Assembly: GCA_023434145.1 (NCBI GenBank)
Contig: JAEYTI010000365.1
Location: 1,001 to 65,000 of the forward strand
Direction: 5' to 3'
DNA length: 64,000 nucleotides
Origin: Chloroflexota bacterium
GTDB taxonomy: Bacteria; Chloroflexota; Anaerolineae; Anaerolineales; Anaerolineaceae
Part shown: positions 1 to 64,000 of the stretch, one piece after another
Position numbering within the stretch: position 1 is the first letter of the stretch
How the letters are laid out: each line of letters starts with the position of its first letter
The notes under the pieces: model-generated
Database searches by the model: none
What the model saw: only the letters and a program-made list of their open reading frames with translations
What the model was told of the DNA's origin: nothing
Program-made: the position numbers and the translations under genes

Positions 1-227
1 CAGTCAAAACTGTCGAAGCAATTGACGAGATGCAGAAGTATAAGATTACCCGCTCGCTGCAAACGACTGCTTTTGATGAAACGATCACCTTTGTTTTCCC
101 CAAGACAAAAGATGCTGCTCAGATGACCATTTCATCGCTTGTGGCTGAACTGTGCAAGTCCGGTGTTTTAACCGAAGACGAACTGCGCCAGGCCATCAAC
201 CAGGCTCTTAATGACAACCAACAATAA
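1..227 (+). CDS. 3' end of a CDS running off the left edge. Its position directly 5' of pglX fits brxC/pglY of a type 1 BREX operon, but identity cannot be verified from ~75 codons.
   Basis: The frame of the 30..227 ORF stays open back to nt 3 (..VKTVEAIDEMQKYK..). The stop is at 225-227, 23 nt before the pglX ATG. Confidence 0.4.
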   Translation, partial: VKTVEAIDEMQKYKITRSLQTTAFDETITFVFPKTKDAAQMTISSLVAELCKSGVLTEDELRQAINQALNDNQQ

Positions 228-250
228 CTGTTGATGAGGAATTAACGATA

Positions 251-3200
251 ATGCCTGCTTCTTACTACCGTAATGAGACCCTCTTTTCCGAAATCTACCT
301 TGAAGAAATCACCCGCCAACCAGAACAGGAAGATGTCTTAGCATCGCTGAGTGTTATGCGCGAGTACCGAGAATACGCGGACACCAGTAGCCTAGACACC
401 TGGAAAGAAAAATATATTCATGAAGTGATTTCGGCTTTGGGATTCAATGCGCAGGCAGCAGGCAAGCATATCACCCGTCTCTATCCGCTTGGAAGCACCG
501 AACCGCTTGTCTCACTGTGTTTTGTGGTGGATGCGAAAGAGAGCCTGGATAACACCTTGATGGGCAGGAACTGGATGGAGAAAACCATCCGGGCGCTGCG
601 CGAGCACGGCCTTTCCTGGGGACTGTTGACCAACGGCAAGCAGTGGCGCATTCTGCACCAGGAAGAACCTACACCATTTGAGACGTATCTGGAGATCGAT
701 CTAGAGGAAATTCTACACAACAAAGCGAAAGAATCTTATCAGATCTTCCATAAGTTTCTAAAGGCTCAAAATTTTCTGGCACAAGGTGATGGGAAATGTC
801 AGTTTGACCGTTTTAAGAAAGAGTCAAAGGACAAGATCGACTATATTGAAAAAGAGCTGGCAAACGCGCTCAAACAGCGTGAAGAGGGCGGCAAAGGTGT
901 ACTCTCCGATCTTTGCATGGGGTATGTTGAGGAATTGCGAAGAAGAAACGAAGTCAATTGGGAGGATGAAAAACTTCGTAGAAAAATTTATCATGGCGCA
1001 ATGCTTTATATGTTTCGACTGCTCTTCCTCTTTTACGCCGATGCGCGTCATCTGCTCAGCAATGACAACCACACTTTGCTTGCAAAGGTGATTAAGAGCA
1101 GCCAAGACGTTCGGCAGTCAGGGCTAGGATCACCAAATGCAATGGGCTTGTGGGAAACCCTGGAAACGATCTTTGTAGATATTGACCAGACCTACAACGG
1201 CGGACTTTTTAGTCCGCAGGAAAGCGAATTTACTCGCTTCCTTTCGGACACTCGCATTAGCAATTCCTATCTGTCCAACGTGCTATATACCTTAACAACG
1301 TACCGAGAGAAGAATGGACAGGAAAAGCCAATCAGCTACCGCGACATGAGCGTACGCCACCTGGGCACACTCTACGAAGGACTCCTGGAACATAAGTTGT
1401 TTATTGCCAGTGAGGATACAGAGGTTAAGGTTACAAAAGGGAAAATCCAGTTCACTCCATCCTCAAAAGGCGGCAAGTTAGTAAAGGGACATTACATAAG
1501 GGCTGGAGAGGTTTATTTTTCTGGAGATCCCAGCGAGCGGAAATCTACCGGCTCGTATTACACTCCCGAATATATCGTAGATTATATTGTGCTCAATACA
1601 GTGGGCGAGAAGCTCAAGGAACTCAAAGCAGCTTTTTTGAAAGAGCAGCGTCCAACTTTAGAATCCTACCAGCATGCATTGGACAAAGACGAGCGTGCTG
1701 CTTTGGGTTTGCTGTTGGAAGAGAACGTGCTAACATACATTCGCCAGAGGGTACTTACACTCTCGGTGCTTGACCCAGCGATGGGCAGCGGGCATTTTTT
1801 AGTGAACGCTACCAACATCATTGCAAACTTTATCACCCAGATTCTCAATGAATTGGAGATCGAAACCAGCCTTGAAAGCAGCACAGCGCAATGGCGGCGA
1901 TGGGTGGTGGAAAATTGCATTTATGGAGTGGATCTCAATCCACTTGCGGTGGAGCTCGCAAAGCTCTCACTGTGGATTCTTTCAATGGCGAAGAACCAGC
2001 CGCTTTCTTTCTTAAATCACAACCTGAAATGTGGAAACAGCCTGGTGGGTGCACGACTAGAAGAAATCGGTAATTTTCCCTTCTCTACCGCAAAAAAAGA
2101 ACCTCGCCAGCTTAACTTCTTCGAACGCGACCCAGACTTCAAAACTGCGGTGGAAGAGGTGATCGCCACAAGCCGGCTGATCACGGGGAAAGCATCAGCC
2201 AGCCTGGAAGATGTGCATACCAAGAAAGCATGGCTTGAGGAGATCGATCAACGCCTTGCAGGGTATAAAGCCATCTGCGACGTGCATAGCAGCCTGTACT
2301 TTGACAATCTAGTGGATGAAGTTACTTACCAGCGGATGGTCAAAGAAAAGAATTTTGGGCTAGCGCATTCGCTGGTAATTCCCAATTCTTATTTTCATTG
2401 GGAATTGGAATTTCCTGAAATCTGCCTCTCGCGAGGCGGTTTCACCTGCATTACCTGCAATCCGCCATATGATACCTTTAGAGAAAACATTTATTTTCGA
2501 AAAGAGCCTGCCGCCGGTTGTGGGAATTTGTTTGGGCACTTCATAACGAAGGCGGTAGATTTAAACCAATCATTCGGATCAATCGGTTTCATTGTCCCAT
2601 TATCCTTTGCCTGTGGTTCCAGTTACGAAACTGTCCGTCAAGAGGTTTACAAGAACTTCCACTCCCTATACGCAAGCCATTATTCTATTAGGCCTAATTC
2701 ATTGTTCGAGGATGTTGCACAACGAATAACGATATTTGTTGCGCATGAAAAAGAATCCACATCCACATGTCAGTTATTTTCCTCTAAGTTATGGCGCTGG
2801 AAAAAGGAGGACCAGGAAAAAGTGGTTTATTTTCCAGGGCTAGCTTATGTAGACCGCATTTATAAGGGCGTTATTCCAAAGGTGGGGTCTGAAACTGGGG
2901 CTGAAATTTATAGAAAAATTAAAAAGGCACCTTTAAATTTAGACCGTCTAATTTCCAACGATTCGAACAGCAATAATTCAGCTTATTTTCATAATATTGC
3001 TCGTTACTGGATCAAAGCCTACACTTTTTTGCCCTACTTCAAGCGCGAAAAGGATCCAACTCCATCGTCATCAACAGGAGTGAGAGAATTCGTTTTCAAA
3101 GATCAATTCGATAAGAATTTATTTGTCTTGTTCATTAACTCATCTATCTTTTATTACTGGTGGATTTCACACAGTGATGAATTTCATGTACTGGTTTCAG

Positions 3201-3493
3201 AAATCAGTGGTTTCGGAATTAATGGGTATGAGACTTTCCGTCAAAATCAGGAAATGGTGGTTTTATTAGTAAAGGAGTTGATGGACGACTATCAAAAGAA
3301 CTCGGCCATCAAAAGTACTGCGTTGGGCGGTTCAATCGCCCATTATCAGGAATTTTATCCGCGCAAAAGCAGGGATATCATCAATCGTATTGATGACTTC
3401 ATAGCTCCAATATATGGTCTTTCAGAAGAGCAAAACCACTTCCTAAAAGAATACGATCTAGTTTGGCGTACCGATGAGGAAAAAGGGGAATGA
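251..3493 (+). CDS. pglX: BREX type 1 N6-adenine DNA methyltransferase PglX (BrxX)
   Basis: 1080 aa. Motif I LDPAMGSGHFLV precedes motif IV CNPPYD (gamma-class N6A MTase order). Long N- and C-terminal extensions. Gene order is pglX-pglZ-brxL. Confidence 0.9.
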   Translation: MPASYYRNETLFSEIYLEEITRQPEQEDVLASLSVMREYREYADTSSLDTWKEKYIHEVISALGFNAQAAGKHITRLYPLGSTEPLVSLCFVVDAKESLDNTLMGRNWMEKTIRALREHGLSWGLLTNGKQWRILHQEEPTPFETYLEIDLEEILHNKAKESYQIFHKFLKAQNFLAQGDGKCQFDRFKKESKDKIDYIEKELANALKQREEGGKGVLSDLCMGYVEELRRRNEVNWEDEKLRRKIYHGAMLYMFRLLFLFYADARHLLSNDNHTLLAKVIKSSQDVRQSGLGSPNAMGLWETLETIFVDIDQTYNGGLFSPQESEFTRFLSDTRISNSYLSNVLYTLTTYREKNGQEKPISYRDMSVRHLGTLYEGLLEHKLFIASEDTEVKVTKGKIQFTPSSKGGKLVKGHYIRAGEVYFSGDPSERKSTGSYYTPEYIVDYIVLNTVGEKLKELKAAFLKEQRPTLESYQHALDKDERAALGLLLEENVLTYIRQRVLTLSVLDPAMGSGHFLVNATNIIANFITQILNELEIETSLESSTAQWRRWVVENCIYGVDLNPLAVELAKLSLWILSMAKNQPLSFLNHNLKCGNSLVGARLEEIGNFPFSTAKKEPRQLNFFERDPDFKTAVEEVIATSRLITGKASASLEDVHTKKAWLEEIDQRLAGYKAICDVHSSLYFDNLVDEVTYQRMVKEKNFGLAHSLVIPNSYFHWELEFPEICLSRGGFTCITCNPPYDTFRENIYFRKEPAAGCGNLFGHFITKAVDLNQSFGSIGFIVPLSFACGSSYETVRQEVYKNFHSLYASHYSIRPNSLFEDVAQRITIFVAHEKESTSTCQLFSSKLWRWKKEDQEKVVYFPGLAYVDRIYKGVIPKVGSETGAEIYRKIKKAPLNLDRLISNDSNSNNSAYFHNIARYWIKAYTFLPYFKREKDPTPSSSTGVREFVFKDQFDKNLFVLFINSSIFYYWWISHSDEFHVLVSEISGFGINGYETFRQNQEMVVLLVKELMDDYQKNSAIKSTALGGSIAHYQEFYPRKSRDIINRIDDFIAPIYGLSEEQNHFLKEYDLVWRTDEEKGE

Positions 3494-5835
3494 TTAAGAT
3501 TATTTATGACCCTCAGAATTTGATCTCTGTTAAGGAGAGCAAGGTTCAGGAAATCGGTGAATACCCGCAGGTCGTCAAGACCTGTTTGGACAGCGTGCGA
3601 GATGGCACAAGTAAGACAATCGTTTTGGTAGAGCCTGTATTGCTGCAATGGTTCAGGAACATGTCCGCTCGCTACTCTCAAGGATTATTTGTCTTTGAAA
3701 CGCTTGACGCGCGCGCTGCGCTAGCACAGCGCTGGAACGTATTAATCCCTGAGAGTGTGACGAATGAGGATATCCTTACCAATGAATTGCTTTCATTAGA
3801 TATCCACTCTCAACCGGGTTTTAATTTTGATGACACCGTCCTAAGTTATTACTATTCTGAAATCTTCACAAGTAAATCCTTTCCCTTCCCTCATATTTCA
3901 ATACTGCTTACCACCGTGTCAGAAGAAGATTGGCGCCGAAACCGAACCAATCATCTTCTTTCTCGTTCGTTTAATAATCGAGTTGAGGAATGGAAGAAGA
4001 AAGCAAACACATTTGAGCAGCGGCAGTTGATAGACCTGTTTTCATCTGACCCGGTTGTACTGAAACATTTGCTTATGGAGTATCGTGTTTTACGAAGTTA
4101 TCCAGCGCTGGGAGAGGCACTACTTGGAAGCAGTTTCTCCCTATTTAAAACATTGAAACTATCACTGGATGATTTATCGATAGAAGAATCCAAAATACCA
4201 GATGCGCGGTTGCAGGTGAGTTATCATCTAAATAATATTCAGCCACAGGCCGATAAGGATATTGAAACACTTATCAGCGATGTAAGCGGTTTACTCACTG
4301 GTGAATTTGATACGCTAGAAAAGCATCTTCTCACACATCCAGAATGGATATCGACAGGACTTCTGGATCAACTAGAAAGCAAGTTTGCTTCCCATTCGCG
4401 CCGTTACGGGAGACGAATTAAGGCACTACGTTCCCAAATCCGCCCAGTAAAACCTGAACTTCCTGACATGGCTTGGAAAGCTGAAACGATGTTGGAATGG
4501 GCGACACAGCAATATTTGCCATACCAGGCATGGTGCAGCGCGAAGGAGTATTTTGTTCCAGATCTCTATTCGACTGGCGACCGCTTTTCAGAGTGGCTCA
4601 TCTCGCACTGGTCAGACCTGCACGCAAATTCCACCCGCTTCGTCTTCAACATCCTTGCCAATAAGGCCGCAGATCTCAAGCAAGCCGGTCGGGTAAACCT
4701 GGTTCTGGTGATCGATAATTTGGGCTGGTCGTATTCTGAAATTGTCCGCGGATTGTTCGAGGAGCGGGGATATTTCCTCACCGGCGCTGAACCCTACCTG
4801 GCTATGCTGCCAAGTGAGACGGAAATTTCCAAGAAATGCCTGCTGTCTGGGGCGGTGGGTTACAACGCGATCGATGATAAAACCTATAAAAGCATCATCG
4901 AGAAAGGCTGGGTCCCCTATTTCAATAACAGCGCATTTCGCTATGTCAGCGATATTGGCAGTTTAGGGAAAATTGAAACAATCGATGCTGCTACCTACGT
5001 TGTAAACTATCTAGCGGTCGATAAGGCCTTGCATAAATCGGCTGATGAGATTGGCATGCCACACACCGAACATGTCGCCCATCTGCTCTCGCATCTGGTT
5101 GATAATGTCATTGCCTTTATCGACAAGCATGCTCTTCAAGATAAGATCCGCATTCACGTGGTTTCGGATCACGGTTCCACCCGGATACCCGCGACCATTC
5201 AAAACGATCTGGACCCCAATTTCTTCAAGGCGAGTGGTTTCGAAGCTCGCTCACACCGGTTTGTAGAGGTCAGCGACGACAAATTTGTCAGCCTGGCGGA
5301 TAATTTGAAACTCGACTGCTTTTTCTTGCCAGCGCATGAGTTTATGAACCCCAAGAACGTCTTATGCGCCCGGCGAGCAAATCGCTTCCTTCCGACTGAC
5401 CAGAGCAATTATGTGCATGGCGGTCTGCTTCCAGAAGAAGTAATCGTTCCCTATATGGCCTTTGAACCCGTCACCGTTCCCATTCAGGATGTTACAGTCC
5501 TGTTCAAGAAGAACCTGTTCCGGTATCGCATGGAAACAGTCGAGTTGGAAGTCGGTAATCCAAACGACTCCGCAGTGGAACAGGTTCAGGTGATTTTGCT
5601 CAACGGCAATGTGGAAAGCGAACCATTTACGATTCCGCTGCTCAACAGCAAATCGAAGGTGCCTGTTCAGATTCCAGCCAGGTTTAAACTAACATCGCTG
5701 CCTGAGGAACAAAACACCCTGCGCCTGCGCGTTCGCTTCCGCGCTCGTGGAGAGATACATACCACCGATGCACAAGCAAATATCGTTATGCGGAAGCTGG
5801 TAGAAGAGAAAAGCTCGGGCCTGTTTGAGGATTAG
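3490..5835 (+). CDS. pglZ: BREX PglZ-domain (alkaline-phosphatase superfamily) protein
   Basis: 781 aa. The blocks LVLVIDNLGWSY, HVVSDHGSTRI and YVHGGLLPEEVIVP are typical of PglZ. 4-nt overlap with the pglX stop. Confidence 0.85.
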   Translation: MIKIIYDPQNLISVKESKVQEIGEYPQVVKTCLDSVRDGTSKTIVLVEPVLLQWFRNMSARYSQGLFVFETLDARAALAQRWNVLIPESVTNEDILTNELLSLDIHSQPGFNFDDTVLSYYYSEIFTSKSFPFPHISILLTTVSEEDWRRNRTNHLLSRSFNNRVEEWKKKANTFEQRQLIDLFSSDPVVLKHLLMEYRVLRSYPALGEALLGSSFSLFKTLKLSLDDLSIEESKIPDARLQVSYHLNNIQPQADKDIETLISDVSGLLTGEFDTLEKHLLTHPEWISTGLLDQLESKFASHSRRYGRRIKALRSQIRPVKPELPDMAWKAETMLEWATQQYLPYQAWCSAKEYFVPDLYSTGDRFSEWLISHWSDLHANSTRFVFNILANKAADLKQAGRVNLVLVIDNLGWSYSEIVRGLFEERGYFLTGAEPYLAMLPSETEISKKCLLSGAVGYNAIDDKTYKSIIEKGWVPYFNNSAFRYVSDIGSLGKIETIDAATYVVNYLAVDKALHKSADEIGMPHTEHVAHLLSHLVDNVIAFIDKHALQDKIRIHVVSDHGSTRIPATIQNDLDPNFFKASGFEARSHRFVEVSDDKFVSLADNLKLDCFFLPAHEFMNPKNVLCARRANRFLPTDQSNYVHGGLLPEEVIVPYMAFEPVTVPIQDVTVLFKKNLFRYRMETVELEVGNPNDSAVEQVQVILLNGNVESEPFTIPLLNSKSKVPVQIPARFKLTSLPEEQNTLRLRVRFRARGEIHTTDAQANIVMRKLVEEKSSGLFED

Positions 5836-5844
5836 GAGCCAATT

Positions 5845-7926
5845 ATGGAAACGTTCGAACAAAAAGCGCTGGATATCTTTAGCGAGATTGTTATCAATAA
5901 ATCCTTTGTGCACAAAGCAGGCTTTGGCAGCAGGGCGATTCCCACCTATGTGAGGGAATGGATTATTTCTCACTACCTGGATGAAGCCACGGAATTGTCT
6001 GATACATCGCGGGATAAGATCGCCCGTTTTGTCCAGAAGTACGTTCCGGACAAAAGCCAGAAGGAAGCCATCAAGAACCAACTGTTCGAACAGATGGAAG
6101 TAAATCTGCTGGATAACTTCTCGGTATACGTCAACCTGGCTAAAGGCGACCGCTATCTGAACATTCCGTTCCTGGATGAGGATGCCGCTTTCGCTACCCC
6201 TCAGATCATTCAGGAAAATGAAATGCTGCTGAGCAGCGGGTTATGGGGCGTTGGCACGCTTTATTACGTCCCAAAGAGCGAAGACAATCCTCGAGGTCAG
6301 GTGTGGATGCGCGAGTTCCGTCCATTCCAACTGGCCAACATGGATCTGGATTACTTCCGCGAGTGCAGGAAGAGCTTTTCGACCCAGGAATGGATCGATT
6401 TTCTTGTCGCTTCAATGGGTTTCAACCATCATCTCTACACCGAGCGCCAGAAAATACTGTTGATCAGCCGGTTGATTCCGATGGTTGAGCCGCGATATAA
6501 CCTGGTTGAGTTAGCCCCAAAAGGAACCGGGAAAAGCTTTGTGTTCGAGAATATGTCACGTTATGTGGCAGTTCGCTCAGGGAATGTCTCGCCCGCTGTG
6601 CTGTTTTTTAACGACTCACGAAAAACACCTGGACTAATAACCCGGTATGACAGCGTTGTAATCGATGAAGCCCAAAAAGTAAAAGCTGACTCATCTGGTG
6701 AACTCACTGCCCTATTAAAGTCTTACCTCGAGGCCGGTCGGTTTGCACGCGGCAGCGCCAGCTCGATCCAGGCAGAAGCGGGACTGGTTATCCTGGCAAA
6801 TATCGAATTGGATCACAACCGGCGGCCAATTCACGACCAAATTGGCCTCTTCAGGATCTTCCCGAATTTCCTGCGTGAAACGGCCTTCATCGATCGCTTC
6901 TCCGGCCTGCTTCCCGGCTGGGATCTGCCCAGGGTTAGCAAGGAAACACCCTCGAAGTCGATCGGCTTGAAAGGCGACATCTTTGGCGAGATCCTGCACT
7001 CACTGCGCAGCGATATTAGCTACCGCGACTATGTTAAAACAAGCCTTGAACTGTCTAACGCAGATGACATGCGTGATAACAAGGCCATCGAAGCAGGCGC
7101 CACGGGGCTGCTTAAGATCCTATTCCCGGATAAAGATCCCTCTGAAGAGGAGTTCTACCGCTACTGCGTCAACCCCGCACTCGAGCTGCGCCAGCGGGTG
7201 CGTGACGAATTGTGCAAGTTGGATCGGGAATACGCTCCAGCTACCTTCCTTTCAAAGTTCCCAGATGAATTCCAACGAACACATCGGATCCCAATTTATG
7301 CAGATCCGGACAAGTTTGATCTGTCGACTCCAGATGAAGTAGAAGCGCCAGTTATTCAACCAAAAGACGAAGAAGAGGAAGAAGTCTTACGGTACTTTGG
7401 CGCAACTGGAGAAACGAAATCGCCCCAAGAAGCCCAGATGGAGCTTACCCCCAAAACAATCCAGATACATGAGGGGGACACAGGCTGCAGTTACCAGGTG
7501 CTATTTGGCCCCTATTTGAAGGGCGCTACCATCGTTCAGGTGGTTGATCCTTACGTCCGCCTGGAATATCAGATCAAGAACTTTATTTCATTTATCGGTG
7601 TACTGGATACTTCGGCTGGTCCAGTCCAGTTGCAGCTAAAAACCTCTGCCGAGGATGCCTATCAGGAGAAGATCCTGGAGCAGAAATTCTCAGAGATTGC
7701 GGCTGGTCTAGCCCAGCACAATATTACGTTTACCTTTGAATTCGATCCAAACATCCACGACCGTAGCATTCGCCTCAATAATGGATGGTGTATCTACCCT
7801 GGCCGTGGTCTAGATATTTACCAAAAAGCCGAGTCAAAGTACGAGCTGAGCGAGATTGATCAAACAAAGCGCAAGTGTCGCGAGACCGAAATAATCTTCA
7901 TAAAGAGCAGCGAGAGCGGCCAGTAA
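5845..7926 (+). CDS. brxL: BREX Lon-like/AAA+ protein BrxL
   Basis: 693 aa. N-terminal ..RAIPTYVREWIISHYL.., Walker A LAPKGTGKSF, Walker B VVIDEAQKV. Terminal position after pglZ. Confidence 0.85.
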   Translation: METFEQKALDIFSEIVINKSFVHKAGFGSRAIPTYVREWIISHYLDEATELSDTSRDKIARFVQKYVPDKSQKEAIKNQLFEQMEVNLLDNFSVYVNLAKGDRYLNIPFLDEDAAFATPQIIQENEMLLSSGLWGVGTLYYVPKSEDNPRGQVWMREFRPFQLANMDLDYFRECRKSFSTQEWIDFLVASMGFNHHLYTERQKILLISRLIPMVEPRYNLVELAPKGTGKSFVFENMSRYVAVRSGNVSPAVLFFNDSRKTPGLITRYDSVVIDEAQKVKADSSGELTALLKSYLEAGRFARGSASSIQAEAGLVILANIELDHNRRPIHDQIGLFRIFPNFLRETAFIDRFSGLLPGWDLPRVSKETPSKSIGLKGDIFGEILHSLRSDISYRDYVKTSLELSNADDMRDNKAIEAGATGLLKILFPDKDPSEEEFYRYCVNPALELRQRVRDELCKLDREYAPATFLSKFPDEFQRTHRIPIYADPDKFDLSTPDEVEAPVIQPKDEEEEEVLRYFGATGETKSPQEAQMELTPKTIQIHEGDTGCSYQVLFGPYLKGATIVQVVDPYVRLEYQIKNFISFIGVLDTSAGPVQLQLKTSAEDAYQEKILEQKFSEIAAGLAQHNITFTFEFDPNIHDRSIRLNNGWCIYPGRGLDIYQKAESKYELSEIDQTKRKCRETEIIFIKSSESGQ

Positions 7927-7937
7927 CGGAGGTCCAA

Positions 7938-8972
7938 ATGGGGAATCAGGAACTAATCCAGGACACAGGTCTGTTCGTTGGGCAGAAACTGTTCGAGTTT
8001 TCTTTGAGCGAGTCGTTTGATTCCATTGTCAATCTACTCCAAACGATTAAAGAGTATCGGGATTTCGCTTCTCCGGATGAGGCTGCATGGTATGACTATG
8101 TCCATCAAGTATTCCAGTTATTTGGATTTAACACGAAGAAAGTTGCTCAACGACTGATCGCATTGCAAGAAATGGGATCAAGTGGGGATCCTAAAGCGCT
8201 GGTTTGTATTATTGGCCCAAATGAAAACTTCCACCAGATCGCTTTTGGACTGGATTGGGAGTCCTACTTGTTTTATGCCGCCAGGTACCATCAGGTTGAA
8301 TGGGTAATCCTGACGAATGGGTTGCAGTTCAAGGTACTCAACTTTGCAGAGGATGAGGATAAGCAAAAGTACTTCAAGTGTGAACTCGATGAGATTATCA
8401 AGCATGGAAAAACGGATAATTTCTTTACCCTTTATAAAGTTTTCTCTGTAATCAACAATCACAAGGAAAATAGTGAGGCGAGCCCTAAGGCCGATGGCAA
8501 AGAACCTGATAATAAAGGTAAAAGAGTACTAAGTGAACGCCATTATCAGCGGAAAGAATTCTGGAACCAGTTGATTTCGCGTTCACAAAAGAAAACCACA
8601 TTGTTTTCTAAAACTCCGCCGGGAGTAGAGAATTACCTAAGTACAGGTGCAGGAAAAACTGGCATCTTTTATAACTACGTTATCAATTACGATGGAGCTC
8701 GCATTCAGTTATATATCGATAACGGAAACGGAGAATGGAACAAAAACATCTTTGATTCCCTTCTCCAAAGTAAAGACGAAATTGAGAAAGCCTATGGAGA
8801 AGCCCTTGTTTGGGAAAGATTAGAAGATAACCGTGCGAGCATTGTCAGATTCTATATCAACCACTATGGCCTTCAACAAAAAGATAACTGGTCCAATTTA
8901 CAGGATCTGATGATTGATACGATGATCAAGTTTGATCAGGCTTTTCGACCTTTCATTCAAGCGATCAAGTAG
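7938..8972 (+). CDS. PglX-N-terminal-domain paralogue 1 with a DUF4268-like C-terminal domain (344 aa)
   Basis: Start moved to MGNQ.. (GGAGG 5 nt upstream); the track start at 7875 would overlap brxL. The N-domain aligns without gaps to PglX residues ~1-175 (TIKEYRDF, LFGFNTKK, WVILTNG, DNFFTLYKVF). The C-terminus (RKEFWNQL..STGAGKTGIFYNY..LYIDNG..WERLED) looks like DUF4268. Confidence 0.8.
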   Translation: MGNQELIQDTGLFVGQKLFEFSLSESFDSIVNLLQTIKEYRDFASPDEAAWYDYVHQVFQLFGFNTKKVAQRLIALQEMGSSGDPKALVCIIGPNENFHQIAFGLDWESYLFYAARYHQVEWVILTNGLQFKVLNFAEDEDKQKYFKCELDEIIKHGKTDNFFTLYKVFSVINNHKENSEASPKADGKEPDNKGKRVLSERHYQRKEFWNQLISRSQKKTTLFSKTPPGVENYLSTGAGKTGIFYNYVINYDGARIQLYIDNGNGEWNKNIFDSLLQSKDEIEKAYGEALVWERLEDNRASIVRFYINHYGLQQKDNWSNLQDLMIDTMIKFDQAFRPFIQAIK

Positions 8973-9004
8973 TGTGATTGGGTAACCAACGAAGAGGTTT
9001 ATAA

Positions 9005-9934
9005 ATGGTTGAGCAACAATTTATTGTTGACCGAGGTTTGTTTTCTGGAAAAACATTAAGTTTTCCAATGAAAGAATCGTATGACATGGTGCAAAACATA
9101 CTCCGAACGATAAAGGAGTACCGTGATTATGCTTATCCCGGTTCGCCTTCATGGGAGGAATATATTCTAGAACTCTTCCACCTTATGGGGTTTGATACTA
9201 AAAAACTAAACCAGCGCACCATCCTTTTAGGAAGTCTAGGAACGAGGGATGCAGATAAAGCAATTGCCGGGATTGCGATGCCTGGTGAGAGTCTTGATGC
9301 CATAACTCCCTGGCTGGACTGGGCAACCTTCCTTTCCTATCCTGCAAAAATCCATAACGTGGAGTGGGGAATCCTAACGGATGGCAAGAACATCAAAATT
9401 ATTCAATTTTCTCGAAAAGATTACGGTGAGAATTACTTCCATGTAAACCTGGAGGCAATAATTCAAGGAGAACGACTGGATAGTTTCTTTATTTTGTTCA
9501 AAGTCTTTTTGCATATAAAGGGTCAACCATTTTTAGCAGCGACGACAAAAGTACATCAGCCAGAACCTATTCGATCAACACCTCCAAAAACCTCGCCGCC
9601 TCTTCCTTCAACTGCTAATGCAGTAAACAAGATTCAACCACCACCGAAAACAATTGAAAAAACCAAACTTCCGGGAGCGTTAGAAAATATTTTTGAAGTT
9701 ATAAAAGAGATGCTTTCGACCAGACATGTATTTGATCAAGTGTGTGAGGATGTAGCAAGAAGGAGAGGCGTTACAGTAACGACCATTAGGATATCCTGCA
9801 CTAGGCAAATTTTTCTAAAACCGGAAGCATTCACCAAATTGCTTGAGGATAAAACAAAACTGGTAACGTATCTTCACCAAAGGTTCCCGGGTTTTAAACC
9901 GGAAGTAACGAAAGTAATCGAGCAATATTATTAA
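9005..9934 (+). CDS. PglX-N-terminal-domain paralogue 2 with a Pro-rich linker and a small helical (HTH-like?) C-terminal domain (309 aa)
   Basis: GAAGAGG RBS. N-domain blocks TIKEYRDY, LMGFDTKK, WGILTDG, DSFFILFKVF. Linker PEPIRSTPPKTSPPLPST. The C-terminal ~90 aa are unassigned. Confidence 0.75.
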   Translation: MVEQQFIVDRGLFSGKTLSFPMKESYDMVQNILRTIKEYRDYAYPGSPSWEEYILELFHLMGFDTKKLNQRTILLGSLGTRDADKAIAGIAMPGESLDAITPWLDWATFLSYPAKIHNVEWGILTDGKNIKIIQFSRKDYGENYFHVNLEAIIQGERLDSFFILFKVFLHIKGQPFLAATTKVHQPEPIRSTPPKTSPPLPSTANAVNKIQPPPKTIEKTKLPGALENIFEVIKEMLSTRHVFDQVCEDVARRRGVTVTTIRISCTRQIFLKPEAFTKLLEDKTKLVTYLHQRFPGFKPEVTKVIEQYY

Positions 9935-9998
9935 CCACCAGAGAAAGATTTCTTCGTTTTTTGGATAGAGATCTTCTGAATCGATTAAGGAGAAGAGC

Positions 9999-11372
9999 AT
10001 GGCAACCTGGGTTGAGGATATAGAACAAGCATTAAAAAACCTAGGGGGGCAGGCAACACTAAGCCAAATATATGAGGAGGTCAAACGTATCAGGAAAGAT
10101 CCTTTGCCTGCCACATGGAAAGCGAGTATACGAGAAAGGATAGAGGCACATTCATCAGATTCTCAGAACTTTAAGGGGAAAGATATTTTTAGGAAAGTAG
10201 ATAAAGGAATCTGGGCGCTAAAAGATCGAAATTCAGGCCATGTTGGTTCTGAAGAAAAAGTCAATACACTTTCGAGTACCTCTATTGCTGAAGTTGTTCT
10301 TCCACAAACACAAGAAGATACTAATAAAAAAGTTCCATTAGTAACTCCTAAACTATGGGGAGAAGTCAAGGACAGTAAGAGACAAGAGTTTGTAATTGAT
10401 AATGGCCTTTTTCCCTCCGAAAGTCTTAATTTCCCCTTTTCGGAATCATTCGATACTGTAGCAAACCTATCTAGAACGATTAAAGAATATCGTGACTATG
10501 TTCACCCTGATGCCAATTCATGGGAAGAATATATTCTAGAATTCTTCCATATCCTCGGTTTCAATACGACAAAAGTAGCACCTCGCCTTATCACAGTTGA
10601 TATTCTTGGTGAAAATAGCAGCCCTAAAGCTTTGGTAGGAATCGTTCATCAGGATGAAAGCCTCGACGAAATTATTCCCGGAATAGATTGGGCTTCTTTC
10701 CTATTTTTTGCTTCTAAGCATTTTCAGACCGAATATGGGATTCTAACGAATGGATGCGAACTTAGAATCTACAACTTGTCTCATAACCAGTTTAAAGAAA
10801 ACTCATTTTGGTGTAATCTGGATGGATTAATCAAGCACGAGAGAACAGATAGCTTTTTCACTGTTCATAAGGTTTTTGAGTATATAAAAGGTCGAAGATT
10901 TAAAACCGTTGAGACTGAGGAGACATTGTCTGATAGTAATGCGCTCCGTCGTGTGTTTTGGACCCAATTGTTAGAAAAAGCAAAAAGTCGAACTTCACTT
11001 CATCAGAACCGAACACCGGGAACAGATAATTGGATCAGCACCGGGGCAGGAAAAGCAGGCATCGTTTATAGTTATGTTGTTCGCATGGAAGATGCTCAGG
11101 TGGATCTTTATATTGATAGAGCGGACTATAAATGGAATAAGGGTGTATTTGGGTACTTCCTACAGAACAAAGAAGAGATTGAAGAAATCTTCGGTGAGAG
11201 ATTAGAATGGCAAATGCTTGAAGACAAAAGGGCTGCCAGAGTTCGGTTTGTGATTAATGGATTAGGCCTGAAGAATCAATTGTTGTGGCCTGAACTCCAA
11301 GAGAGATTAATAAATGCAATGGTTGATTTGGAAAAAGCATTCAACCCATTTATTCGAAAACTGAAAATATAA
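9999..11372 (+). CDS. PglX-N-terminal-domain paralogue 3 with an extra N-terminal winged-helix (Mrr_N/HARE-like) and a DUF4268-like C-terminus (457 aa)
   Basis: AAGGAG RBS. N-terminus ATWVEDIEQALKNLGGQATLSQIYEEV..GIWALKD. Central blocks TIKEYRDY, ILGFNTTK, YGILTNG, DSFFTVHKVF. The C-terminus is clearly paralogous to that of paralogue 1 (FWTQL..STGAGKAGIVYSY..LYIDRA..WQMLED). Confidence 0.8.
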   Translation: MATWVEDIEQALKNLGGQATLSQIYEEVKRIRKDPLPATWKASIRERIEAHSSDSQNFKGKDIFRKVDKGIWALKDRNSGHVGSEEKVNTLSSTSIAEVVLPQTQEDTNKKVPLVTPKLWGEVKDSKRQEFVIDNGLFPSESLNFPFSESFDTVANLSRTIKEYRDYVHPDANSWEEYILEFFHILGFNTTKVAPRLITVDILGENSSPKALVGIVHQDESLDEIIPGIDWASFLFFASKHFQTEYGILTNGCELRIYNLSHNQFKENSFWCNLDGLIKHERTDSFFTVHKVFEYIKGRRFKTVETEETLSDSNALRRVFWTQLLEKAKSRTSLHQNRTPGTDNWISTGAGKAGIVYSYVVRMEDAQVDLYIDRADYKWNKGVFGYFLQNKEEIEEIFGERLEWQMLEDKRAARVRFVINGLGLKNQLLWPELQERLINAMVDLEKAFNPFIRKLKI

Positions 11373-11462
11373 AATCACAACACAAATAGACAAACTTTAT
11401 CCAAGTAACAATTGAATAAGATCCTAACCAGATGATTATGCTTTCTCTAATAGGAGCAATAT

Positions 11463-12377
11463 ATGAGCAACCAAGAGTTTATCATCGATAATGGGCTTTT
11501 TCCATCGAAAGCGCTCAATTTTACTCTTTCCGAATCATATGAAACAATTGCTAATACCCTAAAAACGCTGAAAGAGTATCGGGGTTTCTCACAACCAGGT
11601 GAATCCTCATGGGATGAGTACATTGAAGAGATATTTCACGTGCTTGGTTTTGGTACTAAGAAACTTGATTCAAGGTTATTGGCTCTAAATGTAATCGGAG
11701 AGCTTGATTCAAAAAAAGCACTAATGGGCATAGTACACCCAGGTGAAAATATGACATTAATTATTCCAGACCTTGAGTGGGATACTTTACTTTTTTATGC
11801 CGCAAATTATTGGAAAGTGTATTGGGGAATCTTGACAAATGGCTTGGAAATAAAAATTGGAGATTTTGCTACGCAGGAAAGGCATAGAAAGTATTATTGG
11901 TGTAACTTGGAAGCGATCATTGAAGAAGAACGAGTAGACAGCTTTTTCAACCTATATAAAGTATTCGCTGTAATAAAAGGCCAAAAAGAAGAACCAAAAA
12001 TAATCACGAAACCACTTTCAAGGGGCACTTCCACAATCAAACCTCAAAGAACAAATGGAAATAGTATTTTGTTAGTAATTACCCAGGGTGCACTTACGCA
12101 TAGTTACATGAATGTGGCATCCAATTTAAGTTTCTTTCCAACTGATTCTATTGGTGCTTCAAGTGCAAAATATGGATTAGGTAAAATGTTAAAGCTTCAT
12201 GTGGATGGGCTTTCTTTACCAATTGAAACAGACATCGCAGGAGATAAAAAATTCTTCCGTGAAAGAGGATGGTGCGCAGACTTTTATCGCGTACATGCTT
12301 TGCAGCCAGGAGATGAGGTTTTGATAGAACGACTATCCGAGTACGAATATCGAGTTTCTCCAGGGAAGAAAGCATGA
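11463..12377 (+). CDS. PglX-N-terminal-domain paralogue 4 with a beta-rich C-terminal domain resembling a B3/EcoRII-N-type DNA-binding pseudobarrel (304 aa)
   Basis: AGGAG RBS. N-domain blocks TLKEYRGF, VLGFGTKK, WGILTNG, DSFFNLYKVF. The C-terminus ..RERGWCADFYRVHALQPGDEVLIERLSEYEYRV is assigned by pattern only. Confidence 0.7.
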   Translation: MSNQEFIIDNGLFPSKALNFTLSESYETIANTLKTLKEYRGFSQPGESSWDEYIEEIFHVLGFGTKKLDSRLLALNVIGELDSKKALMGIVHPGENMTLIIPDLEWDTLLFYAANYWKVYWGILTNGLEIKIGDFATQERHRKYYWCNLEAIIEEERVDSFFNLYKVFAVIKGQKEEPKIITKPLSRGTSTIKPQRTNGNSILLVITQGALTHSYMNVASNLSFFPTDSIGASSAKYGLGKMLKLHVDGLSLPIETDIAGDKKFFRERGWCADFYRVHALQPGDEVLIERLSEYEYRVSPGKKA

Positions 12378-12400
12378 GCTGCTCACCCTTATAAAAGATT

Positions 12401-12430
12401 ATAGGCCTTGGACAAACCAAGGCCTATTTT
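12401..12430. terminator. Bidirectional intrinsic terminator between convergent genes
   Basis: Perfect 11-bp stem ATAGGCCTTGG / CCAAGGCCTAT with a 5-nt loop. TTTT follows on the + strand and CTTTT on the - strand. It lies between the stops at 12377 (+) and 12433 (-). Confidence 0.75.
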
Positions 12431-12432
12431 AA

Positions 12433-15400
12433 TTAGATTCCTAACCCCATCTGTCCTTCTGGTAGCACCTCCTTTCTCATTGTTTTCCGTACAACTACTG
12501 TCTTTTTTGTCACCCAGTCATTCCAAGTCAGTGCTTTCGGATCAGGCATGATTGTCGCGCTCGGCATCGTCAGACTGCCCATGGGATTGTGACTCATGTG
12601 TAGATCATCGGCAAACATGGCTTGTAAATCCGGCAATTCCGCTTCTTTCAGCACTTCGCGTGCCAATTCGGTCAACAAATCCCCATCTTCTTCGGGTACG
12701 ATTGCGCCGCCAACTTCATCGCCGTACAATGTCTGCGCCGCTCGCATCTTCCGACCCATCAAGGCCAGCGCTCGGGCTTCCATCGTGCCTTCATAAACGG
12801 AGAATAGCGCCTTGACCGGCTTGGTCTGCCCTAGCCGCCATACCCTTCGGACAGCCTGCCATAAACAGTAGAGCGAGTACTCCGTCTCGAAGAAGATCAC
12901 CGTGGAGAATTGGACGAGATCGAGCCCGGTTTCGACGAGCTTGGGGTTGCAGACCAGCACGTCGGTGTGCGCTACGCGATTGGCGATCCATTCCTCACGC
13001 CGGCGAGGATCAACTCCGCTGCTGAGCACAGCCGTCCGAAGCCCTGCTTCTTTGAGCGGCTCGACCACCCGGTCTTGTATATCTCTTGTCCCAGTCTGGC
13101 GCACGTAGACCAAAACCTTGCGCCCCTGCCACTTTTCATTACGGCAGAAGTCGGCCAGCCAGCCTTCTTTGGGCAGCCATTTCGGGTTGCTGTTGACCAC
13201 CGGCGGAAGCACCATCAGCGGCACTTTGCGCACGACCTTGCCTTTCTCGTCTTTGGCCTCGTCGATCATGACCGTTTCCTCGCGGAAGGCGGAGTTGGGG
13301 CGGGCCAGCGACCATTGCAGCCAAGTGGACAGGTAGCGGTTGGATTGCAGCGCCATGGATTTGAGCGTGCTTTCCATCTGTTGGTATTGGCTGGACTGTT
13401 CCTCCAGCATCTCGAGCGTTGTCACCTCCTCATTGTAGGCCGGCAGCGCCAGTCCCAGGTCTTTGAGACTCAAGAATATGGTCGTATCCAGCAGCCGGTT
13501 GATGATTGCTGGGCTAATGCCGGGCTGCTCTTTGGCATTGTTGCGATAGCGCCGGTTGCCGGTGAACACGCCATCTTCGTCTGCGTCATCCCGCCGGCGC
13601 TTGCGTTTCGTTTCCAGCACGCCGTATAACCTGGCCCAGCGCAGTTCTTCGTTGAAGGCGAAGTCCCGGCGCACTCCGGCATTCAGCCGGTGCAGCAACC
13701 AGAAAATCGAAGTAGACTTTCCGCCGAAGAACGTGCCGGTGAGTGTCAGTGTGCTTTTGCAGGCGGTTACGAGCTGGTGGAAGGCGATACCTCGGTCCGA
13801 GGACTTCCCTTTAAACTGGTGGAGCTCATCGGATACGAGAATGTGAAATCGCCCCGACGCTTTCTTGGCGATGTACTCTGCAATCGCCTCCCGCCGGACG
13901 GTGGTGAAGTCAAATAGCGGTGTCTTGCAAAGCCTGGTCCCCCAGATCGGGTTGCCGTCACCGTCCAGCTTGCGCGTGCCATCCGGGTTGAGCTGCCAGC
14001 CGGGAACCATCGCGCGACAGAAGTGTCGCTTTTTCGCCAGCTGCTCCAGATCGGTCACCGGCACGATCACACCATTTTCCTCCGTCTCGATCAACGTTCC
14101 GCATGTCGGGCAGGCGTACGCCCAGATGCGGTGGCCGGTCAGCGGATCAACCGTGCGTTTTTGCATCGCGGCTGGCTTCCAGCCCGCGCCGAACTTGGCG
14201 GCGGTATTCGCCACCACCGCGACCGCTTTCTTGCCGCTTCGCCCGGCGTCGTAGTCCTCCAGGAAGGCGCGGACATCGTTGATATCCCCTGGATCTTCGG
14301 CATTCCGGCCAATCCGCCGGATTTCACGCGCATGCACGCCTGGGATCACCTCTTCCACCTCGCGGATCCACTTGGGAACCAGGTGCGGCGGGCAGATGAT
14401 CAGGGCGGGATAGGCGTTGAGCAGGTCGATCACGGCAGACGCCACCGTGGTTTTCCCGGACCCCATTTCCGCTTGGCAGTTGGCCACGCCGTGCTTGCGA
14501 ATACAGCGCGCCAGCGCCGCGGCGGCATGGCGTTGGGTGGGGAGCAGTCCGGGGCGATCTTGTCCGGGGAGGGGCTTGCGTTCTTGTCCCAGGCGGTCAA
14601 GCACCTGGACCTCTTGTGGGGTGGGGTCAAAGTTGTAGAGCGGGCGGTACGTTTTCATCACATGGGCGGCGATCTTCTCACCGTAGGCTTTCATGAACGG
14701 CACCAGCCCCTGGATATCCTGGATCACCTCGATCTTGTCCTGCTTCAGCACCGCCACGGTTGTCACAAAGCGGTCGCGGTAGGTCTCAGTGACCTCCTCG
14801 CCCTTACCCTCTTCACCAACCTTCTCCACCTTTTTGACCACCCGGCCTTTGATCAGCATCGGCCGGCCCTCTTCGTCGGTCAGCCGGACGGTTCCCATCA
14901 TGCCAGAAGCCATGAGCATCGCCACGTGGCCTTTCTTCAGCGGCATGACCGGTTGGGTCAGCTCCGCTCGGTTGTGATCGGGCTGGATCAGGTCCAGCCA
15001 TTCCTTGGTGCGCTGGAAGCCATGTTCGAGGGTTGCTTCGACCACGTCTTCAGCTTCCCAGTCGGTGCGCTTGAAGATCACCGGCCGGCCATCGAGGCCG
15101 CGCTCGGGTGCGGGTAGCAGATGATAAACAGGTTCGCTCAGCGGTGCGATTGGATCCAGCTCCATCTTGGCCCAGGCTTGCACTGCTTCGATCTCAGCCT
15201 CGGTTGGAATGGTGTAGCTCTTGCGCCGGTAGCCCAGCACCACCACCTGCTTGAACTTCTCAAACAGGCCATCCGGGAAGCGCCCCACGGTCAGGCATTC
15301 GTACTGCCCAGCCAAGATGCGCGCCACCTGCACAAGACCTAGGATGTGCTGTGGGACGATATAAATTAACAGCCCCCCGCGAACCAGTTTAGATGTGGTT

Positions 15401-15750
15401 GAGCTGAGAAACTCTAGCTCGACGCGCTTGTGGTCATCTGAGGACTCATAGGGTGGATTAAGGAACAGAAGTGAGATGGATTCGTTGGAAAGAAAGCAGG
15501 CTTGCCAGGGAGCCTGAAAGACGCGGTCCATCTTCTGGCCGGCTGTGGCTGCACGAGCGGGAGATAGTTCCACGCCCCAGGTTGCGCAGTTCATCGCGCG
15601 GCCCAGTTTGGCTGCGGCAATGCCTTCCCCGGCGCAGGGATCGAACAGGCGGGCTTTCTCAGAGGCGGGTGCGATATAGGTGGTGAGGATGTCGATAACG
15701 GGTTCGTCGGTTGGGTAGTAACCCAGTTTTTCTACGGCTGGCGGTCTCAT
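12433..15750 (-). CDS. Fusion of an N6-adenine DNA methyltransferase and an SNF2/DExH helicase (DarB-like, 1105 aa)
   Basis: Start moved to MRPPAVEK (AAGGAGAG RBS). MTase motifs are LFDPCAGEGI and LLFLNPPYES. Helicase motifs are AEMGSGKTTVA, VSDELHQFKG and QAVRRVWRLGQTKPV. A Cys4 cluster (CPTCG..C) lies between the lobes. Confidence 0.85.
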   Translation of the reverse strand: MRPPAVEKLGYYPTDEPVIDILTTYIAPASEKARLFDPCAGEGIAAAKLGRAMNCATWGVELSPARAATAGQKMDRVFQAPWQACFLSNESISLLFLNPPYESSDDHKRVELEFLSSTTSKLVRGGLLIYIVPQHILGLVQVARILAGQYECLTVGRFPDGLFEKFKQVVVLGYRRKSYTIPTEAEIEAVQAWAKMELDPIAPLSEPVYHLLPAPERGLDGRPVIFKRTDWEAEDVVEATLEHGFQRTKEWLDLIQPDHNRAELTQPVMPLKKGHVAMLMASGMMGTVRLTDEEGRPMLIKGRVVKKVEKVGEEGKGEEVTETYRDRFVTTVAVLKQDKIEVIQDIQGLVPFMKAYGEKIAAHVMKTYRPLYNFDPTPQEVQVLDRLGQERKPLPGQDRPGLLPTQRHAAAALARCIRKHGVANCQAEMGSGKTTVASAVIDLLNAYPALIICPPHLVPKWIREVEEVIPGVHAREIRRIGRNAEDPGDINDVRAFLEDYDAGRSGKKAVAVVANTAAKFGAGWKPAAMQKRTVDPLTGHRIWAYACPTCGTLIETEENGVIVPVTDLEQLAKKRHFCRAMVPGWQLNPDGTRKLDGDGNPIWGTRLCKTPLFDFTTVRREAIAEYIAKKASGRFHILVSDELHQFKGKSSDRGIAFHQLVTACKSTLTLTGTFFGGKSTSIFWLLHRLNAGVRRDFAFNEELRWARLYGVLETKRKRRRDDADEDGVFTGNRRYRNNAKEQPGISPAIINRLLDTTIFLSLKDLGLALPAYNEEVTTLEMLEEQSSQYQQMESTLKSMALQSNRYLSTWLQWSLARPNSAFREETVMIDEAKDEKGKVVRKVPLMVLPPVVNSNPKWLPKEGWLADFCRNEKWQGRKVLVYVRQTGTRDIQDRVVEPLKEAGLRTAVLSSGVDPRRREEWIANRVAHTDVLVCNPKLVETGLDLVQFSTVIFFETEYSLYCLWQAVRRVWRLGQTKPVKALFSVYEGTMEARALALMGRKMRAAQTLYGDEVGGAIVPEEDGDLLTELAREVLKEAELPDLQAMFADDLHMSHNPMGSLTMPSATIMPDPKALTWNDWVTKKTVVVRKTMRKEVLPEGQMGLGI

Positions 15751-15865
15751 AGGTCTCTCCTTGTGAAAAGGTGATGCCCGATGAGACGCGCAGCACCCCA
15801 ACGGGGACGCGCCCCATCGGGGGAATAGTGAGTTGTGTCATTGGTGAATTACAGGGGGGGTGTGT

Positions 15866-16942
15866 TTAGAGCACGATCTCGTGTTCGGTCAGCAACTGCT
15901 CGATCAAGCCTTTCCAGTCGGCCGGCCCGCTGAGCGCGATCCGGCAGCCCAAGATGCAATCGCCGCCAACAGTGAGCTTCTCCAGGTACTTGTGTTTCAC
16001 GGCTGCTTGCCATAACACGGCCGCCCATTCATCCAGAATGGGGATTTCCACGGCTTCCTTCAGCCGCTTGATCACCGCCTTTTTTGCAGCCGCCTGTGGA
16101 TCCAGCTCGCCACGAAAGACCAGCACATAGGCGTATAGATCCTCCGGTTCCCATTTGCCAGGAATGGCCTGGCGGGCGACAAAGGCAGCGTGATGGCTGG
16201 TGTATTCCGGCATCGGGTGCAGCAGGTGTTTGTACCGGTCGAGCGGCAGCAGCATCTGATAGGTGTGCTGGTCGGGGAACTGCATATTGAGCGGCTTATG
16301 GGTGATCAGGGTGGCGCGCAGCGATTCCAGGCTAGTCTTGTAGCCGGTGACCCCAGCGTAGACCAGGTAGTTGTCGCGGTCAAAGGCGTAGCCGGACAGG
16401 TGACCGAGGGTATGCGCGTTGGCCAGGGTCGGAACCGCGCCCGGATATAGGCGGTCCACCGGCGCTTTGCTATCCTGATAGGTGATCTTCCAAACAATTA
16501 CGCCGGTGTTCTTGCGGCTCAGTTCCTCGTTTAGTTCGGTCAGGATCTGGTTGCCGGCATTCCACACCGATACGCCGGTGAAGGTGATCAGCGTATCGCC
16601 CACCTGGACCTCTGCGGTGCGGGTGGCCAGGTTGAGGACAACTTCACCAAGCGCAAGCGGCTTTTGGTTGCGCAGCACCGCCGGCAGCGCCTGGTTTCCT
16701 TTCGGAAAGAAACTGTACATCCCCAGATCGCTTTCGTAATCCAGGAATCCGCTGTTGCCAACGATGTACGAGTGGGGGTGAAGGTTAGCCGCGTAGCGCA
16801 GGTCGGACAGGTCTTCGCGGGTGGGCAGACCGGTCCCGTCTTTGTAGGCAGCCACCAGGATTTTGCCTTTCTTCTGGGCCTGAATGACTTTGCTGACGCG
16901 CTCGCGCAGGTACTGGTCTGTGTAGGGTTGTTTGGTGCTCAA
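15866..16942 (-). CDS. Hypothetical protein (358 aa)
   Basis: Long ORF co-directional with the island. TTG start with AAGGAGG 5 nt upstream. I recognise no motif. Confidence 0.6.
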   Translation of the reverse strand: MSTKQPYTDQYLRERVSKVIQAQKKGKILVAAYKDGTGLPTREDLSDLRYAANLHPHSYIVGNSGFLDYESDLGMYSFFPKGNQALPAVLRNQKPLALGEVVLNLATRTAEVQVGDTLITFTGVSVWNAGNQILTELNEELSRKNTGVIVWKITYQDSKAPVDRLYPGAVPTLANAHTLGHLSGYAFDRDNYLVYAGVTGYKTSLESLRATLITHKPLNMQFPDQHTYQMLLPLDRYKHLLHPMPEYTSHHAAFVARQAIPGKWEPEDLYAYVLVFRGELDPQAAAKKAVIKRLKEAVEIPILDEWAAVLWQAAVKHKYLEKLTVGGDCILGCRIALSGPADWKGLIEQLLTEHEIVL

Positions 16943-16963
16943 GTGATCCTCCTTGTAGTTTCT

Positions 16964-16990
16964 TACAAACGATTGGGTTTCGATGACGAT
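16964..16990 (-). promoter_or_regulatory. Conserved island motif, copy 1 (ATCGTCATCGAAACCCAATCGTTTGTA on the - strand)
   Basis: Lies 21 nt upstream of the start codon at 16942. It is 26/27 identical to copy 2. An AACGTT-containing extension upstream is also conserved. Confidence 0.55.
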
Positions 16991-17197
16991 AGCGAACGTT
17001 CGTGAGCCTACCGCTCAGGGCAGGGCAGCACACGCAAAGGTCTCTTCGGTGGTCTTTGCGTCTGCCGTCCTACCTTGGAAGGAATTTCGGATGACCGGGC
17101 TGGTATATAATTGGAGACGATCCGGGTAAGGAAAAGACCAATAATCATCAACCAGATATTGATCTCTAGCCGCGTTACCGACATCGGAGGTGGGTGA

Positions 17198-17812
17198 TTG
17201 AACCGTGAACTGATCCTGTTCGACTTTGAATACACTGCCTGGGAAGGCTCCAAAGCGAGAAAATGGTCGGAACCCTGGGAGCATCGTGAGATTATCCAGG
17301 TTGCAGCAGTGCGCATTGCCGTAAACGGATCTGCGACAGAACGGGAAAGTTTCGAATGTCTGGTCAAGCCGAAAAAGAACCCAGATCTTTCATCCTATAT
17401 CATTCAACTCACGGGGATTCAGCAGGGAGAGATGGATTTGCGCGGTCTATACTTTCCCCAGGCTTTTGCTTCGTTCTTCGCGTTTTGTCATCAGGGAAAG
17501 ATTCCGCTATTTTGCTTTGGGGATGATCCATCTGTCTTGCTGGAAAATTTTGCATTGAATGCGATGGAATGCCCTGCATTTCCTGCCGGCGTGCATGATA
17601 TCCGTTTGGTTTTTGAGCAGGCCGGTATTGATACCCGCCCATATACGAGCGGAACAATTCATCGGGTACTTGGCATCGACTTTCCGCATGCAGCCCATAA
17701 TGCGTTGAACGATGTACGCAGTCTGGCAGTGACAATCCAGCACTTGTTGCAACTGGGAAAGATAGACTTATCTGGCGAGGCCGCGCACAAGGCAAGATTT
17801 CTAACCCTATAG
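17198..17812 (+). CDS. DEDDh (DnaQ-like) 3'-5' exonuclease
   Basis: 204 aa. ExoI LILFDFEYTAW and ExoIII HNALNDVRSLA. TTG start preceded by GGAGGTGGG. This is the only + strand gene in the 12.4-24.7 kb block. Confidence 0.7.
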   Translation: MNRELILFDFEYTAWEGSKARKWSEPWEHREIIQVAAVRIAVNGSATERESFECLVKPKKNPDLSSYIIQLTGIQQGEMDLRGLYFPQAFASFFAFCHQGKIPLFCFGDDPSVLLENFALNAMECPAFPAGVHDIRLVFEQAGIDTRPYTSGTIHRVLGIDFPHAAHNALNDVRSLAVTIQHLLQLGKIDLSGEAAHKARFLTL

Positions 17813-17857
17813 GCCGTTCCGTATTTCTTCTTCAGGATTTCTGTCAACACCGCAGTG

Positions 17858-17892
17858 CTGGGCTGGAAAGAGGTGATCTCTCTCCAGCCCAG
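17858..17892. terminator. Stem-loop between convergent genes (exonuclease and dnaN); probable terminator without a clear U-tract
   Basis: 10-bp perfect stem CTGGGCTGGA / TCCAGCCCAG with a 15-nt loop. Confidence 0.35.
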
Positions 17893-17905
17893 TCCTTCTA
17901 CCAGG

Positions 17906-19021
17906 CTATCCCACATGCACCGGCATGAGGATATATTGGTAACTACTGTTACCCGACGGGCTCATGGTCATCGGGGTCTTGTGGCCGTTGCCTTGCAGGA
18001 CGATTTCCGGTGACTTCACCACGCTGAGGAACTCGCGCAGGAAGCGGACGTTGAAGGCAATTTCCAGTGCATCGCCCTCGATCCACGCCGGTAAGTGGGA
18101 TTCGCTCAATCCGGTCTCCTCCGCGGAGGCCGACACGCGCAGCTCCTCGCCTTCGGCTTTCAGCTTCACCACGTTTTGCCCGTCGCGAGCGATGATCTCG
18201 GCCTGCTTGCAGGCTTTGAGCAGCCCGTCGGTGCTGACCGTGACCCTCGTCTTGTGCGACTTGGGCAGGATCATCTTGTAGTCGGGGAAGTTGCCGTCCA
18301 CCAGCTGCGAGATGACCTGCAGCCGGCCGTGCTGGAAGATAATCTGGCTGCCACTCTTGGGCAGCACCAGATCGACCGGTTCGTTTTCCATTCCGATCAG
18401 CCGCACCAGTTCCTTCAGGGCGCTGGCCGGAATGACCAGCTTGCGCGGCTTGTCGACGAGCGACTGCGAGAACTCGTGCTGGCGCAGCGCCAGGCGGAAG
18501 CCGTCCGTGGCCGCCAGGGTCAGGCGCTTGCCGTCCATTTCGACCAGCACGCCATTCAAGACCGGCCGTGAGGTGTCATTGGAAGCGGCGAAGGTCACTT
18601 GGTGCAGCATTTCGCGGAAGGCGGCGGCATCCAGCGCCGAGCCATCTTGGTTAATACGGCTCGGCATTACGGGGTAGTCAGACGCGTCCATCCCTTTGAG
18701 CTTCGCCTTGACCGGGCCACAGCGGAGATCCGCGTCTGGCGTGCCGTTCAGGTGCAGCGAGACTTCCGCGTCACTCAAGGTGTTGACCAGATCGGAGAGG
18801 ATTCGGGCGGGTAAGGTGGTTGCGGCAACCGCATCCGTCTTTGCGTCGATCTGCAGGGTGATGCCGACTTCCAGGTTGGTGGAAGCCAGCTCCAGCTGGC
18901 CGCCCTCGGCTTTGATCAGGATGTTGCTCAAGATCGGCAGGGTGGCGCGGGTGGTGACGGTGCGGGTGACGATCCCCAGCGCCTGGGCCAGGGAAGCTTT
19001 CTCTATAGTAATAGTAGCCAT
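17906..19021 (-). CDS. dnaN: DNA polymerase III beta sliding clamp (element-encoded copy)
   Basis: 371 aa. The N-terminus ..LAQALGIVTRTVTTRATLPILSNILIKAEGGQLELASTNLEVGI.. and the overall three-domain length are typical of DnaN. Confidence 0.85.
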   Translation of the reverse strand: MATITIEKASLAQALGIVTRTVTTRATLPILSNILIKAEGGQLELASTNLEVGITLQIDAKTDAVAATTLPARILSDLVNTLSDAEVSLHLNGTPDADLRCGPVKAKLKGMDASDYPVMPSRINQDGSALDAAAFREMLHQVTFAASNDTSRPVLNGVLVEMDGKRLTLAATDGFRLALRQHEFSQSLVDKPRKLVIPASALKELVRLIGMENEPVDLVLPKSGSQIIFQHGRLQVISQLVDGNFPDYKMILPKSHKTRVTVSTDGLLKACKQAEIIARDGQNVVKLKAEGEELRVSASAEETGLSESHLPAWIEGDALEIAFNVRFLREFLSVVKSPEIVLQGNGHKTPMTMSPSGNSSYQYILMPVHVG

Positions 19022-19024
19022 TGG

Positions 19025-19552
19025 TTATCCTCGAAGTGGTTGGGCTTGTTCATTGAGCCAGGCGGTCAGCGCCGCCACAGCCTTCTGCGTGGTTTCCATC
19101 CAGAGCATCACGTCCTGGACGGTGACGGTATCCATCTGCTGGAAGCGGCCGATCACCAAATCCAGCATTTGATCTAGACTGTCGACATGGAAGATCTGTT
19201 CGCTCTGCGGCCATTGGGCAGATAGGAAGGCACGAGCGTCCTGGGGTTTGGCGATCCAGGCTTTGCGCTCCTGCCGGTCGATCACCAGCCAGGCTTTCGC
19301 TTCGGTCTCGGAGGAACCAAGATCGACGCGGTACAGCGCCGGGTAGATGATCGGGTGCTGGATATAGGCCAGGAAGCCCTGCCACTCGCCGGTGGCGGTG
19401 GTGCGGCCGTCGGAAACCATTGCCTCATCGCCGCAAGGTTCCCACCAGGCAGCGAAGAAACGAGCTTGGCCGTTATAGCCCAGGGCCTGCTCGAGCAGCG
19501 GATCCGGTGGAACCGGGATAGACAGGGTCGCAAAGGTATCGTTGGGAAGCAT
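19025..19552 (-). CDS. Hypothetical protein (175 aa)
   Basis: Start moved to MLPNDTF (GGAGG 7 nt upstream, 19 nt after the upstream stop). Only 3 nt separate its stop from the dnaN start. Confidence 0.55.
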   Translation of the reverse strand: MLPNDTFATLSIPVPPDPLLEQALGYNGQARFFAAWWEPCGDEAMVSDGRTTATGEWQGFLAYIQHPIIYPALYRVDLGSSETEAKAWLVIDRQERKAWIAKPQDARAFLSAQWPQSEQIFHVDSLDQMLDLVIGRFQQMDTVTVQDVMLWMETTQKAVAALTAWLNEQAQPLRG

Positions 19553-19571
19553 ATGTGTTCCTCCAGGTGAA

Positions 19572-19994
19572 TTAGAAGTCATCATCGTAGTCACCGCAAC
19601 CGGGGTAGTAGCCTTCGTCATCGCCTAGGCGAGTCGAATTCTCGTACTGCTCGGTGAATGGCCCTTCGTCCGGTTCGATGTCCGGTTCCGCCCATTGGCG
19701 GTACTGCTCCGGCACACCTTCTTCAAAGATCACGTATAGGACGTACGGCCACTGCAGGGCATCCGAGTTGTGGAGCGCCCGTTCCGCCCGTTCGATCAAA
19801 TCGGTCACAAAGGCGTCGGTGACCACCTCGTCCGGTACCTGGAAGCGCTCCAGCACTTCGGCCAGATACTGCGCCAGGTTGGCGTAGGTGATTTCAAAGG
19901 CGGTCTTGTGCGGTTCGTAGCCGAGTTCGACCAGCCGGTGGAGGATTTCGTCTTTCCTGGAGGGTTCGGGGTTGACTTGCGGGTCTTGTGTCAT
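19572..19994 (-). CDS. Highly acidic 140-aa protein (candidate DNA mimic or anti-restriction protein)
   Basis: By my count ~33 Asp+Glu versus ~9 Lys+Arg. C-terminus ..GDDEGYYPGCGDYDDDF. Co-directional with radC and dnaN. Confidence 0.55.
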   Translation of the reverse strand: MTQDPQVNPEPSRKDEILHRLVELGYEPHKTAFEITYANLAQYLAEVLERFQVPDEVVTDAFVTDLIERAERALHNSDALQWPYVLYVIFEEGVPEQYRQWAEPDIEPDEGPFTEQYENSTRLGDDEGYYPGCGDYDDDF

Positions 19995-20040
19995 GGTTGT
20001 GTCGTCCTTTCGGGTGAGCTAGGGTGGTAGGAAACCTGGA

Positions 20041-20760
20041 TTATGAAAAGCCCAGGCCGCGTTCTTTGAGGCTGACCCAGTTGGGGTTGCCGATGATCAG
20101 GTGATCGAGCACCGAGATATCCAACAGCTTGCCGGATTGGACCATGGCGCGGGTGATGGCCACGTCTTCCGGGCTGGGATCCGGATCGCCGGAGGGATGG
20201 TTGTGCGCGATCACGATGGCCGCCCCATTTTGCTGGATGGCGGGTTTGAACACTTCCGCGATGCGCACGGCGGCCGAGTTGAGGCTGCCGTGATACACCT
20301 CGGTAATCTCCAGCACCCGGTGGCGGGTGTCGCAGGTGATCACCAGCAAATATTCTTGCTGGCGATACGCCATGCGCGGCACGAAAATCTCCGCCGCTGA
20401 AGAAGGGCTGTTGACCAGCGGGCGTTCATCCTCCGGTTCGAGCAGCTTGCGCCCGATCGCTAAGGAGGCTTTCAGGCGCAGCGCGGTTTGTGAGCCGACG
20501 CCTTTGACCGAAGCGATCTCGTTGACGTGCGCGCCGGCTAACTTGTGGAGCGTACCGAAACGGAAGAGCAGGCGCTCGGCGGTTTCAATTTGCTCGCTGC
20601 CGCCGATGATCACGGCCAAGAGCTCGGCTAAGTTGCAAGCATCAGCGCCAGTTGCCACCCGGTAAGCTGGTTTTTCGCGGATGGGGAGGGCTTTGACTTT
20701 CGGGGTGGAATAAGGGGTGAGTGGAGTGGTGAAGAGCGTAGGTGGGAGTGGATCGGTCAT
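20041..20760 (-). CDS. radC: RadC-like JAB/MPN domain protein
   Basis: 239 aa. HhH-like N-terminal half (..EIASVKGVGSQTALRLKA..) and the JAMM motif HNHPSGDPDPSPED. Confidence 0.85.
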   Translation of the reverse strand: MTDPLPPTLFTTPLTPYSTPKVKALPIREKPAYRVATGADACNLAELLAVIIGGSEQIETAERLLFRFGTLHKLAGAHVNEIASVKGVGSQTALRLKASLAIGRKLLEPEDERPLVNSPSSAAEIFVPRMAYRQQEYLLVITCDTRHRVLEITEVYHGSLNSAAVRIAEVFKPAIQQNGAAIVIAHNHPSGDPDPSPEDVAITRAMVQSGKLLDISVLDHLIIGNPNWVSLKERGLGFS

Positions 20761-20845
20761 GGGGTCTGTCTCCGGGGAAAAGTAGCGGGAACAGACTCCA
20801 GCCTTTTTTTTGAAGGGGAGGTCTGTCCCCTTCGGTTGGGGTGGG

Positions 20846-21352
20846 TTATGCCGTTGGATCGAAGCCTTCCGCGGCGGCTTTGGCGTAAATGTCTTTCAGA
20901 TCGTCTGCAGTCAAGATTTCATCCCGCCGGACGCCAGGATAGCCGTCTACAGGGGGAACGATCCAGGGGTTTTCTTGCCAGTTGCGGTAGATGCGCTCGA
21001 GCTTGGCCTGCAGGAAATGGTTGATCCCGCCGCTTTCGCAGCGCCAGCCTGGCTCGCGGGTGTATTTGCCATCCCAATCCGGCGCGCGGGTGGTCTTCCC
21101 GCCGCAAATGGGACAATCTGGCTGAGGGTCAGGCGCGCGCTGGCCGCCTTCGCGCAGGTACTCGCGCACCTGGTCGATGGCAGCGCAATGCGCTTCGCCG
21201 CAGCTGCATTGTTTTTGCTTGTTGACGCGATGAAGGCGGGGCCGAACTGCGAGGCCAAAATCGACCAGGTATTCGCAGCCCCAAATCACGACGCCAGTTT
21301 TATGGCTAGTTGGTGCGGTTGAAGTCGATAAATCAGGGTGGGTGGTGGTCAT
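20846..21352 (-). CDS. Cys-rich (zinc-ribbon-like) hypothetical protein (168 aa)
   Basis: Start moved to MTTTHPD (GGAGAT 6 nt upstream). Cys clusters are CSCGEAHC and CPICGG..WRCESG. Confidence 0.5.
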   Translation of the reverse strand: MTTTHPDLSTSTAPTSHKTGVVIWGCEYLVDFGLAVRPRLHRVNKQKQCSCGEAHCAAIDQVREYLREGGQRAPDPQPDCPICGGKTTRAPDWDGKYTREPGWRCESGGINHFLQAKLERIYRNWQENPWIVPPVDGYPGVRRDEILTADDLKDIYAKAAAEGFDPTA

Positions 21353-21373
21353 GTGGGATCTCCAGGTGTGGGG

Positions 21374-21400
21374 TACAAACGATTGCGTTTCGATGACGAT
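21374..21400 (-). promoter_or_regulatory. Conserved island motif, copy 2 (ATCGTCATCGAAACGCAATCGTTTGTA on the - strand)
   Basis: Lies 21 nt upstream of the start codon at 21352, the same spacing as copy 1. Confidence 0.55.
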
Positions 21401-21600
21401 CTTTGCAAACGTTGATGAACCGTCCAGGCAGTGTTTTGCCAGACAGTACACGCTGGAAGAGAAACTTCATTTCGCCACCATTCTGGCTGGCGGAGTAAGG
21501 TTTGGAGCTTGCCAGCCGGTTCTCTTACGGCGTGTCTCAACCTGTTCCCCACAAAAGCCAGGCAGTCAGGCTGCCGGGCTTTGGTCGAGAAAGGTTGGTA

Positions 21601-21831
21601 TCAGGTCGGATCTTGTAATACCTGGATGGGTTTTTCGCGGATTCGCTCAACCGCCACGTAGATACTGTCCGTTTGCGCCGGGCCTCCGTGCGTAAAAACG
21701 GTAAAGGGCTCGCCGGAAAGGGCGCGAACGCTGGCAAGTTTTCGCCCACGAACATCGATTACACTCATAATCTCAACCGGAATATCTGCTTTTCCTGTGA
21801 GCGTGTCGATCGTAACGGTGCCAATAATCAT
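21601..21831 (-). CDS. Hypothetical small protein (76 aa)
   Basis: ORF co-directional with the island. Weak GGAG upstream. No recognisable motif. Confidence 0.4.
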   Translation of the reverse strand: MIIGTVTIDTLTGKADIPVEIMSVIDVRGRKLASVRALSGEPFTVFTHGGPAQTDSIYVAVERIREKPIQVLQDPT

Positions 21832-21849
21832 GGTTCTGCTCCGGGTGGG

Positions 21850-21881
21850 CCGGTTCCTGGCAAAGAATTGCCAGGAACCGG
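21850..21881. other. Perfect 14-bp stem-loop (CCGGTTCCTGGCAA agaa TTGCCAGGAACCGG) between two small genes; function unknown
   Basis: Read directly from the sequence. No U-tract on either side, so it is not a canonical terminator. Confidence 0.5.
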
Positions 21882-21893
21882 TAAGGAAAAAGT

Positions 21894-22100
21894 CTAGTCG
21901 TTCCAGCCGCTAACACGGTCTTCGTACGCCATTTCGAGGTGGGCGTCCGGGGCCGGGTGGGGTGGAAGGGGAGAGACGGCTTCCTGTAAGAAGCTGGTCA
22001 GTGTGTCAACCAGGGCGTCATCAGTGATCGGGTCAAAACCAGTACCGAGCACTTTTTCGACCAGGGCAACGATGGTCTTTGCGATCTGATGGTTGCTCAT
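21894..22100 (-). CDS. Hypothetical acidic small protein (68 aa)
   Basis: ORF lying 10 nt downstream of ssb on the same strand. No motif recognised. Confidence 0.45.
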   Translation of the reverse strand: MSNHQIAKTIVALVEKVLGTGFDPITDDALVDTLTSFLQEAVSPLPPHPAPDAHLEMAYEDRVSGWND

Positions 22101-22110
22101 CGCTCATCCC

Positions 22111-22518
22111 TTAGAAGGGGATATCGGCATCAGGGGTGGAGCCAGGCTCGCTATCTGAGGCTCCGTTCTCACCCTTCGAGGACAGGAAACGGACAGTCGC
22201 GGCGGTAACTTCATACGACGCGCCGGCCGAGCCATCCTGGCGGTTCCAGACGCGCGGACCCCCGGTATCCGGATCGGGGGTCAGCCGGCCTTCGACGAGG
22301 ACTTTGCTACCCGACTGTAAGTGCTGGCTGCAGGTTTCGGCTAGCTTGCCCCAGGCAGTGATGCGGAACCAGGTCGTTTCTTTGACCGGCTGGCCGCTTG
22401 GGTCGTTATAGCTGCGGTTCGAGGCGACCGAGAAGTTGGTGACCGGTTGACCGGAGGGCGTGTATTTCATCTCCGGATCCTTGCCTAAATTGCCAACGAG
22501 AATGATGGTGTGAAACAT
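22111..22518 (-). CDS. ssb: Single-stranded DNA-binding protein
   Basis: 135 aa. OB-fold N-terminus MFHTIILVGNLGKDPEMKYTPSGQPVTNFSVA..WFRITAWGKLAE and the canonical acidic tail ..DADIPF. Confidence 0.9.
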   Translation of the reverse strand: MFHTIILVGNLGKDPEMKYTPSGQPVTNFSVASNRSYNDPSGQPVKETTWFRITAWGKLAETCSQHLQSGSKVLVEGRLTPDPDTGGPRVWNRQDGSAGASYEVTAATVRFLSSKGENGASDSEPGSTPDADIPF

Positions 22519-22536
22519 GGGGTATCTCCTTGTACG

Positions 22537-22572
22537 AAAAATAAAGCCCCAATCCGGAAGGGGAGAGGGGCT
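22537..22572 (-). terminator. Intrinsic terminator after the SWIM-Rad52 gene
   Basis: On the - strand: AGCCCC, a 16-nt loop, GGGGCT, then TTATTTTT. Confidence 0.45.
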
Positions 22573-22599
22573 GGTGATCCGATGGGCGGAATGCCTGGT

Positions 22600-23706
22600 T
22601 TAGGCGGCTGTGGTTTGGGTGCGCATCCAATCTCGCAGAACATCCCGGCTTTGGGGAGCCTGCCCTTTGGACTTGAGGAAAGTATCGAAGGCGGTGCGTT
22701 CGCTTTCATTGCCATTTACCTTCGTTCCATCTTGATAAATCCGTTCAGCAGGTGGATTGGCTTTGGCAGCCGAAGGCACATTTGCTTTGCCGTTGGCCTT
22801 GTTTTTTGATTCTGAACCAGTGGCGCTTGCGCTGCGAGAAGAGGCATTGGCGGAACTGCCAGCCCCGTTACCATTGGAGCCGGTCCCAGCCGTTGCAGCG
22901 ATCTCTTTATCGTAAAGGCTCAAGCCGAACTGCTCACCCAACTGGCGGAAGCAGCGCTTCAAACAGTCGGTGACGCAGCCGGCAAGGGCCATGTCCAGCG
23001 CCTCTGGCGTATCGCCGGTAAACATGCAGCGGCCAAGATCCGAGTGGGTGTAGTTCTGTCCATCCAGGGTAATCTGGACAGAGCCAGTGATGTACACCAT
23101 CCCGACCTCCTCCAATTGCGGCTGTCCCTGCAGGTCAAGTGCAGGCACTTTCTTGCGCTGTTGAGCATCCCAGATCAGGATGCGGCGGTTCCAGCGCACA
23201 ATCTGCGGCTCGCTCAGCAGGTTATAGGACCAGCAGTAAGAGAAGATGCGGTTGGCAGTCTCGATGACATCGTAGCCTTCGAGATATGGAACTGTGCCTG
23301 AACCGGGTGCCTGGCGGCGTTTCACCCGCGTCATATCCAGTGGTTGGCGCAGATTGCTCAGAATGTGTTCGAAGTCGGGAGAATTCAGAGATGGGTTCAT
23401 AGTAAATTGCTCCGGTGGTTGCGTTGAATTGGTCTGGTCAATTTCCGCAATGCGCACGGCTTCCACATGTTTACATCGCAGCTCGTGGCCGTGCTTTTGA
23501 AAATCTGGGCAGGTGCAGGACCAGGTGGTATCCAGCAGTTGGACGGCATAGGGCGGTTTTTCCCCGTTTTGAACCGACCACTGAGTGGGTCCAATGCGCT
23601 GGACGGCGAACTGATGTCCGTTCAGGCCTTGCCAGGCTCGTATAGTGCGCTGATTCTGTGCGTCTGCGGGGTCGAGGGTATCAATGTAGGCGGCCAGGGA
23701 TACCAT
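22600..23706 (-). CDS. SWIM zinc finger fused to a Rad52/22-family single-strand annealing protein
   Basis: 368 aa. SWIM motif WSCTCPDFQKHGHELRCKH (CxC..CxH). Rad52-like block ..VPYLEGYDVIETANRIFSYCWSY... Low-complexity Ser/Ala/Gly tail. Confidence 0.7.
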   Translation of the reverse strand: MVSLAAYIDTLDPADAQNQRTIRAWQGLNGHQFAVQRIGPTQWSVQNGEKPPYAVQLLDTTWSCTCPDFQKHGHELRCKHVEAVRIAEIDQTNSTQPPEQFTMNPSLNSPDFEHILSNLRQPLDMTRVKRRQAPGSGTVPYLEGYDVIETANRIFSYCWSYNLLSEPQIVRWNRRILIWDAQQRKKVPALDLQGQPQLEEVGMVYITGSVQITLDGQNYTHSDLGRCMFTGDTPEALDMALAGCVTDCLKRCFRQLGEQFGLSLYDKEIAATAGTGSNGNGAGSSANASSRSASATGSESKNKANGKANVPSAAKANPPAERIYQDGTKVNGNESERTAFDTFLKSKGQAPQSRDVLRDWMRTQTTAA

Positions 23707-23715
23707 GCTGGTCCC

Positions 23716-23841
23716 TTACAGGTAACGTTTGAGCCGTTGCTCGTACTTGTATTGAGGCGTTTGGGAGTAAATCAAGGCGGCCAGATTGCGCAGCATCAGA
23801 GCGGCGGTGATCAGGCCAATCAGGATTGCGAGAGCTGTCAT
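23716..23841 (-). CDS. Small single-TM protein (41 aa)
   Basis: Start moved to MTALAILIGLITAALML.. (GGAGGA upstream). Motif copy 3 lies just 5' of it. Confidence 0.4.
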   Translation of the reverse strand: MTALAILIGLITAALMLRNLAALIYSQTPQYKYEQRLKRYL

Positions 23842-23864
23842 AGGTGTGATCCTCCGGGTGGTCA

Positions 23865-23893
23865 GAAAGACGATTTGAGTTTCGGAAACGATG
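23865..23893 (-). promoter_or_regulatory. Conserved island motif, degenerate copy 3 (CATCGTTTCCGAAACTCAAATCGTCTTTC on the - strand)
   Basis: Shares the blocks ATCGT, TC(C)GAAAC and CAA(A)TCGT with copies 1 and 2. Lies 23 nt upstream of the start at 23841. Confidence 0.4.
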
Positions 23894-24235
23894 GACGACG
23901 TAGTACAACTACCCTCGCTCACTTCGTGGCAGGGCAGCATACGCGGAATGCGAATGCTTTTTCGCGTTCCGAATATGCCGCTCTACTGGAGCGGCAATGA
24001 GTGATTATCTTGTGTGGGATATGAACCAAGGCGTTTCCACACCCGGGTTGTTTATTAAGGTGCTGGAATCAAAAAAGGAGGATCACCCGGTTCCATTAGA
24101 ACGCGAAGTTCTAAAAGCGCCGGCCAGCCGGCCGATATGGCAAGCTGTTTCGGGTGATCCTCCTGGTGAATGCCCACGATGTCAGGGGGAGATCGCGAGC
24201 GGTGGTATGATGTGATATAGGAGCTGAATAGTCGA

Positions 24236-24700
24236 TTAACCAGCCGTGGTAAGAACCTCCTCTTCGCTTTCTTTTCGCCGGGTGGTGGAACCTGGCGCTC
24301 TGCGTGGCGTCTCGATCATCAAGATGCGCTGGACCAGGATCTCGATGACGTTGCGGCCAATGCATACGTCTTTTCCCGCGCCGCCCTTGACTTCAACGGT
24401 GATATCGCCATTGATCCGGCTTTGCCGGCGCGATTTATCGAGGAATTCGTCCAGCGATTCTTCAAATTCTCGGCTTTGCAACAAACCATGTACCCGCAGG
24501 TGCTGGCCTTTCTGGATAACCAGCGGGCTGCGGGCGCCTTTGGTAATCCTGGCATTGATGTAATCAGCCGCATCTCGTTCTTCATTGAGCAATTTTCCGG
24601 GTAGGTCAGGATCCCGGTATGACGCCAGGCGGAAAAACAGGTCATCGGAAAAGGTCCAGGTGTTGATTACCACACCTTCTAAAATCACTTCATTGATCAC
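24236..24700 (-). CDS. Possible OB-fold (SSB-like) protein (154 aa)
   Basis: Start moved to a GTG (AAGGAG 6 nt upstream), giving MINEVILEGVVINTWTF..FFRLASYRD. The upstream part of the track ORF is AT-rich promoter DNA. Confidence 0.5.
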   Translation of the reverse strand: MINEVILEGVVINTWTFSDDLFFRLASYRDPDLPGKLLNEERDAADYINARITKGARSPLVIQKGQHLRVHGLLQSREFEESLDEFLDKSRRQSRINGDITVEVKGGAGKDVCIGRNVIEILVQRILMIETPRRAPGSTTRRKESEEEVLTTAG

Positions 24701-24811
24701 AGACTGCTCCTTGTAGGTTAAAACAGAAAAGCCAGGAACGGCCTCTTGGAGGCGCGCTGCTGGCTCACGATTGGTTGGAAAACGGTAATATTCTATTTGA
24801 TTGTTGTTATG

Positions 24812-24840
24812 AATATAGCACAGTCCGAATCGAGTGTCAA
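24812..24840 (-). promoter_or_regulatory. Sigma70-type promoter for the OB-fold gene and the island operon
   Basis: On the - strand: TTGACA, a 17-nt spacer, then TATATT. It lies ~105 nt upstream of the GTG at 24700. Confidence 0.55.
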
Positions 24841-24845
24841 TAAGC

Positions 24846-26121
24846 AATTAACTGATGTTCGGACAAGAGTTCGGACAAAAAGGGGGGAAGACAAGAACCT
24901 CCTAACTCGATAAACTCAAGTCACCACAACCGAGATCGAGGAAGGAGGCTCTCATGCATAATTGTATCCAACTTTCAGACATGTTAGCGTATGTATTGGA
25001 TCGGGACGACTGGATTGCCAAAGCCGAGCGGATCGTGCGTGGGCTGTTGGAAGCGCGCAGTGCGCGGCTGTCAGCGATTGCGGAGAAGATGGCAGGACTG
25101 CCGGAGACGAATTACAAAATGCTGCAACGCTTTTTGGGGAAGGTGGATCTAAAAGCGAGCTTGGGACGCTTGTTTCAAGCAGATGCCGAGTTTGTGATTG
25201 GAGATCCGACTGAAATGCCGCGACCTCAGGCGAAAAAGACTGCCTACGTGGGGCACCTGTCGGATGGGGAGACACTCGGCTACTGGCTCTTGGTGCTGGC
25301 AACGCCGTTTCGAGGCCGTGCGATCCCTTTTCACTTCATCAGTTATTCGTCCAAAACCATCGCCGATCAAGCCACCTCCCGCAACCAGGAACATATGCGG
25401 GCCTTTGCTGGCATCAAAGCCTGGTTGGGCGAACGACCGTTAGTGTTGGATCGGGAGTTTAGCTACCTGGAACTGCTGCATGCCTTGGTGGCCGAACAGG
25501 TGCACTTCGTTATTCGCCTGAAAGTCGGTCTTCCCCAAGTGACCCTGACGGACGAAAACGGCCAGCCGATTAAACTGACCATCCAACCTGGGCAGAAGGT
25601 GATCGTTCGGCAGGTGCGCTATAAAGGCGTCGTACCCGTCCAGCTGATTGGCTTCTGGCGCGTCGGCTTGTCCGCCCCCATGTGGATTATGACCGACCTG
25701 GAACCCGAGCGCGGCCTTTCCATTTATCTCAAACGCATGAAAATCGAGCAGTCTTTCCGCGACTGCAAGGACTTGCTGGGGTTGGATCGCAGCATGAACA
25801 AACAACAGGCGCACATGGAGCAGATGGTCGCCCTGGTGCTGCTCGCTTATGTCCTGGCCCTCTTCTGGGGTGAAGCCTTGCGCGATATCACCTATGGGGA
25901 GGTTGCCCCGGAGGCGATTACACCCCAGTCCTTCTTTGCCTATCCCCGTTCGGTCCCTGACCGCTCCAAATGGAAACACTATTCGGGTTTGTTTGTCCTG
26001 CTCAAGCAGCGTTTGCGCATCCCCCTGGATCTACTCCAGCGCCTCCACCAACCCGTTGTCCAAGCCTTTGCCCTCCTCGTATATGGCAATGTCCGATCTT
26101 TTGTCTGAACACCAGGCAATT
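24846..26121 (+). mobile_element. IS4-family insertion sequence (~1.28 kb)
   Basis: Imperfect 21-bp terminal inverted repeats, AATTAACTGATGTTCGGACAA (24846-24866) versus the reverse complement of 26101-26121, AATTGCCTGGTGTTCAGACAA (17/21 match). The element holds a single DDE transposase ORF. Confidence 0.65.
24954..26108 (+). CDS. IS4-family DDE transposase
   Basis: 384 aa. The Y(2)R(3)E(6)K signature is YLKRMKIEQSFRDCK. GGAGG RBS. Confidence 0.8.
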   Translation: MHNCIQLSDMLAYVLDRDDWIAKAERIVRGLLEARSARLSAIAEKMAGLPETNYKMLQRFLGKVDLKASLGRLFQADAEFVIGDPTEMPRPQAKKTAYVGHLSDGETLGYWLLVLATPFRGRAIPFHFISYSSKTIADQATSRNQEHMRAFAGIKAWLGERPLVLDREFSYLELLHALVAEQVHFVIRLKVGLPQVTLTDENGQPIKLTIQPGQKVIVRQVRYKGVVPVQLIGFWRVGLSAPMWIMTDLEPERGLSIYLKRMKIEQSFRDCKDLLGLDRSMNKQQAHMEQMVALVLLAYVLALFWGEALRDITYGEVAPEAITPQSFFAYPRSVPDRSKWKHYSGLFVLLKQRLRIPLDLLQRLHQPVVQAFALLVYGNVRSFV

Positions 26122-26663
26122 AATAAATGATATAAATTTTTTGTGGGTTCGAAAATTTGCTGGCAATAAAGAACCTATAAAAGCGATTTAGTTCCTTTGA
26201 CCCCTTTAGAGCGCCTCTTCATGGATAATGTACTCCTTTTCGTCACTTTTACCTCCCGCTACATCAATTTCAGAAGTTGCGCATCCGTTTAAATTATTTG
26301 TTAATTACAAAGATTGATTAAAGTAATTGTAACCAAAGCCGAGGATAGAGATAATCGATACATATACCTCTCAAATACGATAATGAAATTAATCAATATC
26401 TATAAAGACACACTGAACCTATTAATTGGAAGGCCCTCCCCGGGCTACTTTTCTAGTACATATGGGGTTGCAAGGCTTGTTTTGTCCCATATTTATGGGC
26501 TTTCTCGTGCAATAATTACACGATTTTCATTATGTGCACGCATATCGCACGACAATTGCACGACGTAAATTGGGTGCGAGGCGGGTTTCCAGCGGCTGCA
26601 CTGCATCTGACGTAAGGGATCGGTCCTTAAAGCTGTAAGAATTTAAGTCTAGCATTTTTCATA

Positions 26664-27560
26664 TTACCAATCTTCCTCTACAGTCCAACTTTCCGCATTG
26701 CCTGATGTATTAGTCAAACGGCGAACGGTGCCATCAGTTGCGAGATGATAGATCTCACGCTTTCCGTCACGTGTTGAGGTAAAGAACAAATTGCCGTTTG
26801 GGCCAGCAGCTGGCCCCCAATTTTCGCCGTACTCAGGCTGCGTCAGACGATTTACCTCGCCTGATGAGAGATCCTTCATGTAAATCTGACGGGAACCATT
26901 ACGATCACAAGTCATATATAGAATACCAGTTGTGCTAAATACAGGCGACCAACAAGGCCCATTTTGAGGATCAGTCAACCGCTTGGTGATATTTTCACTG
27001 CGCGAGAGATAATAGATAGCGGGTTTACCATCGCGGCTTGAAGTGAAATATAAATCACCGTTCGGGCCAACCGCGGGATTCCAACTTTCTCCCTTCATCG
27101 AGTCTGTGATTTGTTTCACCTCACCAGTTTTAGTATCCTGGAAATAGATGCTGCGTACCCCTTTTCGATCACAGGTAAAGAAAAGGAAACCATCAGGACT
27201 CATTACCGGGTCCCAACACCTCCCCTGATCAACTTGTGTAAGAAGAGACAAACTTCCATCAGAAAAGTCTTTGTAATATACCTCCCATTTACCATCTCGA
27301 TTGCAGGAAAGGAAAATCGTTATACTGGTAGTGGAACGGGGAGCAATACATTCACCACGCATGGGGTCGGTCAAGAGAGAAACGCTTCCAGTATCGAGTT
27401 TCTGCATATATACCTGACGGTTGCCGTCACGATTCGAGTTAATCAAGAAGAAGTTGATTGAAGGCTGTTGTGTGCTTATCCCGATATCAAGTGTGCTAGA
27501 GATATCGGGCTGTGTAGATGTTCTTTGCGAACTGATCCACAGGAAGATTGCCACTACCAC
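26664..27560 (-). CDS. TolB-like beta-propeller (PD40 repeat) protein; N-terminus uncertain
   Basis: Six repeats of the type NRDG(N/K)..(V/I)Y. (NRDGNRQVYM, NRDGKWEVYY, DRKGVRSIYF, SRDGKPAIYY, DRNGSRQIYM, TRDGKREIYH). The hydrophobic segment continues upstream of the first usable start codon. Confidence 0.7.
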   Translation of the reverse strand: MVVAIFLWISSQRTSTQPDISSTLDIGISTQQPSINFFLINSNRDGNRQVYMQKLDTGSVSLLTDPMRGECIAPRSTTSITIFLSCNRDGKWEVYYKDFSDGSLSLLTQVDQGRCWDPVMSPDGFLFFTCDRKGVRSIYFQDTKTGEVKQITDSMKGESWNPAVGPNGDLYFTSSRDGKPAIYYLSRSENITKRLTDPQNGPCWSPVFSTTGILYMTCDRNGSRQIYMKDLSSGEVNRLTQPEYGENWGPAAGPNGNLFFTSTRDGKREIYHLATDGTVRRLTNTSGNAESWTVEEDW

Positions 27561-27625
27561 AAAAGTGCAAAAGAACCCCCATTGGTAAGCCGAGTTCGAG
27601 AACAGCAGTCGCTCAATGCCTGACT

Positions 27626-28645
27626 CTATGGGGGCGCTGATCCTTTTTTTTTACCATTGATATACCAACGTTCTAGAGGAACGCCGGTAATCACCCCAAT
27701 AATAAATCCAGAGGTTAGTGCTCTTTCGATGGGATCATAAATTGAAAATAGGGAAAGTATCATGGCCGAGAAGAAGTGCGCCATAATACTGATCAGAGCC
27801 CATTTCCAATATGGCTGAGGACTAGTCCATCTGAGCACTAGAGCTTGGGCACAACCGATCAAGCTCCCTACACATAACGCCCACACGATGGAATCTGCGG
27901 AGAGAAGAACAGCTAAAAGGGTGCCCATTGCCCAAGCTAATACAGTGGCGGCAATCCACCAGCCGGAACGGTAAATCTTGTTTTTGAGAAGGACCCATTG
28001 CCCAATCCCTATAATTAGGCTATTTATGAAAATCATAAGTTCCAGCGATAATGAATTGATATTCATTAGGATGCTAGTACTGATTATGCTGGAAACTGCA
28101 GTAACAATTATCCAAAGCGCCCAAAAACCAGAAGTCTTGGGTTGTAGTCTATATGTTCCACCAACTGTTTCACCTCCGGCATTACTGTTGACTTGAATCC
28201 AGTTGGTAAAGGTATAGGGTTGATCGTCCGCTGGCTCGGGGGCCTTCTCTGTCAGCCGTACTTCAACATCAATCGACTCATTTTCCTTCAAGGCAAACCC
28301 GGTTGGCCCTGAGAAGGCAAGATAGGCTGGGGCCGATGTCTTTACTTCGCCGCGCAACACACCTGTTCCCACATTGGTAATCCTGATCACGGATGGCGAC
28401 CAGTCTCTGAACCGCTCTAATGTGCGGAACACCAAGTGATTTGTCGAAACCTTTAGAACAGGATGCTCTCTGGATGCAGAGCAGACTTCGCAAACAGAAA
28501 CATAATCATAATTTCGAGTACCGCAGTCTCTACATTCCCACATTGATCCAGCCCTCTTAACGGGCATTACTCTGCTTGTGCTACAAACTTCACAAACTGA
28601 AATATGATCTTGATTTCTTGTACCGCAGTCTTTACATTCCCACAC
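27626..28645 (-). CDS. Membrane protein with two N-terminal RanBP2-type zinc fingers
   Basis: 339 aa. WECKDCGTRNQDHISVCEVC and WECRDCGTRNYDYVSVCEVC both fit W-x-C-x2-C-x3-N-x6-C-x2-C. A beta-rich middle domain is followed by multiple C-terminal TM helices. Confidence 0.7.
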   Translation of the reverse strand: MWECKDCGTRNQDHISVCEVCSTSRVMPVKRAGSMWECRDCGTRNYDYVSVCEVCSASREHPVLKVSTNHLVFRTLERFRDWSPSVIRITNVGTGVLRGEVKTSAPAYLAFSGPTGFALKENESIDVEVRLTEKAPEPADDQPYTFTNWIQVNSNAGGETVGGTYRLQPKTSGFWALWIIVTAVSSIISTSILMNINSLSLELMIFINSLIIGIGQWVLLKNKIYRSGWWIAATVLAWAMGTLLAVLLSADSIVWALCVGSLIGCAQALVLRWTSPQPYWKWALISIMAHFFSAMILSLFSIYDPIERALTSGFIIGVITGVPLERWYINGKKKGSAPP

Positions 28646-28666
28646 GATTCACCTCAAATAGGCTGA

Positions 28667-29797
28667 TTAACTTTTGCGAAGGCTGGTCCCTTTCAAGCTG
28701 GTTGAAACTTCCAGGACATGGTCCTTTTCTTCAGCGTCTCCTCCACTGCTTGGGGGGGCAGTTTTCTTCATGGTTAGAGTACCCCTTAACGTACTCCCAG
28801 TTGTAGGTGGAGGAGGATCACGGGGTGGGGGACCACTGTGATCAGATAGTGGAGGTTCCAATGGGCCGGTCTCTAAATGGATTACTTCTTTGCGGTTCTT
28901 TAGACTATCGAAGATCTTCACGATGTCCGGCCGGTGTTTGGGCTGCTGGCGAAGCATGAGGTTTACTAAGTTTTGCAGCCAGCGAGGCAGCGAATCAGAT
29001 GTAATCCGCAGCGTTTCACCATTGAGCACTGCTATATATGGATTTATATATTCAGGGTTGAAAACCGGCATCTTCCCTGTCAGATACTGGCAGAAGATAA
29101 TCCCCAGCGCGAAGATATCAGATTTACAAGTTAGATCTTTGGGCTGGATCTCTTCATCCTCGTTGTAATACAGACCAAGTTCAGGAGAATAGTAGTTCAT
29201 GTCCCCCACCAGTTCATCTCGGTTGAGGGTTGGGCAGCCGGAAAAATAGCTGTCATCAAAGTCAATCAGAGCCGCGACATAAAATTTCGGTGTCTGTTTT
29301 ATGATGACGTTATCTGGTTTTAGGTCACCATGCACCAGGTTAACCTTGTGCAAGATCGAGAGGCTGTGAGTCAGTGTTGTTAGGAGCATGAGCCGCTGAT
29401 CAAATGGCAAGTTGCATATCTGTTCCAGGTTTTGAGCGGCCACATTTACGCGGTGGGCCACCTTATAATATTTTGTGCCTTCGCGAAAAAAGTCTGTGGC
29501 TACTATGAGGTTCCCACCACCAGAATAATCGATCAGCAAATTTTGCACTTGCTTATTCTGGTTTTCAAAAGATAAACAATCCCTATGATTTTTCTCCAGC
29601 TCTAAGGGAGGAATCGTAACCACTTTCCCTCCACAAGTAGATGAAGACTCCAGGTACACAGGCTTAAGGAATCGTTTAATAAAATATTCAGTGCCATTTT
29701 TCCGTGCGAAGGCCCACTCGCAGCGACCGCCGCCCTTATTGGAAAAATTAGTGGTTAGCTCGTATCCGTGAATGACGCTGCCTTTGGAATATCCCAT
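28667..29797 (-). CDS. Ser/Thr protein kinase of a TerY-P triad
   Basis: 376 aa. Catalytic loop VHGDLKPDNVI (HGD rather than HRD), DFD in place of DFG (LIDFDDS), SPE motif. Pro-rich C-terminus. Confidence 0.8.
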   Translation of the reverse strand: MGYSKGSVIHGYELTTNFSNKGGGRCEWAFARKNGTEYFIKRFLKPVYLESSSTCGGKVVTIPPLELEKNHRDCLSFENQNKQVQNLLIDYSGGGNLIVATDFFREGTKYYKVAHRVNVAAQNLEQICNLPFDQRLMLLTTLTHSLSILHKVNLVHGDLKPDNVIIKQTPKFYVAALIDFDDSYFSGCPTLNRDELVGDMNYYSPELGLYYNEDEEIQPKDLTCKSDIFALGIIFCQYLTGKMPVFNPEYINPYIAVLNGETLRITSDSLPRWLQNLVNLMLRQQPKHRPDIVKIFDSLKNRKEVIHLETGPLEPPLSDHSGPPPRDPPPPTTGSTLRGTLTMKKTAPPSSGGDAEEKDHVLEVSTSLKGTSLRKS

Positions 29798-29799
29798 AC

Positions 29800-31185
29800 T
29801 TATTGCCTTCTAAATGTTTTCTCACCCTTGGGCGCACATTTTTCATAGCTTCGTTTATATTCTGCCCATAGAGAAAGCTGTAAATTATGGCTTCTCCGTT
29901 CGGCTGCTTCTAATTCTGCCCGGCTGCGAGTAGCTTTTTCTCTAGCTTCATCCAGAGGGTTTATATACTGCCCCTCCATGGTTTCAAGTCGCTCCTGAAA
30001 AGCTTCGCGGAGGGCGGTGAATTGGGACCAGCCCAAGCCGATGAGCGCCATAGAAGCATCATCGCCCGTGATTTCGGAAATCTTTTGTGACAAGTTTTCC
30101 CGCCATTGACCTTCATCGCTAGCTTCCAACAGTGATTTGAGCACCAGATACTCAAAGTGCATTGGTGTGGGAACGTAATGGAAGCAACCATCTGTAGCAG
30201 TTATCAGTAACAAGGGACCCGCAGTGATTCGGCTGGAGCGGTTTAATGAAACTGGCTGGTCGGCATTAACACAGTTTGAAAGGGGAAAATCAGCCGTAAG
30301 GTTCGCAAATGCATCTACAGACTCCATCAAGTCATCATTGGAAAGCTGCTGGAGCCCTGCATCGGGCGTTAGCATATAACAGCGCGAGTCGCCGGCCCAG
30401 GTGGAAAGAACGTAATAGTAATCACCTGTAGCTGTAGCATTTTCTTGACTGTTGTAAATAATCGCTGCCAGGGTAGTTGGCAGCCGGCGCACAAGGCTGC
30501 TTTTTAACTGCGACTTGGGTGCCTGGTACCTATTAACTGTCGCTTGAATGCTGTTGGTCAAATCATCTTTAAGGCGGTCGACAAAGGAGATTGCCTCTTC
30601 TTGGGAAAAAGAATTGCGCGCCCAGAAATTTTTCACTACCTCGCAAGCAAGCCGGGAGCCCAAGTAGGCACCTGTTCTGGGTTGACCTTCGGTGTCTAAA
30701 TAGGTGGCAGCGCCAGACCCCCCCATTCCGTCAAACACAGCCAAAAGGCCCGCACCGCCCCGTACTTCCAAGATCGGGTAGGCGTCTTCTCCATGTCCGG
30801 TAGTTTTCTCCGACCAAACCGTTAGGTAAATCGGGACCCGCATGGCTGGTTGCCTGTGCGATGGTGATGGCGGAAGTTCTCCGGGCACAAACCAGTCTGT
30901 TGGATTTTCTACCCGAGCAAGAGGAGTTTGTTCAACCATTATCTGGGAAGCGGGAACCTCAATTCCCGCAGAGTGTGGAACGCTCTGCGGGATAGGCTGC
31001 GGAACACGTTCCAGGCGCCGCGCACTTTTTTTGCGGCTGGTTTCTCCCGGTTTTTGCACACTACAGTAACCCATGGGGCTTTTTTTTGCCGATGGTTCAA
31101 GGGGTGGAGGAGTATCTGGAAGATCCTCTTCTACATTCGAGGTCCGGTAAAACCAGAATTTTTTAAGCTTCTCCCAGATTTTCAT
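29800..31185 (-). CDS. PP2C-family protein phosphatase of a TerY-P triad
   Basis: 461 aa. ..GHGEDAY.., LLAVFDGMGGSGAATY and TATDGCFHY blocks. Its stop lies 2 nt before the kinase start. Confidence 0.75.
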   Translation of the reverse strand: MKIWEKLKKFWFYRTSNVEEDLPDTPPPLEPSAKKSPMGYCSVQKPGETSRKKSARRLERVPQPIPQSVPHSAGIEVPASQIMVEQTPLARVENPTDWFVPGELPPSPSHRQPAMRVPIYLTVWSEKTTGHGEDAYPILEVRGGAGLLAVFDGMGGSGAATYLDTEGQPRTGAYLGSRLACEVVKNFWARNSFSQEEAISFVDRLKDDLTNSIQATVNRYQAPKSQLKSSLVRRLPTTLAAIIYNSQENATATGDYYYVLSTWAGDSRCYMLTPDAGLQQLSNDDLMESVDAFANLTADFPLSNCVNADQPVSLNRSSRITAGPLLLITATDGCFHYVPTPMHFEYLVLKSLLEASDEGQWRENLSQKISEITGDDASMALIGLGWSQFTALREAFQERLETMEGQYINPLDEAREKATRSRAELEAAERRSHNLQLSLWAEYKRSYEKCAPKGEKTFRRQ

Positions 31186-31231
31186 GTGCGTTTCACCAGC
31201 TTTTGGACATCAATCATAGTCTTGCAGTGGT

Positions 31232-31915
31232 TTAGATTGAGTTTTGGATAACGTCAAGGATTACTTCATAATCCGTATCGGAAAGGCCCATTCCTGCCTG
31301 TGCCGGGTGGTGAATAGTGTTGTCCCAGTGAGCGCTGATCCATGTCCAGGGTTCACAGTCGGGCGCGAAAAGAATTAGCCGCTTATATGAAGAGTGTACC
31401 AATGGGCTCTGGCCCTGCCACTGGCTGAACAGCTCCCCTATTGAACTCGGGAGGCCTGAAGGATAATTTCCTTTCTTCCCCGTATATTCCAAGGGATGAG
31501 CGGAGGTATCTGTGAACATCACTACCACTTGCCGGCGTTTCGTACCCTCTTTTGCCCAATCGGACTGCAGTGCGTACGAAAGCGCTTCCAATGCACATTC
31601 CGGTTCGTCACCCCCTCCTTCAGCGGTTAATGGACTGACAAATACTTTTAGCTGTTCTTCTTCGCCAGGTAGATCAAAAAAAGGCGATATTTTCATCGGT
31701 TCAACATCTTCGGCGTGGTAATCCCGAAATGCAATTACCTTGACACGAAGATTGGAGATTTTCTTACCCTTCTCCGTGCAGGAACGGATCACATCATTAT
31801 GAAAATTGAGTGCGTTTTTCTTCACTCGATCTATATGTGCGCCCATGCTGCCGGTCACATCTATGCACATGACGATATCTACAGTGTATGTAATGCCCTG
31901 GAACTGTTGTGCCAT
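31232..31915 (-). CDS. TerY-like von Willebrand factor A (vWA) protein of a TerY-P triad
   Basis: Start moved to MAQQFQG (AGGAGA 7 nt upstream; 227 aa). MIDAS-like motif VMCIDVTGSMG. Confidence 0.75.
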   Translation of the reverse strand: MAQQFQGITYTVDIVMCIDVTGSMGAHIDRVKKNALNFHNDVIRSCTEKGKKISNLRVKVIAFRDYHAEDVEPMKISPFFDLPGEEEQLKVFVSPLTAEGGGDEPECALEALSYALQSDWAKEGTKRRQVVVMFTDTSAHPLEYTGKKGNYPSGLPSSIGELFSQWQGQSPLVHSSYKRLILFAPDCEPWTWISAHWDNTIHHPAQAGMGLSDTDYEVILDVIQNSI

Positions 31916-32205
31916 TTTCGTTTCTCCTGAGATGGAATCCGAATAAGTTTCGACGGTCCTTTTTGGACAAGTGAGTGCTGAAGAGAAAACCATGACTGTT
32001 TGGAACGTTACTGGGGTAGGCTCAATAAAACTGTGTCTTTCCGACGGAGAAGACCCTTTTCCCCCTAAACTAATATGTAACAAATGAGATGAAATTCAAG
32101 AATAAGAATACAACTAAATACGATAAGTGACAAGTATTCTTTTGGTCATGTTTTTTGTTTGTAAGGTCTTTTACGAATTTTTAATGCAATAATATTATTC
32201 GTAAC

Positions 32206-32234
32206 TTGTAAAACATCCTACGACTTGTTACAAT
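32206..32234 (+). promoter_or_regulatory. Candidate sigma70-type promoter in the AT-rich divergent intergenic region
   Basis: TTGTAA, a 17-nt spacer, then TACAAT. Other near-consensus hexamers overlap, so the call is tentative. Confidence 0.3.
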
Positions 32235-32365
32235 CCACGTATTCCCATATAAAACTTTTTAACGGGTGAAATTCCAGGGGGGACACACCAGGCATCTATA
32301 TACGCTTACCACATCAAGAATTTTTGTTATGTGTATCTAGTCTTATTAAAAACCGCAGGAGGGAT

Positions 32366-33325
32366 ATGTATATTCGCAGGTTTTTTCTGTTAGCTGTTCT
32401 TGTTTTTTGCCTATCCATTACAGGATGCATTGCCGTTCAATCATTTGATACCGTCATTGAATTGAAACCGGGAGAAGATTGGACGGTGACAATGACGATT
32501 GCCTTTGATCAAACTAGTCTGCAAATGTACGGCGCTGATGTCACTCAGAGCATGAATGAAATGGTCAGCCAGATTGAGCAGGAGCAGGAAGGTGTAGAGG
32601 CATCGTGGGAGCAAGGCAAGATTACCGATGATGGAACGATCCCATATATTATCAGGATAGATGGGAGGGGTATTACCGACCTGGACAATCTTCTCTTCTC
32701 AGGAGAGGGCGGCATTATCCAGCATCAGGTAGATGGCAAGAACCGTATCGATATTTCGATCCCTGCTGGTGTATTTAATGTGGAAGCAAACCAGGTGACG
32801 GTAACACTGAAAGGTGGAAAGATCCTCTCCACTAATGGTGAAAAAGTCAATAACACCACAGTGAAATGGGTGAACCCCGGTGGAAGTCTCAACGTGACAA
32901 TGGAGGAACCCAAGTCCAGCTTACACTGGCTCGTATTTTTACTGATCGCGGCTGTGGTTGGAATAGGGCTCACGGTGGTGGCTGGAGGAGGCATGATGTT
33001 GTTCCTTCGCAGAGGAAAGGCAAAATCCTCTGCGTCGCCGTCTTATCCAGGATACGTACCGTACTCGGCGCCTGCTGGCTCGGCTCCTGAGGCTACTGCT
33101 GCAGCTGCTCCCATTTCTGCTGCCCCTGTGAAAAATCCCACCAGCAGCGGCTTGCGAACGACGATTCCTTCGGCTCATCGAACTGCCCCTTCTGGTACAC
33201 TCCGGTCCGCAGCCCCATTGGCGACGACAAGCGCCCCGGCGACGGAGCAAAAATACTGCCCAAGCTGCGGTACGGCATGGAAGCCTGGTGCGCGGTTCTG
33301 CACCAACTGCGGTTATAAAGGATAA
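32366..33325 (+). CDS. Lipoprotein/TM protein with a C-terminal cytoplasmic zinc ribbon
   Basis: Start moved to MYIRRFFLLAVLVFCLSITGC (AGGAGG RBS; lipobox ITGC). One TM (WLVFLLIAAVVGIGLTVVAGG), a Pro/Ala/Ser-rich tail, then CPSCG..CTNCG. Confidence 0.65.
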   Translation: MYIRRFFLLAVLVFCLSITGCIAVQSFDTVIELKPGEDWTVTMTIAFDQTSLQMYGADVTQSMNEMVSQIEQEQEGVEASWEQGKITDDGTIPYIIRIDGRGITDLDNLLFSGEGGIIQHQVDGKNRIDISIPAGVFNVEANQVTVTLKGGKILSTNGEKVNNTTVKWVNPGGSLNVTMEEPKSSLHWLVFLLIAAVVGIGLTVVAGGGMMLFLRRGKAKSSASPSYPGYVPYSAPAGSAPEATAAAAPISAAPVKNPTSSGLRTTIPSAHRTAPSGTLRSAAPLATTSAPATEQKYCPSCGTAWKPGARFCTNCGYKG

Positions 33326-33385
33326 AAAATCCCATAATGAGGCACATTTAATCAGGATCGAACCCCAACATTCAGGAGAAGCATT

Positions 33386-34525
33386 ATGATCTGCTCAAAG
33401 TGTGGTGTAGAAAATACCGGCGATTCGCGATTTTGTATGAGCTGTGGTTCACCACTCGCGGCTGCGCCAGCAGGGTCAACAGGCCACTCCACTGGAGCCA
33501 CCCCGGCATCCAGCGGTTCTTCAGGGTTACGTGGGACGATGGGAGGAGCTCGGCCCGTTGCTAGCGGCGGACCATCTGCCAGTATGCCTCCCTATACCAC
33601 CACCAGTACCCCGCCGTTTTCTACTGGCGGGGCAGGGAGTGCGCCAACCCCGCCGCCCCCTAGCATGTCGGTGCCCCGGACGCCAGCGCCCGCAGCCGGC
33701 GGAGTATCGATACGAAGCCACTCAGCGCCGACCCCTGCCCCTGCGGCCGCTTCCGCCCCTCACTCAGGGATATACGTACCTGGTTCCTCGTTTTCCACCG
33801 AATCTGGCGTGCAGACGTTTAATATTTGGGGTCCCTTCGCTGGATTTGGCACCCGCCGGCGCCACCAGGGCTGGTTGATGGATAACAGAGGCGAATACAC
33901 CCAGACACTCATAGAAAAGGTCAACACTAAGTTTGCTGAACGCTCTGTGCCCGATGCACAGATCCGCTACGAATACCTGACTGCAAAAGGGCTGGTAGTG
34001 GAACGACGGCCATATTTTATCCTCAGTCGCAACTTAGTAAGTATGGGCCTATATATCAGCCATTTTGGCAAAGATCTGTTCGTATCCATCGCTTCCTATT
34101 TAAAGCCGCCCATTAGCAACCTGCGCGTGGTGCTGCTGGGGGTGATGCTGCTCTTCGCCCTGTATACCAATATGATCCTCCCCTCGGTGGTCAGCAGTCA
34201 GCTCAACGGGCTGGCCGGAGGAATGTTTGGCGGTCCCGCCCCAGATTTGAACGGCGTGATGACCCTGCTGTGCATCTTTGGCCCACTGGGAGTGCTGAAT
34301 AACCTGGCGCTGGTCATTCTGTTCTGGTACAGCGTCTACAAATTGCTGACGGAGAAAGACTTCTTGGCGGCCCTCCGTACCCAGCCAAACGAATTCAATG
34401 AGGATGACTTGATGGCGATGGAAAAGGCGGTTGAGCAGACCGTGCGCATTTCCATCGACGAGATTGGCTTAGACCCCTCCGACCTGAAGCCGATTGGCTC
34501 GGGAATGGAACGGCGCTTGATTTAA
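33386..34525 (+). CDS. N-terminal zinc ribbon, disordered Pro/Ala/Ser linker and C-terminal membrane domain
   Basis: 379 aa. MICSKCGVENTGDSRFCMSCG, a ~110-aa low-complexity linker, and two to three TM helices near the C-terminus. Confidence 0.65.
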   Translation: MICSKCGVENTGDSRFCMSCGSPLAAAPAGSTGHSTGATPASSGSSGLRGTMGGARPVASGGPSASMPPYTTTSTPPFSTGGAGSAPTPPPPSMSVPRTPAPAAGGVSIRSHSAPTPAPAAASAPHSGIYVPGSSFSTESGVQTFNIWGPFAGFGTRRRHQGWLMDNRGEYTQTLIEKVNTKFAERSVPDAQIRYEYLTAKGLVVERRPYFILSRNLVSMGLYISHFGKDLFVSIASYLKPPISNLRVVLLGVMLLFALYTNMILPSVVSSQLNGLAGGMFGGPAPDLNGVMTLLCIFGPLGVLNNLALVILFWYSVYKLLTEKDFLAALRTQPNEFNEDDLMAMEKAVEQTVRISIDEIGLDPSDLKPIGSGMERRLI

Positions 34526-34538
34526 ATGAAATTCCAAT

Positions 34539-34570
34539 CGAGGCTGGACATACCGCTCTGTCCAGCCTCG
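34539..34570. other. Perfect 12-bp stem-loop (CGAGGCTGGACA, 8-nt loop, TGTCCAGCCTCG) upstream of the ATPase gene; possible terminator or processing site without a U-tract
   Basis: Read directly from the sequence. Confidence 0.4.
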
Positions 34571-34595
34571 AACTGAAACAGGGAAAAAATCAACT

Positions 34596-37358
34596 ATGTC
34601 GCCACTTACTGGTTCTATGTCAGGAAGCGGGAGTGAGGCCGCACCGTGGGTTGAAAAGAAAGCCGTTCCTGCCCCGGTGATCCGCTTCTTAATCGTCTCG
34701 GACCATCCGCAGGAAACCTTGTTTGCATTTCGCATCCCTGCGCTGCCTGATTTTCTAGCAGACCACATGCTGTTGGGCAGCACCCCCGCCGAGAAGCTGG
34801 ATGAGGTGCTGGAGCGCTTCCAGCGACTGGCCATTGCTCTGCGCAAGTACCGCGGTTCAGCTTTTGCGCTCCGCTTCTGGTCACAGCCGGCCCTGGGAAA
34901 GATCGACCTGTTCCTGGTCTGCAGGTTACGCGCCATTCCCGACGGGCCGATTGTTACCCCTTCTCACGCTGCTGCAGATATCAGCGCGCTTCTGGTTAGC
35001 TATGGTATCCCCTACGAGCCGGTAACGACTGGCGATGCACTCTCTTTGGAAACCATCCTCCAGCCATTTGGACACAAAACGGCCATGGTTGAGGCGCGCC
35101 AGCACGAGCAGGTGGTGAATTTGATGACGGTGAACTGGGACGCTTACGTCATCCACCCCTATTGGAAACCCCAAGGGCTGTTTCTTGAGCCATTTGAGAC
35201 GATGCTGCGCTTGACACACCCCTGTGTGATCAGTGTATACCTGGAACCGACTGAGTTGAGTGAAGATGAGTTTTACAGCCTAGGCGAGGCCGGCTATCTG
35301 GCTCAAACGGTCGCTGATTACCAGGTACCAACTCTTGCCACTACGAGTGTTTCTCGGCGGCGGGACCCGGGGGCGGAGTTGATCGGGCGGATCTATACTC
35401 AGTATCTAAACGCTCTTTCTGAGCCATTTATTATGGTTATTCAGGCCGCCAGCCCAGACGCAAACACCGCCTGGACGGCGCTGCGAGCGTATACCAATTG
35501 CATGATCAAGCAGCGACCATCGGTGCGAGACGCCGGTCCCGACAGCAATTTGCCTTCAGCGGCCGACATTGAAGCTCCCAGCAACAATGATGAGTATAAC
35601 CGTGCAATTCAAATTTTTTCGCGACTCAACTGGTTTCCTTGGGGACGTAGCAGCGCTAGCCAGTTCAAGGAGCGCATTCGCTATCTTGTGGGGGCAGGTG
35701 GGGCCAGCGCAGCATTCCGCTTCCCGGTGAGCAACCGGGGTGGTGTGCCGGGGGTTGCGGTTCACCAGCCTGTGCCCGATTTTGAGCCGGGTCCACGCCC
35801 ATCACATCCCGGGGTAGACGAGATCCACCTTGGTAATTTCCGCAGGGGCGGCTGCGCGGTAGCCGTCCGGCGCGACCTCACTCGGCACGTCTTGGTAACA
35901 GGGTTTACCGGCAGCGGAAAAACCAACACTGTGCTCTACTTGCTGGACCAGTTATGGCGCAAGCTGCATACGCCCTTCCTTGTCGTGGAAGCAGCAAAGA
36001 AAGAGTACCGGGCGTTGGCCCGCGTTCCTGGGTTCGAAGATTTACTCGTCTTTACACTCGGTGACGAAACGACTTCGCCCTTCCGACTCAACCCGTTTGA
36101 ACTGCTGCCAGGAGTGCGTTTGGAGGCGCATCTCAGCCGGTTGCAGGCTTGCTTCGATGCAGCCATGCCGCAGTTTGGCATCCTGCCGTCCATTATCCAG
36201 CAGGCGATGATTGAGATCTACGCTGAAAAAGGCTGGAACTTGAAAGATTACGCGGTGGAGAATGAGAAGCGAATGTTCCCCACCATGCGCGACCTGTTCC
36301 GTATGGCTATACAAGTGGTAAACAATCGCGGGTACGAAGGTGAAATCCGCAGTAACATCTTGGCCGCGGTTTCGGGCCGCATTGGCAGCCTATTGATGGG
36401 CAGCAAAGGCGCTATGTACGGTTGCCAGCATTCTTTCCCTGCTGATGTGCTGCTGAGGCGACCAGTGATCTTGGAATTAGATGATCTGAACGGCGATGAG
36501 AAAGCGCTTTCGATGATGTTCCTGCTCACCTGGTTACGCGAGTACCGCACCTTACATCCCAGTGATCAGCTTCAGCACGTGACCGTGGTGGAGGAGGCTC
36601 ATAACGTTCTGAGCAATGTGCACTCAGTGGGTAATACAGAAATTGCCGCTGACACAAAGGTCAAAGCGGTGGATGCGTTTAGCAATATGCTAAGCGAAGT
36701 ACGTTCGATGGGTGAGGGGCTAGTTATCTCAGATCAATCGCCGGAAAAGCTGGCCCCCGATGCCATGCGCAACACCAATTTACAAATTGCTCACCAATTG
36801 CGCGACCAGCGCGACCGTGAAGCCATCGCGCGGGCGATGATAATGGACGAAAAGCAGCGGGACTATATCGGCAAGCTTCAGGTTGGTGAGGCAGCGGTAT
36901 TTATGACCGGGTTGGAACAAGCAACGTTTATACGGGTTCCCGAGTTCAAAGATACCGCCGGATTTGGCTCTTTACCATCGGCCGAATTCATCCGTAGCCG
37001 CATGGACGCCTTTGGCGAGAAACATCTCAAAGCCAGCCTGCCCTACGATGGTTGCCAGTTCTGTAAACAGGTATGTCATTTTCGGGAAGGGATCGAGCCC
37101 CAAACATTGGTAGTCGAGCTGACGGATACCTTCCAGAAATCACTGAAACTGTTTGACCGCAATCCCCAACCCGAACATTGGTCTGAGAACTGGAGGAAGG
37201 TGGCCGAGGTGTGTTTGACCGCCGCAGAACGCGCCGGTTATCAGAGGCAGCTAAACGCCGGGTACTGCTACCTGGTTCACGAAATCGATTTTAAGTTTAA
37301 CGAGCATATGCGCCGGTCGTTTGAATGCGCGGTTCGGGAAATTGTCAAGGGAGGTTGA
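34596..37358 (+). CDS. FtsK/HerA-superfamily P-loop ATPase with a ~430-aa unassigned N-terminal region (920 aa)
   Basis: Walker A HVLVTGFTGSGKTNT, Walker B VTVVEEAHNV, distal NLQIAHQLRDQRDREAI block. No TM segment is evident. Confidence 0.75.
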   Translation: MSPLTGSMSGSGSEAAPWVEKKAVPAPVIRFLIVSDHPQETLFAFRIPALPDFLADHMLLGSTPAEKLDEVLERFQRLAIALRKYRGSAFALRFWSQPALGKIDLFLVCRLRAIPDGPIVTPSHAAADISALLVSYGIPYEPVTTGDALSLETILQPFGHKTAMVEARQHEQVVNLMTVNWDAYVIHPYWKPQGLFLEPFETMLRLTHPCVISVYLEPTELSEDEFYSLGEAGYLAQTVADYQVPTLATTSVSRRRDPGAELIGRIYTQYLNALSEPFIMVIQAASPDANTAWTALRAYTNCMIKQRPSVRDAGPDSNLPSAADIEAPSNNDEYNRAIQIFSRLNWFPWGRSSASQFKERIRYLVGAGGASAAFRFPVSNRGGVPGVAVHQPVPDFEPGPRPSHPGVDEIHLGNFRRGGCAVAVRRDLTRHVLVTGFTGSGKTNTVLYLLDQLWRKLHTPFLVVEAAKKEYRALARVPGFEDLLVFTLGDETTSPFRLNPFELLPGVRLEAHLSRLQACFDAAMPQFGILPSIIQQAMIEIYAEKGWNLKDYAVENEKRMFPTMRDLFRMAIQVVNNRGYEGEIRSNILAAVSGRIGSLLMGSKGAMYGCQHSFPADVLLRRPVILELDDLNGDEKALSMMFLLTWLREYRTLHPSDQLQHVTVVEEAHNVLSNVHSVGNTEIAADTKVKAVDAFSNMLSEVRSMGEGLVISDQSPEKLAPDAMRNTNLQIAHQLRDQRDREAIARAMIMDEKQRDYIGKLQVGEAAVFMTGLEQATFIRVPEFKDTAGFGSLPSAEFIRSRMDAFGEKHLKASLPYDGCQFCKQVCHFREGIEPQTLVVELTDTFQKSLKLFDRNPQPEHWSENWRKVAEVCLTAAERAGYQRQLNAGYCYLVHEIDFKFNEHMRRSFECAVREIVKGG

Positions 37359-37359
37359 T

Positions 37360-37536
37360 ATGTCGGCGGAGAGCATTGCGATAAAAGCAGTGACCGAGAC
37401 GGTCAAAGCCACTGAGAATGTGGTGAAGAAGATCTGGACCTTGCTGGATGCAGCCAGCGAGAAGGAACAGCCATCAAAATTTCTCAGCCAGCAGGCCGTT
37501 GAAGCCATTCAGGGCAGAACGAATCCCAAGGCATAG
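37360..37536 (+). CDS. Small helical protein (58 aa)
   Basis: Start moved to MSAESIAIK (AAGGGAGG RBS; the ATG follows the ATPase stop by 1 nt). Confidence 0.5.
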   Translation: MSAESIAIKAVTETVKATENVVKKIWTLLDAASEKEQPSKFLSQQAVEAIQGRTNPKA

Positions 37537-37597
37537 CGAAAGCCTGGCATTTCAAGCAATGCGAAGACCACCATAGAAAGGGGAAGGACAGGCAGAC

Positions 37598-38950
37598 ATG
37601 ACAGAATTTGGTGAACGGTATGACAGGAGTCCAGATGTCTCTTCCGAAAGTGGAATGGAGAAATTATCTCCGTCAGGGATTTCCGCAATGCGGGGTGAGG
37701 TAGGTCCGGCAATTCAGGTCGATACCTCTCAAGTTCAGGTTCCAGAAACCCCCTCAACCCCTGCTTCGGCTACGGATTCGGTGGATGAAGCACCCATCGG
37801 GGGACTGGAGCAGCCGCAGCCGACTGTCGAGGCCTCTATGGAAACGCCATCCTACGTGGAGATGTCCGACTCCCCTAGAAGTGCCCTGCGCGGTGACCTA
37901 CCGGGGAGAATGAACGGCGAAGACTCGCAAATGCCTAGCTATGGACAGGTGGATCAACCAATCGTTAGCACAGATGGACCTGATCGGTCTAGAAGTGCCC
38001 TGCGCGGTGACCTACCGGGGAGAATGAACGGCGAATCCACGGAGTTGCTAGGATCGCCAGAGAGTCCGGCCTGGGGAGCATCGCCTGAGGTTGCAGTTGA
38101 GCCACCTCCCACAGCGGAGATGCCTGATCGGCGGGGCAGTCCGCTTCGCGATGACCTTTCCGTCAGCACGCCTGAGACACCCAGGGGGCTTTACTCTGGG
38201 CAGCTGGAACCAGTACCGGCAGACAATATGCCCCCGTCACTTGAAAGGCCAGAAATAACTGATTCCCCCGAGCGGAAGGCGGAAATACCGATCCCCTACA
38301 TCACATCGGATGTACAGGATCGACCCCGCGTACCCGCAACACTACCCGATGGCAGCCCAACGAATATCACGGGAGACCTAAACGGATTTAAAGACTTGAA
38401 CCACGTGCAAGGGGAAGTAGATGGGTTCGACGGCACCTGTGGGATTTGTGCGACTCAGTGCGTGGCTAATGAGCACGGTCTGCCAGTTACTGAAGCGGAC
38501 GTGCTGAAGCAGGCTGTGGAACACGAGCCGCCACTTTGCAATATCGAGAACTACGATCCGGCTTTTCGAGGAGGCACTACGCCTGAGGACCGCGCCCAAC
38601 TGCTCACGGAAATGGACATCCCAAGCCACGTTGAGTTGGGTAAGAATTTCCAGGATCTGTCAGACTATATCGATAACGGGAAGTCGGTGATATTATCAAC
38701 CAACGCCGGGTTTCTCTGGCAAGATCCCAACTACGTGGGCGCAGACCCGACAAAACCCAACCACGCGGTTACGCTGATCGACGTTGCTCATGACCCGCAG
38801 ACAGATGAGATCCAGGGATTTTTTATCAATGACTCGGGTGAACCTGATAAAGATGTGGGATCAGGGAAGTTTGTTGACATGAACACCATGCGCAATGCTT
38901 GGTTAAACACCGGCGGAAAAGTAGTCGTTTCAGACATAACGCATCGTTAG
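37598..38950 (+). CDS. Protein with a ~260-aa disordered repeat-bearing N-terminal region and a C-terminal papain-like (C39-like) cysteine peptidase-fold domain
   Basis: 450 aa, no signal peptide. Candidate catalytic set is Q..GTCGICATQC (Cys), NHAVTLIDV (His) and FINDSG (Asp/Asn). Confidence 0.6.
   Translation: MTEFGERYDRSPDVSSESGMEKLSPSGISAMRGEVGPAIQVDTSQVQVPETPSTPASATDSVDEAPIGGLEQPQPTVEASMETPSYVEMSDSPRSALRGDLPGRMNGEDSQMPSYGQVDQPIVSTDGPDRSRSALRGDLPGRMNGESTELLGSPESPAWGASPEVAVEPPPTAEMPDRRGSPLRDDLSVSTPETPRGLYSGQLEPVPADNMPPSLERPEITDSPERKAEIPIPYITSDVQDRPRVPATLPDGSPTNITGDLNGFKDLNHVQGEVDGFDGTCGICATQCVANEHGLPVTEADVLKQAVEHEPPLCNIENYDPAFRGGTTPEDRAQLLTEMDIPSHVELGKNFQDLSDYIDNGKSVILSTNAGFLWQDPNYVGADPTKPNHAVTLIDVAHDPQTDEIQGFFINDSGEPDKDVGSGKFVDMNTMRNAWLNTGGKVVVSDITHR
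37875..38035 (+). repeat. Two perfect 47-nt direct repeats (37875-37921 and 37989-38035) inside the CDS
   Basis: CTAGAAGTGCCCTGCGCGGTGACCTACCGGGGAGAATGAACGGCGAA occurs twice, 114 nt apart, and encodes ..RSALRGDLPGRMNGE.. (it contains RGD). Confidence 0.9.
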
Positions 38951-38973
38951 TTAGAGGAGGGAGGATACCGCGT

Positions 38974-39492
38974 ATGAGCGCCCAGAGCTTTATCTCCTAT
39001 CAAGATCTCCGTACGCAAAAAACACTCGCTCAGCTCTTGCTGAGCGAGATCCCGGAAACGAACGCTGTCTCATTCGCGATACCGTCCAAACGTCTTGGCG
39101 AGCCAGCATTTGTTCAGTTTTCCGCACCTGCTTATCGCGTTCCACGAAAACCAGTCCTTCAAGGAGCGCCTGACCGCTGGTGGGGTGTCCATGCCGTAAC
39201 AGGAAAACTGCTTTTTTATGCATTATGGAAGGTGCAGCCGTTCCACATAGGCCGTCCATATGATAATCAGGAATTACCCCGGGTAGAGTTTAGTATTGAT
39301 CAGTATCATGAGAAGCTGTTACTGCTTGAGAGCCAGGTAAATTCGCTTGTCCCTGCTTTTTTCCTAAACCAATCTATTCCTTTGGAACAAAAGTCCGCTC
39401 TATGGGAGACTTACCGACTACTTATTCCTGGGCAACTTATAGATCAGTATCAAATGTTAGCTCCCGATTTTTTTGCCTGGTTGATTACTTGA
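38974..39492 (+). CDS. Hypothetical protein (172 aa); its position fits a cognate partner or immunity protein of the upstream peptidase-like protein
   Basis: Start moved to MSAQSF (GAGGAGGGAGG RBS), 23 nt after the upstream stop. Confidence 0.5.
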   Translation: MSAQSFISYQDLRTQKTLAQLLLSEIPETNAVSFAIPSKRLGEPAFVQFSAPAYRVPRKPVLQGAPDRWWGVHAVTGKLLFYALWKVQPFHIGRPYDNQELPRVEFSIDQYHEKLLLLESQVNSLVPAFFLNQSIPLEQKSALWETYRLLIPGQLIDQYQMLAPDFFAWLIT

Positions 39493-39596
39493 AGTGATTA
39501 GTCTATGAGATAATTATCCCATTTTATCCTACCCATAATTTCCTCAATTGATCTCATAGAGGTATCTTCTTTGAGAGTGGCGGATATGGGTTTACA

Positions 39597-39866
39597 TTAA
39601 TTCGTTACTCCAATCCCGGTACTCGGGCTAGTTCTTAAGATATGCCGTTCGAGAACAGGGCACAGAGCGGGGTGCCAACGGGAGTAGGTTATATAAGTGG
39701 TGCTTGTCTCACAACATTCTGCGTGCTTTCTCGAATCGAAGTTCCCGGCAAAGTGAAGCGCGGCAATGATCGCAGTTGTCATCTGGCATTGTGGGTCTTC
39801 GTGATGATACAAGGCTTTCACTATATCGTCACACTGGCAAAATACTGTTACAAGTTGGCTGCCCAT
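39597..39866 (-). pseudogene. Degenerate N-terminal fragment of an IS4/IS5-type transposase (IS remnant)
   Basis: ..VFCQCDDIVKAL..MTTAIIAALHFAGNFDSRK.. resembles the DDxxK..T.AL..FGGN N-terminal pattern of such transposases. It is truncated and not followed by a DDE domain. Confidence 0.3.
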
Positions 39867-40010
39867 GCGCTCCTCCGGCTCAAGTTTGGTTTGGTCACCT
39901 TCAACTTTACCGGGTTTCGCATAGACCTTTTTAATCTACTCACCCAAGGTAGCAACTGTCCTGAAAATAGCACGGATTTTCGTGCTTGCTGGTGAGCCAG
40001 GGCTCATGTT

Positions 40011-41241
40011 AGGGTAAACGCATCTAAATCAGGGAAGAGTTGAAAGGAGAGGCAAAAGCCGTTATCCTCAAGAAGAAGTAGGAGGAACGGCATGGAAAAC
40101 CAGGGTAGTGGACAGTTCAACGAGCATTTTGGCGACTTACCCGACCCGCGCATCGAGCGGACGAAGCGGCATAAGCTGATTGACATTGTGGTCATTGCGA
40201 TCTGTGCGGTGATCTGTGGGGCGGATGATTGGGTGGAAGTGGAATTGTTTGGCGAGTCGAAGGAAAGCTGGTTTCGCACCTTTTTAGAATTACCCCATGG
40301 GATCCCGTCGCATGATACCTTCACGCGCGTCTTTGCCCGGCTGGATCCGGACGCCTTTCGGCTGCGGTTTGTCGAATGGGTGCAGGTGGTCAGCCAGATC
40401 ACCGGGGGACAGGTGATCGCCATCGATGGCAAGAAGATGCGCGGGTCTGCGGAACCGATCTTGGGGCACGGAGCGATTGACATGGTGAGTGCCTGGGCGA
40501 CGGAGAACCATCTGGTATTGGGACAGGTGAAAGTAGCGGACAAATCCAATGAAATCACCGCTATTCCCCAACTGCTGCAAGTCTTGGAACTAGCTGGATG
40601 TCTGGTAACCATCGATGCCATTGGCTGCCAGAAGGAGATAGCCCAGACGATTGTGGACCAGAAGGCCGACTACCTGTTGGAGGTGAAAGAAAACCAGGGA
40701 ATCTGTACGAGGATATCGCGGAAGCCTTTGCGGGAGCGAAGGAAGTGGCCTTTCGGGCGGTGCCGCACAGCTACCACAAAACTGTGGATGGCAATCATGG
40801 CCGGATCGAAACGCGGGAATGCTGGGCAATTTCCGACCCCGAATATTTGCACTACTTGCGCGGCTATGCCGACTGGCCGAAACTGCACACCATCCTGATG
40901 ATCTGCAACCAACGCAAGCTGAACGGAAAAGTGGAACAAACCACCCACTACTACATCGCCAGCCCCACCTGGAGCGCCAACCGGTTTCTGACCAGCAAAC
41001 GCAGCCATTGGGGCATCGAAAACGGTTTGCATTGGGTGCTGGATATTGCCTTGCAAGAAGATCATCACCGCTTACGCAAAGATCATGGCCCGGAGAACTT
41101 CGCCGTCCTGCGCCATATCGCCGTCAATTTGCTCAAACAGGAAAAATCGGTCAAAGCCGGGATCAGAGCCAAACGACTCAAGGCTGGTTGGGACAATGAC
41201 TACCTCCTCAAGGTCCTCTCCCAATAAGATGCGTTTACCCT
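40011..41241 (+). mobile_element. ISAs1-family insertion sequence
   Basis: Perfect 15-bp terminal inverted repeats AGGGTAAACGCATCT (40011-40025 and the reverse complement of 41227-41241). Flanked by the direct repeat GGGCTCATGTT (40000-40010 and 41243-41253). Confidence 0.85.
40092..41227 (+). pseudogene. ISAs1-family (H-repeat-associated) transposase, frameshifted
   Basis: The N-terminal part ..DLPDPRIERTKRHKLIDIVVIAICAVICGADDW.. runs to ..LLEVKENQG. It continues in the -1 frame as NLYEDIAEAF..HWGIENGLHWVLD... One nt is missing around 40697-40700. Confidence 0.8.
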
Positions 41242-41387
41242 GGGGCTCATGTTGACTTGGATTAACTTATTTACAAAACGAGAAGAGCGACAAGCAAACA
41301 TACCATATCAATTCCAGTCTTCTGATGTAGGTAATACCCGCTCTTTCAGCGCGCGAAAACCAATCGTTTATAATCCATTAGGATTCC

Positions 41388-41720
41388 TCAAAGGCCGAAA
41401 AGGGCGATCATCCAACCATGCCACAATGGCGCAAACCAGATATATAGGGGTATACCCACACCTAGAATGGCTGTCGGGTACACAATAAATCCGATACACC
41501 CCATCACACAATCAGGAATTTTTTGTGGTTTCCCTCCAGCCCTCCCGTCTGTGCGAAATTCGTGAGCATAATCTTTAATAATTAAAGAGAGTATCCAATC
41601 TAAAAATCGAAATCCCAATGTCGCAAGGGATACTCCTACATAAAAACCCACTACCCCCGAAAGCACTACTGGCGGTCCATACACAATTAATAGCAAAATT
41701 AGACCAATCCGTCCTTTCAT
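41388..41720 (-). CDS. Small multi-TM membrane protein (110 aa)
   Basis: Three to four hydrophobic helices. No motif recognised. Confidence 0.45.
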   Translation of the reverse strand: MKGRIGLILLLIVYGPPVVLSGVVGFYVGVSLATLGFRFLDWILSLIIKDYAHEFRTDGRAGGKPQKIPDCVMGCIGFIVYPTAILGVGIPLYIWFAPLWHGWMIALFGL

Positions 41721-41838
41721 TTTTCCACCCCTTTCGCCATTCCCAACTTATCTACTTCAATATCTCTCTCACCGTATCTCCGTTTGGATGCAGTTCAAAC
41801 GGTGTGGTTTCAACTTTCCTTCAGGTAGGTGCGTCTGG

Positions 41839-42870
41839 TTACCATCTGCTAACTTCCACACCTTCCTGATTGTATAAGACAGCCGGATCTGGGTCCGAGT
41901 TATTCCATATATTTTTTGAGTAACCACATGAATAGCCAGGCCCTTCAGCGGCCATTGCCCATATACGTAAAGTTTCACCAGCCTTAAATATCCCAGACAG
42001 AGGACAGCTTTGATTTCCCTTTTCTGAAACCAAATTCCAGCCGGACAGGTTTACATCAATACTTCCCTGGTTTTGAATATCAACATATTCGGCGCTTTTA
42101 TTTACTCCAATAATCAAAACAACTGGGACCGATGGAGCTGGGGTTTGTGTGGCTTGCCACATTCCCTTTTGTGAAGAGCGAGCCTCATTCATTGTTGTTG
42201 CGAGTGTCAAAGTGCAAGCCGAATCCGGCGGATAATCTTCCGCAACAGCTAAGCCCATTTTTACCATTTCTGAATTTACAAACACATCACCCACAAAAAC
42301 ATATCTAAGTAATCGGTCAAATGTGTCTGTCTCTGATACATCTTTAACGAGGATCACTTCCTTGTTGAGCACCAGGTCGGAATTCGCTTTTACAGCCTCT
42401 TCGTAAAGCGGCCTTTGCCTTTCGGGAGTGTCAATACCGATGTATCGTAATCTAAACTGCTTACCATCGATTACCACATCAACCGTATCTCCATCAATAA
42501 TTTTTACTACGGTAGCCATCTCGAATTCCGAATTTATTGGAATGCAAGCAGCAAAAGGGATTCTTGTTTCTGTTGGAATGGGTGTTGAAGTATCGGTGGG
42601 AATTGCTGTGGGAGTATCCGTTGGAGTTTCTGTGGGTTTTACTGTAGGAGTAAAAGTGGAACTAGGTTTTATAGTGCTTGTAACTGTCGGTGTCCTTGTG
42701 GGGGAATCTGTTGGAGAAGGAAAAAATGTAAGGGTTAATGTCGGCACTTCTACTGTAATTTCGGCTTGTGAATCACTAGTCTCTTTTAAGGCCGTTTGAA
42801 TTTGTTGTTCTTTTGGTCCGCATGAAACTAAAATGCAAGCGATGACAAGCAACAAGGATAGTTTCTTCAT
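41839..42870 (-). CDS. Lipoprotein with a staphylococcal-nuclease (SNase) domain and a C-terminal lamin-tail domain
   Basis: Lipobox LVSC. Thr/Pro-rich linker. SNase block VVKIIDGDTVDVVIDGKQFRLRYIGIDTPE. LTD-like block EYVDIQNQGSIDVNLSGWNLVSEKG. Confidence 0.75.
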   Translation of the reverse strand: MKKLSLLLVIACILVSCGPKEQQIQTALKETSDSQAEITVEVPTLTLTFFPSPTDSPTRTPTVTSTIKPSSTFTPTVKPTETPTDTPTAIPTDTSTPIPTETRIPFAACIPINSEFEMATVVKIIDGDTVDVVIDGKQFRLRYIGIDTPERQRPLYEEAVKANSDLVLNKEVILVKDVSETDTFDRLLRYVFVGDVFVNSEMVKMGLAVAEDYPPDSACTLTLATTMNEARSSQKGMWQATQTPAPSVPVVLIIGVNKSAEYVDIQNQGSIDVNLSGWNLVSEKGNQSCPLSGIFKAGETLRIWAMAAEGPGYSCGYSKNIWNNSDPDPAVLYNQEGVEVSRW

Positions 42871-43316
42871 TAGATCCCTTATTTCTATGTAGTTTTAGGC
42901 GATATAACCATTATAGATATGACACTATAAAACTAAGGCTTTCCAGTGTTAGCAATTTTGTAATGATAATGTTTCGTTCATGCTTTATGGCTTCAGCGGC
43001 AAAGATTTCACCACATTCATAGGGAAAGGGTTATTTCACCTATTCAAATTATGACCTGCCCTCATTGCTTGGTCCAGTTTTTATGTGGTAGTCAAGACAA
43101 CAGTGCCGGTCAGCGGAGGCGCCAATGTAGGCATTAAGACCGCTAATAGCATAGGAGAACGAGACCCTAAATTATAGAAATTTTCGGACGATGCTGTTCA
43201 AAGCCGCTCTTATCTTGCGGATTGACTTGATCCGTCTGCTTGACATTTTCGCTCGGTTGAAGCCTGCATTCATTATTATTCGGAATTGATTGGCCATCTC
43301 ACGGACATCCGATGGA

Positions 43317-43901
43317 TCAGGAAATGCTCTCCGCTTTCAAGCCAATCAGTTCTGGAAGAAACTGCAAGACAATTTGCGGGTCAAGGCGTATTCCTGCCTG
43401 CGATTTCAGATAAGAGATTGTTTTTTCATCATCCCATGCAAACCGGTAGGGCCTATCTGATCGTAAAGCATCCCATAGATCAACCAACGTGAAAACCCGC
43501 GCTGCGAAAGGGATTTCCTCGCCTGCTAGTCCTCGTGGATATCCTTTTCCGTCCCAGCGTTCATGATGGCAGTAAGGAATATCGGCAAAAGGTCGCAGAT
43601 GTGGGATCTCGAAGAGCATCTGATACCCAATCTCTGGATGCCGGCGTACATTTTCCCATTCTAACTCTGATAAGGGTCCTTGCTTTTTCACTATATCGGG
43701 TGGTAAGCGCGTCTTGCCCAAGTCATGAAGAAGCGCGCCGAAAAAGATCGCTTGGCCTTCCGTTTCTCCCATACCTACCTTGTACACCAGTGCCTTCGCA
43801 ATCGATGCGGTGCGATAAGAATGCATACCCGTGTCGAAATCTGTCAAAAACAGGTTGCGGAGCAGCAGATCAAGAATAGGATCGTTTGTGCTTTCTTCCA
43901 T
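43317..43901 (-). CDS. HD-GYP domain protein (probable c-di-GMP phosphodiesterase)
   Basis: 194 aa with LLHDLGK and HHERWDGKGYP. Confidence 0.8.
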   Translation of the reverse strand: MEESTNDPILDLLLRNLFLTDFDTGMHSYRTASIAKALVYKVGMGETEGQAIFFGALLHDLGKTRLPPDIVKKQGPLSELEWENVRRHPEIGYQMLFEIPHLRPFADIPYCHHERWDGKGYPRGLAGEEIPFAARVFTLVDLWDALRSDRPYRFAWDDEKTISYLKSQAGIRLDPQIVLQFLPELIGLKAESIS

Positions 43902-43960
43902 GATGTATTCGCTTCACCTCTAAAAATGTTTAAACTGGTTCCTACCGCTACAAGATGGGT

Positions 43961-43998
43961 CGGTTCCGCAGCGACCAAACTAGGTGGCTGCGGAACCG
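43961..43998. terminator. 12-bp perfect stem-loop after the 192-aa gene (weak U-tract)
   Basis: CGGTTCCGCAGC, a 14-nt loop, then GCTGCGGAACCG. Confidence 0.4.
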
Positions 43999-44009
43999 AT
44001 GTTCAGGCT

Positions 44010-44588
44010 TTACTTCTTATAGTCTTCCACAACATACATCCATAGCCGGCTGCCAGGCAGCACCTGGCCGGCCAACTCCCGCCACACGAGTTGCGCTTCC
44101 AGATCGAAGAACATCCCAGCGTTGACGATCGAAAGCTCATAAAAGGGCGCCTTCTTCGGCTGGCTGCCTAACGGGCCTGGGTCAGCTTTGGAGATCTTTG
44201 AATCCGGGCATTGCAGTGCTTGTAGGAACTGGTTGCGCTGGAGTGGGGTAAAGACTAGCCGGGTGCCGTCCTGGCACATGGCGATCAGCGCGGTATTTCC
44301 GCCTTTGTTCCAGTTTTCAACCGATAGAACCGGCAACTGCTTTCCCAGAGCTTTGGCCGCGTTCTCCTGCAGCCACTGCTTGGTATCTGGCACCGTAATT
44401 TCTCGGGCCAGTTTTTCCCGTTTCAAGCGGATATCTTGCTCCGTCCAATCCTGAAGCCGCTCGCGAACAGTCTGAATGGCCTGGCGCTGGCGTTCATTGC
44501 CAAGTGAAATGGTGACGCCCAAAGCAACCAGGGCGATCAGAACGGATAGGGTGAGAATAATCTCCATACGGTATTGCTCCTTGTTCAA
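44010..44588 (-). CDS. Membrane-anchored hypothetical protein (192 aa)
   Basis: N-terminal TM MEIILTLSVLIALVALGVTISL. No motif recognised. Confidence 0.55.
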   Translation of the reverse strand: MNKEQYRMEIILTLSVLIALVALGVTISLGNERQRQAIQTVRERLQDWTEQDIRLKREKLAREITVPDTKQWLQENAAKALGKQLPVLSVENWNKGGNTALIAMCQDGTRLVFTPLQRNQFLQALQCPDSKISKADPGPLGSQPKKAPFYELSIVNAGMFFDLEAQLVWRELAGQVLPGSRLWMYVVEDYKK

Positions 44589-44744
44589 TAGGGTTATTCG
44601 GGAAATAGATGATCCAATACCTGGCGGACACCCGGGATGCTAAGGATGCCGACCAGAACCATACAAGCCAGGAAAATGATGACATCAACCATGCGCACCA
44701 TCTCCAGCTCCAAACACAGAAGATAAGTTGGGCCCTCGCATTTC

Positions 44745-47700
44745 TTACTGCTCCTGCCGGTGGGGCAGCTGGCTAATGACCTCACTCAATTTCTTCAGCT
44801 CCCTTGGTCGCGGATCGCGCGACGCGCTCCAGGCGAAAGCCACCAACGTACCAAGGCCGGCCAGGAAGACCAGCCACAACAGGATGGCCCAGGGTGAGGT
44901 CGCCGGTGGGGGAACGGTCGGCGTTGCAGGTATCATCGTTGGAATTGCGGTTGCCGTACCCGTTGGTAATATGGTGCGTGTAGCAGTCGCGCGCATCGTT
45001 GCTGTAGTAGATGGCAATCGGATGGCGGTCGCGGACAAGGTCTGCGTGACCATTTGCGTAGCGACCGGAGGGATAACAATCACCCCATGCGCTTCAACCT
45101 GCTGGGCCATGGAATCGATGACTTTCACGGTCACGTTGTATTCCCCGATGGGCGCCAGGATCTGGCCAAATTTGCGGTTCCAGACGACCTCTTTGGGCAT
45201 ATGGTTGGGCGAATAATTCAGATGCACATCCGGCCAGCGGCCCCCAGGGTCTGAAATATCGATGGTGATATCCATCAGTGTCAGATCGCCAGGGCGGATC
45301 TCCAGCAGCCCCTTTTCCCAGATGTACCAGCGCTCGGTCAGATCAATCTCTGGTAAAGCGTTTGCCACGATGTAATAGGATTTGGCGGTGGAGGTATTCC
45401 CCGCCTGGTCGGTGAAGGTGGCCTGAATGGCGTGCATGCCGCCCGAAAAGGGAAGGGTATCCCAGGGGGCTGACCAGCTGCCGTCCGAGCGGATCGCCAC
45501 CGCCTGCCAGGTCTTGCCATCATCCAGCGACAGGCTCATCTTGCTCGTGCCGGACATCGCGTCATGAACGGTTCCATCCAATTGAACCGTTCCCTGCACT
45601 TTCGTCCCGCCCATGGGTGAAACGAACTGGCCGATGGGGTCGTGCTGGTCGATCTTGATTTCCTTGGCCAGCTCGGTCTGGTTGCCGGCCTTATCGACCG
45701 CCCGGAAATCCAGCTGGTGGAAGCCATCCTCGGCGATCTTGACCGCGCTCACCGGCTGCCAATCGCCATCATCTATACGGATACTCATCTGTGCCATGCC
45801 GGAGGTCTCATCGACCGCCTTCGCCGACACATTGGCCGCAGAACGGAACCAGGCCAGTAGCCCTTCAATTGCGTCAATCGTGACATCGACCTGTGGTGGT
45901 GCGGCGTCTATCTGTACGGTTTGCGCATGCTGGGTGACGTTGCCGGCATTGTCGGTGGCGCGGAACTCGACCTGGTGCTTGCCGTCACCGCTAACCGTGA
46001 TTTTGTTCAGGCTCTGCCACGCGCTGCCATCCACGCGGGCTTCTACTTTGCTCAACCCGGAGACGGCGTCGCTGGATGTCGAAGTGACTTCTACCGCAGC
46101 GCTGGTGAACCAGCCGTTCTGTCCAGATGTACCGCTGGCTTCCAGCAGCAGCGTTGGCCCTTGCAGATCGACTTTGAGCGCGGCGGTCTGGATGGTGGTA
46201 TTGCCGGCGATATCCGTGGTCTGGAAGGTAACCGTATGGCTGCCATCTTTCTTCAGTGTCACCTGATCATCGATCCACGCTCCGCTGTCGATTTTCACCT
46301 GTGCGGACGCCAGGCCAGAGAGCGCATCACTGCCGGAAACTTTCAAAACCGGTGCGCTGGTATACCAGCCATTTTGTCCGTCCGGCTGTGGAATGGTGGC
46401 GGTCAAACTGGGCGGGGTGAGGTCGATCCGTACCGTTTGGGATTGGTTGGCCTGGTTACCGGCCTTGTCGCTGGCGCGAGCTTCCAGGGTATGCACCCCT
46501 TCCGTAAGGGATAGCGGGAAGGTGTTTCGCCACGCTCCGCCATCCAACCGGGCATCCACAGCCGCCAGACCAGAGGTCGCATCACTTGCGGCCGGACTGG
46601 CGCTGACCATTGAGCGGTACCAGCCGTTTTGCCCGGCGGTCCCGGTCAGGTTGACGGTCAACTGCGGGTCGGTCTGATCTACCAGGTAGGTTCCGGAAGA
46701 AGTCTTGAGATTGCCGGCGTTGTCCCGTGCGCGGAAGTTGACCGTGTGGCTGCCGTCCGTACGAAGCGTCGTACCGCCGGCCTGCCAGCTGCCGCTGCCC
46801 ACCTGTAGCTCAGCCGCGGCCAGTCCGGAGGTGGCATCACTGCCGGAAACGGAGATGGTCGGCGCGGTCACATACCAGCCGTTTTGACCATCCGCTGCCG
46901 GAGCGCTGACGGCCAGATCCGGGGCGACGCTGTCCAGCTTGAAGGAGGCGGCACTGCTGGTCGCGCTGTTGCCGGCCCGGTCGGTGGCCAGGGCCTGGGC
47001 GGTATGCGCGCCCTGCGTGGTGACGGTCAGCGGCCCAACCTGCCAGGCACCGCTGTCGATTTTGACTTGCGTTGCGGCAATGCCGGAAACCGCGTCACTG
47101 GCCGAGGCGGAGATGGTGACGGGGGATATAAACCAGCCGTTTTGGCCGTTGGGGGCCGGCACCGACAGGCTGATGCCCGGGTTTCCGGTATCCACGAAGA
47201 TTGTCTGGCTGCCCTGCAGGCTGGTGTCGCCAAAGGTCGAGTGCGCCCAGTAGGCCAGGTTGGTCTGCCCTTGCGGCGGCGTCCAGTTGCAGTTAATGCT
47301 CGCTGCATCCGCCGGGTCGCACAGCACGCCGGTGGTGCCTTCGATGGATTGGATCTTATACCCGGATACCGGCTCGCTGGCCGAAAGCGCCAGGTTGGGC
47401 CCGCCCCGGCACCAGCCGTTGGAACCTGGCGTCCCGCAGGTCAGATTGCCAGAAACGGTAGCATTGGGCAGTGTGGTGGTGTTGGTTACCTCTTTTTCCT
47501 GCTCTTCGCAGGAAACGCAGCGGCTATTGGGACAGGGGCTCGAGGTCACATCGCATTCACCGCCGTCCGAAATGCAGGTGCATTCGATCTTCCCGCTGCT
47601 GTTGTAGCACACACGCAGGTGCTGGGTGCTGGTCGTGGTGGTGGTCCGGTTACGCGGGCCGATGTAGTCGGCCGCGGCTCCCGGCGTGCCGGACAGGGAC

Positions 47701-47750
47701 AGCACCAGCGCCAGGGTCAATACTAGGAGAAGTGATTTCTTGCGCTTCAT
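44745..47750 (-). CDS. Large surface protein with 7-8 tandem Ig-like repeats (GQNGW(Y/F)..SD(A)xSG(L/I)A..D.G.W type), a Cys-rich N-terminus and a C-terminal TM anchor
   Basis: Start moved to MKRKKSLLLVLTLALVLSLSG (signal peptide). Repeats of ~95 aa. Thr/Pro-rich stalk, TM WAILLWLVFLAGLGTLVAFAW, then a charged tail. Confidence 0.75.
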   Translation of the reverse strand: MKRKKSLLLVLTLALVLSLSGTPGAAADYIGPRNRTTTTTSTQHLRVCYNSSGKIECTCISDGGECDVTSSPCPNSRCVSCEEQEKEVTNTTTLPNATVSGNLTCGTPGSNGWCRGGPNLALSASEPVSGYKIQSIEGTTGVLCDPADAASINCNWTPPQGQTNLAYWAHSTFGDTSLQGSQTIFVDTGNPGISLSVPAPNGQNGWFISPVTISASASDAVSGIAATQVKIDSGAWQVGPLTVTTQGAHTAQALATDRAGNSATSSAASFKLDSVAPDLAVSAPAADGQNGWYVTAPTISVSGSDATSGLAAAELQVGSGSWQAGGTTLRTDGSHTVNFRARDNAGNLKTSSGTYLVDQTDPQLTVNLTGTAGQNGWYRSMVSASPAASDATSGLAAVDARLDGGAWRNTFPLSLTEGVHTLEARASDKAGNQANQSQTVRIDLTPPSLTATIPQPDGQNGWYTSAPVLKVSGSDALSGLASAQVKIDSGAWIDDQVTLKKDGSHTVTFQTTDIAGNTTIQTAALKVDLQGPTLLLEASGTSGQNGWFTSAAVEVTSTSSDAVSGLSKVEARVDGSAWQSLNKITVSGDGKHQVEFRATDNAGNVTQHAQTVQIDAAPPQVDVTIDAIEGLLAWFRSAANVSAKAVDETSGMAQMSIRIDDGDWQPVSAVKIAEDGFHQLDFRAVDKAGNQTELAKEIKIDQHDPIGQFVSPMGGTKVQGTVQLDGTVHDAMSGTSKMSLSLDDGKTWQAVAIRSDGSWSAPWDTLPFSGGMHAIQATFTDQAGNTSTAKSYYIVANALPEIDLTERWYIWEKGLLEIRPGDLTLMDITIDISDPGGRWPDVHLNYSPNHMPKEVVWNRKFGQILAPIGEYNVTVKVIDSMAQQVEAHGVIVIPPVATQMVTQTLSATAIRLPSTTATMRATATRTILPTGTATAIPTMIPATPTVPPPATSPWAILLWLVFLAGLGTLVAFAWSASRDPRPRELKKLSEVISQLPHRQEQ

Positions 47751-47922
47751 CGATAAATTCCATGCTCCGATCGCGTTCAACTAATGATGGCTGTCGGTCA
47801 TCCAGCGCAGCAAGGCGGATAGAATCATGCCGCTGGCGACGCCGGTGGCGAGACCGATGAAGAACCACTGGGTGGCGACTGCCTGGCACACAGCCGGCGT
47901 CAGGTAAGAAACATTCATTGGG

Positions 47923-48534
47923 TCAACCTCCTTCTAGTCCTTGTTCGATGATCTGCCCGGGCAGGATGTCCCAGGTTAGAAAGCCGTACTGGTAATGGGG
48001 TGGGAAGAGACCCGTGTGGATGAAGACATTGCTCAGGTCCCCGGTCGGCTCTATCGCCGGATCCAAGAGGACCGGCGGCCGGCTGCCCTCGACGAGCGCC
48101 CTGATCCGGCAACGGGCGCTCTGGTTTCCAAAGCACAGCGAATGATCCACGGCTTTTTGCGTTCCCGGTATGCGCAGGGTCACATAGCGCGGCTGGGTGA
48201 AAGCCGCTGCCACCTCTTGCCGGCTGGTGGCCCCGCTGACCAGCGATTCGTACCCACCCGCGTCCTCGATTACGCCCACCAGCGCCCAAAGGCTGCCGCG
48301 ACCATAGCGCACCTCCACCAGATCCAGTTCTTGCTCAAACAGGCGATGTGTCTGGAAGCGGCGGTTGACGATCCCGGTCACTTCCCAGTGACCCTCGCGA
48401 AACACCGGCCCATTCCAGGCATTGGGAGGCACGTCGGGCGGGTCGGCCAGCACGCTCAGGCTGACGAGAACGAGCGCCCCAAACAGCAGGACCCAGCGCA
48501 AAACCTTCCAAAAAACGGGGAAAATGGCGCTCAT
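47923..48534 (-). CDS. Signal-anchored hypothetical protein (203 aa) at the distal end of the Tad cluster
   Basis: Start moved to MSAIFPVFWKVLRWVLLFGALVLV. The ATGA overlaps the upstream stop at 48531-48534. Confidence 0.55.
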   Translation of the reverse strand: MSAIFPVFWKVLRWVLLFGALVLVSLSVLADPPDVPPNAWNGPVFREGHWEVTGIVNRRFQTHRLFEQELDLVEVRYGRGSLWALVGVIEDAGGYESLVSGATSRQEVAAAFTQPRYVTLRIPGTQKAVDHSLCFGNQSARCRIRALVEGSRPPVLLDPAIEPTGDLSNVFIHTGLFPPHYQYGFLTWDILPGQIIEQGLEGG

Positions 48535-48962
48535 CGGGTAAAGGCTCCCACTTCCGCCAGGCCCATTTGGGTGACGATGACATCTGGCACTACGGCCGGA
48601 AACAGGCGCGCCAGGTTGCACGAAACGCTGACCTGGACGGTGTTCGTCTCGTCGTTGACGTTGATGCCGGTGACCCAGGCGTGGATGCCTTGTGCCGAGA
48701 GCATGCCGGTATTGGCGTTCACCATCGCCTGGGCTTGTGACCAGGTCGCATCGGTCGGTACGAGGTTGCCCGTAGCGCGGAATGTGCGCTGGTTGATCTC
48801 AATGGCCGCTCCCAGGGCGGCTGCATCCGCGGCGGCCGATACCTGCGCGCGGGCGTAGAAGTAGCGCCCCAGCTCGATGGTCATAGCCATGATTGGCATC
48901 ATCACAAAGCCAATAAAGATGGCCCAGAAGGTGAGGGAGTAAGCGCGGCGGTCGTGGATCAT
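48531..48962 (-). CDS. TadE/TadG-like pseudopilin
   Basis: 143 aa. The N-terminal hydrophobic segment plus ..ELGRYFYARAQVSAAADAAALGAA.. is typical of the TadE family. Confidence 0.65.
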   Translation of the reverse strand: MIHDRRAYSLTFWAIFIGFVMMPIMAMTIELGRYFYARAQVSAAADAAALGAAIEINQRTFRATGNLVPTDATWSQAQAMVNANTGMLSAQGIHAWVTGINVNDETNTVQVSVSCNLARLFPAVVPDVIVTQMGLAEVGAFTR

Positions 48963-48966
48963 CGTC

Positions 48967-49365
48967 CTACCAGCCTTCCTGGCGGAATGTCACGTCCGAG
49001 CTAACAGTAAATGGGTCGCTCCAGCCGATAAAACCGCCCAGATAGTTCGGGATGGTGCCCGAGACGCGCACCTTTAGGATCGAGCCGGCCACCCCACCGG
49101 GAGCCAGGATCTGCACGTTCGGGCTCTGGACCAATTTGGCCGAAGCAATCGCTTCTCGTGCGCCATTCAAGGCATAGCAGGCTGAACAGCTTTGCGCGAC
49201 CGACCCCATCCTTGCCCCATGCCGGGCGGCAGCCTGCACCGCCTGCTGGCCAAAGATGACCATGCCGAGGTTGATCGTCGCCAGCATGATCAGCACCGCA
49301 ATCGGGGTCGTAATCGCTGCTTCAATCGTCTCCAGCCCGGCGCGGGCTTTGATGTATCTTTTCAT
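48967..49365 (-). CDS. tadE: TadE-like pseudopilin
   Basis: Start moved to MKRYIK (GGAGG 5 nt upstream). ..GLETIEAAITTPIAVLIMLATINLGMVIFGQQAVQAAARHGAR.. matches the TadE N-terminal pattern. Confidence 0.7.
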   Translation of the reverse strand: MKRYIKARAGLETIEAAITTPIAVLIMLATINLGMVIFGQQAVQAAARHGARMGSVAQSCSACYALNGAREAIASAKLVQSPNVQILAPGGVAGSILKVRVSGTIPNYLGGFIGWSDPFTVSSDVTFRQEGW

Positions 49366-49389
49366 AAGCGCCTCCAATAAAGATTGGTT

Positions 49390-49432
49390 GAGGCGGGCGG
49401 CTGCGCCAGCAGCGCTATTTCACGCCCGCCTC
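49390..49432 (-). terminator. Stem-loop after the pilin gene (partial terminator or attenuator)
   Basis: 10-bp stem GAGGCGGGCG / CGCCCGCCTC with a 23-nt loop, followed on the - strand by AACCAATCTTTATT. Confidence 0.4.
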
Positions 49433-49448
49433 TTGGTTGACCCTGGCC

Positions 49449-49595
49449 TTAGATTTTCCCGGCCACATCCATGACAATCGTGTTGATGTTCTCGCCCAGC
49501 AGCTTATACGCGCCGTAGACCACCACCACGATGACTGCCATCAGCAGCGCCACTTCACTGGCTTCGATGGCTTGGGTATCGAGTAGGTAACGCAT
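49449..49595 (-). CDS. flp: Flp-family (type IVb-like) pilin, 48 aa, absent from the ORF track
   Basis: Hand translation gives MRYLLDTQAIEASEVALLMAVIVVVVYGAYKLLGENINTIVMDVAGKI. AAGGAGG lies 8 nt upstream. The gene sits between the prepilin peptidase gene and tadE. Confidence 0.75.
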   Translation of the reverse strand: MRYLLDTQAIEASEVALLMAVIVVVVYGAYKLLGENINTIVMDVAGKI

Positions 49596-49638
49596 GGTTT
49601 TCACCTCCTTTCCTGTAGAATAGGTCGTTCTTGTGTTG

Positions 49639-50160
49639 CTATCCGCTGCGCAGGAACTGCGCGGTCAGGTACCAGACCGTCCCAGCGGCAATCGCCAAGG
49701 TATAGGGCACGGTCTTCTCCTTCCGTAGCAGCCCGATCAAACCTTGCATCCCGCCGGCCAGAAACACGGCCACGAGCAGCAGGGGATCGCCGAGAAACAG
49801 CAGTAACGCCGTCAGCATCTTGGTGTCCGCCCCGCCCATCACGCCCATTTCCCACAAAACCCAGGCCGCAAAGAGGGCCATGGATAGGTTTCCCTGGGCA
49901 GCGCTGCCAAAGAGAATGCAGGCCATCCAGGCCGCACCGGCCAGCAGGATGCGCGCTGTGTGCGGCAGATCAGAGATGGCAATCAGTGCCAGCACCATCC
50001 CAACCACCAGCCAGTCCCCGGCAATCGTCCGCCAGGTCGCGGCCAGGAGCAGCGCGCTTAGGGTCAAGGTGTTGGGCACCTGGCGGGTCTTGAGGTCGCG
50101 CCAGACGCAGGCGGCTAGCCACAGCGCGAGGGGAACAACTGCCACTGCCGGCATCACCAC
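49639..50160 (-). CDS. tadV: Prepilin peptidase, A24 family (TadV/CpaA type, no methyltransferase domain)
   Basis: 173 aa, polytopic. The two Asp motifs are ..VWRDLKTRQVPN.. and ..MGGADTKML... Confidence 0.8.
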   Translation of the reverse strand: MVMPAVAVVPLALWLAACVWRDLKTRQVPNTLTLSALLLAATWRTIAGDWLVVGMVLALIAISDLPHTARILLAGAAWMACILFGSAAQGNLSMALFAAWVLWEMGVMGGADTKMLTALLLFLGDPLLLVAVFLAGGMQGLIGLLRKEKTVPYTLAIAAGTVWYLTAQFLRSG

Positions 50161-50726
50161 ACTCCGGGCAGCAGGCGGAAACGCACCTGCGCGGCATAAA
50201 GCGGATACCCGCTAATCATCTGCTCCTCGCGCAGGATGCGCAGCACCTGGATCAGCGCCAGGCATCCCGTGAGGATAAGCGCAAGCACCTGGTCTGGCGC
50301 TCCGGCGACCAGCGCCCCCCGCAGGAGCAGCTCGCCCAGATACATGGGGTGGCGCACCAGCCGGTAGGGGCCGCTCGTAACCAGTCCCCGGTCTGCCGGA
50401 GCGATGCCAAAACGCCCGCCGAGGGTCAGCAGCGACCAGAGAATCAAGAGATAACCGGCGAGCGCCGAGAGCGTGAGGAGAAGGCCTGGCGCTTCAGGGA
50501 GCGGCGAGGCAGTCGGCAGCACCGCGGCCATCAGTCCGAAAATGAGCCCCTTGCGATCGTAGCGCACGGTCGGGTAGCGGCGTAGGTACAGGATGGACAG
50601 AAGCCCATTGTGCAGCGCCACTAGATAGGCCAGCACGGTCGGGTGCTGCCAGGCGGCCAGGCCCGAGAGGCCGGCGGCGACCCCAAAGAATAGAAAACCG
50701 AGACGATTTCGCCAATTCCTGTTCAT
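50154..50726 (-). CDS. ICMT/PEMT-family membrane methyltransferase
   Basis: Start moved to MNRNWRN (190 aa); the longer track ORF overlaps tadC. Signature GPYRLVRHPMYLGELLL. It overlaps tadC (1 nt) and the peptidase gene (7 nt). Confidence 0.7.
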   Translation of the reverse strand: MNRNWRNRLGFLFFGVAAGLSGLAAWQHPTVLAYLVALHNGLLSILYLRRYPTVRYDRKGLIFGLMAAVLPTASPLPEAPGLLLTLSALAGYLLILWSLLTLGGRFGIAPADRGLVTSGPYRLVRHPMYLGELLLRGALVAGAPDQVLALILTGCLALIQVLRILREEQMISGYPLYAAQVRFRLLPGVW

Positions 50727-51586
50727 CAAAACATACCCGCCACAACCGGATAGCCCACCACGACCAGCAGGATGACCAGGTAGGGCAAGAAGTAGAAGAA
50801 GACCATCGGCAGCACCAGTTCCGAGCCAACCTTTTCCGCGCGCTGGTCGGCCTGGCCGATGTAATCGGCAGCGATCGCGCTGGCCAGTTGTGCCATCAGC
50901 TCCTGCTGGTTGGCTCCGCGGCGGATGAACTCGAGCTGCACCGCCATCGAGACCAGTTCTGGCAGGAGCGAACGGCGTGCTTCTTCCTGCATCACCGGAA
51001 CAAGCGTCCTGCCCTGGCTCATCTGGATGACCTGGATCATCCAGCGCCCGACCAGCGAAGTCTCTTTGGCCGAGCGCACCAACGCCTCTTCGAGCTTGAC
51101 GCCGGCAGCCATCTGGGCGGAAACCAGCTGGACGAACTCCGGCAGCTGGGATTGGAACGACCGCTGGGTCTTGCGCGCGGCAGCGCTTACATTCATGGCC
51201 GGGACTTGCCAGCCGAAAAAGGCGCAAAAAGCGCCCAGGAGCGGTGTGTCAAACACGATCAGGCCACCGACCCCGGCTGCGACCGCCGCGACCAGACGCA
51301 GGGCGATCAGCTGCGTGCCGGTCCAGCCACCCCACTTGTTACCCATCTGCGCCCAATACAGGTCCGCCTGCACCTTGCGCAAGAAACCGGCCGGGGTCCA
51401 TTTCGCAACCGGCTTTTCCAGCGGCTGGAGCGATCGCCGCAGCCCAGACAGCTCCGCATCCGCCGGCCGGTCCAACCGTTCCAGCACAGAGGTTGCCCGG
51501 TGTGGCGAAAGGGAAGGCACGAACTCGACCGTCAACACAATCACGAGCGCCCCAACCAGGATCCCGAGAATGGTAATGATCGTCAT
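50726..51586 (-). CDS. tadC: TadC-like (T2SS-F family) pilus platform protein
   Basis: 286 aa. N- and C-terminal TM helices flank a cytoplasmic helical domain. Position is after tadB. Confidence 0.7.
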   Translation of the reverse strand: MTIITILGILVGALVIVLTVEFVPSLSPHRATSVLERLDRPADAELSGLRRSLQPLEKPVAKWTPAGFLRKVQADLYWAQMGNKWGGWTGTQLIALRLVAAVAAGVGGLIVFDTPLLGAFCAFFGWQVPAMNVSAAARKTQRSFQSQLPEFVQLVSAQMAAGVKLEEALVRSAKETSLVGRWMIQVIQMSQGRTLVPVMQEEARRSLLPELVSMAVQLEFIRRGANQQELMAQLASAIAADYIGQADQRAEKVGSELVLPMVFFYFLPYLVILLVVVGYPVVAGMF

Positions 51587-52467
51587 ACGGCCTCCATGAT
51601 CATCGAGCGCATCACGCTGTAGCCCAGGGCCATGCTACCCATGCCCACCGCGATAGCGATCTGCACCGGGAAGGCGGAGAGCGAGCCCTGGATGGTGGGA
51701 TCCTGCCCGAGGTAGGCCAAAATCAGGGCCAGGACGCCTGGAATCACTTTGGCGGAAACCATTGCATCCCCGGCTTTGGCCTGTGAGCGGTTACGCGCCA
51801 CCAGGATTTGCTGCGTTTTTTGCGCAATGGAGGAAAGCACCCGGGCGTACGCCCCGCCACCGGCTTGCAGATAGCCCTCTAGCAGGTAAGCCAGGTTGGC
51901 CAGCGAGGTGGAAGGTGAGCGCGCAGCAAGGGAAACAAGCGCTTCCTCACGGTTTTTGTTGCGCATCTCAGCGGCGGTGAGGAGCAGCTCCGGGGTCAAA
52001 GGGTTGGCGCCTTCCACTGCGAGCGAATTCCCCACCTCTTCCAGCACATCCGGGACCGCGCCGCCGGCCAAGAGGCCTGCCGTGATGCGCCCGATGGCCA
52101 GTGGCAGCAGCTTGTCGATGGCCTGCCCGCGGCTTTTGACCTTATCGTCCAGCCAGGCGGAAGGCACATAGAACACCAGCGCCCCGGCCGCGATGGCCGG
52201 CAACCCGGGCAGGAGGGCCCAGGTGATCACCGCGGTTACCGCAGCCCCAGCCACACACAGCAGGCTGAAGGTGATGGGTTGCAGGCGAATTCCGGCTGCC
52301 AGGAGTTTGTATTCCAGCGAGTTTGCCGGCAGCTGGCTCAAACTTTGCGCTGCCTCAGGCGTATACAGGTCACCAATCCGCCGTTTCTCGCGTTCGAAGG
52401 GCAAGCGGTCGGGGGCAAATAGGAGAAAGATTAGTAGCGCGGCGAGGAAGCCGATGATAAAAACCAT
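51583..52467 (-). CDS. tadB: TadB-like (T2SS-F family) pilus platform protein
   Basis: 294 aa with the same topology. 4-nt overlap with tadC. Confidence 0.7.
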   Translation of the reverse strand: MVFIIGFLAALLIFLLFAPDRLPFEREKRRIGDLYTPEAAQSLSQLPANSLEYKLLAAGIRLQPITFSLLCVAGAAVTAVITWALLPGLPAIAAGALVFYVPSAWLDDKVKSRGQAIDKLLPLAIGRITAGLLAGGAVPDVLEEVGNSLAVEGANPLTPELLLTAAEMRNKNREEALVSLAARSPSTSLANLAYLLEGYLQAGGGAYARVLSSIAQKTQQILVARNRSQAKAGDAMVSAKVIPGVLALILAYLGQDPTIQGSLSAFPVQIAIAVGMGSMALGYSVMRSMIMEAV

Positions 52468-52479
52468 AGAAGCTCCTTG

Positions 52480-53763
52480 TTAATGGGTCTGGTACGGCTG
52501 GACGGCTTCCCAGCGCGGTTCGGCTGTGTCTTCGCGGAAGCGGTACAGCGGGCGGAAAGTGACCTGATCGCCTTCAGCCTCACCCACCTGGTTGATGGCC
52601 ACAATCCGGCGGGTTTCCCGGCGGATGCCGATCTGCACCAGGAGATCGATTGAGGCGGCGATCATCTGGCAGGCTTCTTCGCGGCCGATGTGCTGGTCGG
52701 TGCCTAGGATCGTAGCCATGCGCTGCACCGCCTCTCGCGGGCTGTCGGCATGGAAGGTGCACGCGCCCGAGTGGCCGGTCATCATGGCCCGGAAGAGGGC
52801 CATGGCCGCCTGCCCGTCGCGCACCTCGCCGACGATCAGATAGTCGGGCGACATGCGCAGCGCATCATCCACACCGTTGGCCAGCGTGTACGGCTGGACT
52901 TCCGTCCCGCGTGCCTGCGGCCGCGCTTCCACGGTCTGCACGGTCGTCCGGTCGATCCAGATTTCCTCTGGGTCTTCGATCTTGACAATGCGCCAGGGGA
53001 GGGGCAGGAAGTTGCACAGCGCCGAGAGCAGGGTGGTCTTGCCCGTGCGCGTACCGCCGCAGATCAGGATGCGCGCCCCTGACTGAACCGCCGCTTGCAG
53101 GGTCTCCAGCATCGCCTGATCAAGCACGCCGCGTTCCAGAATCCACTCCGGGCGCACCGGCTTTTGCTCATACAAGCGAATATTGATGACCGGATTGCGC
53201 CCGGGTGGGGCGATCACCGGATGGAGCGCCTTGATCCGCCCGCCGCCGGGGTTGGCCGGGGTGGCGGGCAGGCGCGCGTTGACGGAGGGGTTGACCTCAT
53301 TCAGGTTCTTGTTCTGCGGTCCCAGCAAGCGGTCCAGCACGCGCCAGATCTCATCCGGCTCTGGGCGCAAGGGGATCGTTTCCCAGCGCACGCTGCCTTT
53401 TTTCATCACCTGCAGCAGACCCGAGGAATACAGCGCCAGCTCGGAGAGGTCCGTGCGCGCCGGAGGCAGGAGCAAATCGAGAAAGCCCAAGCCCGTCAGT
53501 CGCCGTACCAGTTCGTTTGCCAGCTCGTTTTCTTCCGCCTGGCTGGCCGGCAAACTGCGCCGGCGCAGGCCCGTTGAGACCAGGGCGGCGATGCGTTCGC
53601 GGATCTGCGCTCGTTGCGCCTCGGATGGTCCCTGCAGCACCGCCGCAGGGAACTCGCGGTTGATCTGGTCGATAACTTCGTTGATCACGCCTTCGCGTTC
53701 TTTGGAGTCGAGGGCGCGCTGTTCGCTGGCGCTGGTATCGTAAAAGCTAAGAATATTGGACAT
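52480..53763 (-). CDS. cpaF: CpaF/TadA secretion ATPase
   Basis: 427 aa. Walker A CGGTRTGKTTLL, Walker B-like IVKIEDPEE, GEVRD and TGHSG boxes. Confidence 0.9.
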   Translation of the reverse strand: MSNILSFYDTSASEQRALDSKEREGVINEVIDQINREFPAAVLQGPSEAQRAQIRERIAALVSTGLRRRSLPASQAEENELANELVRRLTGLGFLDLLLPPARTDLSELALYSSGLLQVMKKGSVRWETIPLRPEPDEIWRVLDRLLGPQNKNLNEVNPSVNARLPATPANPGGGRIKALHPVIAPPGRNPVINIRLYEQKPVRPEWILERGVLDQAMLETLQAAVQSGARILICGGTRTGKTTLLSALCNFLPLPWRIVKIEDPEEIWIDRTTVQTVEARPQARGTEVQPYTLANGVDDALRMSPDYLIVGEVRDGQAAMALFRAMMTGHSGACTFHADSPREAVQRMATILGTDQHIGREEACQMIAASIDLLVQIGIRRETRRIVAINQVGEAEGDQVTFRPLYRFREDTAEPRWEAVQPYQTH

Positions 53764-53772
53764 AGGACGCTC

Positions 53773-55050
53773 CTAACGAAACAGGCGAAAGACGCCTTTC
53801 TTTTCCCGGTTGCTCACCTCAGGCTCCATGCCCGGATAGAGGTGCTTGTAAATGCTGCGGATGCCTTGAGCGAAATCGTCCAAAGCGGCGGACGGCGGGT
53901 TGCCCTGGTCTTGCTTGAGGGGCAGCTCGTCTACGCGCGGGATTATGGCTGCCACTGGCGGGGTCCAGCCGTCAAACTCTTTGCCCAGCGCGTCGAGAAA
54001 GGCGCGCGGGGTCATCGGCGCATGGTCGTGCACCTGGTTCAGCACCAGGAAGATGGCTTCACGCGGGATGCGGTGTTCGGCGCTCATCTGTTCGAGGAGC
54101 AGCTGCAGGGTATGACGCGTGCCGGCGACGTCTGCAAGAGTTGGCCGGGTCACCACAACCGCCGTATTGGCCGCGGTGATGCCCTCCAGCGTCCATGGCT
54201 GCTCACCGGGCGGCAGGTCCAGCAGCACTGCCGCGTAGTTACGCGTCCAGGTGGCCGAAAGCAGCCCGTGCAGACCGGATGGTTTGTCCCCGGTACTTTG
54301 CACTGCCAGTGCGTATTCGACGGAATTGGCCGGCGCGGTGATCACATCCAGCTTTTCATACTTCTGGATGGCGGCGTTGAAGCCATCCACCGGGCGGCGG
54401 ATAAACTCCATGGCGCTCGGGACATAGCGCAGATCCAGGTGCAGCGTGGCAGCCGGCGGCAGGTCGCAGCTGAGGAGCAGCGTCTGCAGGTTATTGCGCA
54501 CGGCCAGCTCATACCCCAGGGCTTCCGCAATCGTGGAGCGGCCGGTCCCGCCTTTCGCGGACAGGAAGGCGATCACCCGCGTGCCGGTTGCGACGGACCG
54601 CGCCCGGGATGGCTCGCTATAGGCCTGGCGTAGCGGGGTTGCGGCAACCCGCCGGGCGCGCTCGTTGTTGACCGCCAGCCACCCGGCCTCGACCACTTCT
54701 TGCCAGCGCACCTGCGGCAGCGTGTAAACATGCCGCACGGTGGAAACCTTACTGAGCAGGCCATAGGCGTGGTTGTACTCCGGGGGTAAGATGGCCAGCG
54801 CTACCCCGTGCCACTTTTGCAGCGCGGACAAGAGGTCCACCAGTGCTTCGCCGGATGGAGCAATCGCGGCATTCACCACCAGCAGGTCCGGCTGCAGCAT
54901 TTCCAGGTTTTTGGTCAGATCCTCCCAACTGTACACATTCGTGCTCAAGCGGAAGCGGCCGTCCCCGAAAAAAGGGCCCAGCATGACATCGTGTAGGAAT
55001 GCTGAATTTTGGGCTGCCAGCATCACAGATACTTTGAGTTCCTCGGCCAT
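53773..55050 (-). CDS. tadZ: TadZ/CpaE-like protein (receiver-like N-domain plus ParA/MinD-type ATPase with an atypical P-loop)
   Basis: 425 aa. The P-loop reads FLSAKGGTGRSTIAEALG, with Arg where the canonical GK[ST] Lys would sit. Confidence 0.75.
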   Translation of the reverse strand: MAEELKVSVMLAAQNSAFLHDVMLGPFFGDGRFRLSTNVYSWEDLTKNLEMLQPDLLVVNAAIAPSGEALVDLLSALQKWHGVALAILPPEYNHAYGLLSKVSTVRHVYTLPQVRWQEVVEAGWLAVNNERARRVAATPLRQAYSEPSRARSVATGTRVIAFLSAKGGTGRSTIAEALGYELAVRNNLQTLLLSCDLPPAATLHLDLRYVPSAMEFIRRPVDGFNAAIQKYEKLDVITAPANSVEYALAVQSTGDKPSGLHGLLSATWTRNYAAVLLDLPPGEQPWTLEGITAANTAVVVTRPTLADVAGTRHTLQLLLEQMSAEHRIPREAIFLVLNQVHDHAPMTPRAFLDALGKEFDGWTPPVAAIIPRVDELPLKQDQGNPPSAALDDFAQGIRSIYKHLYPGMEPEVSNREKKGVFRLFR

Positions 55051-55059
55051 CCCCGGCTC

Positions 55060-55983
55060 CTAAGGCTGCGGTGTAGCAGCGGGTTGCGCAGCAGCGCCGT
55101 CTTCCTGCAGCGACTGGTAGAAAGCGCCCAGGTTGAGGGTATGGACATCCGCCGGTAGCGTCAGGCCTGCTGCCGGTTCCATTGCCAGGGTCAGTGCGCC
55201 GTATTTGTCCAGCGCCGCGATCAAGGTGGCTGCGTTGAGGGATACTCCGGGCAGCACCTCGACGGTCTGGGTGGGTACGTCCAGGACAATGACGCTGCCT
55301 GACTGGCTGGCCGAGGTCGTCCGGGCGGAAGAAAACATTTGCTCCTCGCTCGCGCCGGCCGGCACTTCTTGGTAGCGAAAGCCCTGCGGGACCATCAGTA
55401 CCTTGATCCCGGTCAAGGCCAGGCGCGCCAGCGGCGCTTGCGGCGGGCGAACGGTGGGGGTTGGGCTGGGTTCGGGAGTAGGCGCGGTTGGATCCATGGG
55501 GCCTGCAGGTTCTGGGATTTCGATCGAGACCGGCTCGAGCATGTTGACGTCACGCAGAATATCCGGCGAGAGCATGCCGATTACCGTCACGGTCTGCCCG
55601 GGGCGCAAGAGCCCCGCCACGCCGCTCGAAAGATCCACTTTCACTGCCAGGGCCACGTGCCCTTCAGCGAGTTCGGCCGGAATGCCGGCCTGGGCCGTGT
55701 CGCCCAGGATGGAAGCGGTGACGATATCGCCTGGCGCGCGGCCGACCGCGACCATCTTGCCGGCCACCTGTTCCGCCTGGGCGAAGGCGTCTTTCGGCCG
55801 GGCCTGGGCTGGCACGGTTTTTACTTCGACCAGGTCAGCGGTGAGCACGGTACCAGGGGCAATGACCACCTTTGCCACCACGACCGGCACCGGGCGGATG
55901 ATGCCGTTGAGTAAAACGATGGTCAGCAGGCCAATCAGCACGGCCAGGACGATAGGGACAACGGGCGAGCGTTTCTTGAACAT
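55060..55983 (-). CDS. cpaB: CpaB/RcpC-like Flp pilus assembly protein (SAF domain)
   Basis: 307 aa. N-terminal TM, then ..VVVAKVVIAPGTVLTADLVEVKTVPAQ... Pro-rich middle region. Confidence 0.75.
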   Translation of the reverse strand: MFKKRSPVVPIVLAVLIGLLTIVLLNGIIRPVPVVVAKVVIAPGTVLTADLVEVKTVPAQARPKDAFAQAEQVAGKMVAVGRAPGDIVTASILGDTAQAGIPAELAEGHVALAVKVDLSSGVAGLLRPGQTVTVIGMLSPDILRDVNMLEPVSIEIPEPAGPMDPTAPTPEPSPTPTVRPPQAPLARLALTGIKVLMVPQGFRYQEVPAGASEEQMFSSARTTSASQSGSVIVLDVPTQTVEVLPGVSLNAATLIAALDKYGALTLAMEPAAGLTLPADVHTLNLGAFYQSLQEDGAAAQPAATPQP

Positions 55984-55990
55984 AGTTGCG

Positions 55991-58900
55991 TTAACCTCCA
56001 GTGGAAGATAGAGACAGCCGCGCCAATATTTCGCCGTCAGACGGCTCGCGGCTGCGGATGATGAGGGGATGAACCAGCATGGGCTCCATGTCAGCCACCT
56101 CGGTCGAGTAGCCGAGCTTCACCACAGCGTACTCGCGCGGGATGCGGGCCAGGTAGCGCTTGTATTCGGTGTTGACGATGCCCTTTTCGCTACGCCCGAT
56201 GTGCGCCAGCACCAGGTCGCGGTCCTTGGGGTTTTTGGTCTGGTAGATGAACAGGTTGCCGCACGAGGAGAGGAGGCCGTCGGGGGTTTCCGAGACCGTC
56301 TGCACCAGGATGTGTGAGAGCACGCGGTACTTGCGCCCGTCGCGGAACTGGTTGAGGATCGTCTCCGACACCTGGCTTTTGCCAGCCGTCGAACCACCCT
56401 GGTCTGAGGCTGCGCCACCCGAAACGCCCGAGATGATCTTATTCGCCTCTTCAAAGAAGATCTGCATGGGTGGAAAGCTGCGACCATCCAATGATTCGCG
56501 CCGGCGCTTGACCGCATCGAGATACAGGATCGAGTCGAGCAGCGAGAACAGGGCCGCTTTGGCGTACTCGTCCATCTCCGCGCCGCCCTCGATGACCGTG
56601 ATGCCCCAACGCTCTTCATCCTCCGGCCCGTTGAGCCCCAGATCCTCAATGGCGATGGTGTCCTCACCCGGCCCATACATGGCCTGCATCTCGCCCTCTG
56701 CCAGCGGGTCGATGCGCAGCAGCACCCCTTGCAGCGACGTGCGGCTGGAGAGGTCTTTTTCATGCTTCTTGAGCAGCTGGCGCAGTTGCTTTACCCAAGC
56801 CACGAGCGAACAGGAGCGGCTGCGGAAGATGTAGAGGGCCTGCTTTTCTAGCTCGGTGAGCAGCGAGAGTGAGCTGCCCAGAACACTCCGCTGGTTCAGT
56901 CCCTGTTCCATGCGCGCCCGGTTGATGGCCTCTTCCTCTTTTACACTGCGCACGAAGCGGTAGGCGCTGCGCAGTGTGCAGAGATCACGGATATAGCGCT
57001 GCCGGCGGGTTTCGCGTTCGTCATCCGCATCATCCTTCTTGCCACGCGGGAAATCGGGGATCTCACTCTCCTCGAACAGCTCTTCGCCTTCCGGGATGAC
57101 CAGCACACCGGCATTTTTGTAAATCGTGGTCAGCGCCTCGCGCATAAAACCCAGCTGCCGCGCGCCCATCCTCCCGGCGTTGGCAAACATCTCGACCACC
57201 AGGTTGCGGTAGGCCACCGGCCGGATGCGCCGGGGCACCTGCAGCGGGTTCCAGCGGATGGGCCGCACCGCGCCGGGGTAGAGCTGGCGGATATCCACCC
57301 GGCCCGCCAGCCCTGGCCAGTTCAAGGCTTTGCGCCAGCCCTGGCCAAAGTCCAGCACGATCGTGCGGTAGTGCCAGCGCAACGTGGTTTCGTAGGCCAG
57401 CCGCTCGGCTGAAACGGTCTTGCCAAAGCCGGTGTCACCGACAAAGGCCGTGTGGAAGTGCCGCTCGGGCGTTAGTTTCAACTGCGCGCCGGTCAGCTCG
57501 CCGGTCTCCACGCTCCACAGGTGGCCGAGCACCACATCCCCCGGCATTTCCGGTACGTAGGCAAACTCGGGCGTGGATTCCTGTACCGTGAGGGCCGTGC
57601 CCTGCTCGAACATGCCTGGCGCGGTATAGGCCGCGGTTTGCAGCATGGTCAGCAGGGTCGAGTCGGCATAGCCGGAAAGCACCTCCGGGACGCTTTCCAC
57701 GCGGGTGGAGGGCGTAAAGGTGCGCGCGTGCAGATGAATATAGGCCTCCTCTGCCTGGGTCAGGTCGCGTGTCTGCACGCCGGTGATGACATCTTCGGTG
57801 CCGTGAAAGGCCTCCGGGATCAGGCCCATCAGCGCCCGCTTACCGTCCGCGCTGCGCGAGAGGGCGTAAACGTCCGTGTAATACGCGCCTTCTTTCGACG
57901 CAGTCAGGAGCAGCTGTTGCTGCATGCGCAGGAGGTGCGTGACCAGCAGGACCGGATCGTTCTGCCACTGGTAGGAATTAGAGATCGAAAAGGACGGCGC
58001 AACACCGACCGATAACCCGGCCGAAACCCCATGCCCCAGCATCTGGCTGGCCGTCTGGTTCTGCATGCGGCTGTCAGCCTGGGACGTGGTAGCTGACTGC
58101 GAGTTGGTGACGGATTGGCTGGTGGTGTCAGCGGTCGAGTTGGTAATCGACCCAGACGTACCCCAGGATTCGCTTCGGGAATGCGTGACCGATGCGCTGC
58201 TGGTGGCTGCAGTTGAGTTGGTCTGGGCGTGCGAGGTGGTATCCGCCTGCCCGTTGGTTTCGGCGTGGCTGGTAGTATCGGAGGACATCGAGGAACTGGC
58301 ATAGCCGTCCGCCGAACCCCAGCCGACACTGGCACCAATCGACCCGTCTGCAATCACCACGCCGCCCTTAAGCCCGCCGTTCAAGCCCCAATTAAAGCTG
58401 TCCACGTGGGATGAAGAGGAAGAGGATCCTTCTGTATGGGAAGAGCCATCCGTGACGGAGTGGCTTTCCGTGTGCGAGCTGCCCTCGGTCGTGGCTTGCC
58501 CAACTGTGTTCGCGGTTCCCGTGCTGACCGCTTCGCCTTCGCTGACGGTATGGGACCACCCATATGAGGAAGCGTGACCGGTGGTATGGGCAGAGCCTGT
58601 GCTGTTGGCCAGCCCGGTGGAATGCGCAGAGCCATCGGTATGCGAGCTGCCTTCACCCGTGCTGTAGCCCAGCCCTGTGTTTTGCGCGAGCGCCCCGGAG
58701 AGGATGGCCGGCAGGCTGATGCCAAAGCTGGCTGCGCGTGAGCCAGTCTGCCAGGCCGACCAGGCGGCGGTATGCTCGGCCAGGCCGGCCAGCATCTCGG
58801 TAATGGCCTCGATCCCCACCGGGCTGGTCAATACCAGGTACAGGAATTCTTCCTTGAGATCCGCCATACCCCGAAAGAGGATTTCATTCTGCTGCATGCT

Positions 58901-59548
58901 CAAAGGGGCACCCGCATGCCCTTCACCGGTCAGTGGATTGCGCAGGGCCGCGGAAGGATTGGACCGCGCCGCTTCCCGAGGGTCGGGATGGCCAACCGTC
59001 ACCAGGGTATGCTTCATTTCGCTAAAGGCGCTGAAGATCCACTGGCACAGGCGGGTATCGAGCGGGGAGACGCGGATCTGCCGGTATGCGCCGGCCAGCG
59101 CTGCCCGCAGCGCGGCCAGATGCTGGCGCGACTCCTCGACCGCCTGGTCGAGATTGGGCGAAAAGGTGGCGACGCCGTAGCACTGCAGGATGCCCACCGG
59201 CGGGTTGAAGATCCCGGCCACCAGGTAGATCAGATCCACTTGCGAGCCGTATAGCCCACGCAGTACTGTGCGCATCTTCTGCAGTAGTCCCGCATCCGCC
59301 CGCGCTTCGAGGGGCAGAAAGCGTAGCTGCAGCAGGCGCACCACCCGGTAGCCAGAGAAGCCGTATTCGCCCTCGCGCACCTCCAGCCGGTACCAGAAAT
59401 AGTCCAGCGCATCGCGATCCGGGCAAAAGGCAATCCCGCTGTCCAGGACGGATAAATCCTGGGGAATGCTGGTTCCCCCGCTCGGCCCCAGCCAGCGTGG
59501 GGCCAGCTCGTGGACAGTATGGATGGCGCGTTCAATCAAATCGGTCAT
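55991..59548 (-). CDS. FtsK/HerA-superfamily P-loop ATPase (1185 aa) with a large N-terminal region interrupted by a ~235-aa Ser/Thr/Gly/His-rich insert
   Basis: Walker A FVGDTGFGKTVSAERL, Walker B MQIFFEEANKI, distal NLFIYQTKNPKDRDLVL block. The layout matches the 920-aa ATPase at 34596-37358. Confidence 0.75.
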   Translation of the reverse strand: MTDLIERAIHTVHELAPRWLGPSGGTSIPQDLSVLDSGIAFCPDRDALDYFWYRLEVREGEYGFSGYRVVRLLQLRFLPLEARADAGLLQKMRTVLRGLYGSQVDLIYLVAGIFNPPVGILQCYGVATFSPNLDQAVEESRQHLAALRAALAGAYRQIRVSPLDTRLCQWIFSAFSEMKHTLVTVGHPDPREAARSNPSAALRNPLTGEGHAGAPLSMQQNEILFRGMADLKEEFLYLVLTSPVGIEAITEMLAGLAEHTAAWSAWQTGSRAASFGISLPAILSGALAQNTGLGYSTGEGSSHTDGSAHSTGLANSTGSAHTTGHASSYGWSHTVSEGEAVSTGTANTVGQATTEGSSHTESHSVTDGSSHTEGSSSSSSHVDSFNWGLNGGLKGGVVIADGSIGASVGWGSADGYASSSMSSDTTSHAETNGQADTTSHAQTNSTAATSSASVTHSRSESWGTSGSITNSTADTTSQSVTNSQSATTSQADSRMQNQTASQMLGHGVSAGLSVGVAPSFSISNSYQWQNDPVLLVTHLLRMQQQLLLTASKEGAYYTDVYALSRSADGKRALMGLIPEAFHGTEDVITGVQTRDLTQAEEAYIHLHARTFTPSTRVESVPEVLSGYADSTLLTMLQTAAYTAPGMFEQGTALTVQESTPEFAYVPEMPGDVVLGHLWSVETGELTGAQLKLTPERHFHTAFVGDTGFGKTVSAERLAYETTLRWHYRTIVLDFGQGWRKALNWPGLAGRVDIRQLYPGAVRPIRWNPLQVPRRIRPVAYRNLVVEMFANAGRMGARQLGFMREALTTIYKNAGVLVIPEGEELFEESEIPDFPRGKKDDADDERETRRQRYIRDLCTLRSAYRFVRSVKEEEAINRARMEQGLNQRSVLGSSLSLLTELEKQALYIFRSRSCSLVAWVKQLRQLLKKHEKDLSSRTSLQGVLLRIDPLAEGEMQAMYGPGEDTIAIEDLGLNGPEDEERWGITVIEGGAEMDEYAKAALFSLLDSILYLDAVKRRRESLDGRSFPPMQIFFEEANKIISGVSGGAASDQGGSTAGKSQVSETILNQFRDGRKYRVLSHILVQTVSETPDGLLSSCGNLFIYQTKNPKDRDLVLAHIGRSEKGIVNTEYKRYLARIPREYAVVKLGYSTEVADMEPMLVHPLIIRSREPSDGEILARLSLSSTGG

Positions 59549-59695
59549 ACGGTTTTTACCCTCCGGTCAAGTGCTTGCCGCTTGGTCCATGCCGGCAAAG
59601 TGGTTTCTGGAAAAAGCGTCCGGTAAAACAGGAGCCACCTTTCCGGCATGGAACGAGAGACAAGGGCTGGGCGCGCCGTGACGCGCCCAATTACT

Positions 59696-59977
59696 CTAAA
59701 GCTGGGGATCAGGGGAAATCCCCAAGGCATCCTGCCCAGTATCCTGCCCGTCACGGCGAGCAGTCCGGTAGTTGCGCTTATTGCGCCCGTAGTGGTAGTG
59801 CATGCGGGCTTCGATCAGGTGGTTGGCCCGAACGACCCGAGGAATGCGGTTATGCTTAAGCGTGTAGCGCAGGGCATACGCCGCGAAAGCGACCGCCGAG
59901 ACGACGATCAGGCAGGCCAGGGCAATCAGGCCGATGACAACCGGTAAAGCGAAGGTTCCAATCTGGTGCATATTCAT
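59696..59977 (-). CDS. Small single-TM protein with a basic tail (93 aa)
   Basis: TM LPVVIGLIALACLIVVSAVAFAAYAL followed by an Arg/Lys/His-rich segment. Confidence 0.5.
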   Translation of the reverse strand: MNMHQIGTFALPVVIGLIALACLIVVSAVAFAAYALRYTLKHNRIPRVVRANHLIEARMHYHYGRNKRNYRTARRDGQDTGQDALGISPDPQL

Positions 59978-60109
59978 GTCGTGGCTCCTGGTAGGTTCAG
60001 ACGCTTGGGTTTCAGATACGATCGAAGTACGATGGTTTCGTAGACTGCACTTCAGGGCAGGTCCGCGTATGGATCAGGGGATCCGCAGAGGATCACCGGA
60101 CGCATCCGC

Positions 60110-60805
60110 CTACCTGCGGCTCTGGGTGTGGCGAAGAAAAGCACGGACGTCGCCGCGTGGGCTAAGCGCGCTGCGCGGGTTGACCAGGAGTTGCTGGAGC
60201 AGGAGCGAGCCAAAGCCCAGCGGAATGACCAGCCAGAGCGCCCACAAGACCACCGTGGTTACGCTGGAACGGGTGTTGGCGATCACCGCTGCGGCCGAGT
60301 CGGTCGAGCCGATCAAGCCGGCCCACTGTTCGGGCGTCAGCTGAGCGGTGTAGCTGAGGTAGATGCGGCTGGCGATCACCGCCAGGCTGTAGAGGATCAG
60401 CCCAGTTTTGACGAACCACAGCGTGTTTTCGCGTTGGTGGTCGGGGGCGAGGAAGATCCCCGCCAGCCCGACCAGCCACATGCCTGCGCCAATCCAGGGC
60501 ACTGGCTCGCGGATCAGAAATTGCGCCAGTAGCCACAACCCAAGGGCGATCCCGGTCAGGAGCGCGGACATCGGCAGGATAGGGAGGGAAGCACTGGAGA
60601 GGTTGTCCATCGCGCCGCGCCGGGGAACAAAGCCGGCTTTCGCCTGGGCGGGTAAGTCAAACCAGTGGAAGCAGCCATACGCGCTCCCCAGGCTGACCAG
60701 TGAGGGAAAATTGGCAGCGAGCTGGTAGACAATCACCAGCAACCCGTTTGCAAAGTACACTGGCAGGTCCGCCAGCAGCATTCCCAGCCCATCCAGGGTC
60801 GACAT
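60110..60805 (-). CDS. Polytopic membrane protein (231 aa)
   Basis: About six hydrophobic helices. Its start overlaps the stop of the upstream gene by 1 nt. Confidence 0.6.
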   Translation of the reverse strand: MSTLDGLGMLLADLPVYFANGLLVIVYQLAANFPSLVSLGSAYGCFHWFDLPAQAKAGFVPRRGAMDNLSSASLPILPMSALLTGIALGLWLLAQFLIREPVPWIGAGMWLVGLAGIFLAPDHQRENTLWFVKTGLILYSLAVIASRIYLSYTAQLTPEQWAGLIGSTDSAAAVIANTRSSVTTVVLWALWLVIPLGFGSLLLQQLLVNPRSALSPRGDVRAFLRHTQSRR

Positions 60806-62142
60806 TACTCACCGCCTCCAGGCAAAGAGCGCACCAGGGTCAGGAAAACCTGCAATCGGCCGCTGCCGTTCAAGGTCCGCGCGCGGGTATAAGGTGTACC
60901 GGCGGTTTGCACGGTCAGGGTCAGGTCGAAGGTGCCTGGGTCGGCGAACGGAACTTTCAGCAGGCTTGCAGTCGCCGTGCAGGTATTGCCGCTGCAGCCG
61001 GTCTCATACTTGCCACGACCTGGCACGAGATTGATGTTGGGGTTCTTCAGGCCGGCCTCGTACCATTTCCCGGCCAGGTCGGTGGTGATCCAGACCCGGC
61101 TGGCCGCGTCAAGCGACGCCTGGGCGGTCAGGTTCGTGATACGCTCCGGGTACTGGTCGATGTGCTGGCGGCACTCGTAGCCGACCACTTCTTCATCCTG
61201 CACGCCCCGGCTGCCGCTGGCAGTGGTGCAGTTGGTCGTTTCGCCGGCATTGGGCGCGCGGCAGACATCTTCCTTTTTCTCCACGCGCTCATACCAGGTC
61301 CGGACGACCGGCGGGATGCTGACCGAAACATGGACATCCGCGCCCCGTTTTTCGGGATCCTGACCGATGACCAGCGGTTTTGCCGGTTCCGTTTTGATAA
61401 TCGAGAGCGATGGGCTGCCCTGGGAGATGGTCGCTGCCGGGCAGTTGATCGGTGTTGGCGGTGTTTTCGTTGGGTCATTTGGCTTCTTTGGTTGGACGCC
61501 TTTGCACCCACCCGGCACCTGGGTGCAGTTGATCGCCCCATTTTTATAGAGTAGCAGCCCCAGGCGTGGATCCATATCTGCGAAGGAGAGCGTCGCCAGG
61601 TCGGCGAGGAAGTCGAATCCGGAGAACCAGGTCCAGACGTTCTCATTGCCGTTGATCACCGACTGCCAGAAGTCGCTGGGGTTGACATATTCTGGGTGCT
61701 GGCTAGAAACCCTGTCCCAGTCGATGTTGTTGCCAAGGAGCGCACCCAATGCTTCCGCGGCGGCCATGCCACCGATGCCCACCTGGGAGGTCGCGTCGGC
61801 AAATCCGCTTTCGACCGGATTAGCGGCCATCATCACCAGGGTGAGGGGGGAGGGAAGAACGACGATATTGCCATCCGGGGTTTGGTAGCGATGGTAGTTG
61901 GCATCCAGATCGATTTCTGCGCCCAGGGGCAGCTGGATATCCATCCACTCAGCCGGTTCCGTAGACTCGCCGAGGTCGGTGAGGTTATCGAAGCGGATAT
62001 TGCCGTTTTCATCGACCACCTCACCCCAACCAGATTCTTCCTCCTGCGCTTGGGCCTTGAGGATCGGCTGCGTCAGGTTGAAGACTAGCAGAAGGGCAAC
62101 CGCCATGAAAAAGAAAGAACGACGAATAGAGGTATGGATCAT
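60805..62142 (-). CDS. Secreted hypothetical protein (445 aa)
   Basis: Signal peptide FFFMAVALLLVFNLTQPILKAQA. Several Cys pairs and a Pro/Thr/Lys linker. Confidence 0.6.
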   Translation of the reverse strand: MIHTSIRRSFFFMAVALLLVFNLTQPILKAQAQEEESGWGEVVDENGNIRFDNLTDLGESTEPAEWMDIQLPLGAEIDLDANYHRYQTPDGNIVVLPSPLTLVMMAANPVESGFADATSQVGIGGMAAAEALGALLGNNIDWDRVSSQHPEYVNPSDFWQSVINGNENVWTWFSGFDFLADLATLSFADMDPRLGLLLYKNGAINCTQVPGGCKGVQPKKPNDPTKTPPTPINCPAATISQGSPSLSIIKTEPAKPLVIGQDPEKRGADVHVSVSIPPVVRTWYERVEKKEDVCRAPNAGETTNCTTASGSRGVQDEEVVGYECRQHIDQYPERITNLTAQASLDAASRVWITTDLAGKWYEAGLKNPNINLVPGRGKYETGCSGNTCTATASLLKVPFADPGTFDLTLTVQTAGTPYTRARTLNGSGRLQVFLTLVRSLPGGGE

Positions 62143-62145
62143 GCC

Positions 62146-62703
62146 TTACTCCTTGGTGAAGCGTTCCGCTTCCTCGGGTGTCAGGAAGCGCTCGAACTTC
62201 CAAACGCCTTGGTCGACAACAACCAGAACAAACGCCGTATCACTGGTCTTCTCGCTGCCGGGCATGGGTTGATTGAGCTCTACCTGCACTTTCCAGACTT
62301 GTGTGGCTGCGTTTTTGCGAGCCGAGGCGGTTCCCTCGCTGACTTTCTGGATGGCTCTGGCTTGCGCTGTGATCTCAAATGGCTGGTCGTCAAATGATTG
62401 CCACAGTTTTTCCGCGCCCAGCTTGTATAAGCTGCAGCCGGCCTGGGTTGCGGTTTCGCACAGCTTCGCCAGCCAGGCGTCTTTCCCAGACTGGCTGGCG
62501 AAGCTGAAAAATGCCTGAGTGCCATCCACAGCAGCCTCCGCACCCAGGCGGTCATCGGGAGGGAGCCGGTCGAATTCGCTGCCAGCTTGGTTTGGATCGA
62601 TGAGCGGCAGCCAGGAGCTGCGGGTCGAATAGGCGGCCCACGCTCCGGCCAGTAACAGGAGGAGAACCAAAACCTTGGGGAGAAAGTTGCTGAGTCGATG
62701 CAT
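62146..62703 (-). CDS. Signal-anchored or secreted hypothetical protein (185 aa); first gene of the supercluster
   Basis: N-terminus FLPKVLVLLLLLAGAWAAYS. GAGG lies 8 nt upstream. Confidence 0.6.
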   Translation of the reverse strand: MHRLSNFLPKVLVLLLLLAGAWAAYSTRSSWLPLIDPNQAGSEFDRLPPDDRLGAEAAVDGTQAFFSFASQSGKDAWLAKLCETATQAGCSLYKLGAEKLWQSFDDQPFEITAQARAIQKVSEGTASARKNAATQVWKVQVELNQPMPGSEKTSDTAFVLVVVDQGVWKFERFLTPEEAERFTKE

Positions 62704-62725
62704 GCGCTATACCTCGAAAATGGAA

Positions 62726-62776
62726 TCAAAAACGGCCCACGGGTGCTCGTGCTTCGGACGAGACACTACGTGGGCC
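62726..62776 (-). terminator. Intrinsic terminator located inside the leader, ~24 nt upstream of the first start codon of the supercluster
   Basis: On the - strand: GGCCCACG..CUCGU, loop ccgaagc, ACGAG..CGUGGGCC (about 16 paired positions), followed by GUUUUUGAUU. Confidence 0.55.
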
Positions 62777-62865
62777 GCTTCTGTAAGTGACGGGGAGACT
62801 ACAATGCCTGGTTGGGCAAACGGTAAAAACGATATGCGGCTATGGAATTGGTGCTATCAGGTCAT

Positions 62866-62894
62866 ATCATAACGGGGCGGAGAATCCATGTCAA
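62866..62894 (-). promoter_or_regulatory. Sigma70-type promoter upstream of the leader
   Basis: On the - strand: TTGACA (62889-62894), a 17-nt spacer, then TATGAT (62866-62871). Confidence 0.5.
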
Positions 62895-63292
62895 CCGCAT
62901 TGTTTGTAATCTAAGTTGATTACGTACATTTGTCAGGGTTTATTTGCATGAAATCATATATTGACTAGGAAGAGATTTTTATTGCGTGTCTAACTTCGCC
63001 TAACTTTCTTAAAGGATTCAACCTACTGATTCGAAGCGGAACGAGAGGAGGTCTATACGTACATATCGTGTTAATGTGTCTGGTGAAAAAGCAAATGTGC
63101 AGTTAGATTGTCCATATTGTACACTTTATTTGCACCCACTTGCACCACATTTTCATAAATCTTAACAAAAGGGAAGCATCACACTGGCCTCTTATTAGGG
63201 AGATCAGGTGTTCATATAACGCTACTTCTCACTTTTTATATCTTTAATTCTTATCGAAAATCGCACAGTTTTTAATCTATCAAAAGCGAATA

Positions 63293-64000
63293 TCACTTTC
63301 TATGCTTATGGCGCTTTCGTATCTTTTGGGGGGCCGCTTTATTTTTTCCTAGTTTAGAAAATAAATGCTGAAAGGCTGCTGTAATACCATTTGTATGGGC
63401 ATCAGTTAGCAACTCCAGTCGGATACGGAATTTCTCCTCATTACCCTGATCGCCTGCATGGTTGGCTTTTGTTACCAACTGTTGAAGAAGTTTGATTGTA
63501 GAAATTTGTAGTAATACGCTTTTCTGACGTTCCATAACTTGGCGAGTTTCGGTCCAGTTATTCGTGTTCAAAAAATCTGTCAACGCTTCAAACTCATTGG
63601 GCGACATAGCAACTATCCTGTTTGGTTCATCATTTATATTGGAAAATTTTTTTAAATAAGGAGACATTTGCATAAAAAGTTGCTGATCATTAGTATTGTT
63701 CTCTTCTTGGCCACCTCTCATTTTATTTAGTACTTTAAGATAATCTTCCACGGTAAGGCCTCTTTCATCAGTTTCTAGATTATGGGTTTCAAATAATGTA
63801 ATTGCTTTATTAAGAAGAAAAACGGCTTCCGTAACATTTTTAGTGCTAAAAAATTTCATAGTCGCCAGTTCAAAGAGGGTATGGATTTCAGATGCGATCA
63901 TACCTATCTGTTCATAAATTTGCAGCACCCGCTCCATAGTATCAATTGCAACTTCCATTTGACTTTCTCTATAATAGATTTCACTTAAGTTATGAAGAGT
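63293..64000 (-). CDS. Helical-repeat (TPR-like) protein; 5' part lies beyond the right edge
   Basis: The frame stays open from the track start (63958) to nt 64000 (..TLHNLSEIYYRESQMEVAID..). AT-rich DNA and a Lys/Arg-rich C-terminus. Confidence 0.5.
   Translation of the reverse strand, partial: TLHNLSEIYYRESQMEVAIDTMERVLQIYEQIGMIASEIHTLFELATMKFFSTKNVTEAVFLLNKAITLFETHNLETDERGLTVEDYLKVLNKMRGGQEENNTNDQQLFMQMSPYLKKFSNINDEPNRIVAMSPNEFEALTDFLNTNNWTETRQVMERQKSVLLQISTIKLLQQLVTKANHAGDQGNEEKFRIRLELLTDAHTNGITAAFQHLFSKLGKNKAAPQKIRKRHKHRK

Follow-up and report, generated by a model that had tools for sequence, protein, structure and literature searches.

The question raised by this locus is why a BREX operon should run on, directly 3' of brxL, into four further genes that each carry a domain also found at the N-terminus of its methyltransferase, PglX. 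The window analysed here is a stretch of 64,000 nucleotides from a Chloroflexota contig (JAEYTI010000365.1). An earlier note, made from its sequence alone, had placed four co-directional genes (344, 309, 457 and 304 aa) immediately after brxL, with which the coordinates and strand agree; it had put PglX 5 kb upstream, but the PglX N-domain actually lies ~7.2-7.7 kb upstream of gene 1. The features are listed below, where NDOM denotes the ~175-aa domain common to genes 1-4.

251..3493, + strand: PglX-like N6-adenine methyltransferase, 1080 aa, with an NDOM-type domain at residues ~10-170 (about 280-760).
3490..5835, + strand: divergent PglZ, 781 aa (PADLOC PglZ 7e-10; NCBIfam BREX-3 PglZ 2e-11, below cutoff).
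5845..7926, + strand: BrxL, 693 aa; at the C-terminus the Lon protease domain is replaced by an MIT_C/PLD-like (HKD) domain.
7938..8972, + strand: gene 1, 344 aa; NDOM at residues 1-176 (7938-8465), DUF4268 at residues 205-339 (8550-8954).
9005..9934, + strand: gene 2, 309 aa; NDOM at residues 1-175 (9005-9529), joined by a Pro-rich linker to a helical domain specific to the family (residues ~221-309, 9665-9931).
9999..11372, + strand: gene 3, 457 aa; N-terminal winged helix (residues 1-79, 9999-10235), NDOM (residues 127-299, 10377-10895) behind a disordered linker, and DUF4268 (residues 316-451, 10944-11351).
11463..12377, + strand: gene 4, 304 aa; NDOM at residues 1-175 (11463-11987), orphan C-terminal region at residues 177-304 (11991-12374).
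12401..12427, no strand assigned: bidirectional intrinsic-terminator-like hairpin with an 11-bp stem (6 GC pairs), both strands carrying T-runs.

Gaps of 11, 32, 64 and 90 nt precede genes 1 to 4, the first counted from the brxL stop at 7926, and a Shine-Dalgarno-like sequence lies ahead of each gene. The terminator-like hairpin, the sole strong one in 7700-12600, closes the operon 3' of gene 4. The genes are part of a BREX operon, albeit a divergent one, with the gene order DUF4007/BrxA-like, p159, BrxC/SspC-like ATPase, PglX, PglZ, BrxL-HKD. In this variant, BrxA and BrxB are replaced by a DUF4007/SspB-like protein and a 159-aa protein, and SspC is a better match for the ATPase than BrxC. 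The order pglX-pglZ-brxL is type-1-like; of the three proteins, BrxL passes its family cutoff (TIGR02688, 444 bits vs 329), whereas PglX (NCBIfam BREX-1 PglX, 83.9 bits vs 500) and PglZ (NCBIfam, 42.8 vs 250) fall far below theirs. BrxL also matches Pfam BrxL_N, BrxL_ATPase and MIT_C (4e-41) and, over its full length, PADLOC BrxL (2e-134), while PglX is recognised by Pfam Eco57I (2e-20) and MmeI_Mtase (3e-10) and by the PADLOC DrmMI, type IIG and PglX models.

What links the four genes to this operon beyond their position is NDOM itself. As the earlier note had claimed, the same domain is present in all four, with pairwise identities of 43-51% (BLASTP E 1e-49 to 1e-67). Pairwise comparison with PglX residues ~1-175 gives 23-28% identity (E 8e-20 to 2e-9), the NDOM HMM matches the window PglX at residues 23-170 (E 8e-19), and the profile of the stand-alone domains aligns with that of PglX-type N-domains with an hhalign probability of 99.9% (E 5e-37), which establishes their homology. 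This last alignment is ungapped over 161 columns, so that the gap-free alignment reported from the sequence holds between profiles, but pairwise it needs one or two short gaps. Every motif block that had been claimed is present, the spacing of exactly 25 residues from the conserved Glu to W/Y-x-x-LT(N/D)G is found in all five proteins, and where PglX reads VVDAKE, genes 1-4 indeed read IIGPNE, IAMPGE, IVHQDE and IVHPGE. The N-domain is all that they have in common with PglX, and none of the four contains a methyltransferase domain. Conservation in NDOM is highest at aromatic or structural positions (R40, W50, Y53, G62, F63, W121, G127 and F161), and the AF2 models show an a-b-b-b-a-b-b topology.

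By its sequence, NDOM is an MmeI/HsdR-type PD-(D/E)xK nuclease domain of the kind found in type IIL enzymes, and it is predicted to be inactivated. When it is aligned with canonical MmeI-like N-domains, of the pattern PDY...(D/E)AK...QxxxY...ILTNGxxWRLY (hhalign 98.1%, E 1e-13), the Asp of PD, the (D/E)xK motif and the Gln are all missing from it. Neither genes 1-4 nor the about 125 clusters of the family retain any of the PD, (D/E)xK and QxxxY motifs, and no Asp/Lys pair is conserved, in agreement with the previous view that the paralogues hold no nuclease triad. The window PglX retains only 'DAK', where relatives read LLPxE. NDOM and the N-domain of MmeI-family type IIL/IIG enzymes (Pfam MmeI_N, HSDR_N, HSDR_N_2) share a homologous fold, including the a-b-b-b-a-b core of the MmeI_N/HSDR_N branch of the superfamily, and the motif order LFS..YL, LGF, b-strands, (I/L)LTNG..W/F.(I/L), (Y/F)..(V/L)DL..I. 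In contrast to these enzymes, about 40 residues around the lost motifs are deleted in NDOM, which is stand-alone or fused to reader modules and not to a methyltransferase. The best structural match in BFVD carries an HsdR_N domain (E 4.6e-4, prob 0.99). In the PDB, the top Foldseek matches, EcoR124I HsdR and BpuSI, are all weak (E at least 0.12) and none reaches E 1e-3, and sequence-profile searches of the PDB for the fold of the NDOM proteins returned nothing. The PADLOC type IIG REase-MTase model matches gene 4 at residues 109-177 (4e-5); Pfam MmeI_N and HSDR_N_2 give sub-threshold matches only (E about 0.07).

Among PglX proteins, only those of one divergent BREX variant have an inactivated N-domain of MmeI/HsdR type. 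The label 'PglX N-domain', which had been given to the shared domain, is apt with respect to the cognate PglX, but the domain is distinct from the helical NTD of canonical type 1 BrxX/PglX (PMC11842806, PMC11341690). The canonical NTD is likewise a non-catalytic N-terminal domain of a BREX methyltransferase (PMC11842806, PMC11341690), and a role in contacting BrxC and BrxZ has been suggested for it (PMC11842806). However, it is built from one helix, a 3-stranded sheet and 8 helices, has no structural homologues and was described as containing 'no nuclease domain' (PMC11842806, PMC11341690), whereas NDOM is recognisable as a dead nuclease and also exists as free-standing paralogues.

The regions appended to NDOM differ from copy to copy. 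DUF4268 is present in genes 1 and 3, as had been suggested (Pfam E 6e-33 and 3e-32). The C-terminal domain of gene 2 has no Pfam or PDB match and is common to ~25-30 other family members (phmmer down to 1e-16). For gene 3, whose AF2 model has a pLDDT above 90 in all three domains, an Mrr_N/HARE-like winged helix had been proposed. The N-terminus does have a generic winged-helix topology in the model (H-b-H-H-b-b), and this wHTH occurs in 1-3 copies in many family members, but the assignment to Mrr_N/HARE finds no significant profile match: Pfam gives no significant match, its best being Forkhead (E 0.028), hhalign against the Mrr_N segment of family member P0005 gives a probability of 1.5%, and a PDB profile search gave nothing meaningful. 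A Foldseek search with the whole gene 3 protein returned ~140-column matches resembling YbjN and T3SS-chaperone folds, in which the matched domain was not located; these are not an obvious DNA-reader fold. The B3/EcoRII-N-like domain attributed to gene 4 is not borne out, as its C-terminal region has no Pfam match even at E 10, no homologue among 5.8e9 proteins and none within the NDOM family. Its structure cannot be compared because the AF2 pLDDT of this region is below 50, against above 90 for the NDOM of the same protein.

An exhaustive profile search of 1.84e9 representatives gave 174 NDOM matches, among them about 125 stand-alone proteins (clusters at 50% identity) and about 11 PglX-like proteins, 1080-1200 aa long, in which it spans residues ~10-170 (E 1e-16 to 1e-9). 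Within the 125 members, DUF4268 is appended 39 times, DUF5655 20 times, Mrr_N five times and DUF7662 four times, and SAD_SRA, RAMA, GerE and HTH_24 are found once each, so that swappable modules of DNA-reader type, first seen as differences between the four copies, characterise the whole family. Linkage 3' of brxL, for which a survey of other genomes had been suggested, is recurrent and exclusive: in all 20 loci with visible upstream DNA, the NDOM genes, in 1-4 copies, follow the brxL of this variant operon at a distance of 0-150 nt, and among these loci they are never found away from it. The 20 include a locus at only 36% identity (L022) and two for which PglX, not NDOM, served as the seed (L031 and L033); in three others (L028, L030 and L032) the gene order differs and the region downstream of brxL is not visible. 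An NDOM-DUF4268 protein is present in every complete array whose DNA was scanned, and the P0016 contig, for which gene calls only were used, has DUF4268 genes after brxL. Orthologues of gene 1 (77-80% identity) come first after brxL in loci with a visible junction, for example L004, L006 and L007. As the earlier note had supposed, no known BREX accessory in the defence-model libraries and papers searched has such an architecture, and no prior description of the NDOM family was found in the sources searched. Even under the most conservative reading, the NDOM genes are an undescribed BREX-specific accessory family.

Adjacency alone is no proof of integration, because independent systems (BrxU, PARIS, Madara) often sit in BREX loci. 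Genes 1-4 could be an autonomous backup defence, Madara-like or type IV-like, that rides in the operon and does not need the BREX proteins; a reader would sense modified phage DNA, and a cryptic NDOM nuclease with non-canonical residues, or DNA binding and blocking, would stop it. Genes 1 and 3 match a known candidate defence family in part, through DUF4268, a similarity that the earlier note had not made: PADLOC PDC-S11 (Madara) models hit gene 1 with E 1e-39 (residues 181-343) and gene 3 with 7e-37. Three of the four models align only from residue ~181 on, that is, with the DUF4268 half, and the fourth, PDLC04912, starts at residue 140 of gene 1, in the NDOM tail; the nuclease core lies outside all four. 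In Madara, DUF4268 has been proposed to sense DNA modification; Madara is a single-protein, modification-dependent defence that adjoins BREX, restricts glucosyl-hmC T4 and complements BREX (bioRxiv 10.64898/2026.09.05.749240). Like genes 1 and 3, Madara joins a nuclease-fold N-domain to a C-terminal DUF4268-type domain, and it has a proposed role in reading modified DNA and in covering phages that escape BREX. Its N-domain, however, is an active NucS-like PD-(D/E)xK nuclease, not an inactivated MmeI/HsdR-type one, and Madara is a separate, divergently transcribed single gene, whereas the NDOM genes are operonic, tandem and confined to one BREX variant, and genes 2 and 4 have no DUF4268. BrxU, another type IV partner of BREX, of the GmrSD family, is similarly a BREX-encoded accessory that targets modified phage DNA (PMC8565348), as the NDOM proteins may do, and DUF4268 fusions occur in GmrSD type IV enzymes (PMC4619093); but BrxU, an NTP-dependent ParB/HNH nuclease, is active and does not need BREX (PMC8565348), and it has no homology to NDOM. 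Autonomy would also fit a survey in which PD-(D/E)xK REases, some of them HARE-HTH fusions, are the commonest auxiliary effectors beside BREX (PMC12839542), and the structural alignment, over 375 columns, of gene 3 with a phage protein annotated with an HsdR_N domain. On the other side, all three parental catalytic motifs are gone, while in Madara a single catalytic Asp mutation, D63A, abolishes defence (bioRxiv 10.64898/2026.09.05.749240). The similarity of NDOM to the N-domain of the cognate PglX (E 5e-37) far exceeds that to active nucleases (E 1e-13), and one would expect an independent system to turn up in varied contexts, whereas the NDOM genes lie at brxL of one BREX variant in all 20 informative loci. 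We consider autonomy, the main rival reading, unlikely.

The family's winged-helix, GerE and HTH_24 modules, together with the age and divergence of the paralogues, which would fit an arms-race target, raise the possibility that the genes encode regulators, decoys or guards. They might compete with PglX for a partner and so restrain BREX and autoimmunity, act as decoys or guards against phage inhibitors of the PglX N-domain, or regulate transcription of the operon. Inactive REase domains have been proposed as phage-inhibitor decoys in BREX-related helicases (PMC12839542). Yet the commonest appendage, found in every array scanned, is DUF4268 and not a classical regulator HTH, and a simple repressor would hardly account for as many as four paralogues whose reader modules differ. 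BREX regulators such as BrxR are typically encoded upstream, whereas these genes come last in the operon, in tight coupling with brxL, in a system that already has an upstream HTH_17 gene. Even taken together, these three roles seem distinctly improbable to us.

Copy number and appendages vary between loci, and a domain is common to PglX and the paralogues; both would also be compatible with alternative methylation specificity subunits that retarget PglX to extra motifs, HsdS-like as in type I systems. The long PglX-like relatives are, however, full-length MmeI/Eco57I-type enzymes, some of them (e.g. on the P0016 contig) with TaqI_C, the array has no DNA repeats or inversions that could allow shuffling, and DUF4268, SRA and Mrr_N are linked in their known contexts to reading modified DNA, not sequence motifs. 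This role is very improbable.

We tentatively favour, at slightly less than even confidence, the reading that genes 1-4 encode accessory subunits of BREX, non-catalytic sensors or adaptors that dock onto the system through the pseudo-nuclease domain. A sensor role has been put forward before for inactive REase domains of BREX-related proteins (PMC12839542). We infer that the proteins would bind BREX physically, recognise modified DNA and depend on BREX for their function. NDOM would be the assembly module, either pairing with the PglX N-domain, in the way presumed for type IIL nuclease domains, or taking that domain's place on the BREX core. The variable modules would read features of incoming DNA, probably modified bases: here DUF4268, the winged helices, the helical domain of gene 2 and, putatively, the orphan domain of gene 4, and elsewhere in the family DUF5655, Mrr_N, SRA and RAMA. 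Several paralogues per cell would mean several interchangeable sensors, which may direct or license the effectors PglZ and BrxL-HKD against DNA beyond the methylation-based discrimination by PglX. With more reserve still, we speculate that this BREX variant is a modular multi-sensor machine, in which the pseudo-nuclease domain of PglX and the paralogues is a common plug for interchangeable DNA-reader subunits that trigger the effectors on modified or unusual phage DNA.

Taken together, the finding bears on how BREX recognises and stops phage DNA and on the non-catalytic N-terminal domain of its methyltransferase, as PglX shares one domain with as many as four separate proteins, which in every case sit in one operon with brxL and which carry modules associated elsewhere with reading modified DNA. 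About 125 NDOM clusters are missed or only partly labelled by current defence-annotation resources. If NDOM docks as we suggest, it would identify a directly testable protein-protein interface of BREX, make BREX extensible by plug-in sensors, provide a mechanistic link from BREX to type IV-like (Madara/DUF4268) recognition and add another case in which a restriction nuclease domain has been turned to non-catalytic use. Should the multi-sensor reading be true, BREX could recognise foreign DNA independently of its methylation status.

The four genes that follow brxL (genes 1 to 4, window 7938-12377) each encode a common domain of about 175 residues, here called NDOM, together with an appendage that differs between copies. 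The genes at the start of the window are arranged as follows:

3-227, 3' end (74 codons) of a large ATPase gene, which opens the window
251-3493, PglX-like methyltransferase, a BREX gene
3490-5835, PglZ, a BREX gene
5845-7926, BrxL, a BREX gene
7938-8972, gene 1, 344 aa, co-directional with genes 2, 3 and 4
9005-9934, gene 2, 309 aa, co-directional with genes 1, 3 and 4
9999-11372, gene 3, 457 aa, co-directional with genes 1, 2 and 4
11463-12377, gene 4, 304 aa, co-directional with genes 1, 2 and 3

The brxL stop codon is separated from the start of gene 1 by 11 nt, the later gaps between genes 1 to 4 measure 32, 64 and 90 nt, and a Shine-Dalgarno-like sequence precedes each of the four genes. 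The single strong terminator-like hairpin of the region is found 3' of gene 4 (12401-12427), and when internal promoters were sought, promoter-like sites were no commoner than in shuffled sequence. Due to the short gaps, the Shine-Dalgarno-like sequences, the position of the hairpin only after gene 4 and the lack of enrichment of promoter-like sites, genes 1 to 4 seem to close the BREX operon at its 3' end. The GC content is 38-41% in genes 1 to 4, about 45% in pglX and ~40-52% (window values) over the BREX core, and rises abruptly to 57-63% past 12.5 kb. A shufflon or another form of recombination for module swapping was considered and rejected, as region 7800-12500 contains neither direct nor inverted DNA repeats.

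The NDOM copies of genes 1 to 4 are 43-51% identical to each other, and each shares 23-28% identity with residues ~1-175 of PglX (pairwise E 8e-20 to 2e-9). All sequence motifs listed in the earlier note were found in NDOM, and the spacing of exactly 25 residues that it had described between a conserved Glu and W/Y-x-x-LT(N/D)G is kept in all five proteins, that is, genes 1 to 4 and PglX. A profile-profile comparison bore out the proposed homology between NDOM and the PglX N-domain with a probability of 99.9% (E 5e-37, 161 columns, gap-free), and a model for the domain is lacking from Pfam, NCBIfam and PADLOC. When a profile built from the four copies was searched against 1.84 billion representative proteins, 174 matches were obtained, about 125 of which are stand-alone proteins of 250-600 aa, while about 11, which are 1080-1200 aa long, are PglX-like enzymes in which NDOM occupies residues ~10-170 (E 1e-16 to 1e-9).

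Canonical type 1 BrxX/PglX proteins have been described with a helical N-terminal domain (PMC11842806, PMC11341690), from which NDOM is distinct. With residues 1-420 of PglX from the window as a query, close matches were PglX relatives of Chloroflexota and other MAGs, and remoter matches (27-34% identity) bear the Pfam domains MmeI_N, MmeI_hel or HSDR_N. The nuclease signature in its canonical form is present in these remoter matches, with PDY(A/G)(L/F)F, (D/E)AK and QxxxY followed by ILTNGxxWRLY and FYEVDLxxI. By hhalign, the canonical MmeI-like domains align with the stand-alone NDOMs at 98.1% (E 1e-13) and with the PglX-type N-domains at 99.6% (E 1e-24), and in these alignments the PD aspartate, the (D/E)xK motif and the QxxxY Gln have no counterpart in NDOM, which has a deletion of about 40 residues around the catalytic motifs. 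Across the NDOM family, conservation is highest at aromatic or structural residues (R40, W50, Y53, G62, F63, W121, G127 and F161) and extends to a P-x-E motif, and no conserved Asp/Lys pair was found. Most PglX-type relatives carry LLPxE at the (D/E)AK position; the window PglX is unusual in that it retains DAK, yet it likewise lacks the PD aspartate. Residues 92-97 of this protein read VVDAKE, with DAK exactly where active MmeI-like relatives have (D/E)AK. Our conclusion is that NDOM represents a nuclease domain of the MmeI/HsdR type that was inactivated, and that this derived, inactive state is common to the free-standing NDOMs and the PglX-fused copy.

The structural searches on this origin are weakly informative. 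In the AF2 models of genes 3 and 4, NDOM is predicted with a pLDDT above 90 and the topology a-b-b-b-a-b-b. A Foldseek search of the PDB gave no match at E 1e-3 or better, and the top matches to the gene 4 model, all weak, were EcoR124I HsdR, a tRNA-splicing endonuclease subunit, BpuSI and NucC. Sequence-profile searches of the PDB with NDOM alignments of four copies and of 136 members returned nothing meaningful; sub-threshold Pfam matches to MmeI_N and HSDR_N_2 and a PADLOC type IIG match at 4e-5 point in the same direction as a nuclease origin. The best BFVD match was a phage protein annotated with an HsdR N-terminal domain (E 4.6e-4, prob 0.99, 375 columns). This entry, A0A6J5NY69, is a 396-aa protein of an uncultured Caudovirales phage that was matched structurally to gene 3, and since the alignment extends over 375 columns, phages may also possess a two-domain architecture similar to NDOM-DUF4268.

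The DUF4268 domains assigned to genes 1 and 3 in the earlier note were recovered by Pfam (E 6e-33 and 3e-32) and by models of PDC-S11, a PADLOC candidate defence family (1e-39 and 7e-37). Three of the four PDC-S11 models match the C-terminal half alone, and the fourth, PDLC04912, begins at residue 140 of gene 1. A Foldseek search of the PDB with the whole gene 3 model gave nothing at E 1e-3, and the output consisted mostly of spurious multi-domain alignments and YbjN/T3SS-chaperone-like matches. The latter comprise ~140 columns with probabilities of 0.97-0.99 (YbjN and the type III secretion chaperones ExsC, Spa15 and SpcU) and probably fall on the DUF4268 domain of the gene 3 model, residues ~310-455 (window ~10926-11363). 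The N-terminal winged helix of gene 3 is seen in a confident AF2 model (pLDDT above 90, H-b-H-H-b-b), and many members of the family carry one to three such helices in tandem; the Mrr_N/HARE identity suggested for it was rejected, as comparison with Mrr_N, HARE and the Pfam families gave nothing significant. Gene 2 does possess a Pro-rich linker and a small helical domain of ~90 aa, which is found in some 25-30 family members and has no match in Pfam or the PDB. The C-terminal 128 residues of gene 4 are an orphan region with no homologue in 5.8e9 proteins or within the NDOM family, no Pfam match and no usable AF2 model (pLDDT below 50), and the B3/EcoRII identity proposed for it was therefore rejected as unsupported. 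Among the 125 stand-alone members, Pfam identified DUF4268 in 39, DUF5655 in 20, Mrr_N in five, DUF7662 in four, and SAD_SRA, RAMA, GerE and HTH_24 in one each. Mrr_N, SRA and RAMA are typical of restriction enzymes, above all modification-dependent ones.

The host system is a divergent BREX with a type-1-like gene order, as the scores of PglX and PglZ do not come close to the NCBIfam cutoffs for BREX subtypes. Upstream of the window, on the longer contig L002 (3256-9977), the gene order is HTH_17, AbiTii-like, DUF4007/SspB-like, a 159-aa gene and a 1371-aa ATPase, which matches SspC better than BrxC. The HTH_17 gene is mad1-like. The BREX core is atypical in that an upstream set including the DUF4007/SspB-like gene, the 159-aa gene and the SspC/BrxC-like ATPase replaces BrxA, BrxB and BrxC. 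In a recent survey, DUF4007 has been read as a BrxA-like DNA-binding triad, and some BrxL proteins end in HKD nucleases (PMC12839542). Residues 547-686 of the window BrxL form an MIT_C/PLD-like (HKD) domain, not a Lon-protease-like one (Pfam 4e-41), which fits the HKD-ended proteins of that survey. In the more distant relative L022 (6130-8136), the BrxL C-terminus is SLFN_AlbA_2 instead, so the effector end of BrxL seems interchangeable in this BREX variant.

Related loci were gathered by exact-protein look-ups, pattern scans of species-representative genomes (two loci, in Anaerolineaceae and Chloroflexia MAGs), a metagenome scan (16 loci) and PglX-seeded look-ups. As the earlier note had anticipated, the placement of NDOM genes 3' of brxL is recurrent: in 20 of the 20 loci with visible upstream DNA (the window, identical to L002; L004-L007, L011-L018, L020, L022, L026, L027, the P0016 contig, L031 and L033), they start 0-150 nt 3' of brxL in the same variant operon, with one to four copies per locus. 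The 20 include L022, in which NDOM identity is only 36%, as well as L031 and L033, which were reached via PglX and not via NDOM. No NDOM gene was found elsewhere than 3' of this brxL among loci long enough to judge. At least one NDOM-DUF4268 protein is encoded in every complete array with scannable DNA, and single-copy loci have the architecture wHTH-wHTH-NDOM-DUF4268. A second four-gene array is present on the P0016 contig, where gene calls place DUF4268 genes 3' of brxL. Where the junction can be seen, e.g. in L004, L006 and L007, the first gene 3' of brxL is an orthologue of the gene 1 type (77-80% identical); the paralogues are therefore old and not recent duplicates. The alternative gene order PglX, DUF4007, p159, ATPase, PglZ, BrxL was seen in L028, L030 and L032, whose sequences stop short of the DNA 3' of brxL and which are outside the 20. 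Genes in L026, L031, L032 and L033 are split into many pieces, either as decaying copies or due to long-read frameshift errors, and L026 has a transposase inside the system.

On the other side of the operon terminator lie these genes:

12433-15801, minus strand, convergent 1122-aa fusion of a DUF6094 methyltransferase and an SNF2/DEAD-type helicase, abutting the terminator
17906-19021, DnaN (beta-clamp) paralogue
20041-20760, RadC
22600-23706, Rad52/SWIM protein
24954-26108, DDE transposase

The DUF6094 fusion was rejected as a component and is regarded as a syntenic neighbour, as only the closest relatives (L015, L016, L017 and L020) also have it next to the system and its GC content is host-like (~57-63% in 1-kb windows, against 38-41% in genes 1 to 4). 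The combination of the DnaN paralogue, RadC, the Rad52/SWIM protein and the DDE transposase (17906-26108) suggests a mobile genetic element adjoining the defence island.

PDC-S11 has lately been renamed Madara, which combines an active NucS-like PD-(D/E)xK nuclease with a C-terminal domain for which sensing of modified cytosines has been proposed (bioRxiv 10.64898/2026.09.05.749240). We take the latter to be the DUF4268 region; the corresponding domain was described as EVE-like in the Madara preprint. Madara restricts glucosyl-hmC T4 and not unmodified T4, is abolished by mutation of the catalytic Asp, and its gene adjoins and complements BREX in E. coli ECOR34 (bioRxiv 10.64898/2026.09.05.749240). 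Fusions of DUF4268 to GmrSD type IV enzymes are also on record (PMC4619093), and the classic type IV enzyme accompanying BREX is BrxU (PMC8565348). Like these systems, the NDOM proteins bear reader-type modules and accompany BREX, which would be in keeping with an autonomous, Madara-like backup defence. We consider this rather unlikely, as all catalytic motifs of NDOM are lost and its context is exclusively 3' of brxL. Unlike in Madara, GmrSD or BrxU, the nuclease-fold domain is dead, its homology is specifically with the N-domain of PglX from its own operon, and the genes, in tandem within the operon, occur in a single BREX variant only. In the accessible parts of the text and supplements of the BREX survey, DUF4268, DUF5655 and HSDR_N are not mentioned, and MmeI is absent from its text (PMC12839542).

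The reading best supported by these data, which we put forward tentatively, is that the NDOM proteins are non-catalytic sensor or adaptor subunits. The observation of the earlier note is confirmed, and its adaptor or sensor interpretation is borne out in part and made more precise: homology to the PglX N-domain, absence of catalytic motifs, modularity and linkage to brxL hold, and B3/EcoRII and Mrr_N/HARE lack support. NDOM could act as an assembly module, which would either pair with the N-domain of PglX, much as the nuclease domains of type IIL enzymes are believed to do in order to cleave, or occupy on the BREX core the docking site that this N-domain uses, and the variable modules would read DNA features, for example base modifications; such proteins would depend on BREX for their activity. 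The NDOM proteins might instead serve as regulators, decoys or guards, which we regard as improbable. The tight coupling of genes 1 to 4 to brxL suggests that the NDOM proteins act in restriction rather than methylation, and that they retarget methylation seems very improbable.

Taken together, the NDOM family belongs among the reader-type accessories linked to BREX, and the hypothesis that its members act as sensors or adaptors is testable and of real interest.

Follow-up and report, generated by a model that had tools for sequence, protein, structure and literature searches.

We found that the gene block at positions 12433-24840 of the window (the whole stretch of Chloroflexota DNA that was analysed, 64,000 nt) is probably a conserved, co-oriented DNA-metabolism module of a large integrative mobile element family of the Anaerolineae, which inserts at tRNA-Met. 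The family, detected only in Anaerolineae (Chloroflexota), is apparently undescribed, and no published description of it was found in the literature searched. The gene set and its order are above chance, as the same genome has them a second time and they are seen again at 78 loci elsewhere.

Layout and genes of the block

The block contains 14 genes and is about 88% coding. The strand bias reported in the earlier note is borne out by the gene count (13/14 on the minus strand), and its convergent terminator at 12.40-12.43 kb was located as well. The abrupt change of GC content described at this terminator exists (44.1% in 1-12400 vs 57.5% in 12433-24840), but the GC-rich side is at the level of the genome itself (57.9%) and the BREX region (44%) is the outlier. 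Hence, the step marks foreign-looking BREX cargo and not a foreign block. The features are as follows, with gene presence counted over 39 full-flank loci.

1..12377, plus strand: BREX cargo with PglX methylase, PglZ-like protein, BrxL and four PglX-N/DUF4268 genes (Pfam, PADLOC)
12401..12427: bidirectional intrinsic terminator between BREX and block, 11-bp stem with 6 GC pairs, T-runs on both strands
12433..15801, minus strand: DUF6094 amino-methyltransferase fused to an SF2 DExH/Helicase_C helicase, motifs FDPCAGEG and NPPY, Cys-rich insert in the helicase; last backbone gene (31/39 loci)
15866..16942, minus strand: orf358, orphan protein, always immediately upstream of the methylase-helicase
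17198..17812, plus strand: RNase_T/DEDDh (DnaQ-like) exonuclease (Pfam E 1.2e-9; PADLOC DEDDh)
17906..19021, minus strand: DnaN, element-encoded sliding clamp, three Pfam domains (24/39 loci)
19025..19621, minus strand: orf198, conserved protein, pI 4.7 (19/39 loci)
19572..19994, minus strand: acidic 140-aa core protein, pI 4.05, 33 D/E vs 9 K/R (29/39 loci)
20041..20760, minus strand: RadC-like JAB-domain protein with HhH N-terminal domain (Pfam RadC E 4.8e-39; 38/39 loci)
20846..21352, minus strand: Cys-rich 168-aa protein, SWIM-like CxCx4C, then CPxC and C...H, conserved in the alignment (39/39 loci)
21601..21831, minus strand: orf76, small conserved protein (28/39 loci; 44% identity in the second copy)
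21894..22100, minus strand: acidic 68-aa protein, pI 4.37, in few elements (4/39 loci; also in genome G004)
22111..22518, minus strand: SSB with acidic C-terminal DADIPF tail (Pfam SSB E 6.4e-30; 39/39 loci)
22600..23706, minus strand: SWIM zinc finger fused to a Rad52/Rad22-family single-strand annealing protein (PF04098 (Rad52_Rad22) E 1.3e-15; PF04434)
23716..23841, minus strand: 41-aa single-pass membrane peptide, small ORF next to the OB gene and first gene after motif copy 3
24236..24700, minus strand: possibly SSB-like OB-fold protein, first block gene (family profile; 39/39 loci)

Every domain named in the earlier note is present, although the OB-fold identity of the first gene product is only weakly suggested by its family profile, where bacterial SSBs rank first at E around 0.1 (about 0.09-0.3). 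The start of this gene is most likely the GTG at 24700 and not 24847, as the alignment puts it at VINEV. The start of the gene for the Cys-rich protein was corrected to the ATG at 21352, and Met17 is likely the true start of the methylase-helicase. The Cys-rich protein probably binds zinc; a sequence search of the PDB gave no match. The acidic 140-aa protein, without a family match in Pfam or PADLOC, is a candidate DNA mimic judged by its composition. No match to orf198 was found in Pfam, NCBIfam, PHROG or PADLOC. Homologues of orf358 form 154 clusters, all unnamed, none with a Pfam domain and so far only from Chloroflexota; its AF2 model has a mean pLDDT of 66.5, and a Foldseek search gave no match at E below 0.28.

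The exonuclease, the only gene on the opposite strand, lies between dnaN and orf358, in a slot for reverse-strand cargo whose content varies. It is not in the second copy of the same genome, and relatives carry REase-ARP, AbiEi/Eii, MerA/MerR, Ymh, ECF sigma or DUF4209 genes at this place or have an empty slot. This slot is a cargo hotspot.

Recurrence and extent of the element

A diverged syntenic copy of the block lies on another contig (C299) of the same genome, with 30-71% amino acid identity. With the SWIM-Rad52 protein as marker, about 60 Chloroflexota assemblies yielded 78 related loci, and we were able to demonstrate a conserved order: OB gene, SWIM-Rad52, SSB, Cys-rich protein, RadC, acidic protein, DnaN, cargo slot, orf358 and methylase-helicase. 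The methylase-helicase is 68% identical in amino acids to the C299, Flexilinea and Leptolinea copies, orf198 is 48-51% identical in the C299 and G004 copies, and DnaN shares 47% with its C299 copy and 43% with the chromosomal dnaN on contig C255. The distribution is patchy. Far from being syntenic in all relatives, the block has a strong match in 5/24 other genomes of the same family and in 1/7 of the same genus.

Elements of 77-126 kb in cultured relatives contain the block and are bounded by direct repeats at tRNA-Met. The att repeats, of 46 nt and 79 nt, delimit elements of 126 kb and 77 kb, and we have shown the element boundaries, at the level of sequence, in two complete examples. The backbone of a complete element runs from attL through ParA and a DnaA_N-domain protein, secreted and membrane proteins with a HerA/VirB4-like ATPase, and one or two Tad-type pilus systems to the block, BREX, an Xis-like gene (HTH_17) with two tyrosine recombinases, and attR in tRNA-Met; ParA was assigned by sequence. 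Thus the block, which the earlier note had considered either a fragment or part of a larger element including the ATPase/Tad cluster further right, is the latter. That note saw no integrase, and indeed none is on the window's contig; however, one lies beside tRNA-Met on contig C259 of the same genome, as in three isolates, and at the element end in relatives. Contig C214 carries a 45-nt attL-like copy. The element copy in the window is incomplete on its contig, with an integrase end and a ParA arm on other contigs that may belong to either of the genome's two elements.

The other regions of the window that belong to the element are:

24954..47780: inserted cargo of about 23-24 kb that splits the backbone (Pfam)
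47923..62703, minus strand: other backbone half (Pfam, NCBIfam NF033849, synteny with relatives)

The insert contains an IS (DDE_Tnp_1), a TerY-P-like vWA/PP2C/kinase, a DUF87 ATPase cassette, a second IS, SNase, HD and a Big_13 surface protein. It is missing in relatives, where only 0.2-3.6 kb separate the TadE genes from the OB gene. The other backbone half encodes the secreted o185 and o445, polytopic o231, a small TM protein and a 1185-aa Ser-rich HerA/VirB4-like ATPase, followed by CpaB, TadZ, TadA, TadB/C-like proteins, a prepilin peptidase and two TadE. Fold matches of the ATPase include HerA, DndH, VirB4, TrwB and Cag-beta. Tad genes directly adjoin the OB gene in Bellilinea, an Ornatilinea MAG and the Chloroflexota MAG G011. 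The block occurs without a nearby Tad cluster on G004:C29 and in Ornatilinea, and the HerA-like ATPase without a Rad52 match in three genomes, which indicates that the two backbone halves can separate.

BREX, whose BrxC is truncated by the contig end, had been described as abutting the block. It does adjoin it, but this understates the relation, since BREX is part of the element's own cargo. In Flexilinea, both Leptolinea, Levilinea and the C299 copy, BREX and the methylase-helicase gene converge as well, and BREX lies inside the same element in the 6/7 mapped elements with this convergence; in the seventh, Bellilinea, whose ends are not delimited, BREX flanks the backbone on its opposite side. 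We have shown that both the Tad cluster and BREX of the window belong to the same element as the block.

The Flexilinea and Leptolinea HRD-7 elements are 88-95% identical in nucleotides from attL to the tRNA, BREX included, which was co-transferred; their flanks cannot be aligned. The two Leptolinea elements share only 72-78% with each other. Moreover, the Rad52 tree contains near-identical proteins across five genera, and copies within a genome are non-monophyletic in 10/11 multi-copy genomes. On these sequence comparisons, we have shown that elements moved recently between genera, and the phylogeny suggests that the element may be self-transmissible. No transfer machinery of known type was identified in the window and the delimited elements.

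Alternative readings and proposed role

The block might be the leading region of a relaxase-dependent conjugative element, which enters first as ssDNA, is transcribed early and delivers anti-defence functions (orphan methylase, acidic DNA mimics, SSB, RadC). The earlier note proposed a mobile-element leading or anti-defence region. The mobile element is supported by att-bounded elements, near-identity between genera and patchy distribution; the leading or anti-defence part is unproven. SSB and orphan methylases on one strand, as here, are hallmark content of plasmid leading regions (PMC11541004), and in SXT/IncC an element-borne annealase with SSB aids repair of defence-inflicted breaks in conjugation (PMC7498323). 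The co-orientation of 13/14 genes, the strong promoter at the head, the conserved, very acidic core protein and movement between genera also fit. However, no relaxase, T4CP or VirB4 Pfam family was found in window ORFs of at least 100 aa or in the scanned flanking-arm proteins, and no relaxase or oriT-associated family in the window or the delimited elements. PF03432 has no match in five host genomes, and the sole PF02486 match is on another contig. Block proteins gave no Ard, Kla, Psi (all three searched in Pfam) or Acr family match, and folding of the repeated upstream motif gave no Frpo-like ssDNA hairpin above the level of shuffled controls (z -0.2 to -1.8). Co-orientation extends over the full backbone, at least about 35 kb, and not over the block alone, and DnaN and a Rad52-type annealase are outside the leading-region gene categories given in the available part of PMC11541004. 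We consider this reading unlikely.

It is quite improbable, and argued purely by analogy, that a machine built from the Tad pilus, membrane proteins and HerA-like ATPase serves DNA exchange or uptake, with the block as its cytoplasmic kit processing the incoming strand, as in archaeal Ups pili with the Ced importer or Flp-pilus-dependent transformation. In some bacteria, competence regulons include RadC and a second SSB, and one motif is common to the ATPase operon and block operons. The polytopic membrane protein, small TM protein and HerA/VirB4-fold ATPase adjoining a type IV-like pilus operon resemble CedA/A1/A2/CedB with Ups (PMC9905601). On the other side, neither a ComEC nor a DprA homologue was seen in the window, the fold search does not separate HerA from VirB4 or T4CP, and the block can occur without an adjoining Tad cluster. 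Very improbable is an early recombination/replication region, similar to Sak/Rad52-SSB-methylase modules, in an element (temperate phage, phage-plasmid or satellite-like) that spreads by packaging instead of cell contact. Rad52-like annealases beside SSB are typical of temperate phages (PMC3945230), the Rad52 domain matches a PHROG recombinase family, and tRNA integration with Int and Xis is a feature that prophages have too; but the window has no terminase, portal, capsid or tail family, in agreement with the earlier note. The 77-kb Flexilinea element consists of backbone, BREX and reverse-strand cargo without a structural gene block, the ATPase gave the sole terminase-like match, a weak P-loop one (E 0.0026), and there were zero DNA matches among 50,697 phage records. 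Ordinary chromosomal replication and repair paralogues, clustered without a link to mobility, would agree with the block's GC at the genome mean, but this reading is contradicted by the patchiness, the att-bounded location and the near-identity between genera. Several diverged copies per genome and separate chromosomal dnaN, ssb and radC genes (contigs C255, C57 and C41) also speak against it, and its probability is next to nil.

If the block is the DNA-metabolism module of an integrative element, it would serve as the element's own ssDNA and replisome kit. After excision by Int/Xis the element may behave like a plasmid by means of ParA and the DnaA_N protein. Single strands would be coated by the OB protein and SSB, and element DNA re-joined or repaired by the Rad52-type annealase. 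DnaN, in some elements together with an exonuclease, would recruit the host polymerase, and RadC may have a role at DNA ends. The methylase-helicase might modify element DNA, which would then survive restriction in a new host; transfer from cell to cell is assumed. Expression would start from the strong promoter at the OB gene and the motif common to the ATPase/Tad operon.

Promoter and repeated upstream motif

24840-24812, minus strand: near-consensus sigma-70 promoter heading the block, TTGACA-17-TATATT, 11/12 matches plus extended TG
16964..17028, minus strand: repeated promoter/operator-like motif, copy 1, CTGCCCTG...ATCGTCATCGAAACCCAATCGTTTGTA, 21 nt before the orf358 start
21374..21400, minus strand: copy 2, 26/27 identical to copy 1, 21 nt before the start of the Cys-rich protein
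23866..23937, minus strand: copy 3, with diverged core, preceding the gene for the 41-aa membrane peptide
59996..60060, minus strand: copy 4, upstream of the gene for the small TM protein, which is followed by the HerA/VirB4-like ATPase

The near-consensus promoter that had been noticed at the OB gene has a positionally conserved equivalent in relatives: with at least 10/12 consensus matches, a similar promoter lies about 110-147 nt upstream of the OB start at 14/46 loci, vs 9/500 random windows. The repeated motif has four copies, three in the block and one ahead of the ATPase operon, and this fourth copy would link the two backbone halves as one regulon.

Gene content and regulation of the block

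The block at 12433-24840 is best explained as the DNA-metabolism module of a self-mobile integrative element. We counted 14 genes in it, of which 13 lie on the minus strand as had been claimed, and the domains named in the earlier note all hold by Pfam, PADLOC and direct reading, although the OB-fold protein is weakly supported (its family profile places bacterial SSBs at the top, with an E-value of about 0.1). The other features are:

methylase-helicase: DUF6094 amino-methyltransferase (motifs FDPCAGEG and NPPY) fused to a DExH/Helicase_C helicase (Pfam and motif reading)
17198-17812, plus strand: RNase_T/DEDDh exonuclease (Pfam, PADLOC)
DnaN, sliding clamp: three domains (Pfam)
RadC/JAB protein (Pfam)
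SSB: PF00436, 103.7 bits, with the acidic C-terminal tip DADIPF
SWIM + Rad52_Rad22 fusion: PF04098, 58.1 bits against a curated cut-off of 20.3, residues 113-272
two acidic proteins: 140 aa, pI 4.05, and 68 aa, pI 4.37 (composition)
Cys-rich protein: conserved zinc-type ligands (alignment)

The SSB combines the OB domain PF00436 with the acidic tip typical of bacterial SSBs, and the PF04098 score of the SWIM-Rad52 protein, above the cut-off, places it among the Rad52/Rad22-family single-strand annealing proteins. Judged by its content, the block would best be understood as handling single strands (OB, SSB) and annealing them (Rad52), recruiting the replisome (DnaN, sometimes an exonuclease) and methylating DNA through the NPPY methylase fused to the helicase. 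It may work in the donor, for replication once the element has excised, in the recipient, for establishment and escape from restriction, or in both. Other members resisted assignment. The homologues of orf358 form 154 clusters, none of them named, and its AF2 model (26-sequence alignment, mean pLDDT 66.5) gave no Foldseek match in the PDB at E < 0.28. A profile search of the PDB with the Cys protein found no match, and NCBIfam, PHROGs and PADLOC matched none of the uncharacterised core proteins except the large ATPase of the Tad half (NF033849). The block is a compact source of unusual proteins for biochemistry (SWIM-Rad52, the SSB-like OB protein, the methylase-helicase fusion), and the analysis flags five orphan core families in it.

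We also considered whether the methylase-helicase is a member of BREX, DISARM, Dpd or Zorya and rejected this, as the similarity is low-scoring and confined to the generic helicase C-terminal part; in Bellilinea caldifistulae, moreover, the gene does not adjoin BREX. Searches of the block DNA against plasmid and phage collections gave no match.

An abrupt change to GC-rich DNA had been noticed at the left edge of the block. The change is there, from 44.1% GC in 1-12400 to 57.5% in 12433-24840, and it coincides with a bidirectional hairpin terminator at 12401-12427. However, the mean of the assembly is 57.9%, so that the block has the composition of the host and the BREX operon is the outlier.

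The near-consensus promoter heading the OB gene proved to be real. Relatives have an equivalent at the same distance, with at least 10 of 12 positions matching in 14 of 46 loci, compared with 9 of 500 random windows. In addition, a motif of about 65 nt (27-70 nt) occurs in four copies in the whole assembly, all on the contig of the window and each 21-23 nt upstream of a start codon. The copies precede orf358, the Cys protein, a 41-aa peptide ahead of Rad52 and a small TM gene that itself precedes the large ATPase, and thereby tie the two halves of the backbone together as one regulon. The motif is not a family-wide signal but specific to the element of the window; Bellilinea shows a partial analogue at the same two positions. 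Off the element contigs, position 2643 (+) of contig C19 of the assembly gave a fifth match to the CTGCCCTG...ATCG...GAAAC motif, weaker than the others.

Backbone, ends and cargo of the element

That the block belongs to a larger element including the ATPase/Tad cluster had been suspected, and gene order in relatives bears this out. In Bellilinea an unbroken run leads from the secreted proteins o185 and o445, the polytopic membrane protein o231 and a 1167-aa ATPase through CpaB, TadZ, TadA, TadB/C-like proteins, a prepilin peptidase and two TadE proteins to OB, Rad52, SSB and the rest of the block. TadE also adjoins OB in an Ornatilinea MAG (G020) and in a Chloroflexota MAG (G011). The counterparts in the window lie at 47.9-62.7 kb and comprise the set that defines a Tad/Flp system, namely the TadA ATPase, TadZ, CpaB, TadB/C, prepilin peptidase and TadE pseudopilins; a secretin was not seen among ORFs of at least 100 aa. 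The ATPase of the window, a 1185-aa protein, belongs to NCBIfam NF033849 ("serine-rich protein"), carries the Walker A motif GDTGFGKT and matches HerA in PDB profile searches (E 5e-6). Its model (core pLDDT 80-97, overall mean 62.7) matches DndH-C, HerA, VirB4, TrwB and Cag-beta in Foldseek (E 1e-6 to 1e-4). Taken together, the profile and fold matches assign it, at the superfamily level, to the HerA/FtsK translocases.

Four elements from cultured strains could be mapped, and all have the same order: a small reverse gene, the genes from o185 to TadE, the block from OB to the methylase-helicase, a convergent BREX operon, an HTH_17 (Xis-like) gene and two tyrosine recombinases. Contig C299 of the window's own assembly likewise carries a BREX-like operon beyond the methylase-helicase, so that BREX converges on this gene in six of the seven elements mapped. 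In Bellilinea it lies on the opposite side of the backbone. The Bellilinea element (contig C6, about 30-97 kb) is permuted, with BREX and integrase-like genes left of o185, and its methylase-helicase is interrupted by about 2.5 kb of inserted genes. No serine recombinase was found near the elements, except one of 553-571 aa just beyond the Bellilinea methylase-helicase.

In Flexilinea, both Leptolinea strains and contig C259 of the window's assembly, a tRNA-Met(CAT) gene lies directly beyond the outer integrase, and the adjoining recombinase is of the PF00589 tyrosine type. The remark that no integrase is visible therefore holds for the window's own contig but not for C259 or the relatives. 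The 3' part of the tRNA recurs at a distance of 126 kb in Leptolinea HRD-7, as a perfect repeat of 46 nt, and of 77 kb in Flexilinea (79 nt, 92%); a perfect 45-nt copy lies on contig C214 of the window's assembly. The marks of an integrative element at a tRNA gene were thus all observed: a site-specific recombinase at one end, att repeats derived from the target, and a patchy distribution with a host-discordant phylogeny. Just inside attL are genes for ParA, a 740-aa protein with a DnaA_N domain, a second OB protein and a protein in which a PD-(D/E)xK-like motif was read by eye from the sequence; homologues of this arm are found on contig C296 of the window's assembly. As the assembly is fragmented into 382 contigs, the integrase and ParA arms could belong to either of its two elements.

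No tRNA gene was found in the window. The window's own insertion boundaries are not definable, because the contig beyond its right edge (65-69.6 kb) lacks conservation within the genus and ends in a repeat present on several contigs. This repeat of about 125 nt (69484-69610 of the contig) is 99-100% identical on at least six others and is probably the end of an IS or repeat that broke the assembly. GC falls to 38.5% at 62704-64000, directly after o185. The small reverse gene F16, which precedes o185 in Flexilinea, Leptolinea and Levilinea, is absent from the window and a 1269-aa low-GC ORF follows instead on the full contig; the ParA-side arm thus appears to be replaced or truncated here.

About 23 kb between the Tad genes and the OB gene of the window have no counterpart in relatives and are for this reason regarded as inserted cargo. 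They hold two IS copies, a vWA/PP2C/kinase triad, a DUF87 ATPase cassette, SNase, HD and a Big_13 surface protein. A cargo hotspot separates dnaN from orf358 (17198-17812 in the window; loci L021-L098). At 32 loci the two genes have either almost no gap between them or one to four further genes, most of them on the reverse strand and drawn from at least eight families; the ones scanned comprise REase-ARP/PD-(D/E)XK, AbiEi/AbiEii, MerA/MerR, Ymh, an ECF sigma pair and DUF4209. In the window the slot is taken by the DEDDh exonuclease, and this accounts for the one gene of the block that runs against the others. Further slots lie between TadE and OB and within the Tad region. In Levilinea (contig C9), a 61-nt direct repeat with 95% identity (39037-39097 and 56354-56414) flanks 17 kb of cargo between two Tad gene sets and may mark the site of a nested insertion. 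In the window, the gene of a 450-aa C39-like protein contains a perfect direct repeat of 47 nt (37875-37921 and 37989-38035, 114 nt apart), which implies a repeated peptide segment.

Distribution and movement between genomes

Using tblastn with the block proteins against the whole assembly of the window, we found a second, syntenic but diverged copy on C299 with 30-71% amino acid identity, which lacks the exonuclease, the 68-aa acidic gene and a small membrane peptide. The chromosomal dnaN, ssb and radC are distinct genes on other contigs. Contig C299 (24774-37118) together with C28 represents a second, diverged element of the same family: C299 has TadE, about 23 kb of cargo, the block from OB to the methylase-helicase and its BREX-like operon, and C28 has another Ser-rich ATPase (64% identity) along with a further set of Tad genes.

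Of 24 other genomes of the family, 5 matched the SWIM-Rad52 marker strongly, as did one of seven of the genus. This patchiness argues against conservation in all relatives and favours the mobile-element reading put forward earlier. A scan of species-representative genomes yielded 78 loci, spread over about 60 assemblies. Almost all carry an Anaerolineae or Chloroflexota label, and two to four copies occur in several of the genomes. The gene order of the block is invariant across loci. Presence was counted over the 39 loci with full 10-kb flanks, with longest-ORF picks as gene calls in relatives (Table).

Table. Presence of block and adjoining genes in 39 loci
OB, SSB, Cys protein: 39
RadC: 38
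methylase-helicase: 31
orf358: 30
acidic-140: 29
TadE genes: 28-30
orf76: 28
DnaN: 24
orf198: 19

The ATPase and the Rad52 marker occur together in 5 of 41 genomes, Rad52 alone in one and the ATPase alone in three. A genome of the same genus (G003, contig C160, 4550-6466) has a Ser-rich ATPase 95% identical to that of the window, but a credible match to SWIM-Rad52 was not seen; this means either that the two halves of the backbone can come apart or that the block is present but missing from the assembly. Element genes were also seen on short contigs in bins labelled as a Micrarchaeota (L057), an Oscillospiraceae (L082) and a Desulfuromonas MAG (P0239); erroneous binning of Anaerolineae contigs is the most likely explanation here, rather than transfer between phyla.

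Over the whole stretch between attL and the tRNA, which takes in BREX and the integrase, the elements of Flexilinea and Leptolinea HRD-7 are 88-95% identical in nucleotide sequence, and no alignment was obtained outside them; the two Leptolinea elements show only 72-78% identity, in patches. In a maximum-likelihood tree of 63 SWIM-Rad52 proteins, 18 near-identical sequences come from Flexilinea, Leptolinea, Levilinea, Ornatilinea and Bellilinea, and copies from the same genome are split apart in 10 of 11 multi-copy genomes. The copy of the window groups with that of an uncultured Anaerolinea MAG (74% identity) and not with C299. These comparisons show that elements have been transferred between genera recently and that BREX travels with them as cargo.

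Anaerolineae belong to the core populations found in anaerobic digesters (PMC4877987). Our literature search found no published description of these elements, or of any mobile elements of Anaerolineae. New here is the definition of a whole element family with its boundaries, integration site, backbone and cargo slots. Since three carriers are in culture (Flexilinea flocculi TC1, Leptolinea tardivitalis YMTK-2 and Levilinea saccharolytica KIBI-1), movement of the element is directly testable.

Transfer machinery and known systems

Transfer is evident without a recognisable relaxase or T4SS. In agreement with the earlier note, Pfam finds no relaxase or structural genes in window ORFs of at least 100 aa; T4CP, VirB4 and FtsK families are equally missing there, and neither they nor a relaxase were found in the scanned arm proteins. 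Genome-wide searches with PF03432 and PF02486 (relaxase) and PF01580 (FtsK) gave nothing inside elements, and further MOB families were covered by the Pfam-A scans of translated ORFs. Of the relaxase, T4CP and VirB4-type T4SS that make up an ICE in the strict sense, only an ATPase of the HerA/VirB4/T4CP fold was found. Terminase, portal, capsid and tail families, which would indicate a prophage, were not detected by Pfam, PHROGs or a DNA search of phage collections.

It is possible that the block is a leading or anti-defence region, as first proposed. Plasmid leading regions are described as enriched in genes for SSBs and methylases, carried on the strand that is transferred (PMC11541004), and the block resembles the islands described there in its SSB, orphan methyltransferase, small acidic proteins and near-uniform orientation, with the SSB and methylase genes co-oriented. 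However, neither oriT nor a relaxase, the defining anchor of such a region, was found for it. The anti-defence annotation of its proteins gave no Ard, KlcA, Psi or Acr match in Pfam, PHROGs or PADLOC. Folding of the four motif regions on both strands showed no ssDNA promoter hairpin of the Frpo/ssi type (z -0.2 to -1.8), so that the motif was rejected in this role. Moreover, the block has a replisome clamp and an annealase, and its orientation runs through the whole backbone, unlike in these islands.

We prefer the reading of the block as the DNA-metabolism module of an integrative element. In the backbone, a Tad-type pilus system and a HerA/VirB4-like ATPase occupy the place expected of a conjugation apparatus. 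One proposal, which we regard as rather unlikely, is relaxase-free, contact-dependent spread by a captured bacterial counterpart of the archaeal Ups/Ced system. The pilus would bring filaments together, a membrane complex around the Ser-rich ATPase would move the DNA, and the block, as a receiving kit, would take up, re-anneal, replicate and methylate it by means of OB, Rad52, SSB, RadC, DnaN and the methylase-helicase. In archaea, the Ups type IV pilus is described as paired with the HerA/VirB4-like Ced importer (PMC9905601, PMC11823120). By gene types the likeness extends to a type IV-like pilus operon beside a polytopic membrane protein, small TM proteins and a HerA/VirB4-fold ATPase; unlike the systems in these accounts, the one found here is bacterial and borne on a mobile element. 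If true, the mobile element would have captured a conjugation apparatus of a new type.

The element resembles tRNA-integrated ICEs and genomic islands such as SXT/R391 in its tyrosine integrase and Xis-like gene at one end, direct repeats from the tRNA 3' end, a co-oriented backbone broken by cargo hotspots, defence systems as cargo, and its own annealase, SSB and exonuclease. SXT/R391 elements are described as carrying an ssb-bet-exo module (PMC3118119, PMC7498323), and the annealase-exonuclease pair of SXT/IncC as mending defence-inflicted breaks during conjugation (PMC7498323). In contrast to SXT/R391, no relaxase, T4CP or canonical T4SS genes were detected here, and Tad-type pilus genes and the Ser-rich HerA-like ATPase replace the T4SS. 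The annealase is of the Rad52 type, fused to SWIM, and not of the RecT/Red-beta type, the element has its own DnaN, and the family was found only in Anaerolineae.

AICEs such as pSAM2 are relaxase-free elements of 10-25 kb in filamentous hosts, with tRNA integration, Int/Xis, a replication function and FtsK-like TraB, a single hexameric ATPase of the FtsK/HerA superfamily, as candidate DNA pump. The Anaerolineae element shares the tRNA integration, Int/Xis, replication function, filamentous host, lack of a relaxase and single candidate pump, but PF01580 is absent from it, its ATPase is HerA/VirB4-like and accompanied by pilus genes, and its size is 77-126 kb.

Rad52-like annealases are reported as common in temperate phages (PMC3945230), and as in the Sak modules of that account the Rad52-fold annealase gene adjoins an SSB gene. 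Here, however, phage structural genes are lacking and the annealase has an N-terminal SWIM finger.

The Tad cluster of Anaerolineae has been described as an adhesion organelle (PMC4877987). With CpaB, TadZ, TadA, TadB/C, prepilin peptidase and TadE genes, the cluster studied here resembles the Tad "widespread colonization island". Tad loci are horizontally mobile. Unlike in known Tad islands, the cluster is tied, physically and by a shared motif, to a DNA-processing module and a HerA-like ATPase within an att-bounded element.

What the first reader, a model, noticed from the sequence alone, without database searches (positions are those of the whole stretch)
16964..23893. Conserved 27-nt (extendable to ~45-nt) motif at a fixed 21-23 nt distance upstream of three start codons in the island
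Read on the coding (minus) strand, two copies are nearly identical.
- Copy 1 (16964-16990): ATCGTCATCGAAACCCAATCGTTTGTA
- Copy 2 (21374-21400): ATCGTCATCGAAACGCAATCGTTTGTA

They match at 26/27 positions. Each ends exactly 21 nt before a start codon (16942 and 21352), just 5' of the Shine-Dalgarno sequence. A related AACGTT-containing stretch lies immediately upstream of both (CACGAACGTTCGC versus CATCAACGTTTGC).

A degenerate third copy (23865-23893) sits 23 nt upstream of the 41-aa gene start.

The position is too close to the start codon for a standard -35/-10 pair, and no conserved -10 follows it. It could be an operator for an element-encoded regulator, a translational control site, or a single-strand-specific element of the kind used in leading regions.
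Basis: seen in the sequence. Interest (0 to 1): 0.6.

Follow-up and report, generated by a model that had tools for sequence, protein, structure and literature searches.

The report
Repeated operon-leader element of a mobile element
The 27-base motif is real: it is the core of a ~110-130-base control region, with two competing hairpins and short repeated boxes just before the ribosome-binding site, that heads each of four operons of a large, undescribed mobile element of Anaerolineae bacteria; how it switches these operons on is not yet known.

Summary
Observation confirmed and extended. The two 27-nt copies (26/27 identical) and the degenerate third copy lie at the stated places. They occur nowhere else in the 6.2-Mb genome.

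They belong to a module of about 110-130 nt. Its order is: long hairpin H1, short hairpin H2 (which competes with H1 for the same bases), an AACGT box, the motif (two ATCGT pentamers flanking GAAAC), the Shine-Dalgarno sequence, the start codon.

A fourth, diverged copy (59978-60128) heads a Tad-pilus/ATPase operon. That operon belongs to the same ~50-kb element, which 19 kb of cargo splits in this window.

All four copies recur at the same positions in related Anaerolineae elements. A family with ~50% protein identity keeps the architecture with other sequences (box CAACGTTGG) and compensatory changes in the hairpins.

The copies hold no sigma-70 consensus. Canonical promoters sit only at the element head and before an SSB-like gene, whose own leader carries the same box.

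Best reading (0.4): a shared leader acting on single-stranded nucleic acid, probably RNA, and bound by one trans factor. Rivals: a factor-dependent dsDNA promoter/operator (0.3), an ssDNA promoter or priming site (0.15), a passive RNA element (0.1). There is no Rfam, plasmid or phage match, and no transcript data could be obtained.

The parts
16943..17077 (-). Copy c1 of the leader module, before the 358-aa gene and the methyltransferase-helicase gene. H1 hairpin 17077-17019 (3' arm CTTTGCGTGTGCTGCCCTGCC). H2 17024-17007 (CCTGCC/GGTAGG). Palindromic box CGAACGTTCG 17002-16993. 27-nt motif 16990-16964. SD about 16956-16949. TTG start 16942.
   Evidence: (I14)
21353..21491 (-). Copy c2, before the 168-aa Zn-finger gene, radC ... 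dnaN. Weak H1 21491-21438. H2 21447-21419. Box CAACGTTTG 21414-21406. 27-nt motif 21400-21374. ATG 21352.
21555..21575 (-). Intrinsic-terminator-like hairpin with T run that ends the preceding unit, just upstream of c2.
23842..23984 (-). Copy c3, before the 41-aa membrane peptide, rad52/SWIM and ssb. H1 23984-23931. H2 23937-23909 (CTGCCCT/AGGGTAG). Degenerate motif 23893-23865. ATG 23841.
59978..60128 (-). Copy c4 (diverged), before a small membrane protein, a 1194-aa FtsK/HerA-like ATPase and the Tad-like pilus genes. ATCGT pentamers at 60033 and 60022. CTGAAAC at 60015. CAAGCGT at 60007. ATG 59977. Preceded by a terminator-like site at 60157-60142.
24812..24840 (-). Canonical sigma-70-type promoter (TTGACA-17-TGcTATATT, 11/12) of the SSB-like gene. 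Conserved in related elements.
24721..24774 (-). Leader of the SSB-like gene. Box CCAATCGTGAG (24774-24764) lies at the 5' foot of a terminator-like hairpin with a U tract. The ~50% family has its own box type (CAATCGTTGG) at the same place.
24236..24700 (-). 154-aa SSB/PriB-like OB-fold protein ('p203'; the true start is GTG 24700). Monocistronic. Candidate trans factor.
24070..24172 (-). Compound terminator after the SSB-like gene (AGGAGGATCACCCG ... CGGGTGATCCTCCT followed by a T run), directly upstream of the c3 region.
62866..62894 (-). Second canonical promoter (TTGACA-17-TATGAT, 11/12), at the head of the element.

Best explanation
**What it is.** The 27-nt motif is the unpaired, sequence-specific core of a modular operon leader. 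The core is two A(T/A)CGT pentamers 17-18 nt apart with GAAAC between them, preceded by a third AACGT box.

**Module order.** Each module follows the terminator of the preceding unit. Then come a 20-27-bp hairpin H1, a short hairpin H2 that uses the 3' end of H1's conserved arm (so only one of the two can form), the boxes, 18-23 nt of variable sequence, a strong Shine-Dalgarno sequence and the first start codon of an operon.

**Where it sits.** Four such modules head the four regulated operons of a ~50-kb, one-directional Anaerolineae mobile element:
- the Tad-type pilus/ATPase operon;
- rad52-ssb;
- radC-dnaN;
- the 358-aa gene with the methyltransferase-helicase.

**How I think it works.** The module acts while single-stranded, most likely as the 5' leader of the mRNA. 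The boxes next to the ribosome-binding site would be bound by one trans-acting factor, and the H1/H2 alternative would set accessibility. All four operons would then be switched together at the level of translation initiation, transcript continuation or stability.

**Candidate factor.** The element's own divergent SSB-like OB-fold protein. It is expressed from a canonical promoter, and its own leader carries the same box at the foot of an attenuator-like hairpin. If free ssDNA titrates it, the operons would respond to the element being single-stranded.

**Shown versus inferred.**
- Shown: the architecture, copy number, conservation, hairpin covariation, absence of a promoter consensus, and the SSB-like fold.
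- Inferred: that RNA is the active form, that this factor is the binder, and the direction of control.
For: 1. **Non-random and element-specific.** Only these copies exist in the window and in the genome.
2. **Conserved in place.** Copies sit at the same four positions in G001 C18 and C12, L019, L056 and L059.
3. **Architecture kept across families.** The ~50% family (own contig C299, G001 C172/C191, L020, L021, L038-L040) keeps the terminator-H1-H2-boxes-SD order with different sequences. Its H1 arm is CGTTTGCTGTTCTG and its box is CAACGTTGG, in tandem 23-31 nt apart.
4. **H1 covaries.** Core pairs change as C-G to A-T, T-A to C-G and G-C to A-T. H2 arms differ between copy types yet stay complementary.
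5. **H1 and H2 overlap.** They share bases in every copy type and in both families.
6. **The sense strand folds better.** It does so in 15 of 22 H1-H2 segments, by 2 kcal/mol on average and by up to 12 in L038. Sense-strand G-U pairs are frequent.
7. **No sigma-70-like site in any copy.** 11/12 promoters lie at 62894-62866 and 24840-24812 and are conserved in relatives.
8. **CAATCGT is concentrated in leaders.** Three of its four sense-strand occurrences in the element are in leaders. One lies at about +30 of the predicted transcript of the SSB-like gene, at the foot of a hairpin with a U tract. The ~50% family has its own box type there.
9. **SSB-like fold.** The p203 model has pLDDT 63, and its best PDB matches are almost all bacterial SSB/PriB chains.
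10. **No shared DNA-binding regulator seen.** None was found among the proteins I searched or compared. An RHH gene is present in one element only.
Against: - Terminator-like hairpins with T runs lie directly upstream of c2, c3 and c4. If they are efficient, each module must contain a promoter, and I could not find one. A pure leader model then needs read-through or antitermination.
- In G001 C12 only about 6 nt separate the upstream hairpin from H1.
- The strand bias is modest: p about 0.03, on sequences that are related to each other, and c3 and c4 show none.
- Classical SSBs are not sequence-specific.
- The p203 model is of medium confidence, with Foldseek E-values of only about 0.03. A profile comparison with the element's true SSB was not significant.
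- The box in the p203 leader could equally be a DNA operator downstream of the start site.
- No transcript data are available.
Confidence: 0.4

Rival explanations
1. Double-stranded promoter/operator. Each module contains a non-canonical promoter that depends on an activator or an alternative sigma factor. The A(T/A)CGT direct repeats would be the binding sites of that factor, or of a repressor, on duplex DNA, as in the Reg576-controlled establishment promoters of plasmid p576. H1 would then be merely a back-up terminator for the upstream unit.
For: - Terminators with T runs precede c2, c3 and c4, so a promoter is expected in each module.
- All boxes have the same orientation relative to the genes, and box 1 is a palindrome: CGAACGTTCG here, CAACGTTG in the ~50% family.
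- A loose sigma-70 reading is possible in c1 and c2: TTCGCT or TTGCAA, a 16-18-nt spacer, then AATCGT, leaving a leader of about 19 nt (read from the sequence).
- The box-to-SD distance in the ~50% family falls into two classes, 22-24 nt and 33-34 nt, about one helical turn apart.
- Precedent: four p576 promoters share dual heptamers, some of them just upstream of the RBS (PMC6294495).
Against: - No consistent -10 or -35 across copies or families (manual inspection).
- Box spacing varies from 23 to 31 nt.
- No DNA-binding regulator is shared by the elements.
- This reading does not explain three features: the sequence conservation of the H1 3' arm, the covarying H2 with 6-15-nt loops, or the conserved H1/H2 overlap.
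Confidence: 0.3
2. Single-stranded-DNA element of an incoming or rolling-circle strand. This would be either an Frpo/ssi-like ssDNA promoter that lets the ssb/rad52/dnaN/anti-restriction-type operons be expressed before the complementary strand is made, or an sso-type priming site.
For: - Gene content and one-directional layout resemble a leading/establishment region: SSB, an SSB-like protein, a Rad52-type annealase, RadC, DnaN, a methyltransferase-helicase and acidic small proteins.
- The element carries pilus/ATPase/lytic-transglycosylase genes.
- Several dispersed, homologous, hairpin-forming intergenic repeats lie upstream of such genes. That is the pattern described for Frpo/ssi (PMC11541004).
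- No duplex promoter consensus is present.
- Hairpins on a transferred sense strand would fit the G-T bias as well as RNA does.
Against: - The stems are 21-27 bp and hold no TTGACA/TATAAT pair, which is the defining Frpo feature.
- An Frpo-type promoter needs the template strand to fold, but that strand folds less well in 15 of 22 cases.
- No similarity to any plasmid or phage record at blastn sensitivity.
- A copy also heads the pilus/secretion operon, which is not an establishment function.
- No relaxase or oriT was identified, so single-strand transfer of this element is itself unproven.
Confidence: 0.15
3. Passive intercistronic RNA element. The hairpins would be RNase III-type processing sites or stabilisers, as in the phage T7 early region. 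The motif would be conserved only because the copies arose by recent duplication, with no dedicated trans factor.
For: Hairpins of 20-27 bp with internal mismatches lie between genes of a one-directional array. The copies are paralogous.
Against: - The unpaired boxes are the best-conserved part across copies that otherwise differ by 40%.
- The boxes are replaced as a set by another box type in the ~50% family, including in the p203 leader.
- Module architecture is kept over ~50% protein divergence, which argues for selection on the boxes themselves.
Confidence: 0.1

Closest known systems
Frpo/ssi single-stranded DNA promoters of F and ColIb-P9 leading regions (Masai and Arai 1997; Samuel et al. 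2024, PMC11541004)
   Same: Several dispersed homologous intergenic repeats in one orientation. Each forms a hairpin and lies upstream of ssb or anti-restriction-type operons of a mobile element. No ordinary duplex promoter is visible.
   Different: No sequence similarity. The stems are too short and lack the -35/-10/UP elements that define Frpo. The template strand folds worse than the sense strand. One copy heads a pilus operon. The host is Chloroflexota, and no oriT or relaxase is known.
Reg576 operators at the four establishment-gene promoters of Bacillus plasmid p576 (Val-Calvo et al. 2018, PMC6294495)
   Same: Four operon heads within a few kb share short direct-repeat motifs, some just upstream of the RBS. 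The regulator gene lies in the same region and carries the motif itself (autoregulation).
   Different: In p576 canonical sigma-A promoters are evident and the repressor is a ribbon-helix-helix protein. Here there is no promoter consensus and no shared DNA-binding protein, and there are conserved competing hairpins in addition.
Translational operators of ssDNA-binding proteins: T4 gene 32 and f1 gene V acting on gene II (textbook knowledge, not tested here)
   Same: A structured element is followed by an unstructured stretch with short repeats that reaches the ribosome-binding site. An SSB-type protein encoded next to it could be titrated by ssDNA.
   Different: Binding has not been shown. The boxes here are sequence-specific pentamers. 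Four different operons would be controlled, not one gene.
Processive antitermination sites (lambda nut, HK022 put) and phage T7 RNase III sites (textbook knowledge)
   Same: Repeated hairpin-containing RNA elements in the long one-directional transcription units of a mobile element.
   Different: nut and put sites precede the terminators they overcome, whereas here each module follows a terminator. No N, Q or NusG-paralogue gene was seen. The resemblance of GCGGTAG in c1 to the RfaH ops core is not conserved (T/C varies as a paired base).

Membership tests
Frpo/ssi ssDNA promoter | A long stem-loop that rebuilds a duplex -35 (TTGACA), -10 (TATAAT) and UP element | tested here: not met
   H1 stems are 21-27 bp and H2 stems 6-11 bp. 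No hexamer pair is present in either arm. The definition is taken from PMC11541004.
Frpo/ssi ssDNA promoter | Sequence similarity to known Frpo/ssi elements | tested here: not met
   blastn (word size 11) of the c1 module against 72,556 plasmids, a collection in which I expect F-type and IncI-type plasmids to be represented, gave no match. Megablast of the island gave no match either.
Frpo/ssi ssDNA promoter | The transferred strand is the template strand of the downstream genes, close to oriT | not testable with these tools
   No relaxase or oriT was identified in the element. The template strand folds less well in 15 of 22 segments.
Repressor-controlled establishment promoters (Reg576 type) | A recognisable sigma-A promoter overlapped or flanked by the repeated motif | tested here: not met
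   No sigma-70-like site in any copy. The two canonical promoters of the element lie elsewhere.
Repressor-controlled establishment promoters (Reg576 type) | An element-encoded DNA-binding repressor that also carries the motif at its own gene | tested here: inconclusive
   No HTH or RHH protein is shared by the elements. The SSB-like gene does carry the box in its leader.
Described RNA family (Rfam 15) | A match to a covariance model at or near its gathering score | tested here: not met
   E-value-mode scan of 12000-26500 on both strands gave only three chance-level hits, including a plant miRNA model on the H1 hairpin at 26.9 bits against a gathering score of 64.
Structured cis-regulatory RNA leader (generic) | Helices supported by compensatory changes, and alternative pairings conserved | tested here: met
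   H1 core pairs covary. H2 arms differ between copy types but stay complementary, and the H1/H2 overlap is kept in both families. Transcription of the region itself was not testable.

The most novel reading that the evidence does not exclude
A new leader-RNA family works together with a sequence-reading SSB-like OB-fold protein as an ssDNA sensor for a whole mobile element. When the element is single-stranded, during transfer or rolling-circle replication, the protein is titrated off the boxes. All four operons (pilus/ATPase, rad52-ssb, radC-dnaN, methyltransferase-helicase) are then released together. This would be a gp32-like logic scaled up to a ~50-kb, Tad-pilus-bearing, conjugative-type element in Chloroflexota, a phylum for which I know of no characterised conjugation system (from my own knowledge, not checked here).
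Probability: 0.15. Interest if true: 0.75.

Novelty: new variant of a known kind. Interest (0 to 1): 0.5.

Why it matters
The module marks every regulated operon of an undescribed family of large mobile elements. These elements are common, and often multi-copy, in Anaerolineae, and they carry defence systems as cargo. The module is therefore a practical handle for finding the elements and defining their operons. It also makes one question directly testable: how such an element co-ordinates transfer and establishment genes in a phylum without genetic tools. If the modules prove to be ordinary factor-dependent promoters, the result is a routine regulon of a mobile element.

Tried and rejected
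**Promoter and known-site readings**
- Sigma-70 reading of the copies. The consensus scan found nothing in them. Manual trials with ECF (GAAC..CGT), sigma-54, sigma-28 and sigma-B spacings did not fit across copies.
- LexA (GAAC-N4-GTTC). The c1 palindrome has no 4-nt spacer.
- RfaH ops-like core GCGGTAG in c1. Rejected because the T varies as a paired base.
- integron attC and HUH/oriT-type readings. The R/L box consensus is absent, and four copies at gene starts do not fit.
- AACGTT as a methylation or restriction target. Its frequency in the element and in the genome equals expectation.

**Candidate regulators**
- A ribbon-helix-helix gene next to p203 in G001 C12 is absent from all other elements.
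- PDB sequence searches with the 358-aa, 168-aa and SSB-like proteins gave nothing.
- The first AlphaFold run of the SSB-like protein, with 4 sequences, was useless (pLDDT 33).
- hhalign against the true SSB was not significant.

**Searches that added nothing**
- Exact-motif scan of viral contigs: none.
- Five of the six genome-contig hits were chance matches in coding DNA.
- A class-level genome search repeated with G001 as centre drew what appear to be the same genomes (identical matches and coordinates) and added only G001's extra copies.
- No covariance model was built. nhmmer and manual structural comparison were sufficient.


Full report
**1. The observation**

On the minus strand, 16964-16990 and 21374-21400 read ATCGTCATCGAAAC(C/G)CAATCGTTTGTA, identical at 26 of 27 positions.
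- With up to 3 mismatches these are the only hits in the window, and none occurred in 100 shuffles.
- With up to 6 mismatches they are the only hits in the whole 6.25-Mb assembly.
- Each copy ends 21 nt before a start codon that has a Shine-Dalgarno sequence.
- The third copy (23865-23893) is degenerate and ends 23 nt before ATG 23841.
- The similarity does not run into the coding sequences, so this is not a duplicated gene 5' end.

**2. The motif is part of a larger module**

The three upstream regions align over about 110 nt. In the 5'-to-3' direction each has the following parts.
- **H1**, a long imperfect hairpin. In c1 it spans 17077-17019 with 19 of 21 pairs (I14). Its 3' arm is sequence-conserved (GCGTGTGCTGCCCTGCC).
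- **H2**, a short hairpin whose 5' arm is the end of that same conserved arm, so H1 and H2 cannot form together. The arms are CCTGCC/GGTAGG in c1, GTCTGGCA/TGCCTGGAC in c2 and CTGCCCT/AGGGTAG in c3.
- **An AACGT box**: CGAACGTTCG in c1, CAACGTTTG in c2.
- **The motif**, which resolves into two A(T)CGT pentamers 17-18 nt apart with (C/T)GAAAC between them.
- **18-23 variable bases**, then an invariant AC-NN-GGAG and the start codon.

**3. The context is one large mobile element**

The genes downstream of the copies are as follows.
- c3: a 41-aa membrane peptide, a Rad52-type annealase with a SWIM finger, SSB, and two small proteins.
- c2: a 168-aa Zn-finger protein, RadC, an acidic 140-aa protein, a 198-aa protein, DnaN.
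- c1: a 358-aa protein of unknown fold and a 1122-aa DUF6094 methyltransferase-SNF2 helicase.

A profile built from the copies found a fourth, diverged copy at 59978-60128. It lies before a small membrane protein and a block of genes homologous to those that lie upstream of the same module in other genomes. Those genes are a 1194-aa FtsK/HerA-like ATPase, RcpC/CpaB, a TadZ-like ATPase, two T2SSE ATPases, TadE/Tad pseudopilins, a prepilin peptidase and an SLT transglycosylase.

Window 44025-62779 and 12433-24843 are therefore the two halves of one minus-strand element. About 19 kb of lower-GC cargo with an IS separates them.

**4. Related elements**

The 358-aa protein has about 150 relatives, and all that carry a name come from Anaerolineae/Chloroflexota.

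*Close relatives (70-94% identity).* These are two copies in the MAG CAYOHX01 (G001 contigs 12 and 18), plus L019, L056 and L059/L060. They carry c1, c2, c3 and, where the sequence reaches, c4 at the same positions. The pentamers, GAAAC and the H1 3' arm are conserved.

*The ~50% family.* This comprises a second element in this same genome on contig C299, G001 contigs 172 and 191, and L020, L021 and L038-L040. It keeps the order terminator, H1, H2, boxes, SD before the rad52 and 358-aa operons, and in C299 also before a third operon. The sequences differ.
- The H1 3' arm is CGTTTGCTGTTCTG.
- The boxes are tandem (G/C)AACGT(T/C)GG, 23-31 nt apart.

*More distant families (35-40%).* The genes there are tightly packed and there is no module.

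**5. Evidence that a single-stranded form matters**

- In the ~50% family the pairs of the H1 core change in a compensatory way: C-G to A-T, T-A to C-G, G-C to A-T.
- H2 arms differ between copy types and orthologues yet remain complementary. Examples are A-U to C-G and U-A to C-G between the c2 orthologues, and G-U to G-C in c1 and c3.
- H2 loops vary from 6 to 15 nt. That is hard to reconcile with a duplex protein site.
- The H1/H2 overlap is present in every copy type of both families.

*Which strand folds.* I folded 22 H1-H2 segments on both strands.
- The sense strand is more stable in 15, by 2 kcal/mol on average and by up to 11-12 kcal/mol in L038.
- Sense-strand G-U pairs are frequent.
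- The bias is modest and the sequences are related to each other, so I take it only as a lean towards RNA or a sense-strand ssDNA.

**6. Promoters and terminators**

A consensus scan finds no sigma-70-like site in any copy. It does find two 11/12 matches on the gene strand.
- TTGACA-17-TATGAT at 62894-62866, the head of the element.
- TTGACA-17-TGcTATATT at 24840-24812.

Both are conserved in G001 C12 and C18.

The second promoter drives a monocistronic 154-aa gene. Its true start is GTG 24700, not the TTG of the longest ORF. A compound terminator follows it at 24172-24070.

Terminator-like hairpins with T runs also precede c2 (21575-21555) and c4 (60157-60142). This is the main difficulty for a pure leader model. 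Either these terminators leak, or they are overcome, or each module holds a promoter of a kind I cannot recognise.

**7. The 154-aa protein and its own leader**

It has 30 relatives and no Pfam family. A model from 28 sequences has pLDDT 63. Its best PDB matches are almost exclusively bacterial SSB and PriB chains, with TM about 0.55 normalised to the target and E about 0.03. I therefore call it SSB-like, with moderate confidence.

Its predicted leader carries CCAATCGTGAG (24774-24764) at the 5' foot of a hairpin followed by a U tract. In the ~50% family the same place holds that family's own box type: CAATCGTTGG in C299, CCGTTGG in L020/L021.

Three of the four sense-strand occurrences of CAATCGT in the ~31 kb of element DNA are in leaders. 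This ties the box to the SSB-like gene and places at least one box in a region that is almost certainly transcribed.

**8. Comparison with known systems**

- **Frpo/ssi.** These elements are defined by a stem-loop that rebuilds -35/-10/UP in ssDNA (PMC11541004). The hairpins here are too short and have no such hexamers. There is no blastn similarity to any plasmid or phage record. The general pattern of dispersed hairpin repeats before ssb-type operons is the same, but membership is not met.
- **Reg576 regulon of p576.** Four establishment promoters share dual heptamers, some next to the RBS, and the repressor is autoregulated (PMC6294495). This is the nearest precedent for an operator reading. 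There, however, canonical promoters and an RHH repressor are evident. Here neither is, and the only RHH gene seen is private to one element.
- **Rfam.** No family matches.
- **Translational operators of T4 gp32 and f1 gene V** (textbook knowledge). These are the nearest functional analogy for the reading I prefer.

**9. Verdict**

The finding is real, larger than described, and conserved. It is a repeated operon-leader module of a previously undescribed Anaerolineae mobile element. My estimates are:
- 0.4 for a leader acting as single-stranded nucleic acid (probably RNA) and read by one trans factor, with the SSB-like protein as candidate;
- 0.3 for a factor-dependent duplex promoter/operator;
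- 0.15 for an ssDNA promoter or priming site;
- 0.1 for a passive RNA element.

Transcript ends would decide between them, and they could not be obtained here.

Noticed in passing
window 12433-24843 and 44025-62779 (minus strand), with 24900-44000 between them: The 'island' is half of a ~50-kb element. The pilus/ATPase half lies 19 kb away, separated by an IS and lower-GC cargo (TerY-P triad, HerA-like ATPase cassette). A second, ~50% diverged element on contig C299 of the same genome has about 23 kb of other DNA at the same junction. The site between the pilus block and the SSB-like gene therefore looks like a cargo hotspot.
   Followed up: partly
window 44025-62779; G001 contigs 12 and 18 (L022, L024, L025); L056, L057, L060: The element has Tad/Flp-type pilus genes, two T2SSE ATPases, a 1194-aa FtsK/HerA-like ATPase, an SLT transglycosylase and a 1000-aa Ig-domain surface protein. 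No relaxase was found. It may be an undescribed DNA-transfer apparatus in Chloroflexota.
   Followed up: partly
downstream of the methyltransferase-helicase gene: window <12433 (BREX); G001 contig 18 (L018 16660 onward, L023): Different defence-type cargo follows the same last gene in different genomes. Here it is BREX. In G001 it is a UvrD-like helicase, an ADP-ribosylglycohydrolase fusion and other unannotated proteins.
   Followed up: no
G001 (Anaerolinea MAG CAYOHX01): contigs 12, 18, 172, 191, 44: One genome carries five copies of the ssb-rad52-radC-dnaN-358aa-methyltransferase module, from three divergence classes.
   Followed up: no
L059/L060 12161-13867; L037 11591-16831 (= G001 contig 12): Secondary insertions inside module genes: a group II intron (RVT_1/GIIM/HNH) splits the rad52/SWIM gene, and a Tn7-like unit (TniQ, AAA_22, Mu-type transposase) splits the methyltransferase-helicase gene.
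   Followed up: no
window 24003-24062 (minus strand): A block between the terminator of the SSB-like gene and H1 of c3 is conserved even in the ~50% family (GCACCTTAATAAACAACC ... GGTTCATATCCCACACAAGATAAT). It ends in a -10-like GATAAT/GATATT but has no recognisable -35. It may be the real c3 promoter.
   Followed up: partly
window 17409-17795 and 17008-17367 (minus strand): The 128-aa and 119-aa ORFs between dnaN and c1 are doubtful genes. The 128-aa ORF is absent from G001 contig 12 and only 50% conserved in contig 18. The 119-aa ORF runs across the H1 hairpin.
   Followed up: partly
window 24070-24172 (minus strand): The terminator of the SSB-like gene is built from an SD-like AGGAGGATCACCCG and its exact complement about 70 nt downstream. 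GGAGGATCAC also forms the ribosome-binding sites of c1 and c3.
   Followed up: no
L037 1676-1909 / L057 8592-8825: In G001 contig 12 the junction before the SSB-like gene holds a small tyrosine-recombinase-like gene and a 77-aa product with a Pfam Acb5 (anti-CBASS) hit. This fits an anti-defence role for this part of the element.
   Followed up: no
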